A stretch of DNA of 64,000 bases from an uncultured Anaerolineae bacterium (GTDB lineage Bacteria; Chloroflexota; Anaerolineae; JAFGEY01): positions 33,977 through 97,976 of the forward strand of contig CAYRXM010000001.1 in assembly GCA_964428175.1 (NCBI GenBank), read 5' to 3'. The notes below the pieces were generated by a model. The model was not told the origin of the DNA and did no database searches. It saw only the letters and a program-made list of their open reading frames with translations. The translations under genes were made by a program, and so were the position numbers. Positions 1 to 64,000 of the stretch are shown here, piece after piece. Position 1 is the stretch's first letter, and every line of letters starts with the position of its first letter.

Positions 1-1533
1 GTCACCCCCAACCACAACTTTTTGGGCACGGTGACGGCGCTGCGCGACATTACCCGCGAGGTAGAGGCCGACCGGGCCAAGACCGAGTTTGTATCCACCG
101 TATCGCACGAACTGCGCACCCCGCTGACCTCGATCAAGGGCTACACAGACTTGCTGCACGCCGGCGCAGTCGGCCCGATCAACGAAGCCCAAAAGCGCTT
201 TATGGCGATCATTAAAAACAACGCCGACCGGCTGACCCTGCTAATCAACGATCTGCTCGACATTTCGCGCATCGAAACAGGGCGGATCAAACTCGACATG
301 CAGTCAGTGAATCTGATCGAAGTGATCAACGATGTCGTCGAATCGCTGCGCGGGCAGATCGAGGAAAAAGGCCTCAATCTGGACCTGACCCTGCCCGAAG
401 GCCCGGTCGAAGTGCATGCCGACCGTGCCCGGATGGTGCAGGTTGTCACCAACCTGTTGAGCAACGCCTACAAATACACCGACGAAGGATGGGTTCACCT
501 CTCATTGTCCATGCTCGAGGACAACATTCGCCTCGACATTGCCGACAGCGGCATCGGCATCTCGACCGACGACCTGTCCAGGATATTTGAGCGTTTTTAC
601 CGCGCCGATACCCCGGTGGTCGAAGGCCGCGGCGGCACCGGGCTGGGCCTGTCGATCACCAAAGACCTGGTCGAGCTGCACGGCGGGCGCATCTGGGTGC
701 AGAGCGAGTTGGGTGTCGGCAGCACGTTCACGGCCATCCTGCCGGCGCTGAACCGCAAACTGCCTACGCTGCTGCAAGAACTGCCGGTCGGCACGAAAAA
801 GATACTCGTCGTCGACGACGACCGCGACATCGTATCGCTCTTGCGCTACCAGTTGCAGATGCGCGGCTATCAGGTCATCGTCGCCGCCAACGGCGAGCAG
901 GCCATCCGCCGCGCCATAGAAGACCAGCCCAACCTGATCACGCTCGACATTTTGCTGCCCGACCGGAACGGGTTCGAGGTGCTGCGCGAACTCAAGGAAC
1001 GCGAAGAGACCGCGCACATCCCGGTGATTGTCCTGTCGGTGGTGCAAGACGAATCGAGCGGCTACCGGCTGGGCGCGGCAGATTACATCACCAAGCCGCT
1101 CAACGAAGCGCGCCTGATCGAAAGCGTGTCGCACGTGTTGGGCACCAAGGGCAAAATCCTCATCGCCGAAGATGACATCTCGACTGCGGAAATGCTGATG
1201 ACGCTGCTGGAGCGTCACGAATTCCAGGTGCTGCACGCCAGAGACGGCTATGAGGCGCTGACCTTTGCGCGGCGCGAGCGGCCGGGGCTGATCCTGATGG
1301 ACCTCAGGATGCCCGGCATGGATGGCTATGAGGCGCTGGCCCGGCTCAAAAAAGACCCTACCACGCGCCGCATCCCAATTTTGGCCATGTCGGCCCATAC
1401 CGTTGATGCCATACAGGAAAGAATCAAACTTCAGGAAATGGGCGCCTACGATCTTTTTGCCAAACCGTTTGACCTTGACGACCTGATCGCCGAGATCGTC
1501 AAGGTACAGAGCGAGACGCCAGAGGACGTATGA
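1..1533 (+). CDS. hybrid sensor histidine kinase with two C-terminal receiver domains (5' end outside window)
   Basis: Frame 1 is open from nt 1. H-box SHELRTPL, N-box [11 protein letters not shown]-boxes DSGIGI and GGTGLGLSI. Two REC domains follow (ILVVDDDRD...[10 protein letters not shown]; ILIAEDD...[10 protein letters not shown]). Confidence 0.9.
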
Positions 1534-4500
1534 GTCTGCAACAGACTGTGCCAGTCGTACAACCAGGTACGTCGCTGCCCATGGATGCCGCCGGGGGACG
1601 CTCCCGCGTCATCGAATTGGTGGTGCTGCAGCGAATTGGCCGCGCACTCAACTCGACGCTGGACGAAAAAGAGATTTTGCACCTCTTGATCGAGGAAACG
1701 GTCGATGTGACGCCGGCCGAACAAGGAAACGTCTTCCTGTACGACCCGGCGCAGGCCTGCCTTTTGCCGCAAGCGTGGTTTGGCTATACAGGCGAGCAGG
1801 TAGAGCGGCTGAACCGCCTGGGCCGCGATTTCAACCGTGGGATCATCCACCGCGTATTCGACAGCGGGCAGGCCGCAGTGACGCACGATGTCACCCAGGA
1901 CCCGGATTACGTGCAAATTGCGCCCGGCACCCGTTCCGAGCTGACCGTGCCCATCCGTCACGGCCTCGACGTCGTCGGCGTGATCGACCTGGAGAGTTCG
2001 CAGCCAGAAGCGTTTGACGAGGGCACGCTGCGCTTTGTGCTGGCCATCGCCGAACAGGCCGGTGTCGCCATCGGCAATGCGCGGCGGTTTGCCGAGCAGG
2101 TGGCGCGCGAGCAAGTGGTGACGCGGCGCAACGAGCAACTGCGCCATCTGCTCGAAATCTCGCGCATGTTTGGGCAGCAGCACGCGCTAGACGATCTGCT
2201 CGACATCATTGTCCAGGCCATCCCGGAGACAGTCGGGTTCAACATGGCCCTGCTCAGCCTGGTCGAAGGCCAGCCGCTCCAACTGCGCCGGGTGGCCGCC
2301 GCGGGCGTCCCGTTGGCCGATTTTGAACGCTTGCAGCAGGTCACGCGGCCATTGGAAACTCTGGAACGCACCTTGAAAGATAAATACCGGATCGGCCAGT
2401 CCTACTTTTTCCCGCACCAGCAGCGCGCCGATTGGGACGACGGGTACACGCACAGCGTGCTCGACGCGCCGAAAGACTGGCAGGAGGGCCGCTGGCACCC
2501 CAATGATATGCTGCTCGTGCCGCTGCGAGACAGCACCGGCGTGCTGTTGGGGCTGATCTCGGTCGATGACCCGCAAAACGGCCTGCTGCCCACCCAGGAC
2601 ACGATCCAGACGCTCGAACTGTTTGCCCACGAAGCAGCACTGGCCATCGAGACCGCGCGCCTGCTCGACCAATCGCGGCGGCACGTTGCCGAACTGGAAC
2701 TGCTCCAGCAGGTCGGGTTTCGCATCGCCTCGTCCCTCGATTTGACCACCGTGCTGGAAACCATCGTCGCAAGTGCGCTGGAATTGGTTCCGGCCAGCGA
2801 TGTGCGCATTTATTTGTACGATCAACCCAGCGGCAGGTTCGAGTGCGGCACGCACAAATCGCGCCCAGGTGTCCCACCCAGGCCGATGCTCCCGCCGCGC
2901 CCGAACGGGTTTACCGCCCACGTGGCCCGGGCCGGCGAAGTGCAGGTCATCAATGACGCGCCGAGACACGAGTTGTACGCGGACCCGGCAACCAAGCATT
3001 GGAATGTACAGGCCATCGCCGGGTTCCCCTTTAAGCGTGCGGGCGAAATCCTGGGCGTGATGGATGTTTCATTTTTCTACGAACATCAATTTACGAAAAA
3101 GGAACTGGATTTACTGGCCCTGTTGGCCAACCAGGCCGCGGTATCCATCGACAATGCGCGCCTGTACGAGAACGCCAGGCGGCGCGCCACCCATCTGGAT
3201 GCGCTGTGGCACGTCAACCAGCAGTTGGCGACCATCCGCGACTTTGACGAGCTGCTCAAGCAGGTGGTGCAGATCATCAGCCGCTATTTCGATTATGATC
3301 ATATCAACCTGTACCTGCTCGATGCTGCGCGCGCCGAATTGATCTTGCGGGCGCACTCGGGCCAACAGGAAGACGATGCCGAACCGGCAGCGCGCGTCGC
3401 CGTCGGCCAGCCTGGATGCCTCATCGCCTGGGTGGCGGCCAACAACCGCTCGTCGCTGCTCGACGCGGCGTCGAATGGCCCGGTGGCTTTTCCATCGTCG
3501 AGCATGCAGTTGCTCGGCACCTGCTCCGAACTGGCCGTGCCGCTGTACATCGGCGAGCAGGTTGCCGGCGTGCTGGACGTACACAGCCACCGCGCAGAGG
3601 CGTTGAGCCGCGAGGACTTGTTCGTGATCGAATCTTTGGGCGCGCAGTTGTCGGTGGCCTTTGAGAACGCCCGCCTCTACGATGAACTGGAGCAGCGTGT
3701 GCTCAACCGCACCGCCGAACTGGCCGATGCACTCAAACAGCAGGCGCTCGAAGTGGACAAGACCCGCGCCATCGTCGAGAGCATTTCGGACGCGGTGATC
3801 GTCTTTAACCCCAGGGGCGACGTGGTGCTGGTCAACCCCGGCGTCGAGCGCACGTTTGGGGTGCCTTACCGGCAGTGGATGCGCTGTAACCTGAGCGGCA
3901 GGTTGCCCACTCTGTCCAAGCGAGACAGCGACACGATGCGCGGGGTGTTTGAGACCGTGCGCCAGGCCCGCCAGGAACTCGCCAGCGGGCGCGAACTGGT
4001 TACGGCCACCTTTGAAGTGCCGGACCGCGTCATTACGGCCAGTTTCGCCTCGGTGCTGCTGCGCGATCTGGAACCGTTGAACGTCGTCGCGGTATTCCGC
4101 GACATCACCCGCGAAGTGCAGCTCGACCGGATGAAGAGCGAGTTTATCGCCATGGCTGCCCATGAACTGCGCACGCCCATGACATCGATCACCGGCTATG
4201 TCAACCTGATGGTCACCGAAAAAGCCGGACCCATCAACGACATACAGCGCCAATTTCTGCGCGTGATCAGCGCCAATTCAAACCGGCTGATGACCCTGGT
4301 CACTGACCTGCTGGACATTTCCAAGATCGAAGCTGAAGGCCTGCGGCTGAACCTGGCTTCCGAGTCGATGGCCGACATTGTGGCCGAAATCGTTCTGTCC
4401 TTCCAGCAGCAAATCGAGGAAAAAGGACAAGTGCTGGTCGTACATGTGCCCACCGATTTGCCCGAAATCCGGGCCGACCGCGACCGCATGATCCAGGTGG

Positions 4501-4829
4501 TGACCAACCTGGTCAGCAATGCCTTCAAATACACGCCCCAGGGCGGCGAAATCACGGTCGAGGCCTGGTGCGACAACGGTCATTTGGTTCTGGATGTGCG
4601 CGATACGGGCATTGGCATTTCGCCGCAAGACCAGGAACGGCTGTTCTCGCGCTTTTTCCGGGCCGATAATGCCATCGAAACGCAGGAAGGCGGCACTGGC
4701 TTGGGGCTGGTGATTACGCGCGAGATCATCGAGCGACACGGTGGAAACATTGAGGTCAGGAGTGAGTTGGGCGCCGGCACCACTTTTCGGGTGAGCCTGC
4801 CACTGGGGCAGGCTCCGCGTTCCAACTGA
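1530..4829 (+). CDS. multi-GAF / PAS sensor histidine kinase
   Basis: ATGA start/stop overlap with the upstream HK. Four GAF-like blocks end in AEQAGVAIGNARRF, AHEAALAIETARLL, ANQAAVSIDNARLY and GAQLSVAFENARLY. A PAS-like segment follows, then H-box AHELRTPM and HATPase_c (NLVSNAFKYT, DTGIGI, GGTGLGLVI). Confidence 0.9.
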   Translation: MSLQQTVPVVQPGTSLPMDAAGGRSRVIELVVLQRIGRALNSTLDEKEILHLLIEETVDVTPAEQGNVFLYDPAQACLLPQAWFGYTGEQVERLNRLGRDFNRGIIHRVFDSGQAAVTHDVTQDPDYVQIAPGTRSELTVPIRHGLDVVGVIDLESSQPEAFDEGTLRFVLAIAEQAGVAIGNARRFAEQVAREQVVTRRNEQLRHLLEISRMFGQQHALDDLLDIIVQAIPETVGFNMALLSLVEGQPLQLRRVAAAGVPLADFERLQQVTRPLETLERTLKDKYRIGQSYFFPHQQRADWDDGYTHSVLDAPKDWQEGRWHPNDMLLVPLRDSTGVLLGLISVDDPQNGLLPTQDTIQTLELFAHEAALAIETARLLDQSRRHVAELELLQQVGFRIASSLDLTTVLETIVASALELVPASDVRIYLYDQPSGRFECGTHKSRPGVPPRPMLPPRPNGFTAHVARAGEVQVINDAPRHELYADPATKHWNVQAIAGFPFKRAGEILGVMDVSFFYEHQFTKKELDLLALLANQAAVSIDNARLYENARRRATHLDALWHVNQQLATIRDFDELLKQVVQIISRYFDYDHINLYLLDAARAELILRAHSGQQEDDAEPAARVAVGQPGCLIAWVAANNRSSLLDAASNGPVAFPSSSMQLLGTCSELAVPLYIGEQVAGVLDVHSHRAEALSREDLFVIESLGAQLSVAFENARLYDELEQRVLNRTAELADALKQQALEVDKTRAIVESISDAVIVFNPRGDVVLVNPGVERTFGVPYRQWMRCNLSGRLPTLSKRDSDTMRGVFETVRQARQELASGRELVTATFEVPDRVITASFASVLLRDLEPLNVVAVFRDITREVQLDRMKSEFIAMAAHELRTPMTSITGYVNLMVTEKAGPINDIQRQFLRVISANSNRLMTLVTDLLDISKIEAEGLRLNLASESMADIVAEIVLSFQQQIEEKGQVLVVHVPTDLPEIRADRDRMIQVVTNLVSNAFKYTPQGGEITVEAWCDNGHLVLDVRDTGIGISPQDQERLFSRFFRADNAIETQEGGTGLGLVITREIIERHGGNIEVRSELGAGTTFRVSLPLGQAPRSN

Positions 4830-4862
4830 GCGGCGCAATGGAAAACATGGAGTGAGGAGAGT

Positions 4863-5240
4863 ATGGCCTTAATCTTGATTGCAGAAGACGAAAAGGATAT
4901 CCGGGAACTGATCCAGTTCAGCCTGACCTTTGCCGGGTTCCAAGTCGTAACTGCCTCGAATGGCAAAGAACTGGTCGAAACGGCCAAGTCGATGAAAGTC
5001 AAGCCCGATTTGATCATGTCTGACGTGCGCATGCCCCAGATGACAGGCTATGAGGCCTGCGCAGAGATCAAAAAGATAGCCGAGTTGAGGGACATTCCGG
5101 TGGTCTTTTTGTCGGCCAAGGGCCAGGAGTCAGAAATTCAAACGGGGCTGGATTCGGGCGCGCACGAGTATATTCTCAAGCCATTTGCGCCCGATGAGTT
5201 GATCAAGCGCGTGAGCGAGATCGTCAGTAAAGCGAAATAA
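4863..5240 (+). CDS. single-domain response regulator (CheY-like)
   Basis: RBS GAGGAGA lies upstream. REC signature LIAEDEKD...IMSDVRMPQMTGYE...YILKPF. Confidence 0.9.
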   Translation: MALILIAEDEKDIRELIQFSLTFAGFQVVTASNGKELVETAKSMKVKPDLIMSDVRMPQMTGYEACAEIKKIAELRDIPVVFLSAKGQESEIQTGLDSGAHEYILKPFAPDELIKRVSEIVSKAK

Positions 5241-5295
5241 CCCTCAAGCGGATTGGTGGAAAGAAAAAATTGGGCTTGACAACTGAGGTTTGGGT

Positions 5296-6084
5296 ATGAG
5301 TGCCCTGGTACTGGATGGTGGGGTCGTACATTATGAATACTTTGGACGCGGTCGCCCGCTGATTTTCATCCATGGGTGGTTGGGTTCGTGGCGCTATTGG
5401 GTGCCGGCTATGGATGAACTGTCGGAAACCAAGCGCGTCTATGCTTTTGACCTGTGGGGGTTTGGCGACTCGGACAAGTCGCGGCTGCGCTACACGGTAG
5501 ACAGCTATGTCGAGCTGCTGCACGCCTTTATCGACGAATTGGGCGTGTTCGGGCAGATTCCCCTTGTCGGGCATGCGCTGGGCGCGACGGTGGCCGTGTC
5601 TTTTGCCGATGCCTATCCCGACTATGTGGACCGTGTGATGGCGGTCGGACTGCCCCTGGTCGGCACAGCGATCAACCGCCGCTTTTTGTCCGGCGGCGGC
5701 GGCTTTTTGGACCGCGTGCTCGGCCGCTCGCCGACAGCCGGATATGACACCGTAGAACAGGAAGCCAGCCGGGCTTCTCCCGAAGCGATCAGCCAGAGCG
5801 TCCAATCGGTGATGAGCATCGACCTCAAGCCGGTCATCGCCTCGCTTCAGGTGCCGCTGCTGGCCCTCTATGGCGAGAGCGATAACGTGGTGACGCCGGC
5901 AACCGAAGAGGAATTTTCCGGGTTGAACACAGCCGCACGGCTGATGAGCATGCCCGAAGCGCGACATTTCCCCATGCTCGATCGCAGCAGCCAGTTCAAT
6001 CGCCTGCTGCTCGACTTTTTGGAGTGTGGCAGCGATTTGAGCGAGCTGGAACTCAAGGAAGAGTGGCAGCGCCGCATCAGATAG
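5296..6084 (+). CDS. alpha/beta-fold hydrolase family protein (nucleophile Ser replaced by Ala)
   Basis: Oxyanion HGWLGS, nucleophile elbow VGHALGA (G-H-A-L-G), acid YGESDNVV and His ARHFPM are present. The ATG at 5296 is preferred over the TTG at 5290. Confidence 0.8.
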   Translation: MSALVLDGGVVHYEYFGRGRPLIFIHGWLGSWRYWVPAMDELSETKRVYAFDLWGFGDSDKSRLRYTVDSYVELLHAFIDELGVFGQIPLVGHALGATVAVSFADAYPDYVDRVMAVGLPLVGTAINRRFLSGGGGFLDRVLGRSPTAGYDTVEQEASRASPEAISQSVQSVMSIDLKPVIASLQVPLLALYGESDNVVTPATEEEFSGLNTAARLMSMPEARHFPMLDRSSQFNRLLLDFLECGSDLSELELKEEWQRRIR

Positions 6085-6099
6085 GCGCAGAAATGCAGA

Positions 6100-6137
6100 G
6101 GCCCAGGCCGGTCAACCGGCCTGGGCCTTTGTGGTTT
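6100..6137. terminator. hairpin terminator between convergent genes
   Basis: GGCCCAGGCCGG-TCAA-CCGGCCTGGGCC followed by TTTGTGGTTT. Confidence 0.6.
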
Positions 6138-6166
6138 GGGGCAGTCAGCGCCAGACCCCCCTCCGA

Positions 6167-6928
6167 TCAGGGTACGATGATCCGCACGTAGGCCTGATCG
6201 CCGAAAAAGTTGCCATTCGGGCGTCGCAAGCGCCAATAGCCGGTATAGGCGCCCGGCGCATCGGGCGCAACCATCTCGACGCTGACGTCTACGAGGCGTC
6301 CCGGCTCAACCAATTCCACCGTCACCTCTGAAGTGGCGTTCATCAGCGCGCCCGAGATGAACACCCACTCGGTGCCCTCCTCCCACAAGCACTCACCGTC
6401 GTTGCGCAGCCGCCAGGTCTTGGTGAAACGGACGCCGCTGTTGTACAACGAGTCGTCCGGAACGGTCACGTCTTCGACAAAGCGCGCCGAAGGCTCGCAC
6501 CCAGAATCGACAACCAGCGTCGGCTCTGCGGTCGGTGCGGGTGTCGGTGTGGGCAGCGGCGTCAGCACTTCGACGACTACGGTAGCCGGCAAACTGACCT
6601 GCCCATCGACATTGTGCGCTTTGACCATCAGCGTGTGCGTACCCAGCGAAGAGGCATCCCAAATCTGGATCACATCAAAGGCAAGCTCACTGCCTTTGCC
6701 CGGCCTGTCAACCTGGTACAACCGCCCATCGACCCACAGCTCGGTCTTGGCGATGTCCCGCTCGCTCTGTGCCACCGACTGCACCAGCACGCGGTCGCCC
6801 AGCCGCACCTGGATTTCGTTCGCCGGCGTCAGAATCGAGATCGTCGGCACATCGCCCCGCTTGGGCGCGCAGGCAACCAGGGCCAGGCCAACCAGGATAA
6901 TCAAACGTTTCAGACATGAATCTCGCAT
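6167..6928 (-). CDS. secreted lipoprotein with Ig-like and NBR1 FW-like domains
   Basis: Lipobox LALVAC after MRDSCLKRLIILVG. A PTPTPAPT linker precedes a C-terminal block, FTKTWRLRNDGECLWEEGTEWVFISG...GYWRLRRPNGNFFG, typical of NBR1-like FW domains. Start trimmed to the Met at 6928. Confidence 0.7.
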   Translation of the reverse strand: MRDSCLKRLIILVGLALVACAPKRGDVPTISILTPANEIQVRLGDRVLVQSVAQSERDIAKTELWVDGRLYQVDRPGKGSELAFDVIQIWDASSLGTHTLMVKAHNVDGQVSLPATVVVEVLTPLPTPTPAPTAEPTLVVDSGCEPSARFVEDVTVPDDSLYNSGVRFTKTWRLRNDGECLWEEGTEWVFISGALMNATSEVTVELVEPGRLVDVSVEMVAPDAPGAYTGYWRLRRPNGNFFGDQAYVRIIVP

Positions 6929-7145
6929 AGTGCTTCCTATCCGACGAAATCGGAACTGAACAGGGCTCGGCTGTCCGGGACGAAATTCTTGCACAAGAAC
7001 ACGATCCTGGTGGATAGGCCCTGACCAGCATCAAGATTTGGTATCAAAGGCGGAGTATAGTGCAACTTGGGCCTAAAGTCAATCGGGCTTGCCAATTGTG
7101 CTTTTGATACGGTTGTGGTAGAATCGTTCCGCCTGGGAGGATGTG

Positions 7146-8924
7146 ATGAGTGCGCTTTCGACCGTCCTGGCCCCGCTGATCGTGCTGGGGGTTGGGGCCG
7201 TGGTTTTTTATATTTCGGATCGATTTCTGTCCCCGCAAGACGAAGGACGGGCCGAAACCGTCGTTCTCGGCCTGGCGATTCTTTTCCTGCTGATCGGCAT
7301 TCCGCGCATCGATGAGGCTGTTCGCGCCGGCCCGCTGTTTGCCGTGACGTTGAACGCCGGCAAACCGGGCTGGATGCTGGCCTTTGTCTTGCTGACCGGC
7401 GCGCTGGCGGCCTCGTTGGTTGCCCGCGGCCGGCCGCGCCAGGGCCGGGCCGGCCGGCTGGCTGCGCTGGGCAGTGCGCTGCTTTTGATCTGGAGCACCG
7501 ATCGCGCGCTGCCGGTCGTCGCCTGGGTGCTGACCGATGTTGCCCTGCTCTACACACTGGCCCGCCGGCGCAACGAGGTCGAGCGCTTGACCCGGACCGG
7601 CTTTTTGAGCCTGCTGGGCGCGGTTCTGCTCGCCGTCGGCCTGTCGCTCGAACCGGCGGTCGAATCGACCAGGCTCACTGCTGCGGCCATCTCGCTGCTG
7701 CTGCTGGCCCTGGCCCTCCGCTTGATGCCGCCGCCGCTGCCCGCATGGCCGGCGTCGGCCGGCGAGACAGCGCCCCGGTCGCTGGATTTCCCCCGCCTGA
7801 TTGCCTTTCTCCTGCCGGCCGTTCTCGTCGCGGCGCTGGGCCAAAAATTCGCCGCGTGGGACGCGCTTGCGCTCACCAACACCCAGCAGTCGCTATACCT
7901 GCTCTGGGCCTCGCTGCTGCTGTTGATCGGCGCGCTGCGCGCCTGGGGCGCTCAGACGCCCGCGCAGTTGATCGAAACCACTTTTTTGTACGGTCAGGGG
8001 ATGATTTTGTGTGTCGTCGGGTTGCAGCTCGATCCGGCCATCCAGCTGGCCGCCGCCGCCGGCGCCATCCTCAGCGTTCTGACCTGGCAACTGGCCTGGA
8101 GCCAATGCCGGTATCTCAAGCCCGTCGTCCCACACACCTGGTGGCGTGCTTTTCCGGTCACACTGGCACTGGGTGCGCAGATCGGCCTGCCGTTGACGCT
8201 GGGCTTTCCGACGCGCATCGCCACTTATGCGGCCATCTTTGAGGGGCACAGGTGGCTCGTCTTGCTGCTGCTAATGGCTTCTGAGGTGCTTTTGTGGGGG
8301 GCATTGCTGCGCATTCTGTTCGACCTGGAAAGTGTAACCAGCAAGCCGCCCGCCTATCCGGCCTCCCAAACCGAGGTCGAAGGCAGCGCCGCATCCTTCG
8401 AACCGTCGCCACCTGGTGCGTGGCTGCGTCGCCTGGCCGCGCGGCCGCGCATCGCCCGGACAGTCGACGCTGTGCTTGATCGGGTCATCGAGCACTGGCT
8501 GCCAGCTGTTCGCCGTGTGGGGAGCAAGATCGAGCCGGGCTACATCGCCGGCGCTATCCCGGCGCTGCTCCTGCTCGTTTTGGGCCTGTTTCCCAACCTG
8601 TTGAGCCAGGGGCGCGATTTTCCCGGCCTGTTCCAGTGGCTGCGCATTCCGCAGCTGCCGGTGTGGGCGGCGCTGCTGCTGCCGGCCGTCGGCAGTCTGG
8701 TCGTCTACCGGCGGCAGGCATCGATCCTGAGGCTGTTTCAGGACTGGTGGCCGCTGGTCGAGCAGATATTTGGGCTGGAGTGGCTCTATCGCGCCATATA
8801 CAAGGTGTTGGGCCAACTCCGCGGCCTGATTTCGAGTACGACGCTCGTCATCGAAGGCGCGGGGTATATGGCCTGGGTCGTCCTGGTCTGCCTGATCATT
8901 CTGATTTTTGTGGTCTCGCGCTGA
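7146..8924 (+). CDS. polytopic membrane protein, degenerate NuoL/MrpA-like (proton-antiporter-like fold)
   Basis: RBS GGGAGG lies 5 nt upstream. There are many TM helices. MPPPLPAWPASAGETAPRSL resembles the PLH-WLP-A-EGPTPVS block of antiporter-like subunits. The C-terminal FGLEWLYRAIYKVL...VIEGAGYM resembles the NuoL tail. Confidence 0.6.
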   Translation: MSALSTVLAPLIVLGVGAVVFYISDRFLSPQDEGRAETVVLGLAILFLLIGIPRIDEAVRAGPLFAVTLNAGKPGWMLAFVLLTGALAASLVARGRPRQGRAGRLAALGSALLLIWSTDRALPVVAWVLTDVALLYTLARRRNEVERLTRTGFLSLLGAVLLAVGLSLEPAVESTRLTAAAISLLLLALALRLMPPPLPAWPASAGETAPRSLDFPRLIAFLLPAVLVAALGQKFAAWDALALTNTQQSLYLLWASLLLLIGALRAWGAQTPAQLIETTFLYGQGMILCVVGLQLDPAIQLAAAAGAILSVLTWQLAWSQCRYLKPVVPHTWWRAFPVTLALGAQIGLPLTLGFPTRIATYAAIFEGHRWLVLLLLMASEVLLWGALLRILFDLESVTSKPPAYPASQTEVEGSAASFEPSPPGAWLRRLAARPRIARTVDAVLDRVIEHWLPAVRRVGSKIEPGYIAGAIPALLLLVLGLFPNLLSQGRDFPGLFQWLRIPQLPVWAALLLPAVGSLVVYRRQASILRLFQDWWPLVEQIFGLEWLYRAIYKVLGQLRGLISSTTLVIEGAGYMAWVVLVCLIILIFVVSR

Positions 8925-8935
8925 GGGGCACGTCG

Positions 8936-9607
8936 ATGGCTTTTCTCGTCCAACTTGCCAATCTCTCCAGCATCCCCATCGTCATCGGCCTGGTGATCGC
9001 GGCTTCGATCATTGCTATCGCCCGCGACTGGCGATTTGGCCTGTGGGCGCTGCTGGTGCAATACGTACTGCTCGGTGCGCTTCACCTGCGTATGCTTCCG
9101 CCCGAACTGGCACTGATCAAGGTGCTGACCGGTCTGTTGATCTGCCCCATGATTTATTGGTCGGCGCGTTGGGTTGAAAGCGAACGCGCGCACAAGGCCG
9201 AGCTTGAGCGGCAGAGAATTGCCCGCGAACAGGGCCGGGTTCCGCTGCCGCCGCTGCCGTGGCCGCTGCGTCCGACCAGCGGCGTCTTTCGCCTGCTGGT
9301 CGTCTTGCTACTGGGCATGGTCTTGTACAGCGTGTCGATCTCGTTTCCGCTGCCGCTCATTGCTGCCGACATTGCCCCGGCCTGCGTCTGGCTGTGGTTG
9401 ATGGGCCTGCTGACGCTGGTGCTGACTGCCAACCCGCTCCCGACCGGGCTGGGCCTGCTCACCCTGGTTTCCGGCTTTGAACTCTATTTCGACGTGACCC
9501 AACCCGGCCTGGCCGGCATCGGCATCATGGCCGCGATCAACCTCTCGCTGGGGCTGGTCATCGCCTATCTGATCACCGTCGACGCGCTGACCGGAGAGGT
9601 GCTATGA
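8936..9607 (+). CDS. membrane protein (possible NuoJ/K-like partner)
   Basis: ATG lies 12 nt after the upstream stop. Several TM helices flank a charged ERAHKAELERQRIAREQ loop. Function is unknown. Confidence 0.55.
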   Translation: MAFLVQLANLSSIPIVIGLVIAASIIAIARDWRFGLWALLVQYVLLGALHLRMLPPELALIKVLTGLLICPMIYWSARWVESERAHKAELERQRIAREQGRVPLPPLPWPLRPTSGVFRLLVVLLLGMVLYSVSISFPLPLIAADIAPACVWLWLMGLLTLVLTANPLPTGLGLLTLVSGFELYFDVTQPGLAGIGIMAAINLSLGLVIAYLITVDALTGEVL

Positions 9608-11025
9608 ACGCCTCGCCGCTTGTGCTCCCCGGCCCATTGTTCTTTTTCGCCATCCCGCTGGCCCTGGCGCTGCTGGCCTACCTGCTCCACCGCTGGACGG
9701 CGTTGAGCGGGCTGGTCGCATCGTTGGGCAGTTTGGGCCTGGGCTGGATCGCGCTGCGATGGCTGCTCGACAAGCCGCTGCCGCTGCCGGGGCGCGGTTT
9801 GGTGCTGACCGCCGACTTGGTCTTTTTGGGACGCCCCTGGGCATTGACGGCCACCTCGGCGGCTCTAGTGGCCTTTGGCCTGACTGTGGGTGGGCTGTGC
9901 TTTTTGTTGGCCCTGCCCGCTGCGCAGGGTTGGGCTTTTTATCCCTTTGGCCTGGTCGTGCTCGGCATTTTGAACCTGTCGGCGACCGCCCAACAGCCCA
10001 TCTATATCATCTTTTTCTTCTGGTTGGGCGTGGTGCTGTGCGGTTTCGTCCTCGCCGGCGGGCGGCCGGGCGCCACGATGGGTGCGCTGCGGTTGATCAT
10101 TCTGGGCACACTGGCGGCCATGTTCCTGCTCCTGCTGCCCACTTTTCTCCAACCCGGCATCGATTTCGAAGCGCAGCGTTCGGGCGTCGTACTGGGTGTC
10201 ATCGGCCTGGGCCTGCTGCTGATGGTGCCGCCTTTTCACGGCGCACTGGTCGGCGCGGCGGCGTTCAGCGCGCCGATGCCGCCGGCTTTTGTCCTGTCGA
10301 TCCTGCCGGCGGCCATGCTGCACATCTTTTTCCAGTTGACCGAAACCTATCCCTTGCTCCTCCAGGATGGCCTGTTCCTCGATCTGTGCCAGTGGCTTGG
10401 GGTGAGTGCGGTCTTGTTGGGCGGCTTGGCTGCGCCGGGCCAGCGTCGCTGGGGGGCCTTGATCGGGTATGCTATGCTGGTCGATTGGGGCATTGGTCTG
10501 ATCGCCCTGGGGCAGGGGTCGGCTGAGGGGATGGCCTTGGCTGTGCAGATGCTCGTGATGCGCGCAATGGCGCTGCTGCTGTGCGGGGCCGGGCTAACCC
10601 CGTTGTTTCAGACTGCGGGGCGCAAGGACGATCTCGATCAATGCCGGGGGCTGCTCTTTCACCGCCCGTTGAACGTGCTGGCCTTGCTGCTGGGCCTGTT
10701 GATGCTCGCCGGACTGCCCGCGCCTTTCGGTGCGGTCGGGCGTTGGACGCTGATCTCGCGCCTGATGGACAGTGATCCGATGATAGCCTGGATTGCCATT
10801 TTGGCCGGGATCGGCGTAGCCACCGGCGCGGTGGTGGGGCTGCTGGCCTGCCTGGGCCGGCCCAATTTCCAGGTCAAAACACAGCGCCGCGACGAGATGA
10901 TTGCTTTTGCGTTCGGGCTGCTTGCGCTGTGCGCGGCCGGCGTGCTGCTGCTGAACGCCGACGTGTGGCAGCCGCTGCTCGAAGGCGCGCTCGCCGCGTT
11001 CTCGCTGTTTGTCGCTCGAGGTTAA
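9604..11025 (+). CDS. polytopic membrane protein, degenerate NuoM/N-like
   Basis: ATGA overlap with the upstream gene. VPPFHGALVGAAAFSAPMPPAFVLSILPAAMLHIFFQL parallels the PxH-WLPDA-xAPTPVSALL motif, but the conserved charged residues are absent. Confidence 0.6.
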   Translation: MNASPLVLPGPLFFFAIPLALALLAYLLHRWTALSGLVASLGSLGLGWIALRWLLDKPLPLPGRGLVLTADLVFLGRPWALTATSAALVAFGLTVGGLCFLLALPAAQGWAFYPFGLVVLGILNLSATAQQPIYIIFFFWLGVVLCGFVLAGGRPGATMGALRLIILGTLAAMFLLLLPTFLQPGIDFEAQRSGVVLGVIGLGLLLMVPPFHGALVGAAAFSAPMPPAFVLSILPAAMLHIFFQLTETYPLLLQDGLFLDLCQWLGVSAVLLGGLAAPGQRRWGALIGYAMLVDWGIGLIALGQGSAEGMALAVQMLVMRAMALLLCGAGLTPLFQTAGRKDDLDQCRGLLFHRPLNVLALLLGLLMLAGLPAPFGAVGRWTLISRLMDSDPMIAWIAILAGIGVATGAVVGLLACLGRPNFQVKTQRRDEMIAFAFGLLALCAAGVLLLNADVWQPLLEGALAAFSLFVARG

Positions 11026-11109
11026 CCTTGCGCGGGGGCGTGCGGCGCTCCTCAAAGGCGGCTATTTTCAAAGTAGCCGGCCTCGCCGAGTATAGAGAGG
11101 GAGGACAGA

Positions 11110-12039
11110 ATGACAATTCTCGCAAGCCGCGCATATTCTGGAGCGAGTGACCTGCAATCAATGCTTGATCTGTTGGTTGCGACCAGACCTGCTGATCGAA
11201 TCACAGACTATCCCAGCATTGTTGACTTGCGCGAGCTTTATGCTCTGAACGACGTGCAAAGCAACACACGTTTGTGGCTTGGCAATGATGACCAGATCGT
11301 TGGCTTTGCCTTTGTCGATCAGTACAACAACTTTTGGTTTCAAGTCGACCAGCAAGTAGCCAGTTCCCTCATCGAGTCCGAGATGGTCGCTTGGGGCGTA
11401 GCGTGTGTAAGGCGTGCTGCCATTCAAGATGATAGCCAAACCTGGACGCTTGATGCCAGTTGCCGCGACGATGACCGTGAACAAATAGCAATGCTGGAGC
11501 GGAACGGTTTTGTGAGGCAAGAGATATGTTCGCTGCATATGACCCGCTCGCTTGACGATCCAATTCCTGCCCCACAGGTGCCAATGGGTTTTAGCATCCG
11601 TCATGTGGCTGGCGAGCAAGAGGTGCAAGAACTCGTCGCCCTCCATCGAGCGGCATTTGGTAGTGAAAACATGACCGTTGAGGAGCGGCTGGCGATGATG
11701 CGTGCGCTGGAATACGATGCAGAGCTAGACTTGCTGGCTGTCGCGCCGGATGGTCGATTGGCCGCTTATTGTATGTGCTCAATCAGCCAGGAAGAAAACA
11801 GACGCAGCGGAAGGAATGAGGGATACACAGACCCGGTCGCGACGCATCCCGATTTTCAACGGCAGGGTTTAGCCAAGTCGCTGCTGTTGACAGGGCTGCA
11901 CAGACTTAAACAGCGTGGGCTAGAGACGGCAGTGCTTGGCACAAGCAGCGAGAACGTGGCTATGCAGCGAGTTGCCCAGGCTGTTGGATTTCATGTAAAA
12001 ACAACAATGCTGTGGTTTGCAAAGCCAGTGTCAAACTGA
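11110..12039 (+). CDS. two-domain GNAT N-acetyltransferase (MshD-like architecture)
   Basis: RBS GGGAGGA. The C-terminal GNAT core is VATHPDFQRQGLAKSLL...LGTSSENVAMQRVAQAVGF. Confidence 0.75.
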   Translation: MTILASRAYSGASDLQSMLDLLVATRPADRITDYPSIVDLRELYALNDVQSNTRLWLGNDDQIVGFAFVDQYNNFWFQVDQQVASSLIESEMVAWGVACVRRAAIQDDSQTWTLDASCRDDDREQIAMLERNGFVRQEICSLHMTRSLDDPIPAPQVPMGFSIRHVAGEQEVQELVALHRAAFGSENMTVEERLAMMRALEYDAELDLLAVAPDGRLAAYCMCSISQEENRRSGRNEGYTDPVATHPDFQRQGLAKSLLLTGLHRLKQRGLETAVLGTSSENVAMQRVAQAVGFHVKTTMLWFAKPVSN

Positions 12040-12262
12040 CCAAGTGAGCGCGCTCACGTGCGAACAGAACCACAATCTGCGGCACGGCGTTGTGGAACAA
12101 CGAGGCGTGCCGCGCGCCTGGACGTATCGATATATAAAAACATTTATGTATTATAACAATACATTTTAGGCGTCACATGCCACTGCCTTATACGCCCCCC
12201 CTCAATCCCCCCCGCAAAGCGGGGGAGGGCTGGGGTGGGGGCGTTTCGGAATAACCATTTCA

Positions 12263-12389
12263 GAGTCCACTGAAACTAAAAACGACTGGAAAAATGGGAC
12301 ACTGATCTTCACTGATTGACGCTGATTTTTATTTTTTTATCAGTGTGCGTTAGCCCGTGTTTATCTGTGTCCCTTTTTTCAGGGGAGTC
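12263..12389 (+). repeat. MITE-like repeat, family A copy 1
   Basis: Most positions are identical to the reverse complement of 52218..52346. Imperfect TIRs: GAGTCCACTGAAA ... TTTCAGGGGAGTC. Confidence 0.8.
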
Positions 12390-12545
12390 ATCTCAGAAAC
12401 TCGCCAGAAAATAAGCGAACCCCGAGCATCTGGCTTGACATTTGAGCGGTGTTTTGTTATGCTGAAAATCAAAGTGTGCATCACCTGTTTCGGGCCGGAT
12501 CGACACGGTCATGCTGCGCTCCGGCTCAAAAGAAAAGGAGACGCA

Positions 12546-14648
12546 ATGAACAAGAGAATTTTCAGCTTTTTGATCCTCTTTGTCCTTGTCTTGTCTGCCT
12601 GCAAGCCCACCGCTACATCAACGGTGGTGCTGCCCACGCAGACGCCGCCGCCGGCCGCGCCCACCTTTACCCCCACACTGGCTGCCACCGCAACCCCGAC
12701 GCCTACCCCAGCACCCACCTCGACACCGACGCCGACGCCGACGCCAGTCACGGCTTCTATCGGCGTGCCGGGCGGCGAACTGACCAGCGCCGACGGGCGT
12801 GTGCAGCTCGTTTTCCCGGCCGACGCGGTGCAGCAGCCGCTCACCGTCTCCATCGACGCACGCGACCGGCAGCCCGACGATGGGGATGTCCTTTCGCCGA
12901 TCATCGAGATTGCCGTCGCACCTGAACAGCCCGCGCTGGATCGGCCGGCGCTGCTGTCGCTGCTCCAGCCGCCCGAAACGCCCGGGTTTCAGTTTGCGCG
13001 CCTGATGCACATGCCCGGCCAGTTAAAAGCCGTCTCCGGCGACCCGCCGCCAGGCGTCAGCTATTGGCTGCCCTTGCCCCAGACGCGGCTCGACGAAAGC
13101 GGCCAGCCGGTGCTGCCGCTGGCCCGCTTTTCGACCTATGCGCCTTATACCCAGACGACCGCCGTGCTGGCGTGCATCCCCTCGACAGAAGACCTGGCTC
13201 CACCGCCCACGCCCGAAGGCTATGTCTACATTGGCGTCGACGTGGTGATCAACAAGGTGTACCAGGCCGGGCTTTCCACCACGCCGCTCACGCGCCAGGG
13301 CACGCCGCAAGACCTGGTCTACATCAAGAGCCGGACAGAAGTCAAGGACGCCGTGACCACCTGCGACATCATCGTCGGTCACATCTTTGCGCCAATAGTC
13401 GATACGCAGCTCCAACTGCCGCTCTGCCAGCCCGACCCGGCCGACCTGGCCCCGCCGGAGACGCCGGCCGGTTTCGTGTATGTGGGCGTCGACGTGACCA
13501 TCAACAGCGTGTGGGATGAGGAACTGTCTACCGTGCCGCTCGACCGCGCCGACTCGCCCGACGATCTGCGCCTGGTCAAGTCGTCCAGCGTCACCACAGA
13601 CCAAACCACGCAGTGCGATGTAATCGTCAGCCACCTCTTTGCCCCGTCGCCGCGCGGCCCGGCCCCGGCCGAGTGCGTGCCCAACGAACGGGTTTTGCAG
13701 CCCCCGCTCTCGCCCATGCCGGAAGGCTATGTTTACCTGGGGCGTGAGGTGGTGATCAACCAAGTCTACAGCACTGACTATTCAACCGCGCCGTTGGGCC
13801 GCCCGCACTCGGCCAGCGACATGGTCATGCTCTCGTCCAGCACTACCACCCGCAATGGGGTACTGATTTGCGACATGATCATCGCCCACGTCTATGCGCG
13901 GCTGGTCGCAAGCGATACCCAGGACACTGCAACCCAGGACTGCGTGCCCACCGCCGAGGAACTTGCCCCGCCCCCCGCGCCGGAAGGTTACGTCTATGTG
14001 GGCGTCGATGTGGTTGTGAACGGCGTGTGGGATGAAAAGCGCTCCACCGTCTCGCTGGAGCGCCCTGAATCGCCGCAAGATGTCAATGTCATCCGCGGCC
14101 ACACCCAGGTGCAAGACGGCGTGACTACCTGCGATGTCATTGTGCGCCACCTTTTTGCCCCGGCCAGCTATAGCGGCTGCACGACGCCGTCCGAGATGCT
14201 GCAAATGCCGGCGGCGCCGCCCTGCCATCGTTATGTGGGCGTCGACGTGATGATCAACTACCGGCTGGTCAAATCCACCGTCCCGCTGGATCGCCCGTTC
14301 AAACCTACCGACGCAGTACACATCAGTTCCAAGACCACCACCGACGGCGGGCAGGTCACGTGCGACATCGTCGTCGCGCACACCTTTGAGCCGATCCCCT
14401 GCCCGCCGTGCGAGACGGTGATACCATCGCAGAGCGAGCCGTCGATCTATACCAAGACAACGGGCGTATCGGTTTATTTTGGCCCGTGCGCCCAACTTGC
14501 GGACGATGATAAAGAGAAGCTGATTGCGCTGTCGATCACGCCGCCATACATCGGGGAGGATGGCGGGTTGAGTGTCACTTTGCCGCCCGGCGCGACGGTA
14601 TCCCATGATGGCAAAAACGTGACGATCAAGATGTCCAACTGCCCCTGA
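12546..14648 (+). CDS. lipoprotein with five tandem ~80-90 aa Cys-bracketed repeats
   Basis: Signal and lipobox MNKRIFSFLILFVLVLSAC, then a PT-rich linker. Five repeats start at about 13173, 13425, 13674, 13941 and 14178, each with the pattern C..(E/D)LAPPP.PEGYVY.GVDVVIN.V......STVPL.R.....D......S.......TTCD(I/V)IV.H.FAP. Confidence 0.8.
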   Translation: MNKRIFSFLILFVLVLSACKPTATSTVVLPTQTPPPAAPTFTPTLAATATPTPTPAPTSTPTPTPTPVTASIGVPGGELTSADGRVQLVFPADAVQQPLTVSIDARDRQPDDGDVLSPIIEIAVAPEQPALDRPALLSLLQPPETPGFQFARLMHMPGQLKAVSGDPPPGVSYWLPLPQTRLDESGQPVLPLARFSTYAPYTQTTAVLACIPSTEDLAPPPTPEGYVYIGVDVVINKVYQAGLSTTPLTRQGTPQDLVYIKSRTEVKDAVTTCDIIVGHIFAPIVDTQLQLPLCQPDPADLAPPETPAGFVYVGVDVTINSVWDEELSTVPLDRADSPDDLRLVKSSSVTTDQTTQCDVIVSHLFAPSPRGPAPAECVPNERVLQPPLSPMPEGYVYLGREVVINQVYSTDYSTAPLGRPHSASDMVMLSSSTTTRNGVLICDMIIAHVYARLVASDTQDTATQDCVPTAEELAPPPAPEGYVYVGVDVVVNGVWDEKRSTVSLERPESPQDVNVIRGHTQVQDGVTTCDVIVRHLFAPASYSGCTTPSEMLQMPAAPPCHRYVGVDVMINYRLVKSTVPLDRPFKPTDAVHISSKTTTDGGQVTCDIVVAHTFEPIPCPPCETVIPSQSEPSIYTKTTGVSVYFGPCAQLADDDKEKLIALSITPPYIGEDGGLSVTLPPGATVSHDGKNVTIKMSNCP

Positions 14649-14692
14649 TCGCGTTCGCTGGCACATAAACGGACAATCTGACCAACGCAAAA

Positions 14693-14716
14693 GGGCGCGG
14701 TCTCAAGACCGCGCCC
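14693..14716. terminator. bidirectional hairpin terminator
   Basis: GGGCGCGGTC-TCAA-GACCGCGCCC, flanked by an A-run and a T-rich run. It lies between the lipoprotein gene and the 3' end of tRNA-Arg. Confidence 0.6.
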
Positions 14717-14723
14717 TGGCATT

Positions 14724-14798
14724 TGGTACCCCCGATGCGACTCGAACGCATGCTCCCGGCTCCGGAGGCCGGCGCTCTATCCACTGAGCTACGGGGGC
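14724..14798 (-). tRNA. tRNA-Arg (anticodon CCG), CCA encoded
   Basis: Reverse complement GCCCCCG-TA-GCTC-AGTGGATA-GAGC-G-CCGGC-CTCCGGA-GCCGG-GAGC-ATGCG-TTCGAGT-CGCAT-CGGGGGT-A-CCA folds as a cloverleaf. Confidence 0.93.
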
Positions 14799-14935
14799 GA
14801 CGGGAACCAGTGTATCACAAATGGGGCATTTTGGCAAAAAAAGAGCAGTCGTTTTTTGCCTCAAGCTCCGGTTTCGGGTACAATTCGTGCAGAGAAAAAG
14901 CTGTTCTGGTTGGCGTCATTGGAAAGGAGCGCACG

Positions 14936-16180
14936 ATGAGCGATTATGCATTTCCCGGTAAAGGCAAGGTGGCAGTGCTGCGCACGCGGCCCGAAACGGT
15001 GCTCGAAGATTATGCCCGCCTGCTCGATTTGGCCGGCTACAAGGCGACGCTGTCCAAGACGCACGACACGTTGCTCAAGATCAACATCTCTTGGCAAACC
15101 TGGTATCCGGCCTGCTCCAGCGCGCCCTGGCAGTTGGAAGGAACAATCCGCAAACTGCTCAACGATGGCTTTGAGCGCAACAAGTTGATCGCTGCGCATA
15201 ACCGCACGGTGGTGGTCGATGCGTACGTCGGCGAATACAACAACAAGCACAAATACGTGGTCGAAAAATACGGCCTGCGCAACGTTCACCTCTACGAGCC
15301 GGATGTCGAGTGGGTCGTCTATAAACCCAAGGGCGAGTTTTTATGCCTGGACGAGATTTACCCCGACGGCGTCAAAATCCCCGACATGTTCATCGGACGC
15401 AACATCATCCAGTTTCCCACGGTCAAAACCCATGTTTTCACCACCATCACCGGGGCGATGAAGAACGCCTTTGGCGGCCTGCTCGGCGAGAACCGCCACT
15501 GGACGCACGGACGCATCCACGAGACGCTGGTCGATCTGTTGATGATCCAGCGCGAGATCCACCCCGGCGTGTTTGCCGTGATGGACGGCACCTTTGCCGG
15601 CGACGGCCCCGGCCCGCGGGCGATGTTTTGGCACGAAAAAGACGTGATCCTCGCCTCCGCCGACCAGGTGGCCATCGACGCCCTTTCGGCCAGGTTGCAG
15701 GGCTTTGACCCTATGAGCCTCGATTTCATCCGCCTGGCCCACGAAAAGGGACTGGGGGTGGGCGATCCCAGGGATATTGAGGTGATCGGCGACGAGGATG
15801 TGATGGCCGAAAACTGGCACTTTATCCAGACCGACACGTTCGCCAGCCGCGGCCAAAAAGCGATCTATAACGGGCCGCTCAAGCCCTTTGAAAGTTTGCT
15901 GCTGCACACCCCGTTGGTGCCGTGGAGTTATTTCGCCAGCAACTTTTATCACAACGTCTACTGGTATCCCTTTGTGGGCCGCAAGCGCGTCGAGGCGGCG
16001 TTGGACACCAAATGGGGCCAGTTGTTCAGCGCGTATGGCGTCGAGGTGGGACAGGGCGGCGCGGTGCTGCCGACGATTCCTAAAAAGGAGGCTGCGATCG
16101 GGCTGGGCGTCGCGGCGGCCGGGCTGGCTGCGACGGCGCTGCTCGCCGGATGGCTGGTAAAGCGTAAAGCGAAAAAGTGA
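14936..16180 (+). CDS. DUF362 domain protein with C-terminal TM anchor
   Basis: RBS AAAGGAG. DUF362-like blocks LLKINISW, FPTVKTHVFTTITGAMKNAFGG and AVMDGTFAGDGPGP. The C-terminal hydrophobic tail is AAIGLGVAAAGLAATALLAGWLVKRKAKK. The ORF-track N-terminus overlaps tRNA-Arg and was trimmed. Confidence 0.8.
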   Translation: MSDYAFPGKGKVAVLRTRPETVLEDYARLLDLAGYKATLSKTHDTLLKINISWQTWYPACSSAPWQLEGTIRKLLNDGFERNKLIAAHNRTVVVDAYVGEYNNKHKYVVEKYGLRNVHLYEPDVEWVVYKPKGEFLCLDEIYPDGVKIPDMFIGRNIIQFPTVKTHVFTTITGAMKNAFGGLLGENRHWTHGRIHETLVDLLMIQREIHPGVFAVMDGTFAGDGPGPRAMFWHEKDVILASADQVAIDALSARLQGFDPMSLDFIRLAHEKGLGVGDPRDIEVIGDEDVMAENWHFIQTDTFASRGQKAIYNGPLKPFESLLLHTPLVPWSYFASNFYHNVYWYPFVGRKRVEAALDTKWGQLFSAYGVEVGQGGAVLPTIPKKEAAIGLGVAAAGLAATALLAGWLVKRKAKK

Positions 16181-16193
16181 GGGGAGGTTGGTC

Positions 16194-17213
16194 ATGATTT
16201 GCCTGGGACTGTTTGCTTCTGTTCTGGCAACGTTGGTGCCTTCGTTGATCGCCATCGCCATCTTGTGGTGGCTGGACCGCTATGAAAAAGAACCTTTGTG
16301 GCTGCTCAGCGTCATCTTTTTCTGGGGCGCAATTCCGACCGTGATTTTGGCGCTGATCACCCAACTTGTCCTCGATATTCCCATCTCGTACATCTTTGGC
16401 AAGTCGATCTTGTATTCGCTGGCCAACATGAGCATCATCGCCCCACTGACCGAAGAAACGTTCAAGTCCTTGATCATCCTGATCGTCTTTTTGATCTACC
16501 GCCGCGAGTTCGACAGCGTGATGGACGGCATTTTGTACGGCGCACTGGTCGGCTTTGGCTTTTCGGTGGTCGAAGACGTGCTCTATTTGATGAGCAGTCT
16601 GGTGGAGGGTGGCTGGGCGGGGTGGGGGCTGACCGTCGCCTTGCGCATCGGGCTGTACAACCTCAACCATTCCATGTTTACGGCTTTTGTCGGCGTGGGC
16701 TTTGGGATGGCGCGCAACTCGCGCGAGTGGTGGAAAAAGCTCCTGTTCCCCATCGCCGGCTGGCTGACGGCAATGGCCCTGCACGGCATCCACAACGGCG
16801 GCACCGTCCTGGCTGAAATGACCTCCGGCCTCTCGTGCCTGATCCTCACGTTTGTCGATTGGATGGGCGTGCTGGCGATAGCGATCTTGATTTTCGTCTC
16901 GGTGCGGCGCGAAAGCCGCTGGTTCGAGGAACTGCTGCCCGAAATCCAATTCGGGGTGATCACCACCGACGAATACCGCATCGCTTCCAGCTATAGGGCG
17001 CGCTTTGGGCGCGGCTGGCAGATACTGACCCGCCACGGCCCGCTGGTCTGGTTCCGTTGGTCGCGGTTTGTGCAACTAGTCGTCGATCTGGCTTACAAGA
17101 AACACCAGAAAAAGGTCGCCGGCGAGGGAGCAAAGATCGACCAATTAATTGCCGACCTGCGCCGGCGCATCAGCGAGGTGCGCGCGTTACTGCCAGTGAT
17201 CGAGCCAGCATAG
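16194..17213 (+). CDS. prsW: PrsW-family intramembrane protease
   Basis: RBS GGAGG. Motifs PLTEETFKS (EExxK) and ALHGIHNG (HxxxN). The protein is polytopic. Confidence 0.8.
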   Translation: MICLGLFASVLATLVPSLIAIAILWWLDRYEKEPLWLLSVIFFWGAIPTVILALITQLVLDIPISYIFGKSILYSLANMSIIAPLTEETFKSLIILIVFLIYRREFDSVMDGILYGALVGFGFSVVEDVLYLMSSLVEGGWAGWGLTVALRIGLYNLNHSMFTAFVGVGFGMARNSREWWKKLLFPIAGWLTAMALHGIHNGGTVLAEMTSGLSCLILTFVDWMGVLAIAILIFVSVRRESRWFEELLPEIQFGVITTDEYRIASSYRARFGRGWQILTRHGPLVWFRWSRFVQLVVDLAYKKHQKKVAGEGAKIDQLIADLRRRISEVRALLPVIEPA

Positions 17214-17247
17214 CTGGTTGAACCGCCGACAAATGGTAACTATTCAG

Positions 17248-17348
17248 CCTACCCTTGCGAAGGTTTGAATCAGGCTATTAGCGGGCCAAATGCGCTGATC
17301 AAAACCAGCCTGGTCAGAAAATCCACGCTCAACCTTCGCAAGGGTGAG
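17248..17348. repeat. TIR-bearing repeat, family C copy 1
   Basis: Perfect 15-bp inverted repeat ACCCTTGCGAAGGTT (17251-17265) / AACCTTCGCAAGGGT (17331-17345). The same termini occur at 50215..50314. Confidence 0.7.
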
Positions 17349-17409
17349 CAGTTACGACAAATGAAAACCGGCGCGTATGAGAACATACGCGCTGGTCTTG
17401 GTCCACTTG

Positions 17410-17988
17410 TTATTCTTCCACTGCAATGTAAAGCCGCTGTAGCAATGCCTGATCGCCCAGTTCACCATCGCGCCACTTGAGCAGGTCATCGACCATTGCC
17501 TCGACGCTGACGCGGCGAACTTGCCGGTCTTCCCGGCGATCCCAGACCTCGATCTGCACCCGATCGTAAACTGCACAATCGGTTTTCCAGGCGTCGATGG
17601 CCGCGTCAAAGGCCAGCACGATACCCGGCAGCGCATCGTGCAGATTGTTCACCGACCAGCCCAAAGAAACCCATGACATGGACAAAACGTGATTGTCCGA
17701 GAGGTTGGCCGCGGCGACCAGACTGCGCTTGTTCAGTTCAAATCCTACCGTGCGTTGGCACACCAAAAGTGCATCGCTGACCCCCGGTACGGTCGGCGCT
17801 GGCGTCGGCGTTGGCGTTGGCGGCATGGTCGGGCTGGGCAGCGCAGCCAAAGTCGCCACAATCGCCTCGGCCGGCGGGGGACGGTTGAGCAGCAACACAA
17901 CGCCCACCAGGAGCAGCGTCGTACACAGCACCAGGATCAAGATGCCAATGATAGACAGAGATTGAGAACCGGCCTCGTGTTTCTTCAA
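17410..17988 (-). CDS. N-terminally anchored hypothetical protein
   Basis: MKKHEAGSQ plus a TM helix, a PTPTPTPAPT linker, and a globular C-terminal domain with no motif I recognise. Confidence 0.6.
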   Translation of the reverse strand: MKKHEAGSQSLSIIGILILVLCTTLLLVGVVLLLNRPPPAEAIVATLAALPSPTMPPTPTPTPAPTVPGVSDALLVCQRTVGFELNKRSLVAAANLSDNHVLSMSWVSLGWSVNNLHDALPGIVLAFDAAIDAWKTDCAVYDRVQIEVWDRREDRQVRRVSVEAMVDDLLKWRDGELGDQALLQRLYIAVEE

Positions 17989-18157
17989 GACTCACCTCGA
18001 CATAATCATACTATACCACGGTTTGCCGTCGTGTCAAATGCTCCCCCGATCCATCCCCGGACGGCCATGCAAATTTACGCAAAATTTACACCAATTTACT
18101 CGACACCCACCAAGATGGGTGTATAATGAGAATAAAGTTTTTCAAAGGAGAATGCAG

Positions 18158-18328
18158 ATGTTGGGACAAACATCGTTGATCGTCTTGGGCGTGCTTGTCC
18201 TGGGGATTTTTATTGGCAGCAACCTGGGCATTATGCTGATGGTGTTCCTGCATATGGCCAAAAAGGCCGATGTGCTGATGGAAGAGCTGGCGGCCGCGGC
18301 CCTGCACTCCGACGAGCTTGAATCCTGA
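18158..18328 (+). CDS. small membrane protein (56 aa)
   Basis: A TATAAT box lies at 18122-18127 and RBS AAAGGAG lies 7 nt before the ATG. One TM helix. A strong terminator follows. Confidence 0.5.
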   Translation: MLGQTSLIVLGVLVLGIFIGSNLGIMLMVFLHMAKKADVLMEELAAAALHSDELES

Positions 18329-18351
18329 CCACTATGCGTTTGTTTTGCATC

Positions 18352-18383
18352 AAGCCCCCGTACACGCGCGTGTACGGGGGCTT
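18352..18383. terminator. hairpin terminator
   Basis: AAGCCCCCGTACAC-GCGC-GTGTACGGGGGCTT followed by GATATTT. Confidence 0.65.
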
Positions 18384-18428
18384 GATATTTATGCACACAG
18401 GCAGCTTTTTCTTCGCCTTGACGGTTCT

Positions 18429-19148
18429 TTATCCGCCTTGACGGTTTTTGCGAAAAATCCAGATCGCCGCGGCCAGGCCAATAGCCAGCGCGAGAAACAC
18501 AAAGATCGACACGGTCAGCGCGCCGAGTTGTTCCTGCTCATTGGAGAGCTTGGGCGTCGGCGTGGGCGGCAGTTCGGCCATGACGACGGTCACGGTGGGA
18601 GAAGGCGACGGCGACGGCGACGGTGTTGGCGAAGGGAGCGGGGTCGTCGTCGGCGCCGGTGTGCCCGTTGCCGTGGCGACGAGAATGCTGATCGGCTCGC
18701 CGGCGATGGGCGATTCAAGTTCCTGCGCGGTAAGCTGGTAGGTGTCGAGCACGAGCGACTGCCCGCCGGGCAGATCGACCAGGACGGTCAGACTCAGCCG
18801 GGCGGCGGCTCCGGCGGCCATTTCGTCTGCGGTGTAATAGATGAGGGTGCGAATTTCTTCGTTCAGAGTGAATGTGTTCCAGGTCTCATTGTCAGCGGCA
18901 GATGTCTGCAAGCGCATGCCTTGTGGCGGCAAAATCACCTCAAGCTGCACTTGTTGGAGGGCCGCGTCGCCGACGTTTTGAACGTCAAACCAAAAGGTCA
19001 ATTGATCCCCGCTGACCGGCGTCAATGGCTCCCAGGTCACTGTGAGCGACAGCGGGCCGGGCACAACCTGTGCGGCCTGCACGGTCACCGAAAAAATGCC
19101 CGCCAGAACGAGTGCAAAATGTATGATCGGTCGCTGCTTTTTTCTCAC
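18429..19148 (-). CDS. cell-surface protein (signal peptide, beta-sandwich-like domain, PS/PT linker, C-terminal TM anchor)
   Basis: Signal MRKKQRPIIHFALVLAGIFSVTVQAAQ, linker PSPTPSPSPSPSPT, C-terminal LGALTVSIFVFLALAIGLAAAIWIFRKNRQGG. Confidence 0.7.
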   Translation of the reverse strand: MRKKQRPIIHFALVLAGIFSVTVQAAQVVPGPLSLTVTWEPLTPVSGDQLTFWFDVQNVGDAALQQVQLEVILPPQGMRLQTSAADNETWNTFTLNEEIRTLIYYTADEMAAGAAARLSLTVLVDLPGGQSLVLDTYQLTAQELESPIAGEPISILVATATGTPAPTTTPLPSPTPSPSPSPSPTVTVVMAELPPTPTPKLSNEQEQLGALTVSIFVFLALAIGLAAAIWIFRKNRQGG

Positions 19149-19265
19149 CCCGACTCCTGTTCCGAATCAATGCGAGCCGCATGCCCGGTCTCGCTACGCA
19201 TCTCCGGCTCGAACTGGACAACAGCGTGATTATACCGGTAACATCGCCATTGGTCAAACGGCATG

Positions 19266-19290
19266 AAAAAAACCCGGCCTGGGCCGGGCT
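19266..19290 (-). terminator. rho-independent terminator of ssrA
   Basis: The minus strand reads GCCCGGCC-CA-GGCCGGGT followed by TTTTTTT, immediately 3' of the tmRNA. Confidence 0.75.
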
Positions 19291-19297
19291 TTTTCAC

Positions 19298-19686
19298 TGG
19301 TGGAGATGCCGGGAATCGAACCCGGGTCCGAAGAATTCGACCGTGAATATACTACAAGCTTGTTCGTTCTTTTGACATTTTGCCTGGACTAGCTCCGAAC
19401 GACAGGATCACATCTCGGCTAGCCGATCATCTTGGGCCTACGGTATCGGCGTCACGCAGGCCGCACCCCAGTCTCTATGACGCCCACTCCCCAAGCACCG
19501 GGGGAACTTGGGGGTGAACGTGATACCCGCAGGTATCGGGTTCTCCTTATGGGAGCTTACGCAGCCATCGGGAGAGCCGCGAGATTTGGTCTCTTGGCAT
19601 TTGATTGTTTGCCCGGTTTTAACGAGGCCCAGGCGCCTCGGCTTGCAATCCAGGATCAGCCTTCCCCGTCGAAGCCGATCATCCCC
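19298..19686 (-). ncRNA. ssrA: tmRNA (SsrA)
   Basis: The minus strand starts GGGGATGATCGGCTTCGACGGGGAAGG and ends CCGGGTTCGATTCCCGGCATCTCCACCA (tRNA-Ala-like acceptor and T arm). The internal tag reading frame ends ...CTC GCG GCT CTC CCG ATG GCT GCG TAA. Confidence 0.9.
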
Positions 19687-19732
19687 AATCTGCCTTGATT
19701 ATATCACAGCGCGCTCAAAACTTCAAGCCGCG

Positions 19733-20701
19733 CTAGGGCCGCCCGGCCAACCGGCCGCCCGTCTCGACACGGACGCGATACAGCCCCGTCCGCGCAGTGA
19801 TGTACAGCGTCTTGAAATCGTCGTCGCCCCAGGCGAGGTTGGCCGGCACCTCCGGCGTCTCGATCACGCCCAATTTTGCGCCGCCGGGGTCGAACACCCA
19901 CACCCCACCCGGCCCGGTGCAAAAGACGTTGCCCAGCAGATCGACCTTCATCCCGTCAGGTACGCCTTCCTTGTCACCCTTGAGTTCGGCAAACAGCCGC
20001 GCGTTGGCCAGCGTGCCGTCGGGCTGGACATCGTAGGCGCGGATGATCCCCAACTGCGAGTCGTCCACATAGAGCACGCTTTCATCGGGCGAAAAGGCCA
20101 GCCCGTTGGGGCGCGGCAGCGAATCGTCGAGCAAGGTCAGAACGCCAGATGGCGAACCATCCGTGACGAGGCGATAGACGCCGTTGAAATCAAGCTCCTT
20201 GCCCACCTGCTGATTGGCCAGGCCGTAGGGCGGGTCGGTGAAATAAATGGCTCCGCTTGAATGGGCGACAATGTCGTTGGGGCTATTGAGCTTTTTTCCA
20301 ACGTACATATCGGCCAATATCGTTTGCGTGCCGTTATATTCTGTGCGCGCCCACTCATAGCGCGAGACCCGCCGGTTGCCGTGCTCGCAAATCAGCAAGT
20401 GCCCTTTGGCGTCCAGGGTCAGCCCGTTCGAGTTGCCGCTGGGTGTGCGCCAAACGTGGGCCTTGTCTGCGCCCGGCGTCCATTGGTAGATGATGTTGGC
20501 CGGAATGTCGGAAAAAAGCAAATAGCCGTCGGGTAGCCACACCGGCCCTTCGGTGAATTGAAAGCCGCCGACCACTTTTTCAACCACAGCTCCCGGCGCA
20601 AGGATGTCATCCAGCGAAAGAGATTTTTCAGGCACAGTTTCCTCCCCGGCGCAGCCGGCCAGAAAAGCGAGTAAAACCAGCAGACAGGCCCATTTACCCA
20701 T
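19733..20701 (-). CDS. SMP-30/gluconolactonase/LRE-like lipoprotein
   Basis: Lipobox LAFLAGC. SGL-type block FTEGPVWLPDGYLLFSDIPANIIYQW and a repeated beta-propeller pattern. Its start overlaps the purO stop by 1 nt. Confidence 0.85.
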   Translation of the reverse strand: MGKWACLLVLLAFLAGCAGEETVPEKSLSLDDILAPGAVVEKVVGGFQFTEGPVWLPDGYLLFSDIPANIIYQWTPGADKAHVWRTPSGNSNGLTLDAKGHLLICEHGNRRVSRYEWARTEYNGTQTILADMYVGKKLNSPNDIVAHSSGAIYFTDPPYGLANQQVGKELDFNGVYRLVTDGSPSGVLTLLDDSLPRPNGLAFSPDESVLYVDDSQLGIIRAYDVQPDGTLANARLFAELKGDKEGVPDGMKVDLLGNVFCTGPGGVWVFDPGGAKLGVIETPEVPANLAWGDDDFKTLYITARTGLYRVRVETGGRLAGRP

Positions 20702-21441
20702 CAGGCATCTCCAAAGCGGTTGCAGACCAAGAGTTGGGCCGCCTCGAGGCGGCCCAACCCGCTCGCTGCCGGGATCCACTTGACGGCCAGCGAAACGCGG
20801 TTGTCGCTGTCCAGCGCGGCCCAGCAGGTTTCCAGAATCTCTTTGGCGCTGCCCCGCAGTGACACCAACAGCGGATCGACGTCAAACGGTGGCAAGGGTG
20901 AGCCGTCGCTCATATAGGTGGTGATGCAGTAGCCCAGCCCGGCCGGCGGCAGCGCCGGCCGCCATGTCGTGTGGTCGGTCAGCGCCGGGTTGGCCTTGTT
21001 GGCCTTGAGGATATTGAGCGCAAGCTGCGGCGTTTGGGTGCGCAAATCGAGCATGGCGCTGATGCGCGGCGTATAGTTGGGCGCATCGGGTTCGCGCTCA
21101 CGGGTGAGCAGCGCGCCCTCGAACGTCCCGCCCGTCCGCAGCGCGTCATAGATCGTCCGTGTCTGATCGCCGTTGGAAACCAGGTAAATGTTGGGCAGTT
21201 CGAGCATCGCTTCATAGATGATCAGGCTGGGGTCCTGCACCAGGCTGGCATCGACCGGCTCGGTGCGCAGCGTTGCGCCATCGACGGCAAAGCGGCGGTT
21301 GCGGCTGTGCGCGCTGCGGCCCATGATCCAGTACACCAGCACCCAGGCATCGTCAGCGCCAGCCCGCCCGATGATCAGGCCGCGCCCCGGATAGCCATTC
21401 CGCCGAATGTGGCGGTCAAAATTTTGTTCAAATTGTGACAT
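20701..21441 (-). CDS. purO: IMP cyclohydrolase, PurO-like
   Basis: YPGRGLIIGR...WVLVYWIMGRSAHSRNRRF...YLVSNGDQT...TPRISAM matches the archaeal-type PurO pattern as I recall it. The ORF-track N-terminal extension was trimmed to MSQFEQ. Confidence 0.7.
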   Translation of the reverse strand: MSQFEQNFDRHIRRNGYPGRGLIIGRAGADDAWVLVYWIMGRSAHSRNRRFAVDGATLRTEPVDASLVQDPSLIIYEAMLELPNIYLVSNGDQTRTIYDALRTGGTFEGALLTREREPDAPNYTPRISAMLDLRTQTPQLALNILKANKANPALTDHTTWRPALPPAGLGYCITTYMSDGSPLPPFDVDPLLVSLRGSAKEILETCWAALDSDNRVSLAVKWIPAASGLGRLEAAQLLVCNRFGDA

Positions 21442-21466
21442 ATTTTGTCTATGCTCGCAAACCGCC

Positions 21467-23356
21467 TTACTGGCCGGCCAGAATCGGGTCAAAATCCAGG
21501 TCAAGGGCAGTCTCACAGCGCGAGGGCCGATAGATGTATTGGTTCTTGAATTGATCGTCCTGTTCTGAAAAACGGGAGTGATTGTAGGGCAAAATCTTGA
21601 CCTGCACCTGTTCGCGAAAACCGCGCTCGCCTTCGTCGAGCAGGATCTGTTCGCGCAGGGTCTTGAATTCCTGGTTGATTTCGGCCAGCCCCGTGACCAA
21701 CTGCTTGGCCGCGACCACCTGAATCTGCTCGGCATTTTGCCCGGCGTTGGCCTCAAAGTGCAGCCACAGCACGCGATGCCCATCGATATAGTCGACGCTT
21801 TGCGCGGTAAAACGCCCGGTCAGCTCGGAAATCTGCGAGGCGACCAGTTGCAAATGGTGGCCGTAGATTTTGGCTCCCACCCAGCTCACCGCAGCGTCGA
21901 GGCCACCGTTGCTATAACTGTCCAGCCGCCCGTTGGTGAGGATCATGTCGCCCGAATCGTAACGGATGCGCAGCGCACGCGCAACGTACTTGATGTCGAC
22001 GCCGGTTTCGGCTTTGAGCAGGCCGGCCAATTCGTCCAAATCCCAGACGTGCATCACATCCAGGTGGCAGTTGACCACCTCACCGGTCAGGGCGGTGGCA
22101 AATGCGGGGCCAAAGTGATAGCCGTCGTTGGGCCGAAGCGAGGGCTTGCCTTCTTGATCCACACTGCCGATCAGGAAATAGACGCCGGGGTTGGATTTGA
22201 GCGCCGACCAGGGGAAGGACTGCCCGCCAAAGTGATGTTCCAGAAACGGGCGAACCAGTGCAGGCTGGTTGCGCTCCAGCAAATACATTACCGTGCTCCA
22301 CAGCATGGTCGTATTATTGCTCGAAAACCCGGTCTTGAGTTCGGCTGCGCCAAACCCGGTAGAAAACGTCTTGAGCAGGGTGGTCAGCTGGTGCAGCGCC
22401 TGGGCATCGGCGAGAATATCGTTCAGTTGGCGGTCTATCAAACCGGCATCCACAATCCCCAGCCACTCGGCCACCTGGAACATCTTGTAAGGCGGAAAGG
22501 CCTCGCCGGTCAAAATAAACTTGAACTCGATCTGCGCGCTCATGTTGTCCAGCGCCTGGCTTTGGCGCAGTTCGTTCACAATCGAGATCAGGTTGGGCGC
22601 ATAGGTGTACAATGCGATCAGCGTCTTGGACGTGCTCGCGCGCATAACGTCCTGAATGTGCTGTGCGGTCTCGGACGGGCTAAAACCGGTGTGCTCAAAG
22701 TGGAGGTGCGGGAACTCGTCGCTCAGCATCGACAAGAGCTGAACCATGTTGTATCCCGCTCCCCAGGCCGGCTCGCCGGGCACCGACTTGGCAACGCCGA
22801 CCACGATCTCGACACGTTCATAGCGGTCGATCTCCCAGTTGGACCACAAAAACTGCTTCATCGAGGGCAGGGTTTCGGCCACCTGGCCTTTGGACATCAG
22901 GAACAGCTTTTGCCGGCCCGTGCTGCCGGAGCTTTTGAGCATCTGTGCGTTGCCGGCCGCGCCGATGCTGAGGCGATCTTGGGGTGAGTAGGTGTGGAAA
23001 AATTCCGCGTTCATGATCGGCAACTTGCGCAAGGCCTCAATGTCCTCCTCGATAAAGGACATATCCTGGATGCCCGCCGCGCGCCAAAAAGCAATGCAGG
23101 CCCGGTTGTAGCGGGCCAGATAGCGCACGGTTTGCAGCGCCTTTTTATGAGCCGTCTTGCGCTGGATCGAAGCTGGGGTCACCTGCTGCAACAGGGTTAT
23201 CAGGTTGATGTTGCGTAACAAGGGGATTTTGTCCAGCGTTCTTTGGAAACGCATGAGCGAAGCAATGGCCGCATCCATTTCGGCCAAAGTGGGCGCCTGA
23301 TCGGCCAGCGGCACGACCTGGGCGTCATCGAGTTCGATGTACGAATTGGTAGTCAT
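21467..23356 (-). CDS. adenylate-forming (ANL/PaaK/F390-synthetase/GH3-like) enzyme, 629 aa
   Basis: P-loop-like SSGSTGRQK lies about 150 aa from the N-terminus. The large two-lobed size fits the family. RBS GAGGAGG. The substrate is unknown. Confidence 0.55.
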   Translation of the reverse strand: MTTNSYIELDDAQVVPLADQAPTLAEMDAAIASLMRFQRTLDKIPLLRNINLITLLQQVTPASIQRKTAHKKALQTVRYLARYNRACIAFWRAAGIQDMSFIEEDIEALRKLPIMNAEFFHTYSPQDRLSIGAAGNAQMLKSSGSTGRQKLFLMSKGQVAETLPSMKQFLWSNWEIDRYERVEIVVGVAKSVPGEPAWGAGYNMVQLLSMLSDEFPHLHFEHTGFSPSETAQHIQDVMRASTSKTLIALYTYAPNLISIVNELRQSQALDNMSAQIEFKFILTGEAFPPYKMFQVAEWLGIVDAGLIDRQLNDILADAQALHQLTTLLKTFSTGFGAAELKTGFSSNNTTMLWSTVMYLLERNQPALVRPFLEHHFGGQSFPWSALKSNPGVYFLIGSVDQEGKPSLRPNDGYHFGPAFATALTGEVVNCHLDVMHVWDLDELAGLLKAETGVDIKYVARALRIRYDSGDMILTNGRLDSYSNGGLDAAVSWVGAKIYGHHLQLVASQISELTGRFTAQSVDYIDGHRVLWLHFEANAGQNAEQIQVVAAKQLVTGLAEINQEFKTLREQILLDEGERGFREQVQVKILPYNHSRFSEQDDQFKNQYIYRPSRCETALDLDFDPILAGQ

Positions 23357-23439
23357 CGAGTTTTCCCCTCCTCAAGGATGATATTAAATGAGCATAGACG
23401 TGGATTGGGGCTGGAATGGAGGATACAAATCAATGGAGG

Positions 23440-23468
23440 ATTTTAGCACAACTTGACCGGGCAGACAA
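23440..23468 (-). promoter_or_regulatory. sigma70-like promoter of the ANL-purO operon
   Basis: Minus strand TTGTCT-17 nt-TAAAAT, about 85 nt upstream of the ATG. Confidence 0.4.
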
Positions 23469-23487
23469 ATGGGCACTGGCACATGCA

Positions 23488-24354
23488 TCAGGTTTCCGCC
23501 CAACTGACCACGTATTCGGTCAGCGCGTCGGGCCGGTCGAGGCCGGGGTCGCCAACCTGCCACGCGCCAGACAGGTTCGACGCTTCTGCCGTCAATGCCC
23601 AGTGACACATCGCGATGCCTATATCGACGCGCTGCAAATCGGCCATTTTGACCGATCCCACTGACACCTGGCCATAGCCGGGCGTGCGCTGCACGTAAAA
23701 ATGCCAACATGCGTCCTGACGAACGATGCGCCAGGGCTGCTTGTTGGACGCCGACGGCCCCAAACGCAGCATGTCCAATGGGCCGGCGTATTCTCCCGCG
23801 CTTTCATGCCCCAATGGCACATCAAACGCGCCATCAAAAAAGAGGACCGACCAGGGCAGCCGCTTGTTCGATCTCACCACCTGGCGAAGCAATACATCCC
23901 TGGCGCGCGGCTGGCTGGCCGGATAGCCCACCGAGACCGTGGCTGGCATCGACTCACCCGCTTGCAGGTCGATGGCCTGCGCAAAGCGGCTTTTGTTCAG
24001 GGTGCCGCCCAACCAACACGTTCCCAGACCAAGTGCGGTTGCATCGAGTACCAGCTTTTCCATCAGATAGCCCAAATCGGCCAGGCCTTTTTCCGATGAT
24101 TCCACTGCGCCGGCAATGAATCCGGCCGGGTTCTTGATGAAACCATACGTACCCAGCCCTTTCAAAGCCGCACGGTCGGCCTCGCTGGCGGCGATGAGTT
24201 GAAACCGCGCCCGGCTGCCCAGCGGCCCGCGTGTCGCCTGTGCGAGCGCGTCTTCCAATTGCTGGCGCACCTGCGCTGCCAGAGGCTTTTTCTCGTATGT
24301 ACGGCAAGAAAAACGCCGCCTGATGATCGCTTGAAGCGTTTCAGATTGTGCCAT
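23488..24354 (-). CDS. nitroreductase-family protein
   Basis: N-terminal IIRRRFSCRTYEKKPL and a two-lobed nitroreductase-like length and pattern (GLGTCWLGG). Confidence 0.75.
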   Translation of the reverse strand: MAQSETLQAIIRRRFSCRTYEKKPLAAQVRQQLEDALAQATRGPLGSRARFQLIAASEADRAALKGLGTYGFIKNPAGFIAGAVESSEKGLADLGYLMEKLVLDATALGLGTCWLGGTLNKSRFAQAIDLQAGESMPATVSVGYPASQPRARDVLLRQVVRSNKRLPWSVLFFDGAFDVPLGHESAGEYAGPLDMLRLGPSASNKQPWRIVRQDACWHFYVQRTPGYGQVSVGSVKMADLQRVDIGIAMCHWALTAEASNLSGAWQVGDPGLDRPDALTEYVVSWAET

Positions 24355-24363
24355 GCTTTTTTC

Positions 24364-25152
24364 TCAATGCCCCGAACCCATCATCCACTGGCCGATCGGC
24401 CGGACCAGCGCGCGCGGGGTCAGGCGCACTGTAAAGGCGACCAGCTGGTTAAAGAACCCGGGCATAATCACGGCGCGTCCGCGCATCAACGCCCGGTAGC
24501 CAATTTGGGCCACCTGCCCGGCGCTCATACTGCCCAGCATAAAAATGCGCATCCTGACGATCTGCGCGCGCGCTTGAAAGCCGGTGCGCGTCATGCCGGG
24601 GCAGAGCGCCGTCACCGTCACTCCCGTCCCCTTGACTTCTTGCGCCAGCGCTTCCGAAAAACTGAGCACGTAGGCCTTGGTCGCGCCGTACACCGCCATC
24701 GATGGGACGGGCTGAAAGGATGCCGTCGAGCCGATGTTGAGTACGCGCCCCCAGCCGCGCGCGATCATCGCCGGCAAAAACTGCCGGGTGAGCGCGGTCA
24801 GGGCCATCACGTTCAGGTTCAGCATCGACCACTGCTCCTGCCAGTCCAGCTCGGTAAAGCGGCCCAGCAGGCCAAACCCGGCATTGTTGACCAGCACATC
24901 GACGGTCATATTTTGCCGCTGCACATCGGCGGCAATCGCTTCCACCGAGGCCGGATCGCTCAAATCGTAGGCCAACACCACCGCCTGCACGCCGTAAGAC
25001 CGGCTCAGATCGGCGGCAAGCGCCTGGAGCTTGTCGCCGCTGCGCGCGACCAACACCACGTCGTACCCGTCGGCGGCAAACAGCTTGCTCAACTCGTAGC
25101 CGATGCCGCCAGAGGCGCCGGTGATCAGCGCCGTTTTGCCCTTTCCGCTCAT
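24364..25152 (-). CDS. short-chain dehydrogenase/reductase (SDR)
   Basis: TALITGASGGIG cofactor motif, NNAG, and catalytic YGATKAY. Confidence 0.9.
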   Translation of the reverse strand: MSGKGKTALITGASGGIGYELSKLFAADGYDVVLVARSGDKLQALAADLSRSYGVQAVVLAYDLSDPASVEAIAADVQRQNMTVDVLVNNAGFGLLGRFTELDWQEQWSMLNLNVMALTALTRQFLPAMIARGWGRVLNIGSTASFQPVPSMAVYGATKAYVLSFSEALAQEVKGTGVTVTALCPGMTRTGFQARAQIVRMRIFMLGSMSAGQVAQIGYRALMRGRAVIMPGFFNQLVAFTVRLTPRALVRPIGQWMMGSGH

Positions 25153-25306
25153 GGTCTGCTCCTTGAAAAAAATCGCCCGGTCGTGTATAATACGAGCAAA
25201 TCCTCAAATTATGAGACCTTGACGAGAGCTTTTGCTCACGTTGGAATCTATTATAAAAGCAAAAATGTCCCCTGTCAAGCACAAAGGAGACCTTTTGTCG
25301 GAAACG

Positions 25307-25924
25307 ATGCGCAACATCCCCCAACAGGCGCGCAGCCAGCAGCGCGTCGACTTGATCCTCGACACCGCTGCTGCGCTGTTGGCCGAAATCGGCTACGACG
25401 CGATCACCACCAATGCCGTCGCCAAACGCGCGGGCATCTCGGTTGGCTCGTTGTATCGTTACTTTGCAGACAAGGACGCCATCTTGCACGCACTGGCCGA
25501 TCGCTACCTGGCCCGGCTGAACGAACTGTACCAGACGCTGTTTACCGCCGATGCGATTTACCTGCCCTTGCCGGTGCTGCTCGACCGCCTGATCGACCCG
25601 TTTGTCGAGTTCGACCAATGCTGCCCGGCCTTTGCGCGCATCTTGCTCGGCTCCGATGTGTCGGCCGACATTGCCCGGGCGGCGCAGCAGATCGAGATCG
25701 ACACCATCGAGCGGATCAGGCAACTGCTGCAAATGCGCCTGCCGCACATCGACGGAGAGCGGGCTTTGATGGTGGCCCTCGTCTGCAAGGCGGTGGTCAA
25801 GGCGCTGCTGGCGCTGCTGGCGACGCCGGCGGGAAAAGCACGGCAGGCGCAGGTGATCGCCGAGATGAAAGGGCTGCTGCTCGATTATCTGGCCCCCCTC
25901 TGGGATGAGGAAAGACAAGCGTAA
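25307..25924 (+). CDS. TetR/AcrR-family transcriptional regulator
   Basis: HTH block RVDLILDTAAALLAEIGYDAITTNAVAKRAGISVGSLYRYF. Divergent from the SDR gene. The start is ambiguous (25265, 25295 or 25307). Confidence 0.85.
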   Translation: MRNIPQQARSQQRVDLILDTAAALLAEIGYDAITTNAVAKRAGISVGSLYRYFADKDAILHALADRYLARLNELYQTLFTADAIYLPLPVLLDRLIDPFVEFDQCCPAFARILLGSDVSADIARAAQQIEIDTIERIRQLLQMRLPHIDGERALMVALVCKAVVKALLALLATPAGKARQAQVIAEMKGLLLDYLAPLWDEERQA

Positions 25925-25963
25925 CCAGCCCATTCTCGAGATTCCACGGGCCTGGCCCAACCG

Positions 25964-25997
25964 AACCCTCTGCCTGGAAAAGCAGAGGGTTTATTTT
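25964..25997 (+). terminator. rho-independent terminator after tetR
   Basis: AACCCTCTGC-CTGGAAAA-GCAGAGGGTT followed by TATTTTG. Confidence 0.7.
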
Positions 25998-26358
25998 GTG
26001 CCAGGATAGGGGGAATCCCCCATTTCGGGCAAGGGTAAGCTCTGATCGAAAAGAGGGGAAAAGGGATTGTATTTCAAGCTCTTTTATGGTTTCATACATG
26101 TATTATCACCTTGCCCATATTGCAGCAGAATTATCCCCACATCCACCATACATTCATCCAAGCATTGCCTGCGGCCTCATCTCGGGGCATGGAGCGAATT
26201 GAAATCATCCACGCGAATCTGGAATTCGCGGCCGGGCATTTGTCTGGCCCGGCAGATTCTTGATCAAGGAGGTGAACCGACTATCAGACAAGCCAACCGC
26301 AAGTAACATATTTTTATCCGCTACGAACCTATTTTCATGTTTATCCAGGAGGGAAACG

Positions 26359-27489
26359 ATGTCGAGAAAGAATTTGCCTTTGGCGCTGGTGACCATTCTG
26401 GTCACGGCGCTCATGGTGCTGTCGGCCTGCGTTGCGGGCAAGACGACTGTAGCGACCAAAGCACCGGACACCAAGCTGGCAGTGGGCATTGTGCTGCCGA
26501 CCAAGGACGAGCCGCGCTGGATTCAGGACGAAACCCGCTTCCGCGACGCGATCAACGCCGCTGGCTATGAGGTCGAAATCCTCTTCAGCCAGGGCGATTC
26601 GTCCAAGGAAAAAGCGAACGTGGAAGACCTGATCACCAAGGGCGTCCAGGTCATCATCATCTGCCCGCACGACGGCACGGCTGCCGCTGCGGCGGCCCAG
26701 GCCGCCCAAAAAGCCGGCGTCAAGGTCATCTCGTATGACCGCCTCATCCGCGACACGGATGCGGTGGACTATTACGTGACCTTTGACAGCATCGCCGTCG
26801 GCGCGGCCTGGAGCCAGTACCTGATCGACCAGGCCACCGGCACCGGCAACCCGCTGTACCTCTATGCCGGCGCCGCTTCTGACAACAACGCTTTCATCTT
26901 TTTCCAGGGCGCCTGGGAGACCATCCAGCCCAAGATCGCCGATGGCACGTTCGTGATCAAGAACTCGAGCGAGGCGGTCGCCTTGCAGAACAAGAAGGAA
27001 CTGACCCGCGACGAGATGGCCAAGATCATCGGCCAGGTGACCACCAACTGGAACTTTAATGATGCCAAGACGCTGGCCGAATCGAACCTCACCGCCGCTT
27101 CGGCGGCCGACAAGGGCACCGTCTACATCCTGGCCCCCAACGACGGCACGGCGCGCGCCATCGCCGACGCCTTTGCCGCCGACAAGGACGTGACCCAATA
27201 CTATGTCACCGGCCAGGACGCCGAAAAGGCCTCCGTCCAGTACATCATCGATGGCAAGCAGTCCATGACCGTCTTTAAGGACGTGCGCATGCTGGTCAAC
27301 GACGCCATCGCCGCCGCCGTCGCCCTGCTTCAGGGCAAGGCCCCGGCTTCCAAGGGCGCCTACAACAATGGCAAGATCGACGTGCCGGCTATCCAGTCGG
27401 CGGTCATCACCGTCGACCGGAACAACGTCAAGTCCGCCTTGATCGATTCGGGTTACTATAGCGCCGGCGACTTTACCAACTTGCCCTGA
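26359..27489 (+). CDS. sugar ABC transporter substrate-binding lipoprotein (CUT2, ChvE-like)
   Basis: Lipobox LMVLSAC. LPTKDEPRWIQD...KGVQVIIICPHDG...GVKVISYDRLIRDTDAVDYYVTFDSIAVG is typical of ChvE/multiple-sugar binding proteins. Confidence 0.85.
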   Translation: MSRKNLPLALVTILVTALMVLSACVAGKTTVATKAPDTKLAVGIVLPTKDEPRWIQDETRFRDAINAAGYEVEILFSQGDSSKEKANVEDLITKGVQVIIICPHDGTAAAAAAQAAQKAGVKVISYDRLIRDTDAVDYYVTFDSIAVGAAWSQYLIDQATGTGNPLYLYAGAASDNNAFIFFQGAWETIQPKIADGTFVIKNSSEAVALQNKKELTRDEMAKIIGQVTTNWNFNDAKTLAESNLTAASAADKGTVYILAPNDGTARAIADAFAADKDVTQYYVTGQDAEKASVQYIIDGKQSMTVFKDVRMLVNDAIAAAVALLQGKAPASKGAYNNGKIDVPAIQSAVITVDRNNVKSALIDSGYYSAGDFTNLP

Positions 27490-27533
27490 GAAAAAACGAC
27501 TGATCACAACGAGTTCAAGGATCAAAGCCTGGC

Positions 27534-27561
27534 TTGCAAGCCGGGTTGAAAGCGCTATAAT
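27534..27561 (+). promoter_or_regulatory. candidate internal promoter
   Basis: TTGCAA-16 nt-TATAAT between the SBP and ATPase genes. Confidence 0.35.
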
Positions 27562-27583
27562 ACTCATGTGATCGACCCATGCC

Positions 27584-27625
27584 GTGCAGGGACAGTGATG
27601 GCTCAAGCCATCGCTGTTCCTGCAC
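27584..27625 (+). promoter_or_regulatory. long intercistronic hairpin
   Basis: GTGCAGGGACAGTGATGGC-TCAA-GCCATCGCTGTTCCTGCAC: a 19-bp stem in which 2 positions are G-U type. Confidence 0.55.
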
Positions 27626-27645
27626 ATCTTACAGGCGGAGGGACA

Positions 27646-29169
27646 ATGGATATTCCCCTGCTCGAGATGAAGAACATTAGCAAAGAATTCCCCGGCGTCA
27701 AGGCTCTGGACGATGTCAGTTTTGCCGTGCGTGAAGGAGAAATTCATGGCCTGGTTGGAGAAAACGGCGCGGGAAAATCGACCCTGATGAAGGTGTTGAG
27801 CGGCGTCCATCCATATGGAACCTATAGCGGCGACATTTTGCTGCACGGGGAGACACAAACATTCAGAGGAATCGGCGACAGCGAAAAAGCCGGTATTGCC
27901 ATTATTTATCAAGAATTGGCGCTTGTCCCTGAAATGACCGTGTACGAAAACATTTTTCTCGGCCACGAGATTCGTCGTGGTCTCGCCATCGACTGGAACG
28001 AAACGATCAAGCGGGCCAGTGAAATGCTCCGCAGGGTCAGGCTCGATGTCAACCCCGAAACCAGGGTCAGAGACCTGGGCGTGGGCAAACAGCAGCTGGT
28101 CGAAATTGCCAAGGCGCTGAACCGCAACGTCAAGATATTGATTTTAGATGAGCCGACGGCGGCGCTGAACGAGGCCGACAGCGCCAACCTGCTGAACTTG
28201 CTGCGTGAGCAGCGCGAACACGGCGTGACCTGTGTCTTGATCTCGCACAAGCTCAGAGAAGTGATCGAAATTGCCGATTCGGTCACAGTTCTGCGCGACG
28301 GGAAAACCATCTGCACCCTGGATGCCCGCAACGGCGAGGTCTCCGAACCGGTGCTGATCAAGCACATGGTTGGGCGTGAGATCAACAACATCTATCCGCC
28401 GAGAGAGCATCGCCCGTCCGACGAAATCGTGCTTGAAGTGAGAGGCTGGAACGCCTTTCATCCCCAACTGGATCGGGACATTCTCAAAGACATTGACTTT
28501 ACGGTCAAAAAGGGCGAAATTGTCGGCTTTGCCGGGCTGATGGGATCGGGACGCACCGAGCTGGCATTGAGCCTGTTTGGCAACCCGGAAGGCTACCATA
28601 TCAGCGGCGAGATATTCTTGCACGGTGACAAGATGCACTTTGGCCACCCCAAAGACGCGATCAAGGCCGGGCTGGCCTATCTGAGCGAAGATAGAAAAGG
28701 CAACGGCCTGATCTTGATCCAGGATGTCAAGCAAAACATTACCCTCGCCAACTTGAGCGAGATCGCACGGCGCGGCGTGGTCGACAGTAATGCCGAAATC
28801 CAGGTCGCCACCCGCTACAAGGACTCGCTCAACATTCGCACCCCCAGCGTCGAGCAGCGGGTTGGAAATTTGAGCGGCGGCAACCAGCAAAAGGTCTGCC
28901 TGGGCAAGTGGTTGTTCGTCAGGCCAGATGTGCTCATCCTCGACGAGCCAACACGTGGCATCGACGTCGGCGCAAAATACGAAATCTATACCATTATGAA
29001 CCGGCTGATCCAGGAAGGGATGAGCATCATCATGATCTCGTCCGAACTGCCCGAGATATTGGGAATGAGCGACCGGGTATACGTCGTTTCTGCGGGCAGA
29101 ATCGTCGGCGAGCTGCCGGTAGAGGAAGCGACGCAAGAAGTGATCATGGATCTGGCGACTGATTATTGA
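27646..29169 (+). CDS. sugar ABC transporter ATP-binding protein (two NBDs, CUT2)
   Basis: RBS GGAGGG. Walker A GENGAGKST and GLMGSGRTE, Walker B ILILDEPT / VLILDEPT, and ISHKL switch. Confidence 0.9.
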   Translation: MDIPLLEMKNISKEFPGVKALDDVSFAVREGEIHGLVGENGAGKSTLMKVLSGVHPYGTYSGDILLHGETQTFRGIGDSEKAGIAIIYQELALVPEMTVYENIFLGHEIRRGLAIDWNETIKRASEMLRRVRLDVNPETRVRDLGVGKQQLVEIAKALNRNVKILILDEPTAALNEADSANLLNLLREQREHGVTCVLISHKLREVIEIADSVTVLRDGKTICTLDARNGEVSEPVLIKHMVGREINNIYPPREHRPSDEIVLEVRGWNAFHPQLDRDILKDIDFTVKKGEIVGFAGLMGSGRTELALSLFGNPEGYHISGEIFLHGDKMHFGHPKDAIKAGLAYLSEDRKGNGLILIQDVKQNITLANLSEIARRGVVDSNAEIQVATRYKDSLNIRTPSVEQRVGNLSGGNQQKVCLGKWLFVRPDVLILDEPTRGIDVGAKYEIYTIMNRLIQEGMSIIMISSELPEILGMSDRVYVVSAGRIVGELPVEEATQEVIMDLATDY

Positions 29170-29318
29170 CTTTGCTGAAAAAAGGTCGATCATGCGCTAA
29201 ATTGCCTGTTGAGGCTTTGATCTTGTGTTTAACAAGCACAATTGGCAAAGTCCCAAGATATTTGATGTGTTGAGCATTTTGACTTGTTTGTCGCTTTTGA
29301 CCTTTTTTCAGGAGAATC
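29157..29318 (+). repeat. MITE-like repeat, family B copy 1
   Basis: Collinear with 58313..58475. TIR CTGAAAAAAGGTC ... GACCTTTTTTCAG. The left boundary is uncertain and may overlap the last codons of the ATPase gene. Confidence 0.75.
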
Positions 29319-29335
29319 ATTATTGAGGAGGCTCT

Positions 29336-30520
29336 ATGTTTTTCCACGACCTGGCCCAAGTTTTGCGCAAAAATATTCGCGAATACGGCATGTACATTGC
29401 CCTGTTTGTGATCATGGTCATCTTTACAGTGACGACCAATGGTATATTTATCTCTTCGCGGAACATCAGCAACCTGCTGAACCAAACCGGCTATATCGCA
29501 GTCCTGGCGGTGGGGATGACACTGGTCATCGTTATCCGGCACATCGACCTGTCGGTCGGCTTTTTGGCCGGCTTTCTCGGCGCGGTGGCAGCGATTGCGC
29601 TGCAATTCTGGAAGCTGCCGGTTTATCTGGTCATCCCCATGATCCTGGTTCTCGGTGCGCTGGCTGGGCTGGTCACGGCTTTTCCGGTAGCCCAGTTGGG
29701 CATCCCTTCTTTTGTGGCCTCACTGGCTGGCTGGCTGATTTACCGTGGCGCACTGCTGCTGGTCACCGCCGGCACGGGCACCATCATTATCGATGACAAT
29801 ACGTTCAACGCGATCAGCAATGGCTATATCCCCGACATTCTGATCGACAGCGGCTTTTTGCCCAATGTGCATAAATTGACCTTGCTTATTGGATTGGTGG
29901 GCATTGTGCTGTTTATCGTCAACGAACTCAACAGCCGCAGGAAAAAACTAGCCTATAACTTTGAGGTCCTGCCGATCCCCATCTTTATCCTCAAGCTGGT
30001 CTTTGTGTCGGTGCTGATTGGCCTGATTACCTGGGTACTGTCGGGGTACAACGGCCTCTCCTGGACATTGGTCATTGTCTTGATTGTGGTCGCCATCTAT
30101 CATTTTATCACCACCCAAACCATCCTCGGACGGCACATCTATGCCATTGGCGGCAACCCCGAGGCCGCTGAATTGAGCGGCATCAGCGTCAAAAACCTGA
30201 CCTATGTGGTCTTTGGTTCGATGGGCATGCTCGCGGCGCTGTCGGGTATCATATATGCCTCGCGTTTGCGCTCGGCCACCACGACGGCCGGCCAGCTCTT
30301 TGAAATGGATGCCATTGCCGCGGCCTATATCGGCGGTGTATCAGCAGCCGGTGGCGTCGGCAAGGTGATGGGATCGATCATCGGCGCTCTGGTGTACATG
30401 TCGCTGACCAGCGGCATGAACCTGATGAAAGTCGATATTGCTTACCAGTACGTGGTCAGAGGGGCTGTACTGGTGGCTGCCGTTGTCTTTGATGTCGCCA
30501 CCCGCAGCCGGGGAAAATAA
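29336..30520 (+). CDS. sugar ABC transporter permease (CUT2, GguB/XylH-like)
   Basis: RBS GAGGAGG. Polytopic, and positioned directly after the ATPase gene. Confidence 0.85.
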   Translation: MFFHDLAQVLRKNIREYGMYIALFVIMVIFTVTTNGIFISSRNISNLLNQTGYIAVLAVGMTLVIVIRHIDLSVGFLAGFLGAVAAIALQFWKLPVYLVIPMILVLGALAGLVTAFPVAQLGIPSFVASLAGWLIYRGALLLVTAGTGTIIIDDNTFNAISNGYIPDILIDSGFLPNVHKLTLLIGLVGIVLFIVNELNSRRKKLAYNFEVLPIPIFILKLVFVSVLIGLITWVLSGYNGLSWTLVIVLIVVAIYHFITTQTILGRHIYAIGGNPEAAELSGISVKNLTYVVFGSMGMLAALSGIIYASRLRSATTTAGQLFEMDAIAAAYIGGVSAAGGVGKVMGSIIGALVYMSLTSGMNLMKVDIAYQYVVRGAVLVAAVVFDVATRSRGK

Positions 30521-30654
30521 GCCAAAGGCCAACGTGCAATCGACTCGCAAAGCATCTATTGTGCAGGCGTCCCCAATTGCTGTTCGCGTTGATCGCCTGC
30601 ACAACGCTTTAGGCTCTCGAGACATCCGAGCGGCAAGAAACGGGGTTTGAGCGG

Positions 30655-32244
30655 ATGAGCCTGTTGAGCGTTCACAACCTTGCACACTATTTCGGTGCGG
30701 TGCCGGCCCTGACAGACGTGAACCTGGACATTGAGCCGGGCGAAGTGATCGGCGTGGTCGGGCAGCGCGGGGCGGGTAAATCGACGCTGTTTCAATTGCT
30801 CAGCGGCGCTTTTGGCCCCTCCAACGGCGATATTGTGGTCGATGGCCGGCCGGTGACGTTCAAGACGGTTTTCCAGGCGCAGCGATTGGGCATTGTGGCC
30901 GTACACCAACAGCCCGGACTGATCGAAGACCAGGATGTCCTGCACAACATCTTTTTGGGCCGAGAAATCTGCGGCCCACGCTGGTTTCCGTTCTTGCCGC
31001 GAGAAGGGCAAATGATGCAGGCGGCGCGGGCATTACTGGCCTCGTTCGACCTGTCCAGCGAGTTTATCGAGCAGCATGCCGCCGTGCTTTCCAACGAGCA
31101 ACGACAGATCGTCGCCCTGGCGCGGGCGCTTTGCCGCCCATGCCGGCTGCTGCTGCTCGACGACGCCCTGGCCGCGCTGAACTTTGCGCGCCAGCAAACG
31201 CTGCTCGACCGGATCAAGGAACTGGCGGCGCAGAATGTCGCCATCGTCATGAGCAGCGATGACTTGAAGCAGATTTTTGCCGTTACCGACCGTATCCTGG
31301 TGCTCTACCAGGGCCGCCAGGTCGCCCTCCGTCACACCACCGAATCTACGCCGCGCGAAATTGTGGAACTCATCGTCGGCTCCAACCGCCAGGATCGCAT
31401 CACCCCGGTCATTTGGGCTTTTGAAAACTATTACGCTGCCCAGCAGCAGGCTGAGGAACTGCGACGGGCGCAGTTTGAACTGCGTCAAAACCTGGAAGCG
31501 CAAGGCTCGCTCAATCGCCAGTTGATCGAACGGCTGCAAAGCCAGGTGCAGGCGCTCGACCGTTTGAACCTGGCCTTGCAGCAGCTCAGCCGCCGCCTGA
31601 TCACCGAACGCGAAGCCGAGCGCAAGGCGCTGGCGCGCGAACTGCACGATCAGATCATCCAGGATATGTTGAGCTATACCTACCAGTTGGAAGAGGTGGA
31701 GAGTGAAACCAACGAGGAGAGCCTGCGCGAGCAGCTGGCCCAAATCCGCGACGGCATCCGGCAAATGGTGGGCAGCCTGCGCCTGTTGTGCAGCGACCTG
31801 CGCCCGCCCACCATCGACCACCACGGCCTTTCGGCGGCCATCCGTTCGCTGACAAGCCAGTGGTCGGAACAAACCGGCATCCCGGTCAAACTGGAAATCG
31901 ATCCGGCGCTGGGCCGCCTGCCGGAAACCATCGAGCTTTCAGTGTTTAGAATCATCCAGGAGGGGTTGAGCAACGTGCGCAAGCACGCCGAGGCCACGCG
32001 CGTGAACCTCTCCCTGTGGCGCACCCCCGCCGCCAGCCTGATGGTGTGTCTGTCCGACAACGGCCGCGGCATGGACAAACCGCTCAACCTGGCCGCGCTG
32101 ACCGAGCAAAAGCATTTCGGGCTGGTGGGCATCAGCGAGCGCGTGTCGCTGCTGGGCGGCGCCTTGCAGGTGGCCTCACCGTCCGACGGCGGGCTGGAGC
32201 TGCGCATCGAAATCCCCAATCCCTACCCGTTCAGTCATCCATAA
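30655..32244 (+). CDS. soluble histidine kinase with N-terminal degenerate ABC nucleotide-binding domain (NBD - coiled coil - HisKA_3 - HATPase_c)
   Basis: The N-terminal ~245 aa are collinear with NBD1 of the neighbouring ATPase: Walker A GQRGAGKST, signature LSNEQRQ, Walker B LLLLDD, and the switch His lost (SSDDL). A Q/L/R-rich heptad region follows, then H-box ERKALARELHDQIIQ and HATPase_c (EGLSNVRKHA, DNGRGM, FGLVGISER). No TM helix. Confidence 0.85.
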   Translation: MSLLSVHNLAHYFGAVPALTDVNLDIEPGEVIGVVGQRGAGKSTLFQLLSGAFGPSNGDIVVDGRPVTFKTVFQAQRLGIVAVHQQPGLIEDQDVLHNIFLGREICGPRWFPFLPREGQMMQAARALLASFDLSSEFIEQHAAVLSNEQRQIVALARALCRPCRLLLLDDALAALNFARQQTLLDRIKELAAQNVAIVMSSDDLKQIFAVTDRILVLYQGRQVALRHTTESTPREIVELIVGSNRQDRITPVIWAFENYYAAQQQAEELRRAQFELRQNLEAQGSLNRQLIERLQSQVQALDRLNLALQQLSRRLITEREAERKALARELHDQIIQDMLSYTYQLEEVESETNEESLREQLAQIRDGIRQMVGSLRLLCSDLRPPTIDHHGLSAAIRSLTSQWSEQTGIPVKLEIDPALGRLPETIELSVFRIIQEGLSNVRKHAEATRVNLSLWRTPAASLMVCLSDNGRGMDKPLNLAALTEQKHFGLVGISERVSLLGGALQVASPSDGGLELRIEIPNPYPFSHP

Positions 32245-33320
32245 TCGGGCCGGCAGTTCAGCACATCCTGCACCACGTGCAAGACGGTGGCCGCATCAAT
32301 GTCCTGCTTGTCCAGAAACGCCACCGCGCCGGCGTCCAACCCCAGGCGGCGAAATTCTCGGTCTGGGTAGGCGCTGATCAAAATGAGCCGGGTCGCCGGT
32401 GAGAGGGTTTTGATCTGGCGCGTACACCAGATTCCCCCCTTTTCTGGCAAAACCACATCGATGAACGCCAGCTGCGGCTGCACGTGCCGGGCCAGGTGCA
32501 GCGCCTCGTCGCAGTCATTGGCCTCATAGAGCGAGGCGGCCGGATAGGCCTTGCCGACCAGCTTGCCGAGCTGCGTGCGGTAGCGCGCATTGTCGTCGAC
32601 AATGAGCACGGACAGACCTGGCTCTCCTTGCATCGCCGCGTCTGTGAGCGCCATTTCATAGCCGGGCCGGGCCAGTATTTCCGGGTGACGCATGGCATAG
32701 TTGTTGGCCTCCAGCCGGCTCTCCACGCCGATGACCCGGTAAAGCGCGGTGAGGTGATTTTCCACCGTCTTGACGCTCAAATCAAGTTCGCCGGCGATCC
32801 GCCGGTTGCTGTAGCCGAGCGTCAGCAGGCGCAGCAGGTCGCGCTGCCGCTGGGTCAGCATGGCCGACGATGTACCGGTCGTGACCGGGTGTTGGTCAAT
32901 CAGCCGGTTCACCAACGGGCCGGAAATCCAGCGATCCCCGCTCAAAATCTTGCGCACCGCAAATTGCAGGTCAGAAAGCGGCTGGTCCTTGAGGTGATAC
33001 CCGTCCACGCCGGCGGAGAGCAGCCCCACCACGTAGGCCTGATCGTCGTAGGCGCTCACCACCAGAATTTTGAGGCCGGGATATTGGGAACGAATCCGGC
33101 GCGTCATCGCTACCGGCTCGAATTCGGGCATATTGACATCGACGACCAGAAAATCCGGCCCAAGTGTTTCAAGCGCCTGCATCAGTTCACTGCCGCTGCC
33201 CACTTCACCGACGATTTCCAGGCCGGTCAGGTTAGCCAGCGCATTGCGCAGCCCCGCGCGCACAATCGCGTGATCGTCGGCCAACAGAACCTGGATGGAC
33301 TTGCACATTTTCGCCTTCAT
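32235..33320 (-). CDS. NarL/LuxR-family response regulator with REC-HTH-REC architecture
   Basis: REC1 VLLADDH...VVDVNMPEF...VSAY...HLKD. LuxR HTH LTQRQRDLLRLLTLGYSNRRIAGELDLSVKTVENHLTALY. REC2 VLIVDDN...FIDVVLPEKGG...ISAY...FLDK. The start is ambiguous (33308, 33320 or 33338). Confidence 0.85.
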   Translation of the reverse strand: MKAKMCKSIQVLLADDHAIVRAGLRNALANLTGLEIVGEVGSGSELMQALETLGPDFLVVDVNMPEFEPVAMTRRIRSQYPGLKILVVSAYDDQAYVVGLLSAGVDGYHLKDQPLSDLQFAVRKILSGDRWISGPLVNRLIDQHPVTTGTSSAMLTQRQRDLLRLLTLGYSNRRIAGELDLSVKTVENHLTALYRVIGVESRLEANNYAMRHPEILARPGYEMALTDAAMQGEPGLSVLIVDDNARYRTQLGKLVGKAYPAASLYEANDCDEALHLARHVQPQLAFIDVVLPEKGGIWCTRQIKTLSPATRLILISAYPDREFRRLGLDAGAVAFLDKQDIDAATVLHVVQDVLNCRPDYG

Positions 33321-33344
33321 TCGTCTGATCAACCACAAGCCGGG

Positions 33345-33947
33345 CTATGCGTCTGTGCCCGGCACAAACACGCGCAGCCCATCGCGCTCATCCACAATAT
33401 AGGCCCTGGACGGGTACTTGAGCGCCACCCCAACCAGCCACATATCGCCGATCGAACTGCCCGTGTTGAGCACCGTGCAGAAAACAATCGTCCAGCCCAG
33501 CCAGCCCGGCAGGGGCAAAACCAGCAGCAGCAGCCCCAGCAGTCCCAACCCCACCAGCGGGGCCAGCGCGATCACAATATAGTGATTGCGCCGGAAAGCG
33601 TAGCTGGGTGCCGTCGCGTAAAACATCATCTCTTTCCACAAAATGCCATACCTGGGGCGTGCGCCGTAATAGCGCAAGGCGAGGCCGTGCGTCCACTCGT
33701 GGATCACGATGGTCAGCACAACGCCAATCACCATCGCCAGTATCTCGAGCGGGTGCATGCTAACGGTGAACCCGTCCGGGTGCCACAGATTCACCCAGCT
33801 CAAGATGGGCATGGCGACCAGCCCCATCAGCAGCAGGGCCACCACGTTCAAAACCACGAGCAGCAGTTTCTGCCCGGACAGTTTCCAATACAGCACCTGC
33901 CGGTAGCCATCGGGCAGGTGAATGGGCGATGCCAGCTCGGTTGTCAT
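33345..33947 (-). CDS. DUF3267-like membrane protein (putative zincin, HExxH)
   Basis: IHEWTHGLALRYYGA motif between TM helices. Ends 7-25 nt before the regulator start. Start trimmed to MTTELASP. Confidence 0.65.
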   Translation of the reverse strand: MTTELASPIHLPDGYRQVLYWKLSGQKLLLVVLNVVALLLMGLVAMPILSWVNLWHPDGFTVSMHPLEILAMVIGVVLTIVIHEWTHGLALRYYGARPRYGILWKEMMFYATAPSYAFRRNHYIVIALAPLVGLGLLGLLLLVLPLPGWLGWTIVFCTVLNTGSSIGDMWLVGVALKYPSRAYIVDERDGLRVFVPGTDA

Positions 33948-34049
33948 ATATCGGCTTGACTCCTCTCCCGCTTGCGGTCTAGGCATAGCGGCCACAGCTG
34001 AGCCGGTATTATAGCACGAGTTGACCTAAAAACCCAAGTGTCGCGCAAT

Positions 34050-34078
34050 TTGACATATCTAGTGAACCGTGTTACACT
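34050..34078 (+). promoter_or_regulatory. sigma70-like promoter
   Basis: TTGACA-17 nt-TACACT, about 190 nt upstream of the Lys-rich micro-ORF. Confidence 0.4.
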
Positions 34079-34272
34079 TTTAGGCATATTGCAGCACCAT
34101 ACCAATGCCCAATTTGCTGTCCCCGTGGCGAGGAAAATGACGGCGCTGCGTGAGCCGCCGTCGCCGAAATTCACATTCTGGCGTTGTATGCGCGGGCCGA
34201 ACGCCTGCGCTGGGTGCTTTGAGTGGCAGCGGTCACTTTCAAAGCTTATCGTTCGAGTGAAAGGAGACAACG

Positions 34273-34347
34273 ATGGCAAAAGGCAAGGACAAAGGCAAGG
34301 ACAAAGGCAAGGAAAAGGCCAAGAAGGAAAAGAAAGACAAGAAATAA
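34273..34347 (+). CDS. 24-aa Lys-rich micro-protein MAKGKDKGKDKGKEKAKKEKKDKK
   Basis: RBS AAAGGAGA lies 6 nt before the ATG, and a hairpin terminator follows about 50 nt after the TAA. The ORF is too short for the ORF track. Confidence 0.45.
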   Translation: MAKGKDKGKDKGKEKAKKEKKDKK

Positions 34348-34398
34348 AGCCGGCCCGGTCTGGGGCAGGCCTTGTCTTTCTGGTTTGTAGTTCGTGAC

Positions 34399-34437
34399 GT
34401 GCGCCGAGAGCGGATTCGCTCCCGGCGCACATTTTTT
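34399..34437. terminator. bidirectional terminator (micro-ORF / hisD)
   Basis: GTGCGCCGAGAGCG-GATT-CGCTCCCGGCGCAC followed by ATTTTTT. The hisD stop abuts it on the other strand. Confidence 0.65.
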
Positions 34438-35767
34438 AATGGCGGATTTCAATCGCCGCGGCGTGCGCGGTCAGCCCTTCGGCCCGGGCCAGGACAATCG
34501 CCGCCGGCGCGATGCGCGCCGCCGTCGACGCGGCGGGAGCAAAAATGCTGGTGATCTTGAGAAAATCCCACACGTTGCACGGCGATCCAAAGCGCGCCGT
34601 GCCGCCGGTGGGCATGATGTGCGTCGGCCCGACGACATAATCGCCCAACGCTTCCGAGGCACTTTCGCCGACAAAGATGCCGCCGGCGTTGCGCACCCGG
34701 CCCACCCAGGGCCACGGATCGCGCACCAGCAGGCATAGATGCTCCGGCGCGTACTCGTTGGCCAGCTCCATCGCCTGGCCCAGATCGCCGGTGACGACGA
34801 TGCCGCCCTGTCCGGCAAACGCTTCGCCGATGACTTGAGCATGGTCGAGCTGCAAGGCTTGCCGGGCGACCTCGGCCTGCACCCGCGCGGCAAGCTCTGC
34901 CGACGGCGTCAGGCAAATCGGCGAAGCGAGTACATCGTGCTCGGCCTGGGCTAGCAAGTCGGCGGCGACCAGCGCCGGGTTGGCGTTCTCGTCGGCAAGG
35001 ATCATCGTCTCGGTGGGGCCGGGCAGCCCGTCGATACCCACCTGCCCGAACACGCGCCGTTTGGCGAGTATCACAAAGAGGTTGCCCGGACCGAGAATTT
35101 TGTCCACGCGGGGCACGCTTGGGCTGCCGTAAGCCAGCGCGCCAATCGCCTGCGCGCCGCCAATCTTGTACACTGCATCCACCCCGGCGACGCGCGCGGC
35201 GGCCAAAATCACCCCGGCGACGCGCCCGTCTTTTTGCGGTGGGCTGGTCACGATCACCTCCCCCACACCGGCCACCCGCGCGGGCACGGCAGCCATCAGC
35301 AGTGACGATGGATAGGGCGCACGCCCGCCCGGCGCATAGATGCCCACCCGCTCCAGTGGGCGGATGATCTGCCCCAACGCGCCACCTTCGCCATCCCAGT
35401 CGATCCAGGATTGTTTGTACTGCTTGTTGTGAAAGTCGCGGACACGGTCGGCGGCGACCTGCAACGCCTCGCGCAGCGCAAGCGGCGTGTCTTCCCACGC
35501 GGCGTCCATTTCCCGCTCGGAGACGCGCAGGTCGTCTACCTCGACGCCTTCGATGCGCCGGTTGTAATCGCGCAGCGCATCGTCGCCGCGCTCGCGCACG
35601 TCATTCAGGATGATTTCGACGGCCTGGTCGGGCGTCAGCGGGGCGCCAAAGATTTTTTCGATGCCGGCCTGCAAGGCCGGCGTGATCTCGACCGCGTCCC
35701 AGGCCCGGCGGCGAAGAATCGTCTGCCGGGCTGTCGAAACGTCATAGATATTGACGATGTTTTTCAT
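34436..35767 (-). CDS. hisD: histidinol dehydrogenase
   Basis: Full-length HisD-like sequence (GGAQAIGALAYG, AEHD, THIMPTGGTARF). Confidence 0.93.
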   Translation of the reverse strand: MKNIVNIYDVSTARQTILRRRAWDAVEITPALQAGIEKIFGAPLTPDQAVEIILNDVRERGDDALRDYNRRIEGVEVDDLRVSEREMDAAWEDTPLALREALQVAADRVRDFHNKQYKQSWIDWDGEGGALGQIIRPLERVGIYAPGGRAPYPSSLLMAAVPARVAGVGEVIVTSPPQKDGRVAGVILAAARVAGVDAVYKIGGAQAIGALAYGSPSVPRVDKILGPGNLFVILAKRRVFGQVGIDGLPGPTETMILADENANPALVAADLLAQAEHDVLASPICLTPSAELAARVQAEVARQALQLDHAQVIGEAFAGQGGIVVTGDLGQAMELANEYAPEHLCLLVRDPWPWVGRVRNAGGIFVGESASEALGDYVVGPTHIMPTGGTARFGSPCNVWDFLKITSIFAPAASTAARIAPAAIVLARAEGLTAHAAAIEIRH

Positions 35768-35803
35768 TGTCTTGTAGCCTTTCTATTTCGAAAATCGCCG
35801 TCG

Positions 35804-35885
35804 GTAGGGGCGAGGGCAACCCGCAGGGTTGCTTGCGGTCGCCAGGGCGGGTACAAGCAGGGGCGAGGCTCGCCCTTGCCCCTAC
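35804..35885. repeat. nested GC-rich palindromic element
   Basis: GTAGGGGCGAGGGC ... GCCCTTGCCCCTAC outer arms enclose the inner palindromes AACCCGCAGGGTT and GGCGAGGCTCGCC. It lies in the hisG-hisD spacer. Confidence 0.5.
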
Positions 35886-35978
35886 AGTTTCATCCATTTG
35901 GATGCGGGTGTCAGCCCGGCATGGCAGCTTCCCTTGAGCAGCGCCGCACGCCCACGTGCGGCGCTGCAGAAGACATGG

Positions 35979-36623
35979 CTATCCTTCCATGCAATAACTC
36001 GCCAACCCCCCAACCAGTTCATCGATCGCTTCCCGCTTGGTCCAGCGGCTGGCCCGGTTGACGATCAGCGCAGCCTCAAAGCGGGCGATTTCCTCCAACT
36101 CGATCAGCCCGTTTTCGCGCAGCGTGCTGCCGGTCTCCACAATGTCCACCAGCAAATCGGCCAGGTCGACCAGCGGGGCCAGTTCCACCGAGCCTTGCAG
36201 TGGGATTACTTCGACTGAGAGGCCGCGACGCTCAAAGTAGGCCCGGGTCAGGTTGGGGTACTTGCTGGCGATGCGCAGGTGCGGGGCGAGCCGCAGGTTG
36301 AGATCGCGCTGTTCCGGCTGCCCGGCGACGACCAGCCGGCAGTGGGCAAAGCCCAGTGCGAGCGGCTCCAGCACGTCGCTGCCGGCCTCGCGCAGCGTGT
36401 CCTGCCCGACAATGCCCACGTCTGCCGCGCCATGCTCGACATAGGTTGGCACATCGACCGGTTTGACCAGCAGGTAACGCACCGGCTTGAGCGGGTCGGG
36501 CGCGACGAGGCGGCGCGTGCCGTTGCCGACCACCGTCGGCGCATAGCCGAGCCGGGCCAGCAAATCCTGGGCCTGGTCGAGCAGCCGCCCTTTGGGCAGA
36601 GCGATGGTCAGTGTATGGGCCAC
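35979..36623 (-). CDS. hisG: ATP phosphoribosyltransferase, short form
   Basis: IALPKGRLL..., about 214 aa (short HisG), with an adjacent hisZ. Confidence 0.9.
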   Translation of the reverse strand: MAHTLTIALPKGRLLDQAQDLLARLGYAPTVVGNGTRRLVAPDPLKPVRYLLVKPVDVPTYVEHGAADVGIVGQDTLREAGSDVLEPLALGFAHCRLVVAGQPEQRDLNLRLAPHLRIASKYPNLTRAYFERRGLSVEVIPLQGSVELAPLVDLADLLVDIVETGSTLRENGLIELEEIARFEAALIVNRASRWTKREAIDELVGGLASYCMEG

Positions 36624-37882
36624 GTTTCGATTTCCTCCCCAATTTTTTCAGGATCGACGATGTGCTGCTGCCCATCGAGATCGACGATCTGCCAGCCCTG
36701 CGGTTGGTGGCACAAGATGGCCCGCGCGCCGCACGCTCGCGCGTGCTGCACCAGCCCGACGTGGGTTAACTCTAGCGCGTCGACGATCACTGCCGCGCCG
36801 CGCGCGCGCATTGCCTGCACGGCGGCCAGACATTCGGGGTGAGCGCAGCCCTGAACGAGCGCGTCAGGGCTGAGGTTCACCTCCGGTGCGGTGGCCTGGC
36901 GGGCCAGGTCAAGGTTAAAACCGAAACCGACCGCCGGCAGCGGCGGGCCGAAATGGCCGATCAGATCGTCGTAGCGCCCGCCGCCGCACACCGCCGCGCC
37001 GACGCCGACCGCGTAGCCCTGGAAAACCAGGCCGGTGTAATATTCCATCCCGCGCACCTGGCCCAGGTCGATCACCACCGCCTCGCCCAGCCCGTAGGCG
37101 AGCAGCAGATCGTAAACCGCTTCCAGCCGGTCTAGTTCGGGTTCGACGGCTTCGGTGGGCAGAGCCTGCTGCGGCAAAAGCTGGCGCGCGCGTTCGACCG
37201 CCTCGCGCCCACCCGCCAGCGCGGGCAAGGCCCGCAGCAGCGCATAGATCGATTCGGGCAGGTCCATCTCATCGAGCAAGGCACACAGCCGGGCGTCGTT
37301 GCGGAGATCGACGGCCTGCTCCAGCCGCTTGATCTCATCGTCGGTGAGATAGAGCGCGTGAACCAGCGCGCGGAAAAAGCCCATCTGGCCAATGGTGAGG
37401 CGAAAATCGTGGATGCCAATCGCGCGCAGCGCTTCGGCGGCCAGGGCCACCACCTCGGCGTCGGCCTGGGCGGTGTCTGCGCCCACCAGTTCGATGCCCG
37501 CCTGGGTAAATTCGCGCCGCTGCCCGGCCTGCGGCGCAATGTGGCGAAAGACGCGCTCTACATAGTACAGCCGCAGCGGCATCAACTGGTCGTACAACCG
37601 GGTGCCGACGATGCGCGCGACGGGCACGGTCAGGTCGGCGCGCAAGGCAAGCGTGTTGCCCTGGCGGTCGAAAAAACGGTACAAGTCCTGGGCGATCTGC
37701 ACGCCCAGCTCGACGGCCAGATTTTCGGCATAGGCCACCGTCGGCGGGATGACCGGCGCATAGCCCCAACGCGCAAAGAGCGCGCGCAGCGCGTCGGCCA
37801 GCCAGAGCTGGCGCGCGGCCTCGTCGAGAAAAAGGTCGGAAAAACCGTTTGGTACTTGCTTGTCCAAACTCCAATTGTTCAT
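36608..37882 (-). CDS. hisZ: ATP phosphoribosyltransferase regulatory subunit (HisRS paralog)
   Basis: Class-II aaRS-like core lacking an anticodon-binding domain. Overlaps hisG by 16 nt. Confidence 0.88.
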   Translation of the reverse strand: MNNWSLDKQVPNGFSDLFLDEAARQLWLADALRALFARWGYAPVIPPTVAYAENLAVELGVQIAQDLYRFFDRQGNTLALRADLTVPVARIVGTRLYDQLMPLRLYYVERVFRHIAPQAGQRREFTQAGIELVGADTAQADAEVVALAAEALRAIGIHDFRLTIGQMGFFRALVHALYLTDDEIKRLEQAVDLRNDARLCALLDEMDLPESIYALLRALPALAGGREAVERARQLLPQQALPTEAVEPELDRLEAVYDLLLAYGLGEAVVIDLGQVRGMEYYTGLVFQGYAVGVGAAVCGGGRYDDLIGHFGPPLPAVGFGFNLDLARQATAPEVNLSPDALVQGCAHPECLAAVQAMRARGAAVIVDALELTHVGLVQHARACGARAILCHQPQGWQIVDLDGQQHIVDPEKIGEEIETWPIH

Positions 37883-37900
37883 AGCCAGCCATTCTCAATC

Positions 37901-37934
37901 AAACAAAAAGGCTGGTTTCGGTGTGAAACCAGCC
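37901..37934 (-). terminator. rho-independent terminator ~20 nt upstream of hisZ (attenuator candidate)
   Basis: Minus strand GGCTGGTTTC-ACACC-GAAACCAGCC followed by TTTTTGTTTG. The hisZ ATG is at 37882. Confidence 0.65.
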
Positions 37935-37971
37935 TGGGTGAGACGCGCACAACGAGGCACGAGCCAATGCG

Positions 37972-38070
37972 TCAGGCTCGCCTCACCCGCAAGGAATGAT
38001 GGTGCATGCCGGCTCGCTGGCCGGTGCGCTGCCCCCGGATATGCTTTTCAGCGTTCGCTGACGCTGGCAT
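37972..38070 (-). CDS. candidate his leader peptide (32 aa, contains HHH)
   Basis: SD AAGGAGG lies 5 nt before the ATG. The peptide is MPASANAEKHIRGQRTGQRAGMHHHSLRVRRA, and the terminator lies downstream. Confidence 0.45.
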   Translation of the reverse strand: MPASANAEKHIRGQRTGQRAGMHHHSLRVRRA

Positions 38071-38096
38071 GTCAACCTCCTTGCAGGATAGGGCGT

Positions 38097-38125
38097 ATGA
38101 TAACACAGGGCGCTCAAAAAGTCAA
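38097..38125 (-). promoter_or_regulatory. sigma70-like promoter for his leader/operon
   Basis: Minus strand TTGACT-17 nt-TATCAT. Confidence 0.5.
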
Positions 38126-38196
38126 TCCAGGTTTTGAGGAGAATTGGGCAGATTGTGGTATAATGGACACAATTGCAAAGGCAAAGGAGTACGACA

Positions 38197-39636
38197 ATGT
38201 CGCCAGATATGACCGAACAGTTGCACGCCGGCATCAGGGCGGCCAGGGAGGGACAGCGCGAGCAGGCCAAAGCGATCTTGATGAATGTGGTCGAACAAGA
38301 TCAGGCCAATGTTTCGGCCTGGCTGTGGTTGAGCGGTGTGGTCGACAATCTCGAGGATCGCCAGGTGTGCCTGGAAAACGTCCTCGATCTGGATCCGGCC
38401 AACACCGCCGCGCAGCAAGGCCTGGCCGCCGTGCGCGCGCAACGCGCCAAGATGCTCTTTCAACAAGGCGTCGCTGCGGCCAAATCCGGGCAGCGCACAC
38501 AGGCCCGCGAAGCGCTGGAGCAGGTCGTCGAATTGGACGAAAAAAATGCCGCGGCCTGGTTGTGGCTGAGCGGCGTGATCGACGATCTGGAAGACCGCGA
38601 GGTATGCCTGCAAAACGTGCTCGACCTGGAGCCGGATCACGCGGCGGCACGCAAGGGGCTGGCCCAGGTTCAGGCGCAACTGGCACAGCGCGTACCCAGC
38701 CCCGACCTGTACGCGCCGCCCGTTCCGGCCGCGCCGCCGGTTGCGGTGACGCCTCAGGTTCAGCTCCGCTCAGTCGTGGGCGAACTCGACAATCCCTTGT
38801 TGTGTCCCTATTGCGCGGCGCCGACCGAGATTGAAGATCGGCGTTGTAAAATGTGCGACGGCAATCTCTGGATCGAGGTAGACCGTGAAGGCAAGCAGCG
38901 CTCCGTCTGGCTGTGGATCGTGATCGTCTTGCAGGGATTGAGCGCAACCTTGTTCGGCCTGAACCTGATCGGGGCTTTGATCAATTCTACGAGATTACCG
39001 CCCGAGATGGCCAGGTTTATGCTTTTCACAATTTTGTTCTACGCGGTGATGTTTGTCATTTTCGCCGGGCTAACCGCCGGGCTTTACCTGCGCTGGCGAT
39101 GGGTCTATTACGTGTACCTGGTGACCAGCATCCTGAACATGGCCATAGCCGTGCTGCTGTTTCTGCTGGGGCTTGTCGCGGCCTCCCTTTTGCCATCGAC
39201 GCTGAGTTCGCTGGCCAACAAGCAGATGGTCGATTTCGTAATGCGCTTTTATCTGGTCATTATCGGCGGCCTGATCGTGGGGACGCTGCTCTGGTTCTTG
39301 CTCATCCTGGCGATCAAGGCCGATTTTGACGGCAAAAAAGTGCGCCTCTTGCTGGACGTCGATCCGCACACCAGGACCTCCAACGCGCTTTTGCTGCGCG
39401 GGCGTGACCTGCTCAAACAGAAAATCTGGGCATTGGCTGCCCTCCATCTGGCCCGCGCCTTGCAGCCGGATCAAGTGGATGGGCGTGCGGCGTTGGCCCT
39501 CGCCTGTGTCAAGTTCAGGCGATACGATCTGGCTGAAGCGGTGCTGGTCGAGGCGCAGCGCATCAGCCCGCAAAACACCGATCTTGCGGAAATCCAGGAA
39601 CTGCTCAACGGCTTGCGACAGGGGGCATCATCGTAA
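38197..39636 (+). CDS. TPR-repeat / zinc-ribbon / polytopic membrane protein
   Basis: RBS AAAGGAG lies 7 nt upstream. Two near-identical TPR-like modules (AWLWLSGV(V/I)D(N/D)LEDR(Q/E)VCL(E/Q)NVLDL(D/E)P), a CPYC...CKMC ribbon, TM helices, and a C-terminal TPR. Confidence 0.8.
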   Translation: MSPDMTEQLHAGIRAAREGQREQAKAILMNVVEQDQANVSAWLWLSGVVDNLEDRQVCLENVLDLDPANTAAQQGLAAVRAQRAKMLFQQGVAAAKSGQRTQAREALEQVVELDEKNAAAWLWLSGVIDDLEDREVCLQNVLDLEPDHAAARKGLAQVQAQLAQRVPSPDLYAPPVPAAPPVAVTPQVQLRSVVGELDNPLLCPYCAAPTEIEDRRCKMCDGNLWIEVDREGKQRSVWLWIVIVLQGLSATLFGLNLIGALINSTRLPPEMARFMLFTILFYAVMFVIFAGLTAGLYLRWRWVYYVYLVTSILNMAIAVLLFLLGLVAASLLPSTLSSLANKQMVDFVMRFYLVIIGGLIVGTLLWFLLILAIKADFDGKKVRLLLDVDPHTRTSNALLLRGRDLLKQKIWALAALHLARALQPDQVDGRAALALACVKFRRYDLAEAVLVEAQRISPQNTDLAEIQELLNGLRQGASS

Positions 39637-39661
39637 GGCCGGGACGAAAAATGGGGGTAAA

Positions 39662-40066
39662 ATGGACGAACAATGCATTCTAATCGCCGATGACGATCCA
39701 GACGTGCGGCGCATCTTTGGCGACTATTTGCGCCACGCCGGTTACAGCGTGCAGACCGCCGCCGACGGCGACCGGGCGCTGGAATTGGCCGCACAGTCAC
39801 CGCCCGACGTCGCCCTGATAGACGTGATGATGCCCGGCCCTTCGGGAATGGTTCTGGCCGCGCGGTTGATGGAGCTGTACCCGAACTTGATTGTGATCAT
39901 TATCACCGCCTACAGCTCGATCAACCTGGCCATCGAGGTGATCCAAAAAGGCGCCTACGGCTACCTGGTCAAGCCGGTGCGCCCCCGGCAGTTGCTGGAC
40001 CGAATCCAGGAAGCATTGAGAGCCACCCGCAAAGGAATGCACCATGCGCCTGCTGACCCATCCTGA
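39662..40066 (+). CDS. single-domain response regulator
   Basis: ILIADDDPD...LIDVMMPGPSG...ITAY...YLVKP. Confidence 0.85.
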   Translation: MDEQCILIADDDPDVRRIFGDYLRHAGYSVQTAADGDRALELAAQSPPDVALIDVMMPGPSGMVLAARLMELYPNLIVIIITAYSSINLAIEVIQKGAYGYLVKPVRPRQLLDRIQEALRATRKGMHHAPADPS

Positions 40067-40826
40067 TTTGCCCCGCCTCGAACGCGTGCTGGCCCGCGAC
40101 CCCTATTACAACCTGTTCATGATCGGCAACCTGGCCCAGATGGGAATCGACTATCCTGACCTCTTTTTTTGGGGCCAGTTTGACGGCGATGACCTGACCG
40201 GCGTGGCGATGCGGTATCGCAGCAACTGGGTCTTTTATGATGCCGGAGGCGCCGACCTGAACGCCTGGGCGCAACTGGTCGATGCCTACCCGGCCGACGT
40301 CAACATCAACGGGCGCCACACGCTGGTCGACGCCATTGTTGACCGGTTGGCGATGTTTGAGGTCAAGGCCGATCACCAGTCATACTATTGCGCGCTGCCC
40401 AAAGACGTATCGCTGCCCGATCCGGCGCACCTCACCCGCCGGACCAACGAGCAAGACCTGCCCGCCCTGGCCGATCTGTACGTCCAGGCCGGCGATATGC
40501 GCCGCGACCTGGCCGCGATCCGTCGCTGCCTGGATCACAACCGCATCTGGGTGGCGCTGGTCGACGCCCAAATCGTCTCCGCCGCGTTGACCAACGTCGA
40601 AGCAGCGCGGCTGGCCATGATCGGCGGCGTGTTCACCCCCGAACCGCTGCGCAATCGGGGCTATGCCAGCGCGGCCATGTCGGCGCTCTGCACCGACCTG
40701 CTCGCCGACGGGCTTCAGCCCTGCCTGTTTTACGACAACCCGGCCGCGGGCGCAATCTATCGCCGGCTGGGGTTTGAGGACATTGGCCCGTGGCGCTATG
40801 TGCAGATGCGCAAAAATTCTGTTTGA
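40044..40826 (+). CDS. GNAT-family N-acetyltransferase
   Basis: C-terminal GNAT core VFTPEPLRNRGYASAAMSALC...NPAAGAIYRRLGFEDIG. Overlaps the upstream gene by 23 nt. Confidence 0.75.
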   Translation: MRLLTHPDLPRLERVLARDPYYNLFMIGNLAQMGIDYPDLFFWGQFDGDDLTGVAMRYRSNWVFYDAGGADLNAWAQLVDAYPADVNINGRHTLVDAIVDRLAMFEVKADHQSYYCALPKDVSLPDPAHLTRRTNEQDLPALADLYVQAGDMRRDLAAIRRCLDHNRIWVALVDAQIVSAALTNVEAARLAMIGGVFTPEPLRNRGYASAAMSALCTDLLADGLQPCLFYDNPAAGAIYRRLGFEDIGPWRYVQMRKNSV

Positions 40827-40850
40827 CAGGCGCGATAAAAAGCATATAAT
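40823..40850 (+). promoter_or_regulatory. near-consensus sigma70 promoter
   Basis: TTGACA-16 nt-TATAAT, overlapping the GNAT stop codon. Confidence 0.6.
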
Positions 40851-40861
40851 AAGCATCGTAA

Positions 40862-41039
40862 ACCTTCGGGGCAGGGTGCGGGGGAATGCGCACAACGCAT
40901 TCCTTTTACTCCCGACCGGCGGTAAAGGGTAACACAACATGCGTGTTACGCCAAGCCCGCGAGCCGGATGTGGCGCTGCCACTTGAGGCCGATCTGGTGC
41001 GATTCCAGAGCCGACGGTATAGTCCGGATGAGAGAGGGT
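40862..41039 (+). promoter_or_regulatory. FMN riboswitch (RFN element) aptamer
   Basis: RFN consensus blocks occur in the correct order: CTTCGGGGCAGGGTG (40864-78), CTCCCGACCGGCGGTA (40909-24), AGCCCGCGAGCC (40954-65), and CTGGTGCGATTCCAGAGCCGACGGTATAGTCCGGATGAGAGAGGG (40994-41038). P1 is ACCTTC / GAGGGT. Confidence 0.8.
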
Positions 41040-41085
41040 GGTCATGCCTGCGCGCGATGATCGCGCCGGGTTGATATGACAGGGC

Positions 41086-41126
41086 AAGCCCCGAGGATTC
41101 GCTTGAGCGATCTCGGGGCTTTTTTG
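41086..41126 (+). terminator. riboswitch expression-platform terminator
   Basis: AGCCCCGAG...CTCGGGGCT followed by TTTTTG, 17 nt before the permease ATG. Its left arm (41088-96) can alternatively pair with the leader at 40864-72. Confidence 0.75.
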
Positions 41127-41142
41127 TTGAAAAGGAAGTCTC

Positions 41143-41970
41143 ATGAGCGGATATTCGCCATCACAAACGCGAGCAGGCGCAGAGCAGGGCCGCGAATCCA
41201 CCGGCTGGCTCGCTCTTGCCCGCCGGCAGCAGCACATACTGCTGCTGCCCTTGGCGCTGCTCGTCTTTCTGGGCCTGTGGGAGCTGATCGTCTGGCTGGG
41301 GCAGTATCCGCCGTTCATCTTGCCTACGCCGCGCCGCGTGTACGAGCGGTTCTGGATCGCGGCGAACACGGGCCGGCTGTGGTGGCACACCGGCGTGACC
41401 CTGACCGAGATCGGCGGGGGGTTGGCGCTGGGGCTGACCCTGGCGCTGCTGCTCGGCTACTGGATGGCCAAATCGCGCGCGCTGGAGCGTTTCGTATCGC
41501 CGTACATTGTCGCTTCGCAGTCGGTGCCGATCGTGGCCCTGGCGCCGCTGCTGGTGATCTGGTTCGGCCCGGGGCGCTTGAGCAAGATATTGGTTTGCGC
41601 GCTGACCCTGTTTTTTCCCATGTTGATGAACACCATGGTCGGCATCCGCTCGGTCGACCGCGATCTGGTCAACCTGATGCGCTCGCTGCGCGCCACGCGC
41701 TGGCAGATGTTTGCGCTGCTCCAAGTGCCCTCCGCGCTGCCGACGCTGCTCGGCGGCCTCAAGGTGAGCATGACCCTCTCGGTGATTGGCGCGGTGGTGG
41801 GCGAATTTGTCGCCGCCGACCGTGGGCTGGGCTTTTTGATCAACCTGGCGCGAGGCAACTTTGACACCCCGCTGATGTTTGTAGCCATCCTGACCCTGAT
41901 GGTCATCGCCCTGTTCTTATACCTGGCTGTAATGCTTTTGGAAACTATTTTGCTACGAGGGAGGCATTGA
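41143..41970 (+). CDS. ABC transporter permease (NitT/TauT family, RibX-like)
   Basis: BPD_transp_1-type permease. First gene after the FMN riboswitch. Confidence 0.85.
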   Translation: MSGYSPSQTRAGAEQGRESTGWLALARRQQHILLLPLALLVFLGLWELIVWLGQYPPFILPTPRRVYERFWIAANTGRLWWHTGVTLTEIGGGLALGLTLALLLGYWMAKSRALERFVSPYIVASQSVPIVALAPLLVIWFGPGRLSKILVCALTLFFPMLMNTMVGIRSVDRDLVNLMRSLRATRWQMFALLQVPSALPTLLGGLKVSMTLSVIGAVVGEFVAADRGLGFLINLARGNFDTPLMFVAILTLMVIALFLYLAVMLLETILLRGRH

Positions 41971-41972
41971 GG

Positions 41973-42953
41973 ATGAAAAAAATTCGCTTTTGTGCTATAT
42001 TTGCCTTGCTTGTTGGGCTGACCGCGGTGGGCTGCGCCCGTTCTACCGCCAGGCGCGGCGAATCGCAAGCGATCAAACTGGCCATGGGCTTTATTCCCAA
42101 CGTCCAGTTTACGCCGGTCTATGTCGCCGTCGACAAGGGCTATTTTGCCGATGAGGGCATCCAAATTGAATTTGATTATGGCATGGAGCACGACCTGCTC
42201 AAGCTGGCCGGCGCCGGCGAACTGCAATTCGTCATTGGCAGCGGCGACCAGGTGATCATGGCCCGCAGCCAGGAACTGCCGGTGATTTATGTGCTCAACT
42301 GGTACCGCCGCTTTCCCGTGTCGGTGGCGGCGTTGACGCCACTGGCCGCGCCCGGCGACCTGAGCGGCGCCAAGGTGGGCATTCCAGGGCTGTACGGGGC
42401 CAGCTATATCGGCTGGCTGGCGATGCTGAACGCGGCAGGCGTCGATCCGGCGGCGGTAAACCTGATCAGCATCGGTTATACGCAGGCAGAAAACCTGGTC
42501 GCCGGGCAGGTAGATGCGGCGGTGGTCTATGCGATGAACGAGCCGGTGCGGCTGCGCGAGCAGGGCTACGAGGTGAGTGAACTGCTGGTGGCCGACTATA
42601 TCAATTTCGTTTCCAACGGGTTGATCACGAATGAAAAGACGATCCGTGAGCAGCCCGACCTGGTGCGCGGGATGGTTCGCGCCATCGTCCGCGGCTTGCG
42701 GGATACGTTGGACGATCCCGACGCGGCCTTTGCGATCTGCCGCCGCCACGTGCCCGAAATCGACGACGCGGGCGCGCCGCTCCAGCGGGCGGTGCTGCAA
42801 GCCGCACTCGACTTTTGGCGCGGCGATCTGCTGGGCGAGTCCGATCCGGCCGCATGGGAGGCGTCGGTGGCTTTTATGCGCCAGAGCGGGATGATCAACG
42901 TCGATCTCGACCCGGCCCAACTCTATAGCAACGAATTTGTGCCCGCTAAATGA
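41973..42953 (+). CDS. ABC substrate-binding lipoprotein, NMT1/THI5-like (RibY-like)
   Basis: Lipobox LTAVGC. KLAMGFIPNVQFTPVYVAVDKGYF is typical of NMT1/ThiY-like SBPs. Confidence 0.8.
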   Translation: MKKIRFCAIFALLVGLTAVGCARSTARRGESQAIKLAMGFIPNVQFTPVYVAVDKGYFADEGIQIEFDYGMEHDLLKLAGAGELQFVIGSGDQVIMARSQELPVIYVLNWYRRFPVSVAALTPLAAPGDLSGAKVGIPGLYGASYIGWLAMLNAAGVDPAAVNLISIGYTQAENLVAGQVDAAVVYAMNEPVRLREQGYEVSELLVADYINFVSNGLITNEKTIREQPDLVRGMVRAIVRGLRDTLDDPDAAFAICRRHVPEIDDAGAPLQRAVLQAALDFWRGDLLGESDPAAWEASVAFMRQSGMINVDLDPAQLYSNEFVPAK

Positions 42954-43741
42954 GCACCTCGGTCGATCCTGCCTGCGCGCCCGACGAGCCGATCTTGATC
43001 GTCCGGCATCTCGGTGTCACTTTTGACTCGCCCGAGGGCGGCCTGGGCGCGTTGGATGATGTTTCGTTCCAGATGTGTCCCGGCGAGTTTGTGTGTGTCG
43101 TCGGACCGTCGGGGTGCGGCAAGAGCACGCTGCTGCGCGTGCTGGCCGGCCTGCTCCCGCCGACGCGGGGCCAAGTCACGCTGCGCGGCGAAACGCTCGA
43201 CGGGCCAAACGCCGACGTGGGCGTGGTTTTTCAAAAGCCCAACCTGATGCCCTGGCGCACGGTGCAGCACAACATCACTCTGCCGCTGGATGTGCAAGGC
43301 GTCGACCGGAAAACGGCGCACACGCGCGCGCAGGCGCTGATCGACCTGGTGGGGCTGAGCGGGTTCGAGCGCAGTCGCCCGCATGAACTGTCCGGCGGGA
43401 TGGCCCAGCGGGTGGCCATCGCCCGCGCACTGATTTATGACCCCGAAATTCTGCTGCTTGATGAGCCGTTCGGCTCGTTGGATATGCTTACCCGCGAACG
43501 GATGAACCTGGAATTGCAGCGCATCTGGCAGCAGCGCCGCAAGACGGTGTTGATGGTCACTCACGACATCCAGGAGGCAGTTTTTCTCTCCGACCGGGTG
43601 TTGGTGATGAGCGTGCGTCCGGGGCAGATCACCGAGCAGGTCGAGATCGACCTGCCGCACCCGCGCAGCACCGATGTGCTATACGACCCGGTGTTTCTGA
43701 CCTACATGCGGCGCATCCGCGAGGCGATTGAAGCTCTTTAA
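42950..43741 (+). CDS. ABC transporter ATP-binding protein (NitT/TauT family)
   Basis: Walker A GPSGCGKST, signature LSGGMAQR, Walker B LLLDEPF. Confidence 0.9.
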   Translation: MSTSVDPACAPDEPILIVRHLGVTFDSPEGGLGALDDVSFQMCPGEFVCVVGPSGCGKSTLLRVLAGLLPPTRGQVTLRGETLDGPNADVGVVFQKPNLMPWRTVQHNITLPLDVQGVDRKTAHTRAQALIDLVGLSGFERSRPHELSGGMAQRVAIARALIYDPEILLLDEPFGSLDMLTRERMNLELQRIWQQRRKTVLMVTHDIQEAVFLSDRVLVMSVRPGQITEQVEIDLPHPRSTDVLYDPVFLTYMRRIREAIEAL

Positions 43742-43777
43742 TGATTCCATCCCCCATTTTCTGGCTGTTTCCGTTTT

Positions 43778-43940
43778 GTAACTGCTCAGGCAAACAGGTC
43801 GAGCGTCGGTCGAGTAAGGCTTTAGCAAAGCTAAAGCCTGTATCGAGACCACGCGAGCGCGTTTGCGTAGCCTGCTTGGTCTCGATACGGCCTCACAAAT
43901 GCGGTGAGGCCTACTCGACCAGCGCAGGCTGAGCAGTTAC
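43778..43940. repeat. complex palindromic repeat, family D copy 1
   Basis: Outer TIR GTAACTGCTCAG / CTGAGCAGTTAC. Inner arms are GGTCGAGTAAGGC / GCCTACTCGACC and CCTGTATCGAGACC / GGTCTCGATACGG. The core is shared with 45201..45290. Confidence 0.75.
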
Positions 43941-43981
43941 TCCGTTTTTTCAGCGGTCTTGCCGTGGAAAGGAACAGTGAC

Positions 43982-44548
43982 GTGTTTAAATCAATCGGTG
44001 CGAGAACAATAGCATACCCGGCGCCCGTCTTTATCGTCGGCACCTATGACGATGCGGGCAAGCCGAACATCATGGCTGCGGCCTGGGCCGGGATTTGCTG
44101 CTCCCAGCCGCCCTGTGTGGCCGTTTCGCTGCGCAAGGCAACGTATTCCTATCACAACATCGTCGCACGCGGAGCGTATACGGTCAGCTTTCCGAGTGAA
44201 GCCTTTGTCCGGGAAGCCGATTACGCCGGGCTGGCTTCCGGGCGCGACGTGTCCAAGTTTGACGAGCTGGGCCTTACCCCGCTGCGCAGCGAGCTGGTCG
44301 ATGCGCCATATGTGGCCGAGTTCCCGCTGATATTGGAATGCAAGCTGCTGCACACAATCGAGATTGGCCTGCACACCCAGTTCATCGGCGAGGTGCTGGA
44401 CGTCAAGGCCGACGAGTCGGTGCTCGACGAGCGCGGGCAGCCGCACATCGAGCGGGTCAGGCCGATCCTTTTTGCCACCGGCCCGCGCGCCTATTACGGC
44501 ATCGGCGAGCGGCTGGGCGAGGCGTTTGCGGTTGGGCGCAAGGGCTAG
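43982..44548 (+). CDS. flavin reductase-like (FMN-binding split barrel) protein
   Basis: GTG start 8 nt after GGAAAGGAA. AYPAPVFIVGTYDDAGKPNIMAAAW...VSLRKATYSYHNI pattern. Confidence 0.75.
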   Translation: MFKSIGARTIAYPAPVFIVGTYDDAGKPNIMAAAWAGICCSQPPCVAVSLRKATYSYHNIVARGAYTVSFPSEAFVREADYAGLASGRDVSKFDELGLTPLRSELVDAPYVAEFPLILECKLLHTIEIGLHTQFIGEVLDVKADESVLDERGQPHIERVRPILFATGPRAYYGIGERLGEAFAVGRKG

Positions 44549-44557
44549 CGGGCGGCG

Positions 44558-46183
44558 ATGAAAAAAACTCTACTCAAACACATTCCCGGATTGATCCTCG
44601 TCGTAGCGGCGACCTGGCTGCTGCTGCAACTCGTCGCCGGCGCGGGGTTGTTTTTCGAACACATCGCGGCGGCGATCCGCTTTCCCTACGCGCTCGATTA
44701 CGGCGAGGGGCCGCTGCTCGACCAGGTGATGCATCTGGCACGTTTTGAAAACATTTACAAGCGCGACCTGAGCGCGCCGCCGTATACCATTTCCAACTAT
44801 CCGCCGCTTTTTTTGCTCGTCCAGGTGCCGCTGGCCTGGCTCTTTGGCCCGGCGCTGTGGTACGGGAGGGTCATCAACTTGATCAGCCTGGTTGTGGCCG
44901 CAGTCAGCATTGGTTTGACCATTTATACGATGACCGACGATCTGATCGCCGGGATCGTCGCCGGGCTGACCCTGCTGTTGTTCCCTTTTATCATCCATTG
45001 GTCGGCCTTTAACCGCATCGATGCGCTGGCGCTGGGGATTAGCTGCGCGGGGTTGTACGTCGTGGTGCGTTGGGGACACACCCGCCGCGGGTTGATCTGG
45101 GGCGCGGCGCTGCTGACCGCGTCGGTGTACACGCGGCAGTCGTATGCGCTGGCCGCGCCGATGGCCGCTTTTGTGTGGCTGCTGCGCCCCAGCGACGGGG
45201 CGAGCGTCGGTCGAGTAGGGCAATCGAACTTACTCGCACTCACCGAGTCTGCGAGTTCGAAAGGCCTGTATCGAGACCGCGCAAGCCTGCCCGATTCGCC
45301 GGCCGGACGGCTGCGCCGCGCCTTCGAACTGGCCGCCTGGGTAGCTGGAATGGGCCTGGGCGTGTTTGGGCTGCTCAACCTGATCACCTGGGGCGGGTTT
45401 TATTTCAACATTGTCACCGCCAATGTGAATCCCTTTTATTGGGGCACCGTTTGGGAATATGTCACCGAGATGTGGAAAAACATTCCCCTCTTGCTCGTTG
45501 CCGGTGCGTTGTTTTTGTCGGCCGGGCTGCTGCTGGTGACTGTTGGATTATGGCGGAGAAAAACGCTTGTCCCCAAGTCATGGTGGGTGGTCGCACCCTA
45601 TCTGGTCGGCGCGACGGCGTCGGCGATCACCATCGGCAAGTCGGGTTCGAACGTCAATTACCTGTTCGAGTTTTGCGCGGCGTTGGGCCTGGCAGTGGGC
45701 GCGTGGATCGCCTGGCCGAAAAAGTGGCCGCTGTTCCAGGCGGCGCTGATGCTGGCCCTGGTGCCGCAGGTCGCCGGCATTGCCCGCTGGACGCGCGAGG
45801 GGCGTTTTAACTGGATCATGGGCAAGATTGCCGAGCGCGACGAGATCGCCCGGATGACCGAGCTGGCGCGTGAGGTCGATGGCCCGGTGCTGGCCGACGA
45901 GTATATGGCGCTGCTGCCGCTGGCGGGCAAGCCGCTCTATTATCAGCCTTTTGAGCTGAAACAGCTTTATCTGGCCGGCATCTGGGATGAAAGCGGCTTT
46001 TTGCGAGACATTCAGGAGCAGAAATTTCCGCTGCTGTTGATTTATGACCCGCAGGGGTGGAATTCGCAACGAGAGCGCTGGACGCCGCAGCAGCTTTTTT
46101 ACATATCGCTCTATTACGAAGAAACAGATCGACTGGCCAGTACCATTGTGTACCAGCCAAAAAGCTTTGTTTTGAACGATTGA
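44558..46183 (+). CDS. polytopic membrane protein, possible GT-C (ArnT/PMT-like) glycosyltransferase
   Basis: More than 10 TM helices, an N-terminal YALDYGEGPLLDQ loop, and a soluble C-terminal domain. The functional call is tentative. Confidence 0.55.
   Translation: MKKTLLKHIPGLILVVAATWLLLQLVAGAGLFFEHIAAAIRFPYALDYGEGPLLDQVMHLARFENIYKRDLSAPPYTISNYPPLFLLVQVPLAWLFGPALWYGRVINLISLVVAAVSIGLTIYTMTDDLIAGIVAGLTLLLFPFIIHWSAFNRIDALALGISCAGLYVVVRWGHTRRGLIWGAALLTASVYTRQSYALAAPMAAFVWLLRPSDGASVGRVGQSNLLALTESASSKGLYRDRASLPDSPAGRLRRAFELAAWVAGMGLGVFGLLNLITWGGFYFNIVTANVNPFYWGTVWEYVTEMWKNIPLLLVAGALFLSAGLLLVTVGLWRRKTLVPKSWWVVAPYLVGATASAITIGKSGSNVNYLFEFCAALGLAVGAWIAWPKKWPLFQAALMLALVPQVAGIARWTREGRFNWIMGKIAERDEIARMTELAREVDGPVLADEYMALLPLAGKPLYYQPFELKQLYLAGIWDESGFLRDIQEQKFPLLLIYDPQGWNSQRERWTPQQLFYISLYYEETDRLASTIVYQPKSFVLND
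45201..45290 (+). repeat. family D repeat copy 2, in-frame inside a CDS
   Basis: GAGCGTCGGTCGAGTAGGGC and AGGCCTGTATCGAGACCGCGCAAGC match the D1 core. It encodes the loop ...SVGRVGQSNLLALTESASSKGLYRDRASLP... Confidence 0.7.
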
Positions 46184-46302
46184 CGCATGCCCAAGCCATT
46201 ACTCGCGGGATGATTTACCATCGTCCCGCTTTTTTTGAAGCCCCCTTCATTCTGTGCTATACTATCGTCCATGAAGCACTTGACTTGTCTGGGCATGAAT
46301 CG

Positions 46303-47043
46303 ATGAATGACGGCGTTGTCTGGTTGATCGTCTCCTTTGGCTTGTTGCTCTTGCTCACCCGCTGGATCGCCCGGCATGTGCAGGGCATCGGCTACCTGTT
46401 GACCGAAGACGGGCAAATTGCAATTGCCATCTATATGATTCTGACCCTGCCCGGCGTGCTGCTGCACGAACTCAGCCACGCGCTGGCCGCCCTTTTGCTG
46501 CGGGTCAAGGTGCGCCGGTTTTCGATTGGCATCCAATACAAAAGAAAAGATCAGGTCGCACTCGGCTCGGTGGACATTGCGCGCACCGATCCGATCCGGG
46601 CCAGCCTGATCGGCCTGGCTCCGCTGGTCACCGGGTGTGCGACAATCCTGCTGATTGGCAGCCTGGCGCTGGGACTGGGCCGTTTCGAGCCGTTCAGCCC
46701 ACGGGCGTTCTGGCGCGAACTGCCCACCATGTACCGCGCGTCCGATTTTTGGCTGTGGGTCTACCTCGTGTTTGCTGTGGGCAACGCGATGTTTCCCAGC
46801 GCGGCCGACCGTCACGCCTGGTGGCTGGCTTTGATTTTTATCGCCTTTGTGGGCGTCATTCTGTATTTTGCCGGGCTGCTAGACGAGCTTTCTGCCGCCG
46901 CCGGGGGATGGGCACAGAGCGCGATGAACCTGCTCACCTATGCCTTTGCCGTGACCGCCATCGTCGATGTGTTTTTTGGTGTGCTATTGTTTTTGATCGA
47001 GCAGTCGCTGGGGCTGCTCGGTTTTGGCCGGATCAAGTACTAG
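46303..47043 (+). CDS. M50-like intramembrane metalloprotease
   Basis: HELSHALAA (HExxH) in a TM helix and GNAMFPSAADRH (NxxPxxxD-like). Start trimmed to MNDGVVW. Confidence 0.6.
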   Translation: MNDGVVWLIVSFGLLLLLTRWIARHVQGIGYLLTEDGQIAIAIYMILTLPGVLLHELSHALAALLLRVKVRRFSIGIQYKRKDQVALGSVDIARTDPIRASLIGLAPLVTGCATILLIGSLALGLGRFEPFSPRAFWRELPTMYRASDFWLWVYLVFAVGNAMFPSAADRHAWWLALIFIAFVGVILYFAGLLDELSAAAGGWAQSAMNLLTYAFAVTAIVDVFFGVLLFLIEQSLGLLGFGRIKY

Positions 47044-47064
47044 TTTGATAAATGGAGATGAACA

Positions 47065-47883
47065 ATGATGAAACTTTCAGGCTTTGCGGACGAAATTTCA
47101 CCCGAATTGGATGTCCAACTGGACACGCTCGACTCGCTGGGGATCAGGTTTCTGGAACTGCGTGGGGTGTGGGGAAAAAACGTCCTCGCGCTGAGCGACG
47201 AGGAACTGGACACGGTCAAGGCCGAACTCGACCGGCGCGGCATCGGCGTGTCGGCGATCGGCTCACCGCTGGGCAAAGCGCCGATCGACAATGATTTCGA
47301 GGAATACAAGCAGGTGGTGCAGCGGGCCATCGACGTGGCCAAAAAATTGAACTGCCCGTACATCCGCATGTTTTCCTTTTACGGCCAGGACCGCCAGGCC
47401 GACCGCGCCGAGGTGATGCGCCGCTTGCAGTCCATGGTCGACATGGCCGCCGCGCAGGGTGTGACCCTGCTGCACGAGAACGAAAAGGGCATCTATGGCG
47501 AGACGGCGACCCAGTGCGCCGACCTGCACCGGACGATCAAGGGCGATGCGTTTCGCGCCACCTTTGACCCGGCCAACTTTGTCCAGGCCGGGGTCAAACC
47601 GTTCGACGAGGCTTTCGGGTTGCTCAAGTCGTACATCGCCTATTTTCACATCAAAGACGCAGTGATGTCCGATGGGCACGTCGTCCCGGCGGGCGAGGGC
47701 GATGGGCAAATACGCGAGTTGATGGCCGCCGCCAGGTCGATGGGCTATGACGGGTTTTTGTCGCTGGAGCCGCACCTCAAGGTCGCCGGGCATTCGAGCG
47801 GGTTCACCGGCCCGGAACTGTTTGCCACGGCGGCAAAGGCGCTGTGCAAAATCCTTGACGAATTGAATATCGAGTATATATAA
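47065..47883 (+). CDS. sugar phosphate isomerase/epimerase (xylose-isomerase-like TIM barrel)
   Basis: MKLSGFADEIS...LGIRFLELRGVWGKNV...HENEKGIYG...LSLEPH pattern. Confidence 0.8.
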   Translation: MMKLSGFADEISPELDVQLDTLDSLGIRFLELRGVWGKNVLALSDEELDTVKAELDRRGIGVSAIGSPLGKAPIDNDFEEYKQVVQRAIDVAKKLNCPYIRMFSFYGQDRQADRAEVMRRLQSMVDMAAAQGVTLLHENEKGIYGETATQCADLHRTIKGDAFRATFDPANFVQAGVKPFDEAFGLLKSYIAYFHIKDAVMSDGHVVPAGEGDGQIRELMAAARSMGYDGFLSLEPHLKVAGHSSGFTGPELFATAAKALCKILDELNIEYI

Positions 47884-47985
47884 GTGTTCTTGTTTGTTTG
47901 AATTCTTTAAGCATCGAAACTCCCACCGCAGATCGCCGTCCCAAAGGACGGCGATTGGTCTTTGGGCTGAAAGGATCAAGGCGAC

Positions 47986-49821
47986 ATGCTGGACAAACTT
48001 AAATACTGGATCATTGGCTCGCCGCTGCCGACGCAGCGGCTTGCCTCGGAGCGTCTGAACAAGATTCGCGCGCTGGCTGCTTTTTCGCCTGACGCGCTTT
48101 CGTCCATCGCCTATGCCAACCAGGAAATTTACCTGGGATTGGTGGTCGCCGGCAGCGCCGGGCTGGCTCTGGCCTGGCCGATTGGACTGATCATCGTGGG
48201 ATTGCTCATCCTGGTGGCTTTCTCTTACTTTCAGACCATTCACGGCTATCCATCCGGCGGCGGCTCCTACGTGGTCGCGCGGACCAACCTGGGCACGCTG
48301 CCGGGATTGATCACTGCGGCGGCCCTGTTGATCGGCTACCTGCTGACGGCGGCGGTCAGCCTCACTGCCGGCGTCGAGCAAATCGCTTCGGCCTTTCCGA
48401 TGCTGTGGCCCTACCGGATTCCGCTGGCGCTGGTCTGTCTCGGGGTGATCGCCTGGATCAACTTGCGGGGTGTACAAGAGTCGGGCACACTGATGGCTGT
48501 GCCGGTGTATCTGTTCCTGATCAGCTATTTTGGCATGCTGGTTTGGGGCCTGGTGCGTGCCCTGATCGATGGCCCCGGCTCCTTTGTCGCCGCACCGCCG
48601 CCTACCCAACCGCTGACGCTGCTGCTGCTGCTCGATGCTTTTTCGGCGGGCTGTACGGCGCTCACTGGCATTGAAGCGATCAGCAACGGTGTGCCCTCTT
48701 TCCGCCCGCCCGAGTCCAAAAATGCCGGGCAGACCTTGATGGCGATGGCCCTGCTGATGGCCTTACTTTTCGTTGGCAGCATCGGCTTGACCCAGTTTTT
48801 TGCCGTCACTGCCGGGGCTGAAGAAACGATCCTCTCGGCGCTGGCACGGCGGCTGCTTGGCGGCGGCCCGCTTTATTTGCTCGTCCAGGCCAGCACGATG
48901 GCGATTCTGGTGGTGGCGGCCAACACCAGTTTCGCCGGATTCCCACGCCTGGCTGCCATCCTGGCTCAAGATCGCTTTTTACCTTTCCAATTGGCCAACC
49001 TGGGCGACCGGCTGGTGTTTCAAAACGGCATTTTGCTCCTTACTGCGGCCACCGGCGTGCTGATTGTCCTTTTTGGCGGGCAAAGCCACGCGCTGATCCC
49101 GCTCTTTGCTGTGGGCGTGTTTCTGGCTTTTACTCTCTCGCAAACGGGTATGGTGGTGCATTGGTGGCGCGCACGCGGGCGCGGCTGGTGGTTCAAGGCG
49201 GTGATCAATGGCATCGGAGCATTGGCAACGGCGCTGGTCGTTTTTGTGGTGGGCGGCAGCAAGTTTCTCGAAGGCGCCTGGTTGACCCTGCTGTTTATCC
49301 CGGCATTGGTGATTTTTTTCTTCCAGGCACATGCGCATTACCAGACTATCCGCGGCCAGTTGTCGATGCGCGGCCTGTCCAAACTGGATCAGACGGCAGG
49401 CCGGCCGCGTGTGGTGGTGCCCATCTCGGGCGTTCACCTGGGCGTTGTCAACGCAGTTAATTTTGCCTGCGCTATCTCGGACCAGGTGACGGCCCTGTAC
49501 ATCGAACTGACACCGGGCGCAAGTGAGCACATCCGCGAAGAATGGCAGCGCTACTGGCCCGACGTGCCGCTGGTGGTCGTGTCTTCGCCATATCGTTCCA
49601 TTGTCGGGCCGCTGCTCGATTTCCTGGATGAAACCGACCGTCAACACAAGGACGATCGGCCAACTGCCGTGGTTCTGCCCGAATTTATCCCGGCAAAATG
49701 GTGGCAAGGGCTGCTGCACAACCAGACTGCCTGGGCGATCAAGGCCGCGCTGCTCTACCGACGGCGCAGGCAGGGTTATCAGCGGGTGATTGTCGATGTG
49801 CCCTATCACCTGCAAAAGTGA
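47986..49821 (+). CDS. APC-superfamily permease with C-terminal cytoplasmic domain (paralog 1)
   Basis: 12-TM core with FSPDALSSIAYA and YPSGGGSY. The last 50 aa are identical to paralog 2. Confidence 0.85.
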   Translation: MLDKLKYWIIGSPLPTQRLASERLNKIRALAAFSPDALSSIAYANQEIYLGLVVAGSAGLALAWPIGLIIVGLLILVAFSYFQTIHGYPSGGGSYVVARTNLGTLPGLITAAALLIGYLLTAAVSLTAGVEQIASAFPMLWPYRIPLALVCLGVIAWINLRGVQESGTLMAVPVYLFLISYFGMLVWGLVRALIDGPGSFVAAPPPTQPLTLLLLLDAFSAGCTALTGIEAISNGVPSFRPPESKNAGQTLMAMALLMALLFVGSIGLTQFFAVTAGAEETILSALARRLLGGGPLYLLVQASTMAILVVAANTSFAGFPRLAAILAQDRFLPFQLANLGDRLVFQNGILLLTAATGVLIVLFGGQSHALIPLFAVGVFLAFTLSQTGMVVHWWRARGRGWWFKAVINGIGALATALVVFVVGGSKFLEGAWLTLLFIPALVIFFFQAHAHYQTIRGQLSMRGLSKLDQTAGRPRVVVPISGVHLGVVNAVNFACAISDQVTALYIELTPGASEHIREEWQRYWPDVPLVVVSSPYRSIVGPLLDFLDETDRQHKDDRPTAVVLPEFIPAKWWQGLLHNQTAWAIKAALLYRRRRQGYQRVIVDVPYHLQK

Positions 49822-49835
49822 GATCGGAGGAAGAT

Positions 49836-50192
49836 GTGGTCGGTAAGAAGCACAGGTGGCTGCCCTATGCTGTCGTGGCAACGGGGGCAGTGATCGTTCT
49901 GCTGGTCATTTTTTCCATCAACAGTGAGCCGTTGGTGCGCTGGTTTCAGGCCGACGAAAGGTCGATAACCTGGCAGGAAATGCTGGGAATGGGGTTGATA
50001 TCTATGTTCATCCTGGCGCTGCTGTTGAGCCATATGGTGCTGGTCGTTGTAGCCGCCAGCTCGTTGAGCAAGCCCCACACACCGGCGATCGAAAAGCCAA
50101 CCGTATGCCCGCAGTGCGCGCGTGCCGTCCAGGGCGATTGGCGGGTGTGCCCATACTGTGGGTTCAGGCTGGATACGTCTTTGAACAGTTGA
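49836..50192 (+). CDS. membrane protein with C-terminal zinc ribbon
   Basis: GTG lies 5 nt after GGAGG. Two TM helices, then CPQC...CPYC. Confidence 0.5.
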   Translation: MVGKKHRWLPYAVVATGAVIVLLVIFSINSEPLVRWFQADERSITWQEMLGMGLISMFILALLLSHMVLVVVAASSLSKPHTPAIEKPTVCPQCARAVQGDWRVCPYCGFRLDTSLNS

Positions 50193-50214
50193 TTATTTCA
50201 AGGCAGCTGCTCGG

Positions 50215-50314
50215 CCTATCCTTGCAAAGGTTTCAACTTGTCTGCGCTTGGGCCTGGTTGTGTTGACCTGGATTGATGGATCGGTACATTGGTCTCAACC
50301 TTTCGCAAGGGGTG
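50215..50314. repeat. TIR-bearing repeat, family C copy 2
   Basis: CCTATCCTTGCAAAGGTTTC ... CAACCTTTCGCAAGGGG, the same termini as 17248..17348. Confidence 0.6.
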
Positions 50315-50345
50315 GTCGTTACATTAAGATTGAGGAACAAATTTG

Positions 50346-52205
50346 ATGTGGACTCGTATTCGTCGTATTTTGTTTGGTTCGCCGCTGTCGACTGCTGCTG
50401 AGGTTCACCAACGTCTGAGCAAGGTTATGGCATTGGCCGTGTTTTCCTCTGATGCCTTGTCTTCAGTGGCTTACGCCACCGAAGAAATTCTGCTCGCTCT
50501 GGTCGTTGCCGGGACGACAGCGCTGCATGTTTCTCTGCCGATCTCGCTGGCTATTTCTGCTGTGTTGGTCATTGTGGCTGTTTCTTATTACCAGACCATT
50601 CATGGTTACCCATCTGGTGGCGGCGCTTATATTGTTGCCTATGACAACCTGGGCACCTGGCCGGGACTAACGGCCGGGTCCGCTCTCATGATTGATTATG
50701 TGTTAACGGTCGCGGTCAGCATCACCGCCGGCATTGCTGCACTCACCTCGGCTTTTCCGTTCTTGTTGCCCTATCGAGTTCTCTTGTGCCTGCTGGCGAT
50801 TGTGTTTATTATGTGGGCCAATCTGCGCGGCGTGCGAGAATCGGGAACGATGTTTTCTCTGCCCACCTATGGATTCATTTCAATTTTCCTTGCCCTGATC
50901 GTCGTCGGTCTGATCCGATTAGTCTTTGGCAACACCGGGCCGGTGTCTGCGCCGGCCCATGCCCTTGAAGGCGCTGTACAACCACTCACATTGTTTCTGG
51001 TCTTGCGTGCGTTTGCTTCCGGCTGTGCCGCACTGACCGGCATTGAAGCGATCAGCAACGGTATTCCGGCTTTCAAAAAACCGGAGGCCGACAATGCCGG
51101 CAAAACGCTGATTGCTATGGCCGCCTTGTTGACCATTATGTTTCTGGGGATCGGCATCTTGGCCCATTTTCTCAACGTGATTCCCTCGGAAGAAGAAACG
51201 GTGGTTTCCCAGATTGGCAAACAGGTCTTTGGCGGTGGTTCGCTGTACCTGGTCTTGCAGTTTGCCACGATGCTGATCCTGATCCTGGCTGCCAACACTT
51301 CGTTTGCCGATTTTCCACGCCTGGCGGCCATTCTGGCCCGCGCGTGTTATTTGCCCAAACAATTTACACACCTGGGTGACCGGCTTGTTTTTGCCAACGG
51401 TATCATCATTCTGGCCTTGCTGGCTTCCGGCTTGGTCATTTTGTTTGGTGGCCAGACGCATCGCTTGATCCCCCTGTATGCCGTGGGCGTTTTTCTCTCC
51501 TTTACTCTATCGCAGACAGGAATGGTGGTGCATTGGCGAAGGGAAAAAGGAAAAGGCTGGCAGTGGAAACTGGTGTTGAACGGCATCGGCGCGGCTGCGA
51601 CGGCGGTCGTACTGAGCGTGATTATCCTGACCAAGTTCTTGCGCGGAGCCTGGATCGTGACACTGTTGATTCCCGCCTGCGTCTGGATGTTTCATGTCAT
51701 CCACAAGCACTACGATGACGTCGCCCGGCAGCTGTCGTTGAACGGGCTTTCTCCCGAAACCTGGGATGACGTCGATCCACTGAACCGGCACAAGATCGTC
51801 GTACCCGTCTCGGGCATCCACCGGGGCGCGTTGGCGGCGTTGCATTTTGCGCGGACGATGTCAAACGATGTCACTGCGGTGACGGTTGACATCGAGGCGC
51901 AAGCGACGGAGCGCGTGCGCGACAAATGGTGTATATGGGGACAGTGTATGCCCCTGGTCGTGCTGCCTTCGCCATACCGCTCGGTGGTCGGCCCCTTGCT
52001 GGAATACCTGGACGAAGCGGATCGGCGCGATCCGGAGCGAGGCCTTGCTGTTGTGGTTCTGCCCGAATTTATCCCGGCAAAATGGTGGCAAGGGCTGCTG
52101 CACAACCAGACTGCCTGGGCGATCAAGGCCGCGCTGCTCTACCGACGGCGCAGGCAGGGTTATCAGCGGGTGATTGTCGATGTGCCCTATCACCTGCAAA
52201 AGTGA
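50346..52205 (+). CDS. APC-superfamily permease (paralog 2)
   Basis: Collinear with 47986..49821. It is visibly more A/T-rich at third codon positions, except in the last ~150 nt. Confidence 0.85.
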   Translation: MWTRIRRILFGSPLSTAAEVHQRLSKVMALAVFSSDALSSVAYATEEILLALVVAGTTALHVSLPISLAISAVLVIVAVSYYQTIHGYPSGGGAYIVAYDNLGTWPGLTAGSALMIDYVLTVAVSITAGIAALTSAFPFLLPYRVLLCLLAIVFIMWANLRGVRESGTMFSLPTYGFISIFLALIVVGLIRLVFGNTGPVSAPAHALEGAVQPLTLFLVLRAFASGCAALTGIEAISNGIPAFKKPEADNAGKTLIAMAALLTIMFLGIGILAHFLNVIPSEEETVVSQIGKQVFGGGSLYLVLQFATMLILILAANTSFADFPRLAAILARACYLPKQFTHLGDRLVFANGIIILALLASGLVILFGGQTHRLIPLYAVGVFLSFTLSQTGMVVHWRREKGKGWQWKLVLNGIGAAATAVVLSVIILTKFLRGAWIVTLLIPACVWMFHVIHKHYDDVARQLSLNGLSPETWDDVDPLNRHKIVVPVSGIHRGALAALHFARTMSNDVTAVTVDIEAQATERVRDKWCIWGQCMPLVVLPSPYRSVVGPLLEYLDEADRRDPERGLAVVVLPEFIPAKWWQGLLHNQTAWAIKAALLYRRRRQGYQRVIVDVPYHLQK

Positions 52206-52217
52206 GTGTGGACGCAT

Positions 52218-52346
52218 GACTCTGCTGGAAAAAGGGACACAGGTGAACACAGGCTAACGCACACTGATAAGAATATAAAGTCAGTGTCAATCAGTGAAAA
52301 TCGGTGTCCCATTTTTCCAGCCGTTTTTAGTTTTTTCAGCGGACTC
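52218..52346 (-). repeat. MITE-like repeat, family A copy 2
   Basis: Its reverse complement aligns end to end with 12263..12389. Confidence 0.8.
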
Positions 52347-52407
52347 GCGTATACATCCACGGAACCCGGACCAATTTGAGATCGGCAGCCCGTCGCCGCT
52401 TGTATGC

Positions 52408-53877
52408 CTACTTGGTCCCCAACCCGAACGCCGCGTGGACGGCGCGCACGGCCTGGTCGGCCTGCGCCTCGTCGATGACCAGCGAAATGTTGTCTGCTGA
52501 CGATCCCTGCGCAATGGAAAGGATGTTAACCCCACTATCGGATAGCGCGGTGAACAGTCGCGCGGCGATGCCCACCGTATCCTTCATCCGCTCGCCGACG
52601 ATGGTCAGCACGGCAATGTCGCTGCGGTAGCTGATCTCTTCGACGTTGTGACGCAGCATGTCGTATTCAAAGGCGCGGCGCAGCGCCTTTTCGGCGCGCG
52701 GTGCGGCGTCGCCGGGCACGACAAAACAAATGCTCTGCTCCGACGACGACTGCGAGAACATCAGCACGTTGATCTGCTCGTTGGCGACCGTCGAAAAGAC
52801 GCGCGCGGCGATGCCGGGCACGCCCATCATCCCTCTGCCTTCAACGGCGACCTGGCTGACGCCGCGAATGGCGGTGATGCCCTTGACCACCCGCCCGTTG
52901 GCCTGCGGGCGGGCCACAATATCGGTGCCGGGATGCTCCGGGTTGAACGAGTTGAGGATGCGCAGCGGAATTCCTCGTTCCACGGCGGGCAGAATCGTCT
53001 TGGGGTGGATCACCTTGGCCCCGAAATAGGAAAACTCGGCCGCCTCCCCGTACGACAGCGCCTCGATGGTCTGCGCGTCGGACACCACGCGCGGATCGGC
53101 GGTCATCACCCCGTCCACATCCGACCAGATCCAGATTTCATGGCTGTCCAGGCACGCGCCGACGATGGTCGCGCTGTAATCGCTGCCGCCGCGCCCCAAC
53201 GTGGTCAGCACACCTTCTTCCGTCGCGCCGATAAAGCCAGTAATCACCGGCACGGCACTGCCCACCGCTCCGCTTGGATGTTCCAGCAAGGGCAGCAGCC
53301 GGGCGCGCGTCTTTTCCCTGGTTTTCTGCATCAGCGGGTTGGCCGCGCCAAAATGGTCGTCGGTGACGATCAACTCGCTCGCCTCGACTGCCTCGGCGGC
53401 GAGGCCCCGGGCGCGCATCGCTGCGGCGACGATTTTCACCGACAGGCGCTCGCCCAGCCCGCTGACCACATCCAGGCCGCGCGGGGTCAGTTCGCCCAGC
53501 ACCGCCACCGCCCGGCACAGACTGTGGACGTGGGTGAGCAGGCTGTCGATCTCGCCCTCGATCTCGAACCGTGCGCCGGCGTCGGGCGCGAGCGCGGCGA
53601 GCGTGTCGAGGTGCTTTTGGTGCAGCGCTTCGACCGTCCGGTTGACCGCCGGCGCGTCGCCGTTTACGGCGGCCTGGGCCGCGGCGATCAGCGCATTGGT
53701 CACGCCGTTCATCGCCGAGACGATGACGACGACCCGCCGTTCGTCTGCGCCGGGGATGGGGTGCAGTTCGTTGCTCTGCGTGCGGCGAACAATGTCGGCG
53801 ACGCGGGCGATGGCCTCTACGCTGCCCACCGACGTGCCGCCAAATTTCATGGTGATGAGATGAGAGTGGACGGACAT
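52408..53877 (-). CDS. ask: aspartate kinase
   Basis: RBS GAGGAG. KFGGTSVG, and C-terminal ACT domains. The ORF-track N-terminal extension was trimmed. Confidence 0.9.
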   Translation of the reverse strand: MSVHSHLITMKFGGTSVGSVEAIARVADIVRRTQSNELHPIPGADERRVVVIVSAMNGVTNALIAAAQAAVNGDAPAVNRTVEALHQKHLDTLAALAPDAGARFEIEGEIDSLLTHVHSLCRAVAVLGELTPRGLDVVSGLGERLSVKIVAAAMRARGLAAEAVEASELIVTDDHFGAANPLMQKTREKTRARLLPLLEHPSGAVGSAVPVITGFIGATEEGVLTTLGRGGSDYSATIVGACLDSHEIWIWSDVDGVMTADPRVVSDAQTIEALSYGEAAEFSYFGAKVIHPKTILPAVERGIPLRILNSFNPEHPGTDIVARPQANGRVVKGITAIRGVSQVAVEGRGMMGVPGIAARVFSTVANEQINVLMFSQSSSEQSICFVVPGDAAPRAEKALRRAFEYDMLRHNVEEISYRSDIAVLTIVGERMKDTVGIAARLFTALSDSGVNILSIAQGSSADNISLVIDEAQADQAVRAVHAAFGLGTK

Positions 53878-53901
53878 GAGTCGACTCCTCTTTTTCAGTC
53901 C

Positions 53902-53934
53902 AGACCTGCCAGGTTTCTGAAACCTGCCAGGTCT
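53902..53934. repeat. GAAACCTGG-type intercistronic hairpin
   Basis: AGACCTGCCAGGTTT-CTG-AAACCTGCCAGGTCT (one C-C mismatch) between thrC and ask. Confidence 0.6.
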
Positions 53935-55255
53935 AGAAAACGGCCTTGTGAACGGCCTGCTTGACCACGCCCACATCGGCGGGCAGTTCAAGCGGCGGAT
54001 TGGCAGAGTGTGAAATGACATCCTGTAACGCAGATTCGTGATATTTCACCTTGAAATCGGTGAATTTGAGGCCGTGCGCGGTCGAGATCACCACCACCCG
54101 GTCGCGCCGACCAACGTCGCCGCGCTCGACGGCCTTGAACAGGGCGGCGAGGGCCACGCCGGTGTGCGGGCAGGTGTAAAGGCCGGTGCGGTCGGCGCGG
54201 GCGCAGGCATCGGCCAATTCTTGCTCGCTGGCCTGCTCGACCACGCCGTCCAACTGGCGCAGGGTTTTGACCGCCCGCTCGTAACTGACCGGATTGCCGA
54301 TCTGGATCGCGCTGGCGGCGGTCATCTGGGCCGCAACCGGCTGGTAGTGCTTGAAACCGGTCAGGTAGCTGAGGTAGAGCGGGTTGGCGCGCGCAGACTG
54401 GGCGCAGAGGATGCGCGGCAGTTTCTCGATCAGCCCCAGTTCCTTCATCAACAGCAGGCCCTTGCCCAACGCGCTGACGTTGCCCAAATTGCCCACCGGG
54501 ATCACAATCCAGTCGGGCACCTGCCATTCGAACTGCTGCACGATCTCGATGCCGACCGTTTTCTGGCCTTCTATGCGCAGGCTGTTCATCGAGTTGGCCA
54601 GATAGATGCTGTTGTCGGCGGTCACCGCCTTGACGATCTGCATGCAGCCGTCAAAGTCGGTGTCAAGGGCCACGACCAGCGCGCCGTTGGCGATGGGCTG
54701 CACCAGCTGTGCGGTCGAGACCTTGTTTTTGGGCAAAAAGACCAGGGTGGGGATGCCCGCCGCCGCACCGTAGGCGGCCAGCGCCGCCGACGTATCGCCG
54801 GTGGAGGCGCAAGCCACGGCGCGGATCGGCACGCCCGCGGCGCGCATCTGGCGCACCTGTGAGATGAGCACGGTCATGCCCAGGTCTTTGAACGAGCCGG
54901 TGTGTGTATTGCCGCACAGCTTGATCCACAGGTCGTCAAGGCCGAGATCCCGGCCCAGGCGCTCGGCCCAAAAGAGATTGGTGTGGCCCTCGTACATCGA
55001 GACGACGTTTTCGGGATCGAGATCGGGCAGCACCCACTCTTTTTTGCCCCACACCCCGCTGCCATAGGGCCACTCGTTGGTGCGGATGCGGCGGTCGAAC
55101 AGAGTCATCCAGGCCTGCTCGCTGCGGTCGCGCAGCGCCAGAACGTCGTGCACCACGTCGAGCAGGCCGCCGCAGCGCGGACAGGTATAGATCACCTCGT
55201 TGAGCGGGAAGCGTTCGCCGCAGCCGCGAATGCATTCAAACCACGCGCGGTACAT
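53933..55255 (-). CDS. thrC: threonine synthase (long form with N-terminal zinc ribbon)
   Basis: CIRGCGERF...CPRCGG, and the PLP Lys block HTGSFKDLG. Confidence 0.9.
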
Positions 55256-55289
55256 CTCGGCCCTCCTTTTTGTGCAATGCTCGCATAAA

Positions 55290-55326
55290 CCAGAAACCAG
55301 GTTTTTGTCAAAAACCTGGTTTCTGG
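55290..55326. repeat. GAAACCTGG-type hairpin
   Basis: CCAGAAACCAGGTTTTT-GTC-AAAAACCTGGTTTCTGG, a perfect 17-bp stem between gdh and thrC. Confidence 0.65.
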
Positions 55327-55337
55327 CACAAAAAACT

Positions 55338-56600
55338 CTAAACCCACCCTCTCAATTGGCATGCTTCGGCGACGCGGGACACGGCGATCAGGTAAGCAGC
55401 GACGCGATGCGACACGTTGTATTTGCGCGCGGCCTGATCGACCTGGTGAAAGGCGATGGTCATTTTCTGATCCAGCCGCTGGTACACCTCATCAAGCGTC
55501 CAGTAATAGTTGTAGGCGTTTTGCACCTGCTCGAAATAAGAGACGGTGACGCCGCCGGCGTTGCACAAGAAATCGGGGATGACCAGGCACCCTTTGGCTT
55601 CCAGGATGTCGTCGGCTTCGGGCGTGGTGGGGCCGTTGGCTAATTCGACCACCATCCTGGCTTTGACCTGCCCGGCATTGCCGGCGTGAATGGCCCCTTC
55701 CAGCGCGGCCGGGATCAAAATATCCACGTCGAGTTCGAGCAGGTCGGCATTGCTGATGCGCTCGCAGTCTGGGTAGTCGATCAGGCTGCCGGTGGCGCGC
55801 TTGTGCCGGGAGGTCGCTTCAAAGTCGAGGCCGTCGCGGCAGTACAGACCCGAGCGCGAATCGGAAATTGCCACGACCCTGGCCCCAAACATCTCGGCGA
55901 TCAACTTGTGGGCAAAGGTTCCGGCGTTGCCATAGCCCTGGATGGCGACGGTGGCCTTGCTCAAGTCGATGTCCAGCAAGCGGGCGGCCTCACGGACGCA
56001 ATAGATGCCGCCCCGGGCGGTCGCGTCGCTGCGCCCTTGCGAGCCGCCCAGCGGCAGCGGCTTGCCTGTGATCACGCCGGGCGCGTTGTGCCCCACCAGA
56101 ATGCTGTATTCGTCCATCATCCAGGCCATGATCTGTGGCGTGGTGTACACGTCGGGAGCGGGCACATCGACCTCCGGGCCGATGTATTTGCCCAGCGCGC
56201 GGATGTAGCCCCGGCTCAGGCGTTCCAGCTCGCCGAGCGAGAGTTCTTTGGGGTTGCAGGCCACGCCGCCCTTGCCGCCGCCCAGCGGAATGTCGACCAC
56301 GGCGCACTTCCAGGTCATCCAGGCGGCCAGCGCGCGAATGGTGTCAAACGTCTCGGCGACGTGAAAGCGGATGCCGCCTTTGGTCGGGCCGCGCGCGTCA
56401 TTGTATTGGACGCGAAAGCCCTCAAAGATACGGGTCGTTCCGTCATCCATCTTGACCGGAATGCGCACGTGAAATTCGCGCATCGGCCAGCGCAAAAACT
56501 CGTGCATGGTCGGGTCGAGGTCCATCACTTGAGCGGCACGCCCAAGCTGGCGCTGGGCAATTTCAAAGGGGTTGATCGTTGGAACCAGGGAGTCTTGCAT
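55338..56600 (-). CDS. Glu/Leu/Phe/Val-family (glutamate) dehydrogenase
   Basis: [10 protein letters not shown] and GGGKGG, plus a Rossmann GYGNAG motif. The 781-aa ORF was trimmed to MQDSLVP. Confidence 0.9.
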
Positions 56601-56659
56601 GTTGAATCCTTTCAGTATAATGTGACCATTCGAAAGCGTCGGGCCTTCGGGATGGCGTG

Positions 56660-58231
56660 TTACAATGATAGCAGTCGAATCGAGTGGACGCCGGGCAGCG
56701 CTTCGATTTCGGCCTGGACATGCGGCGGTGCGAATTCGTCCAGGGTGAGCACCATCAGCGCTTCGCCGCGCACCTGGAGCCGGCCCACGCCCATAAAGGC
56801 GATGTTGATGTCGGCGCGGCCCGTCACCAGCCCCACCTGGCCGATCAGCCCGGGCTGGTCGCGGTTGTAAACCAACAGCTGGTAGCCATGTGCGGCAAAG
56901 TCGAGCCAGTATTCGTCGATGCGCACGATGTACGGTTCGCCGCGCATAATCGTGCCGGAAAGGACGCGCTGCGCGCCGTTGTCGCTCAGGGTGAGGGTGA
57001 TCAGGTTGGCAAAGTGACCGGCGTCGCCGGTTTTTTCCTCGCTCACCTCCAGGCCGCGCTCGCGGGCGATCAGCCCGGCATTGACCAGGGTGATCCGCGC
57101 TTCGGTCACGTCTTGCAGCAACCCCTTGATGATCAGCGCGCGCAGCAAGTCGGTGTTCATTTCGGCCAATTGGCCGGCATAGGTGATGCGCGCGGTGTTG
57201 AGGTGCTTGTCGACGAGCTGGCTGGCTGCCGCGCCGAGCTTTTCGGCCAGCTCGCAAAAAGGCAAGAGTTGGGCCTGTGTCTCCGGCGGGATGATCGGCG
57301 CGTTGACCGGGTGGGCGGCCGGTTTCCCATCGAGCACATCGAGCACCTGCCGGGCCACGTCGACCGCGACGGCGACCTGGGCCTCCTGGGTGGACGCGCC
57401 CAGGTGCGGGGTGAGCACCACCCTGGGGTTGTTCAGCAGCGGGCTGCCGAGCGGGGGTTCCTGGACAAACACATCGAGCGCAGCGCCGGCGAGCTGCCCA
57501 TCCTTGAGCGCCTGATCCAGCGCGGCCTCGTCGACGATGCCGCCGCGTGCGCAGTTGATGATCCGCGCCGTCGGCTTGACCTGGGCCAGTTCTGCCGCGC
57601 CGATCATGCCCTTGGTTGCCGGGGTGAGCGGCACGTGGACGGTGATAAAGTCGGCCTCGGCGAGCAGCCGTTCCAGCGGGCACAACTCGACGCCCAGCCG
57701 CTCGGCGTGCGCGCTGGACATGTAGGGGTCAAAGCCGAGCACGCGCATCTCCAGGCCGCGCGCGCGGCGGGCCACCTCGCGGCCAATGCGGCCCAGGCCG
57801 ATCACGCCCAGCGTCTTGCCGGTCACTTCGACGCCCATAAACTGCTTGCGCGACCATTTGCCGGCGCGCATCGAGGCGTCGGCGGCGGGGATGTGCCGGG
57901 TCAGGGCCATCATCATGGCGACGGTGTGCTCGGCGGCGGCGATGCTGTTGCCGTCCGGCGCGTTGACGACCAGAATGCCCTGCGCCGTCGCCGCGTCCAC
58001 GTCAATGTTGTCAACGCCCACCCCGGCGCGTCCAACCACCTGCAAGTGCTTGCCCGCCTGGAGAATGGGCGCTGTGACCTGCGTGCCGCTGCGCACGATC
58101 AGCGCATCATAGCCGGCAATGATCTCGACGATTTGTTCCTGGCTCAAATCCGTTTTCACATCGACGAAATGTCGTCGTTGCAGCAGTTCGATCCCGTCTT
58201 GCGCCAATGGGTCGGAAACCAATATGCGCAT
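56660..58231 (-). CDS. serA: D-3-phosphoglycerate dehydrogenase with ASB/ACT domains
   Basis: [10 protein letters not shown], a 523-aa long form. RBS GGAGGGAG. Confidence 0.92.
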
Positions 58232-58269
58232 CTCTCTCCCTCCTGGTGCCAGATGCCTGGCAATGAATG

Positions 58270-58307
58270 AAAAAAAAAGACGCCTTGAACAAGGTCAAGG
58301 CGTCTTT
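58270..58307 (-). terminator. strong rho-independent terminator ~40 nt upstream of serA
   Basis: Minus strand AAAGACGCCTTGA-CCTTGT-TCAAGGCGTCTTT followed by a T9 run. Confidence 0.7.
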
Positions 58308-58312
58308 GCACT

Positions 58313-58475
58313 GACTGATTTGTGGCTTTGCTGAAAAAAGGTCGGCTGTTCGTGAAATTGCTCGTTGGGGTTATTGTTCTTGCGCTTATTAAGAACAGTT
58401 GGCAAAGCTCCAAGATACTTGATGTATCAAGTTCTTGGACTTGTTTGTCGTTCCTGACCTTTTTTCAGGGGAGTC
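58313..58475 (+). repeat. MITE-like repeat, family B copy 2
   Basis: Collinear with 29157..29318. TIR CTGAAAAAAGGTC / GACCTTTTTTCAG. The right end GGGGAGTC matches the family A termini. Confidence 0.75.
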
Positions 58476-58486
58476 GTTTGTGCGAC

Positions 58487-58511
58487 AAAAAAAGCCCCCC
58501 GGTTGGGAGGC
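58487..58511 (-). terminator. rho-independent terminator of an upstream leader/ncRNA
   Basis: Minus strand GCCTCCC-AACC-GGGGGGC followed by TTTTTTT. Its left arm can alternatively pair with CGGTTGGGAG (58551-58560). Confidence 0.65.
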
Positions 58512-58530
58512 TTGTCTATAGCCGTTCGAT

Positions 58531-58635
58531 CTAGGTGCGGCGCTGGCTTTCTCCCAACCGACAACATTCCTCCGTGATGGAGGAACGAGTGCGACCAGTG
58601 GTACCGGTGCCGGGAAAAACGCGCCAGGTGCGCAT
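58531..58635 (-). CDS. candidate Thr/Ser-rich leader peptide (34 aa)
   Basis: GAAGGA lies 6 nt before the ATG. The peptide is MRTWRVFPGTGTTGRTRSSITEECCRLGESQRRT. The ORF reads through the antiterminator arm. Speculative. Confidence 0.3.
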   Translation of the reverse strand: MRTWRVFPGTGTTGRTRSSITEECCRLGESQRRT

Positions 58636-58691
58636 GGACAATCCTTCAGAACGATCCAAACAGTCTGATTGATCACATCGATCTGAAACAC

Positions 58692-58720
58692 AGTTTACCA
58701 CAGACTTGGATATTGGTCAA
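58692..58720 (-). promoter_or_regulatory. sigma70-like promoter (minus strand)
   Basis: TTGACC-17 nt-TAAACT. Confidence 0.5.
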
Positions 58721-58806
58721 ATTTTGATTCCGGGTAGCCAATGATGCCTGGAGGTCCTTGTTTTACATAAAATGCACCTAAACTAGCTTTGCTTTATTCG
58801 CGTTCA

Positions 58807-58835
58807 TTGACACAGCGGGGGGATTGCGTTATAAT
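58807..58835 (+). promoter_or_regulatory. consensus sigma70 promoter
   Basis: TTGACA-17 nt-TATAAT. This places the TSS after the ATG at 58834 and so favours the GTG start at 58870. Confidence 0.6.
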
Positions 58836-58869
58836 GACGGCGGGGATTGTAGATGTTGTGGGAGGAAAC

Positions 58870-60480
58870 GTGAAAAAGGCTGTATGGTGGATTGTAGCTG
58901 CGCTTGGTATCGTCGCTCTGGGTGTGGCGGCCTATTTTAGCGCCCCTTACTGGTGGCCCTGGGTGCCGTCGTCGGCGGCCTGGCTGCAGGGTGTGTTTAG
59001 CGGCCAAACCCTGGGCCCGGTTTTGTTCGGCCTGGCACTGGTGCTGGTCGCCCTGGTCGAATTTGTCGTTGGGCTGGTGCTGCGCTCCCGCAGCCGCTCG
59101 TTTGAACTTGAACGCGCCGACCTGGTGGCGCTGCACCGCAAGGAACTCGAACTCGGGCAGCAAGAAATCGAGCTGCTGAAACAGGACAAGGCTCAAATCG
59201 AGGCCAGGTTGCAGGCGCGCAGCGAGATGGTGCAGCAAGAACGGACGATGCTGAATGCCCGGCTGGAACGTTTGCAGCGCGAAGCCCAGATTGCGCTCAG
59301 CCAAGTCGTCCAGATCGATCATCCCGCCCTTTCCTCGCGCGATATTTCAAACATCGAGCAGGTGCTCAATCGTCTGGAACGGATCGAGCTGGCCCTCGAT
59401 GTCTCCGACATGGCCAGCAGCGATATAGACGAAGCGCAGTTGATCGCCCGTGCGGCCAACTGGCTGCGCTTGGGCAATGCCTATTATTACATCAATCTGC
59501 CGCTCAAGGCGATGGCCTATTACGAGCGCGCGCAAGACCTGCGGCCTCAGGATGTGACGCCATACGTCAATCAAGGGTTTGCGCTGGTGACTCAGGGCAG
59601 CGTGCAGCAGGCGATCGAGATGTTTGACCAGGCCACGCGCGTCGATGGCAACTCGCCCTATGCGTACCTGGGACGGGGCCTTGCCTATGCCCGGTTGGGA
59701 CGCGAACGGCGTGCAGTCGAAGACTATAACAAGGCGATCAAGCTCGACCCCGAATTGGCCCAGTCCTATTATTATCGCGGCGTGGCTTTCGAGGAGCAGG
59801 GGCAGCACAACAAGGCGCTTCAGGACTTGAGCAAGGCAATCGATTTGTCACCCCAATATACCCGGGCCTATCTGGAACGCGGCATTGTCAGAACGGCGCT
59901 CCAGGACTACCAGTGGGCCATGATCGATCTGAATCAGGCCATCGATCTCGATCCGGCGTCGAGTCAGGCCTATTACCGGCGCGGCCAGGCGCGGGCGATC
60001 CTCGGTGAGCATCCGGTGGCGATCAAGGATTTTACCGCCGCAATCGAACTGTCGCAGACGGACTGGCAGGTCTTTCTGGCGCGCGCCACTTCGTATATCG
60101 CTGTCGAGCAGCACAACAAGGCGGTCAGTGACCTGACCCAGGCCATCGAGCTGCAGGCTGACAGTGCAGAACTCTATAGCCGGCGCGGTGCGGCGCAGAT
60201 CGAACTCAAGCAGTACACGCCGGCGATCGCCGATCTGACCCGGGCCATCGAACTGTCGCCAGGAATGGCGTTGGCCTTTGTCAACCGGGGTCGGGCCTAT
60301 GAAAAAACGGGGCATTACGACGATGCATTGCGCGATCTGAACGAGGCCATCGAACTCGATCCCAACCTGGCGCTGGCCTATTATAACCGGGGCATCATTT
60401 ATGGAAGCGTCGGCGAGTATGATAAAGCGACGCAAAATATCAACAAGGCCATTTCATTGGACCCATCGCTGGCCGATTAG
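58870..60480 (+). CDS. membrane-anchored coiled-coil / TPR-repeat protein
   Basis: RBS GGAGGA. Two N-terminal TM helices, a coiled coil, then about 10 TPR units (A...Y..AI.LDP....AY..RG). Confidence 0.85.
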   Translation: MKKAVWWIVAALGIVALGVAAYFSAPYWWPWVPSSAAWLQGVFSGQTLGPVLFGLALVLVALVEFVVGLVLRSRSRSFELERADLVALHRKELELGQQEIELLKQDKAQIEARLQARSEMVQQERTMLNARLERLQREAQIALSQVVQIDHPALSSRDISNIEQVLNRLERIELALDVSDMASSDIDEAQLIARAANWLRLGNAYYYINLPLKAMAYYERAQDLRPQDVTPYVNQGFALVTQGSVQQAIEMFDQATRVDGNSPYAYLGRGLAYARLGRERRAVEDYNKAIKLDPELAQSYYYRGVAFEEQGQHNKALQDLSKAIDLSPQYTRAYLERGIVRTALQDYQWAMIDLNQAIDLDPASSQAYYRRGQARAILGEHPVAIKDFTAAIELSQTDWQVFLARATSYIAVEQHNKAVSDLTQAIELQADSAELYSRRGAAQIELKQYTPAIADLTRAIELSPGMALAFVNRGRAYEKTGHYDDALRDLNEAIELDPNLALAYYNRGIIYGSVGEYDKATQNINKAISLDPSLAD

Positions 60481-60507
60481 CCGGGTGGGTCGAGCGGAGG
60501 AATCCAG

Positions 60508-60747
60508 ATGACCAAGAGCGCCTCTGGCAAGGATTTGCTCGACACCGTTTCGCACTTTTTGGCACACAACAAGGGATTGCCGGTTTTTATCGGCATCGGG
60601 CTGGCCCTGCTGGGCCTGATTTTGAACTGCATTCCCGGTCTGTATGGTGAACCGGGTTTCTGGGGCTGGCTGGTACGCAGCGATCTGCTGCTTCACTTGG
60701 GCGTGATCGTCGGCTTGCTGGGCATTTTGCTCGGCGATGCGCTCTAG
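60508..60747 (+). CDS. small membrane protein (79 aa)
   Basis: Two predicted TM helices. RBS GGAGGAA-like upstream. Confidence 0.5.
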   Translation: MTKSASGKDLLDTVSHFLAHNKGLPVFIGIGLALLGLILNCIPGLYGEPGFWGWLVRSDLLLHLGVIVGLLGILLGDAL

Positions 60748-60750
60748 CAA

Positions 60751-60875
60751 CCTGTCGGAGAAATGGAACAGAAACCGGGTTTATGCTTTTCTATGAACAT
60801 AAACTGTCGAACGGCACATTTCATAATTCTGGATTATCACGCAATGAGCATAAACCCGGTTTCTCCGACAAACTG
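60751..60875. repeat. TIR-bearing element (single copy in window)
   Basis: TGTCGGAGAAA[TGGAACAG]AACCGGGTTTATGCT ... AGCATAAACCCGGTTTCTCCGACA. Confidence 0.55.
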
Positions 60876-60900
60876 CTAGACGGCCCCCAACTCGAAAAAC

Positions 60901-60936
60901 AACAGTGCCCACGGTTTTCACCGTGGGCACTGTTTT
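60901..60936. terminator. bidirectional hairpin terminator
   Basis: AACAGTGCCCACGG-TTTTCA-CCGTGGGCACTGTT, flanked by an A-run and a T-run. Confidence 0.65.
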
Positions 60937-61091
60937 GCCGGAGGCGACCCGGCTGCGCTCCAGACGGAAAAATGCCGCTTTCCAATCAAATCTTGTTTGA
61001 TGGAGGTCTGGTACTCTTGCGACCTAATTTTGATAGGTTCAAGTCTGGCCCGTGGGCGCAATTTGCATATCAAATTTGGTTTGATGGAGTA

Positions 61092-61313
61092 CTAGCTGCC
61101 TCGCCCGGAACGCTCGCTGATCCATTTTTCGAGCAAGTCGCGTTTGATGCGCCACTGCCGCCCAATTTTGAACGCCGGCAGTTCTCCTTCGCGGGCCAGG
61201 CGGCGCACGGTCAACTCGTGGAGTTTGAGAAAAGTGGCTACTTGGGCAATGGTGAGCATATCGTTTTCGTTCATGCCAGATCCTGAGCCTGTCGGGATGC
61301 TAGATTCGGTCAT
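61092..61313 (-). CDS. excisionase-family (MerR-like) HTH DNA-binding protein
   Basis: RBS AAAGGAG lies 7 nt upstream. MLTIAQVATFLKLHELTVRRLAREGELPAFKIGRQWRI is typical of HTH_17/Xis-type domains. Confidence 0.75.
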   Translation of the reverse strand: MTESSIPTGSGSGMNENDMLTIAQVATFLKLHELTVRRLAREGELPAFKIGRQWRIKRDLLEKWISERSGRGS

Positions 61314-61465
61314 TGTCTTTCTCCTTTCGGTTTATCAACATCAGGTTACTGGACACGCTCAAGGCAAAGGATCAGCCCAGTCTCGAAACCGGCCTCACCC
61401 GTCTTGAGCGATTTAACGTCTAAACATGAGACAGTATACCATATTATGTTCAAAAAGAAAACTTG

Positions 61466-62392
61466 ATGCGCAACAATAATAGGGATTGGAAAAAAATCTG
61501 GATCGGCTGTCTCGTCGTGTGGCTGGGCATGGCCGGTTCATTGCGGGCATTTGCGCCCAACACGCCGGTCATTTCACTTGCCACGGTCTGCACGCCGCAC
61601 TGGGTTCGCCCGGTCGACGCGGCTGCCGGCGACCAGCCTGATCATTTCTACCCGTATGGCTCGACCGGACAGGGGCAATACCAGGTGCATCACGGCGTCG
61701 AATTTGTCAATTCGCTCGGAACGCCGGTTTTTGCCGTCGCTGGCGGCACGGTCGTCGTTGCCGGAACGGATCGGCAGACGGCCTGGGGACGCCATCGGGA
61801 CTATTACGGGCAGCTGGTCATCCTGGAATTGGACGAGCGCTGTTACGGGCGGCCCGTTTACGTGCTCTATGGACACCTGGTGGCTGTCCAGGTGGGTGTG
61901 GGGCAGCGTGTCGAACAGGGTGAGGTCATCGGGCGGGTGGGGATGAGCGGGATCGCCGTTGGGCCGCACCTGCACTTTGAGGTGCGGCTGGGATTGAATA
62001 CGTTTGAGCACACGCAGAACCCTGTGTTGTGGTTCGACCCGCTGCCGGGCTGCGGCATGCTGGTGGGCCGTGTCGTCGATGCTGCTCGCCAGCCGCTCGA
62101 AGGGGTGCTGATCACCATTCACCGCGCCGAACAGCCGGATCGATACTGGCGTGAAACGTGGACGTACACCGGTGTGCGCCGTGAGCGGCTGAATTCTGAC
62201 ACGCGCTGGCACGAAAACTGGACGTTGAGTGATCTGCCGGCCGGTGAGTATATCTTGCGCCTGAGGGTCGGCGACAGGCTTTACACCCGCCGGGTCAGCG
62301 TGGGCGATGGACAAACCGTGTTCGTGCAGTTTGACCTGCCCGCGCCGAACTTGCCAAAACAGGATGCACACGGTATAATGTTGTCACCCTAG
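61466..62392 (+). CDS. M23-family metallopeptidase with C-terminal beta-sandwich domain
   Basis: HHGVEF and GMSGIAVGPHLHFEV motifs, with an N-terminal signal/anchor. Confidence 0.85.
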   Translation: MRNNNRDWKKIWIGCLVVWLGMAGSLRAFAPNTPVISLATVCTPHWVRPVDAAAGDQPDHFYPYGSTGQGQYQVHHGVEFVNSLGTPVFAVAGGTVVVAGTDRQTAWGRHRDYYGQLVILELDERCYGRPVYVLYGHLVAVQVGVGQRVEQGEVIGRVGMSGIAVGPHLHFEVRLGLNTFEHTQNPVLWFDPLPGCGMLVGRVVDAARQPLEGVLITIHRAEQPDRYWRETWTYTGVRRERLNSDTRWHENWTLSDLPAGEYILRLRVGDRLYTRRVSVGDGQTVFVQFDLPAPNLPKQDAHGIMLSP

Positions 62393-62393
62393 C

Positions 62394-62475
62394 GGGGAAG
62401 TGTCGGAACTGGCAGACGAGCGTGACTTAGGATCACGTGGAGAAATCCGTACGGGTTCAACTCCCGTCTTCCCCA
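62394..62475 (+). tRNA. tRNA-Leu (anticodon UAG), no encoded CCA
   Basis: GGGGAAG-TG-TCG-GAACTGGCAGA-CGA-G-CGTGA-CTTAGGA-TCACG-TGGAGAAATCCGT-ACGGG-TTCAACT-CCCGT-CTTCCCC-A. The long variable arm makes it a type II tRNA. Confidence 0.9.
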
Positions 62476-62482
62476 CAAAAAA

Positions 62483-62511
62483 ATGGGAGGGCATTGGCCC
62501 TCCCATTTTTA
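62483..62511. terminator. bidirectional terminator
   Basis: ATGGGAGGG-CATTGG-CCCTCCCAT, flanked by A7 and T5. Confidence 0.7.
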
Positions 62512-62528
62512 TTTTGCCGGCTGGCGGT

Positions 62529-63887
62529 TCATTCCCCATCCATCAACGGACCGGTGCCTTTTTTGCGCGTCTGCGCGTTGACGCCATTGGGCGGCACGTC
62601 GCCGGGCCAGAGCAGTGGCCCCGTTCCTTTGCGGCGTCCCACGGCTTCGATGGTCTGGGCCATCGGCTTTTTGGACACCGGCTGCGCGCCTCGGGCATGC
62701 GCGGCCTCGGTCTGCAAGGGCACGATCAATGAGACCAGCGTACCCCGGCCGGGCGCCGATTCGAGCGAGTATTTTGCGCCCAGCAGTTCGGCCCGTTCCC
62801 GCATGTTCAACAACCCCAGGCTGCCCCGATTGCCGTAGCCTCTCTGTGTCTCGGCCACATTGAAACCGTACCCGTTGTCACGCACGGCCACAATCAGGTC
62901 TTTGCTGCGCTTTTCGACAATGATCCAGGTGTCTTTGGCCTTGGCATGTTTTTTGATGTTGACCACCGCTTCGCGAATGATCGCAAAACAAAGCTCTTCG
63001 ATCTTGGCGGGCAGGCGTTCCTCGTCGAGGTTGCGCACGTCCAGGTGAACGTTGAGTCCCTCCACGTTGATCAGCCGCTCGGTATAGGTTTCCAGCGCGG
63101 CGCGCAGCCCCTGCGATTCCAGCACCAGCGGGCGCAGTTCGAACATGGTGTTGCGCACCTGGGCCAGCGTGCGTTGTGCGGTTTCGCGTAGTTTGACCAA
63201 CTCTTGCGGCACTTTGGCCGGTTCGTGCTCGTACAGTTTGTTGATAAAGTCAATTTCCATAATGATCGAGGCCAGCGTCTGTGCGGGGCCGTCGTGCAGA
63301 TCGCGGGCCAGTTTTTTGCGCTCCTGATCTTCGATGGCAATGATGCGATCTTTTTCAGATTCCAGTTCCTGGTACAGCCGCGCGTTGATGATCGACGTGG
63401 TGGCCTGGGCCGCCAGCGACATGAGAATGTCTCGATCCAGATCGTCGAACGGCTCGCCGGAGCGCTTGTTGATCACCTGGATGACGCCGATCTTTTCGGA
63501 AGCATTCATCATGGGCACCGTGATCAGAGAAAGCGTCACAAAGTCGGTGTTGCGGTCGACTTCGGGGTTAAAGCGGCTGTCCTGGGCCACATCGCTCGAA
63601 ATCACCGGCTCACAGTTGGTGAAAACCCAACCGGCAATGCCCTTGTTCGAAGCCATGCGATAGTCCAGCAGGTCGGGGTTTTGGGTGACGACAAAGACCA
63701 ACTCGTCGGATTTTTCATCCCACAACAGCAGAGAGCCTTGAGTGGCCTCAAGTACCTGGATGGCCGAATCGAGGATTTTGTGCAACAGCTTTTTCGCGTC
63801 TAGCTCAGAGGTCAACTCTTGGGCGATGGTCTGCACGGTTTGCAGCGCGGCCAATTGTCGACGGATATGCGCCTGATCGTTGGTCAT
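62529..63887 (-). CDS. GAF-domain sensor histidine kinase (HisKA_3 / NarL-partner type)
   Basis: GAF block, then H-box ERKKLARDLHDGPAQ and HATPase_c (EAVVNIKKHA, DNGYGF, LGLLNMRER). The start is either 63887 or 63908. Confidence 0.85.
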   Translation of the reverse strand: MTNDQAHIRRQLAALQTVQTIAQELTSELDAKKLLHKILDSAIQVLEATQGSLLLWDEKSDELVFVVTQNPDLLDYRMASNKGIAGWVFTNCEPVISSDVAQDSRFNPEVDRNTDFVTLSLITVPMMNASEKIGVIQVINKRSGEPFDDLDRDILMSLAAQATTSIINARLYQELESEKDRIIAIEDQERKKLARDLHDGPAQTLASIIMEIDFINKLYEHEPAKVPQELVKLRETAQRTLAQVRNTMFELRPLVLESQGLRAALETYTERLINVEGLNVHLDVRNLDEERLPAKIEELCFAIIREAVVNIKKHAKAKDTWIIVEKRSKDLIVAVRDNGYGFNVAETQRGYGNRGSLGLLNMRERAELLGAKYSLESAPGRGTLVSLIVPLQTEAAHARGAQPVSKKPMAQTIEAVGRRKGTGPLLWPGDVPPNGVNAQTRKKGTGPLMDGE

Positions 63888-64000
63888 AAGTACGCTCCAG
63901 CTTGGCATTCATCAGGCATTATACCACCTTTTGAATCGCTTGGCTAGTACTCAAGTCCTATCGGGCGCATTTCAATCCTGGGGCGAGTTTTTGAGGAGTC

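Follow-up and report, generated by a model that had tools for sequence, protein, structure and literature searches.

That sensing can be coupled to a transporter is well established (Bce, Pst/PhoU/PhoR, DctA/DcuS); to our knowledge, the route from the conformational state of a transporter to the kinase is poorly understood. The Agrobacterium protein ChvE is the binding protein of the GguAB importer and also signals sugars to the kinase VirA, and UhpB of E. coli is a HisKA_3 kinase that relies on the transporter-like partner UhpC. The usual partners of HisKA_3 kinases are GerE/NarL-type regulators. BceS has no sensor domain of its own and relies on the co-encoded ABC transporter BceAB (bioRxiv 10.1101/2020.02.28.969956; PMC3023708). 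In the PstSCAB-PhoU-PhoR system, a relay on the cytoplasmic side of the membrane reports the state of an ABC importer to a histidine kinase (PMC9239213), and in CbrA/CrbS an SLC5 transporter module is covalently fused to a histidine kinase (PMC7096432, PMC5715377). Degenerate nucleotide-binding sites also occur in asymmetric ABC exporters, such as NBS1 of MRP1, in which a Walker B Glu to Asp replacement and an altered signature go with tight ATP binding and low hydrolysis (PMC9898250).

The window studied here, that is the whole 64-kb stretch of DNA that was analysed, encodes a histidine kinase (NBD-kinase) that begins with a degenerate ABC nucleotide-binding domain (pseudo-NBD) and lies beside a sugar importer. 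The best overall explanation, to which we give a probability of roughly 0.5, is a five-gene cassette with a kinase docked on the transporter through its pseudo-NBD. The cassette, which is widespread in Anaerolineae, would consist of a binding protein, an ATPase with two NBDs, a permease, the NBD-kinase and a REC-GerE-REC regulator, and would be self-contained for uptake and its regulation. Its features in the window are the following.

25963..25992, + strand: intrinsic terminator of the upstream TetR unit (11-bp stem with 6 G-C pairs, then a T run)
26007..26022, no strand assigned: palindrome TAGGGGGAATCCCCCA, candidate operator for the GerE-type regulator (motif search)
26360..27489, + strand: sugar-binding protein, ChvE/XylF-like (Peripla_BP_4; Pfam E=9.5e-46, NCBIfam ChvE 251 bits)
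27646..29169, + strand: CUT2 ATPase, GguA-like (NCBIfam GguA 764 bits, two ABC_tran domains)
29336..30520, + strand: permease, GguB-like (BPD_transp_2; NCBIfam GguB 399 bits)
30655..32244, + strand: NBD-kinase gene (ORF of 529 aa)
30655..31389, + strand: pseudo-NBD, kinase residues 1-245 (Pfam, NCBIfam, BLASTP, motifs, AlphaFold2, Foldseek)
31390..31614, + strand: helical linker, residues 246-320 (AlphaFold2 helices; conserved cap TPVIWAFENYY)
31615..32244, + strand: HisKA_3 and HATPase_c part of the kinase (Pfam)
32235..33338, - strand: response regulator REC-GerE-REC (Pfam: two Response_reg stretches and GerE)

The terminator of the TetR unit marks the 5' boundary of the cassette. The TetR gene itself (25232..25924) was rejected as a member, since it is absent in related loci and the strong terminator lies between, and so was the DUF3267 gene (33345..33995), which is absent from related loci. 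The likeliest start of the binding protein is ATG 26360, after an AGGAGG site; the protein has a signal-peptide-like N-terminus, and its orthologs share 64-87% identity in the related loci where they were found. The GguA-like ATPase has canonical catalytic motifs in NBD1, with ISHKL, and carries LSGGNQQ in NBD2, and the GguB-like gene is the sole permease gene of the cassette (66-88% identity across loci). The genes for binding protein, ATPase, permease and kinase follow one another in this order, all on the + strand, and the regulator gene is convergent with the kinase gene, which it overlaps by 10 nt (TAA at 32242-44; TCA at 32235-37, which is TGA on the - strand). This order and the overlap, both reported in the initial annotation, are upheld. 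The same annotation had called the neighbour a NarL-type regulator. It does contain GerE, so that the HisKA_3 kinase has a regulator of the usual GerE/NarL type adjoining it, but it is not of the plain NarL type, as Pfam finds two receiver domains. Its start is likely at 33320 or 33308, and in 68 orthologs both receivers retain the acidic pair, the acceptor Asp, the Ser and the Lys. The ORFs scanned between 12 and 52 kb of the window include no LacI/ROK regulator, in agreement with the earlier remark that no such repressor is nearby.

The domain organisation proposed for the kinase was recovered by Pfam, which detects ABC_tran at residues 19-172 (E=3.7e-26), HisKA_3 at residues 322-385 (E=2.1e-12) and HATPase_c at residues 427-522 (E=5.4e-8). 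Pfam found no PAS or GAF domain in the whole protein, and no TM helix was found, the highest 19-residue Kyte-Doolittle hydropathy being 1.17; the kinase is indeed, as first described, devoid of all three. The window protein has the H-box of HisKA_3 histidine kinases and a HATPase_c domain with N and G boxes. In the alignment, ELHDQ, the N box QEGLSNVRKH (N440) and DNGRG / HFGLVG are conserved, and NCBIfam shows the kinase core to be similar to UhpB. The phosphotransfer His is H331 (codon 31645-31647), within HisKA_3, the dimerisation/phosphotransfer domain. After the NBD, AlphaFold2 predicts helices at residues 246-282 and 287-351, the second of which includes H331. The linker is the best-conserved stretch of the protein (conservation 0.76-0.77) and has no gaps in two inspected alignments, apart from the unrelated proteins P0185 and P0140.

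On the evidence of sequence comparison and structure prediction, the pseudo-NBD is a real NBD, descended from NBD1 of the CUT2 ATPases, in which the residues for hydrolysis have been replaced. The best NCBIfam matches of residues 1-247 are NBD1 of CUT2 ATPases (YtfR, XylG, GguA; 1e-41 to 1e-47). The alignment with NBD1 of the adjoining ATPase (27646..29169), which had been noticed from the start, was reproduced by BLASTP with 33% identity over 228 aa (E=1e-37), and the match to NBD2 of the same ATPase has 25% identity (E=2e-16). The pseudo-NBD also shares the CUT2 motif NIFLGxE and the VG motif at the end of NBD1. The expectation that the domain would model as an ABC NBD was borne out: AlphaFold2 gives a pLDDT of about 90 for residues 1-240, and Foldseek matches the model to ABC NBDs (PhnK, LptB) with target-normalised TM-scores of 0.83-0.88. 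In the window protein, Walker A is intact (GQRGAGKST), the Q-loop Gln (Q85) is kept, and the A-loop aromatic residue and the Walker B Asp are also retained. The catalytic Glu is replaced in Walker B (LLLLDD), SSDDL stands where the genuine ATPase has ISHKL, so that the switch His is gone, and the D-loop is altered. Alignment and motif comparison agree with the initial annotation on Walker A, Walker B, the switch His and the D-loop; it had noted neither the Q-loop Gln nor the signature, which is LSNEQ and not the canonical LSGGQ. The window protein thus has the fold, Walker A and Q-loop Gln of an ABC NBD and lacks its signature, catalytic Glu and switch His. Nor is it a CUT2 importer ATPase, since one NBD followed by kinase domains takes the place of two tandem NBDs, and its CUT2 NCBIfam scores (141-159 bits) are far under the equivalog cut-offs (699-850).

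Relatives of the NBD-kinase come from at least 496 species genomes. The hosts of the 80 loci listed are all Chloroflexota, mostly of the class Anaerolineae, and some are cultured. Clustering at 50% gives only a few full-length clusters, which indicates a compact family. A ChvE/GguA/GguB-type importer is present at every locus with enough flanking DNA; synteny with a CUT2 importer was a test named beforehand, and these loci offered no exception to it. At least four gene orders occur (A, A', B, C and Perm-RR-HK), with the same importer in each. An ortholog of the regulator is found in 67-69 of 81 loci, and seven loci have no regulator within 10 kb, and there too the kinase is beside the permease. 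No other recurring gene family was found in the related loci, and near them there is no conserved catabolic gene that would name the substrate. Synteny by itself is also explained if the transporter is a mere regulatory target. The architecture is common, not rare, within one bacterial class, and, in keeping with the initial annotation, no characterisation of it was found: the literature searched contained no relevant paper describing an NBD-HK fusion or Anaerolineae sugar signalling, and the PDB no chain combining an NBD with a kinase. As far as these sources and NCBIfam show, the fusion is uncharacterised. Two other proteins were considered and put aside. P0185, an apparent NBD-kinase with intact catalytic motifs, was rejected as a relative in the ancestral state, being an assembly chimera (a singleton 2-kb contig, each half of which is 97% identical to an unrelated protein), and P0140 (NBD-PAS-PAS-kinase) is known from a single 3.7-kb contig.

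Across the family, the position of the catalytic Glu (170) is occupied by Asp in 149, Asn in 47, His in 24 and Glu in 13 of 242 members; the signature is LSxEQ, and none of the common variants of these members has the canonical switch His (SH). In 69 of the 242, Walker A (including its Lys) and the Q-loop Gln are both lost, and across clades Walker A passes from GQRGAGKST to ERVGSGVST, DREGLGILE and DHEGQAILE. The domains without Walker A still model as an NBD in structure prediction, their NBD conservation is 0.627 as against 0.636 in the other members, and the kinase remains in the cassette, including in one complete cultured genome. Judging from its motifs, the pseudo-NBD appears to have lost hydrolysis, and in many lineages ATP binding also. 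The proposal that the domain binds ATP and is impaired in hydrolysis would therefore fit the window protein but not the family as a whole, given the 69 members without Walker A. Since these members keep fold, conservation and synteny, the conserved role does not seem to be ATP chemistry, and the evidence favours a role of the pseudo-NBD in docking or transduction, by which it would link permease and kinase. The positions that the two Walker A groups both conserve lie outside the nucleotide pocket: P87, L101, G102 and E104 in the Q-loop-proximal helical subdomain, and others in the signature helix, around the D-loop and in the linker cap. The conserved residues of the helical subdomain could be purely structural, and the family-specific residues of signature and D-loop point to an NBD-NBD interface. 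With such an interface conserved, a self-contained dimer switch fits as well as docking does.

A switch of this type might be a cytoplasmic nucleotide or energy sensor, in which the pair of pseudo-NBDs closes on ATP, or tells ATP from ADP, without contact with the transporter; closure would set the kinase output, and the transporter operon would be only a regulatory target. We regard this as unlikely. The window protein does keep Walker A, the A-loop aromatic, the Q-loop Gln and the Walker B Asp, its Glu to Asp change and altered signature resemble tight-binding, poorly hydrolysing sites such as MRP1 NBS1 (PMC9898250), and family-specific residues are conserved at the NBD-NBD interface. However, Walker A is lost in a third of the family with fold, conservation and synteny kept, which argues against a plain ATP sensor; the 69 of 242 members without the Walker A Lys and the Q-loop Gln do not differ in their linker either. 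Moreover, an energy sensor would have no obvious reason to stay beside one sugar importer, even where the regulator is elsewhere.

Next, and quite unlikely in our view, the pseudo-NBD might bind, in place of the permease, the genuine ATPase GguA or another cytoplasmic partner and report ATPase turnover, which would amount to flux sensing by contact between NBDs. For BceAB-BceS, the sensing of flux through its ABC transporter is established (bioRxiv 10.1101/2020.02.28.969956), and the residues of the signature helix and the D-loop, where NBDs contact each other, are family-specifically conserved in both Walker A groups. Nevertheless, GguA has both its NBDs in one chain, so that its canonical dimer offers no free half-site, and as the kinase is itself dimeric, its two pseudo-NBDs would be the likeliest partners of each other. 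We place below this, as improbable, a repurposed pocket that binds an intracellular metabolite (the imported sugar or a sugar phosphate), which would make the protein an ordinary cytoplasmic ligand-sensing kinase. The nucleotide site has been remodelled repeatedly while the domain remains under constraint, as such a change of ligand might entail, but the residues of the pocket differ greatly between clades that share a highly conserved transporter, which is unexpected for a common ligand, and the positions conserved in both Walker A groups are outside it. Finally, a misassembled or decaying fusion without function is scarcely credible: the superficially similar P0185 did prove chimeric, but the same full-length protein, strongly conserved and with a linker free of indels in the inspected alignments, occurs in hundreds of species, some of them represented by cultured strains with complete genomes.

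Upstream of the binding-protein gene, the palindrome at 26007..26022 is the sole match with at most two mismatches in the window. The family consensus of this palindrome is TTAGGGG-AWWT-CCCCTAA. Its 8-mer occurs in 30 of 48 regions upstream of binding-protein genes, against 1.4 in controls, and the palindrome itself, whatever the gene order, has roughly one copy per locus, at a distance of 150-350 nt upstream of the binding-protein gene. It is present there with at most one mismatch in 35 of 44 loci, and no palindrome was recognisable at that threshold in the other 9; in the clade without Walker A, it lies 209 nt upstream. We consider it reasonably probable that the REC-GerE-REC regulator binds this putative operator.

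Returning to the transporter-docked kinase, the NBD-kinase and the regulator very likely form a two-component system dedicated to the adjoining sugar transporter, and because the kinase is beside the same transporter in all loci with enough flanking DNA, it probably reads the transporter's state directly. The data show the architecture, the fold, the state of the motifs, the size of the family, the synteny and the conserved palindrome; the docking, the direction of signalling and the pairing of operator and regulator are what we infer from them. Docking of the pseudo-NBD on the permease, which the invariant synteny supports, is put forward tentatively, at slightly under even odds; a sequence search of the PDB for a CUT2 permease on which to map the NBD contact surface had no match. 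The two pseudo-NBDs of the kinase dimer would sit on the GguB-like permease dimer from the cytoplasmic side, where they would replace, or exchange with, the real ATPase. Docking of the sugar-loaded binding protein outside would then rearrange the permease and shift the pseudo-NBDs relative to each other, and the rigid helical linker would relay this movement to HisKA_3, switching the balance between kinase and phosphatase. In members with an intact Walker A, such as that of the window, non-hydrolysed ATP may also clamp the closed pair of pseudo-NBDs. The phosphorylated regulator would bind the palindrome upstream of the binding-protein gene and control the operon. In the gene order of the window, this operon probably includes the kinase gene itself, because there is no terminator-like site between the permease gene and the kinase gene. 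If kinase and real ATPase competed for one site, the coexistence of transport and signalling would be left unexplained. A more speculative idea is that some GguB-like permease dimers carry the dead NBDs of the kinase, not the real ATPase, and form a dedicated signalling transporter. Made up of binding protein, permease and NBD-kinase, it would convey extracellular sugar binding to a kinase that has no membrane segment; in some lineages it would be clamped by non-hydrolysed ATP, and where the ATP site is lost, only mechanical coupling would operate. Through such a contact, the kinase might also slow down transport, since it would compete with the ATPase.

In the NBD-kinase, a transporter's own coupling domain has apparently been fused straight to a kinase and its chemistry then disabled, with an ATP-binding site that ranges from intact to destroyed across lineages. 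Transporter sensing via a fused dead NBD appears to be undescribed so far. If docking is true, the pseudo-NBD would found a class of its own among kinase input domains; it would account for the sensing of extracellular sugar by a fully soluble kinase, and would provide a tractable system for following a mechanical signal as it leaves an ABC permease and passes along a coiled coil into a DHp domain. Cultured hosts include Anaerolinea thermolimosa, Ornatilinea apprima and Phototrophicus methaneseepsis, the last of which has orthologs without Walker A. Such a function would also supersede the generic labels ("ATP-binding cassette domain-containing protein", "signal transduction histidine kinase") on hundreds of genomes, in a little-studied class that abounds in environmental samples.

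Among the known systems, BceS resembles the NBD-kinase in being encoded alongside an ABC transporter. The likeness to BceAB-BceS, drawn in the initial annotation, is one of logic but not of homology, and the sensing parts are unrelated. BceS is a membrane protein with two TM helices and a minimal extracellular loop that makes non-covalent contact with an FtsX-type exporter, and its signalling needs ATP hydrolysis by BceA, whereas the NBD-kinase is soluble, without any TM helix, has its dead NBD covalently attached, and has as partner a binding-protein-dependent importer with a BPD_transp_2 permease. The Pst relay needs the adaptor PhoU and the PAS domain of PhoR, and its NBD, PstB, is a polypeptide of its own and a functional ATPase. 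The fused part of CbrA/CrbS is a complete membrane symporter, in contrast to the soluble, inactivated energising domain of an ABC transporter in the NBD-kinase, in which only ABC_tran, HisKA_3 and HATPase_c were detected and no SLC5-STAC architecture. ChvE makes direct contact with the periplasmic domain of VirA, UhpB as well as UhpC is a membrane protein, and neither system contains an NBD. NBD1 of the CUT2 ATPases (GguA/XylG/RbsA/YtfR) has the fold, Walker A, Q-loop, NIFLGxE and VG motif in common with the window pseudo-NBD; these ATPases have two NBDs, whereas the NBD-kinase has a single one with LSxEQ and a replaced catalytic Glu, fused to a kinase. The MRP1-type degenerate site sits in a working transporter beside a competent site, whereas the NBD-kinase, a presumed homodimer, would have two degenerate sites and has a kinase as its output. 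In structure, the window pseudo-NBD comes closest to PhnK of C-P lyase (7z18_I, TM 0.83), which shows that NBDs can be docking or clamping modules on other proteins and, since it docks on a soluble enzyme core, that they need not bind membranes. PhnK is catalytically active and not fused to any signalling domain, whereas the pseudo-NBD is fused to a kinase.

The kinase encoded at 30655..32244 (+), 529 aa long, carries Pfam matches to ABC_tran (residues 19-172, E=3.7e-26), HisKA_3 (322-385) and HATPase_c (427-522) and to nothing besides, which confirms the architecture proposed in the initial annotation. Among the NCBIfam models no curated family covers the full-length protein; residues 1-247 match the first nucleotide-binding domain (NBD1) of the CUT2 sugar-importer ATPases YtfR, XylG and GguA (E=1e-41 to 1e-47), and residues ~300-522 match HisKA_3 kinases, e.g. 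MctS, UhpB and LiaS. Alignment with the neighbouring ATPase showed 33% identity between the N-terminus and NBD1 (228 aa, E=1e-37), and 25% with NBD2. As had been expected, this domain models as an ABC NBD: AlphaFold2, with a 25-sequence alignment, gave a pLDDT of ~90 for residues 1-240, followed by long helices 246-282 and 287-351 (H331 in the second), a second DHp helix and the catalytic domain, and Foldseek matched the model to the ABC NBDs PhnK, LptB, MalK, MetN and CbiO with target-normalised TM-scores of up to 0.88. The claimed lack of a TM helix also stands, the highest 19-residue hydropathy being 1.17. Walker A (GQRGAGKST), Walker B (LLLLDD), SSDDL in place of NBD1's ISHKL and the changed D-loop had all been read correctly; two points are added here, an altered signature motif (LSNEQ) and a retained Q-loop Gln. 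Judged as an ABC ATPase, the protein thus departs at the signature, the catalytic Glu and the switch His, and judged as a CUT2 ATPase it does not have two NBDs, while its C-terminal half is a normal HisKA_3 kinase.

The kinase lies in the following neighbourhood:

25963-25992, strong terminator closing the upstream TetR unit
26360-27489, ChvE/XylF-like binding protein (SBP), likely start ATG 26360, preceded by an AGGAGG site
27646-29169, GguA-like two-NBD ATPase (764 bits)
29336-30520, GguB-like permease, after the ATPase and before the NBD-kinase
30655-32244 (+), NBD-kinase
32235-33338 (-), REC-GerE-REC regulator, 367 aa, on the strand opposite to the kinase

The permease and kinase genes are 134 nt apart, with no terminator-like site in between. 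The kinase stop TAA (32242-44) and that of the convergent regulator (32235-37) give the 10-nt overlap already reported, and the absence of a nearby LacI/ROK repressor was upheld among the ORFs scanned from 12 to 52 kb of the window. The REC-GerE-REC architecture of the regulator is unusual, and both REC domains retain every phospho-acceptor residue in 68 orthologs; the C-terminal receiver may act as a phosphate sink or a second input. On the upstream side of the regulator gene, 7 nt away and in the same orientation, is a DUF3267 (putative zincin peptidase) gene (33345-33995, -). The two are likely co-transcribed, and none of the related loci has the DUF3267 gene.

Elsewhere in the window, an FMN riboswitch directly precedes the genes of an ABC importer, presumably for flavin-related uptake, whose parts are an NMT1/THI5-like binding protein, an ABC ATPase and a permease of the BPD_transp_1 family. 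Four large ORFs had no Pfam match at E<=1e-5 and are putative genes of 328-763 aa.

14727-14798 (-) and 62394-62475 (+), tRNA genes
19298-19686 (-), tmRNA gene (173 bits)
40858-41043 (+), FMN riboswitch (94 bits)
41143-43741 (+), ABC importer
12357-14648 (+), 21467-23356 (-), 44558-46183 (+) and 46057-47043 (+), ORFs lacking a Pfam match

The observation is much broader than one gene. A word-indexed search returned more than 100 clusters (66-85% identity) that share all three domains. Their sources are MAGs of Anaerolineae and other Chloroflexota, and the only names they carry are 'ATP-binding cassette domain-containing protein' and 'signal transduction histidine kinase'. At least 496 genomes, scanned at one per species, encode a relative; Anaerolinea thermolimosa and Ornatilinea apprima are cultured examples, and each of the 80 loci listed belongs to the Chloroflexota. 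When 1.84 billion cluster representatives were searched exhaustively with HMMER, the full-length matches formed just a few clusters at 50% identity (P0120, P0121, P0122, P0124 and P0129), so that the family is compact; all remaining strong matches were ordinary two-NBD CUT2 ATPases. The P0124 branch is divergent yet large, and includes Phototrophicus methaneseepsis, Aggregatilineales, Ardenticatenaceae and Promineifilaceae. One apparent member with intact catalytic motifs (P0185, L084:190-1809) was rejected as an assembly chimera. An ordinary sugar ABC ATPase matches its N-terminal 42% at 97% identity, Terriglobales PAS kinases match its C-terminal 59%, again at 97%, and it is known from a single 2-kb contig. 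A protein of 842 aa with the order ABC_tran-PAS-PAS-HisKA_3-HATPase_c (P0140, L085:823-3351) has a plain REC-GerE regulator as its neighbour and comes from one metagenome contig of 3.7 kb; it could be a second kind of fusion or another chimera.

The proposed synteny with a CUT2 transporter was borne out when 80 fetched loci were searched with the neighbouring proteins of the window. Binding protein, ATPase and permease (64-88% identity) were present in every locus with enough flanking DNA, and the loci lacking a transporter match were all truncated on the side expected to carry it. Several gene orders occur:

Order A (that of the window), SBP-ATPase-permease-kinase, regulator convergent
Order A', as A, regulator co-directional
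Order B, kinase, convergent regulator, then SBP-ATPase-permease
Order C, regulator divergent from kinase-SBP-ATPase-permease
P0124 branch, SBP-ATPase-permease-regulator-kinase

Clustering of all ORFs of 81 loci gave no sixth recurrent family, the next most frequent occurring in 10 loci; the unit is therefore a self-contained five-gene cassette. In seven loci (L009, L011, L014, L017, L022, L025, L044) the regulator is not within 10 kb and the kinase still lies behind the permease, so the kinase is linked more tightly to the transporter than to the regulator. Most of these seven loci carry, behind the kinase, one or two opposite-strand ORFs of ~600-620 aa, a family found in 10 loci. The binding-protein gene encodes ~720 aa with two tandem Peripla_BP_4 domains in most related cassettes (L086:2735-4879; L001:4906-7107; L066:12963-15194; L036:7318-9492). 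The window has a single domain, as do A. thermolimosa and a few further cassettes. In P. methaneseepsis one half of the gene nearly repeats the other, and the public gene call covered only the second half. ORFs of 858 aa in two loci (L037:551-3127; L067:227-2803) have a CUT2-ATPase-like N-terminus and also a stretch similar to the binding protein. Possible causes are a gene fusion, a frameshift and faulty ORF calling.

A palindrome, TTAGGGG-AWWT-CCCCTAA, accompanies the cassette. Of 48 regions preceding the binding-protein gene, 30 contain its octamers, versus 1.4 for random control stretches. The strict pattern has 35 sites in 1.09 Mb of loci, nearly all 150-350 nt upstream of that gene in any gene order; when up to one mismatch is allowed, such an upstream site is present in 35 of 44 loci, and the matches total 64 versus 12.4 in shuffles. 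The window contains exactly one match (26007-26022), and the sole match in 19.6 kb of P. methaneseepsis lies 209 nt upstream of the true binding-protein start. Since no regulator other than the GerE-type one is conserved with the cassette, and the GerE family generally binds inverted repeats as dimers, the palindrome is a candidate, and somewhat probable, operator of this regulator.

An alignment from 44 loci set the kinase NBDs (pseudo-NBDs) against NBD1 and NBD2 of the syntenic genuine ATPases. Pseudo-NBD and NBD1 have in common Walker A, the Q-loop Gln, the Walker B Asp, the CUT2 motif NIFLGxE of the helical subdomain and the VG motif ending NBD1, which places the fusion point in the CUT2 inter-NBD linker. 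The pseudo-NBD differs systematically at the signature (LSxEQ, versus LGVGKQQ or LSGGNQQ in genuine NBDs), the catalytic Glu and the D-loop (ALSFxRQ), and its switch region, SSDD, is nearer to the SSE of NBD2 than to the SHK of NBD1. Among 242 full-length members (P0001-P0124, P0389-P0507), the catalytic-Glu position is D in 149, N in 47, H in 24 and E in 13, and the common variants did not include the canonical switch His. Walker A is absent altogether in 69 of the 242, its erosion being graded (GQRGAGKST > GRSGAGKSV > ERVGSGVST > DREGLGILE > DHEGQAILE), a series that reads as a natural gradient from ATP-binding-competent to predicted ATP-site-less pseudo-NBDs. Members without Walker A also lack the Q-loop Gln. 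Their NBDs are nonetheless equally conserved, with a mean major-residue frequency of 0.627 versus 0.636 in Walker-A-positive members, model with pLDDT 85-93 and unchanged secondary-structure order, match MalK and MJ0796, and occupy the same cassette. The positions whose conservation reaches 85% or more in both groups lie outside the nucleotide pocket: P87, L101, G102 and E104 following the Q-loop and within the helical subdomain, L145, E148 and Q151 in the signature helix, L175, S176 and Q180 in the D-loop region, and the linker cap TPxIWA. The conserved property of this input domain is thus not nucleotide chemistry. Within the kinase, conservation peaks in the linker (0.76-0.77), where the two printed family alignments (A1 and A2) show no indels, as expected of a register-sensitive helical transmitter.

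Functional coupling of the kinase to the transporter is strongly supported, and we put the probability that kinase and regulator form a dedicated two-component system for this transporter at about 0.85. In ABC importers generally, the region after the Q-loop together with the helical subdomain forms the groove receiving the permease coupling helix; a sequence search of the PDB gave no CUT2 permease. Given this groove, docking of the pseudo-NBD on the permease, as initially proposed, is the best-supported reading, albeit a tentative one with chances a little short of even. The kinase dimer would place two pseudo-NBDs on the permease dimer; these would move as the permease responds to the loaded binding protein, the coiled coil would turn this movement into a changed kinase/phosphatase balance, and the regulator would act at the palindrome. 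Degenerate sites with a Glu-to-Asp change and an altered signature hold ATP without hydrolysis (PMC9898250), and the pseudo-NBD of the window parallels them with its intact Walker A, so that ATP may stabilise its closed state. A free ATP or energy switch, with the pseudo-NBD as nucleotide sensor, is weakened, as Walker A has been lost without loss of constraint or synteny. Contact of the pseudo-NBD with the genuine ATPase is weakened as well, GguA already having both of its own NBDs, and so is a repurposed ligand pocket, which varies although the transporter is highly conserved.

Permease-docked sensing by the pseudo-NBD would not stand alone in its logic, which is similar in ChvE-VirA and UhpC-UhpB. 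The cassette is also alike in logic to BceAB-BceS (bioRxiv 10.1101/2020.02.28.969956), PstSCAB-PhoU-PhoR (PMC9239213) and DctA-DcuS (PMC5703999), and covalent transporter-kinase fusions exist in CbrA and CrbS, with SLC5 domains (PMC7096432, PMC5715377); none of these uses an ABC NBD. The initial claim that the NBD-kinase fusion is uncharacterised holds for the PDB chains, NCBIfam models and literature searched, none of which describes one. Transporter-coupled sensing itself is known; the feature that sets this two-component system apart is a pseudo-NBD in the role of kinase input.
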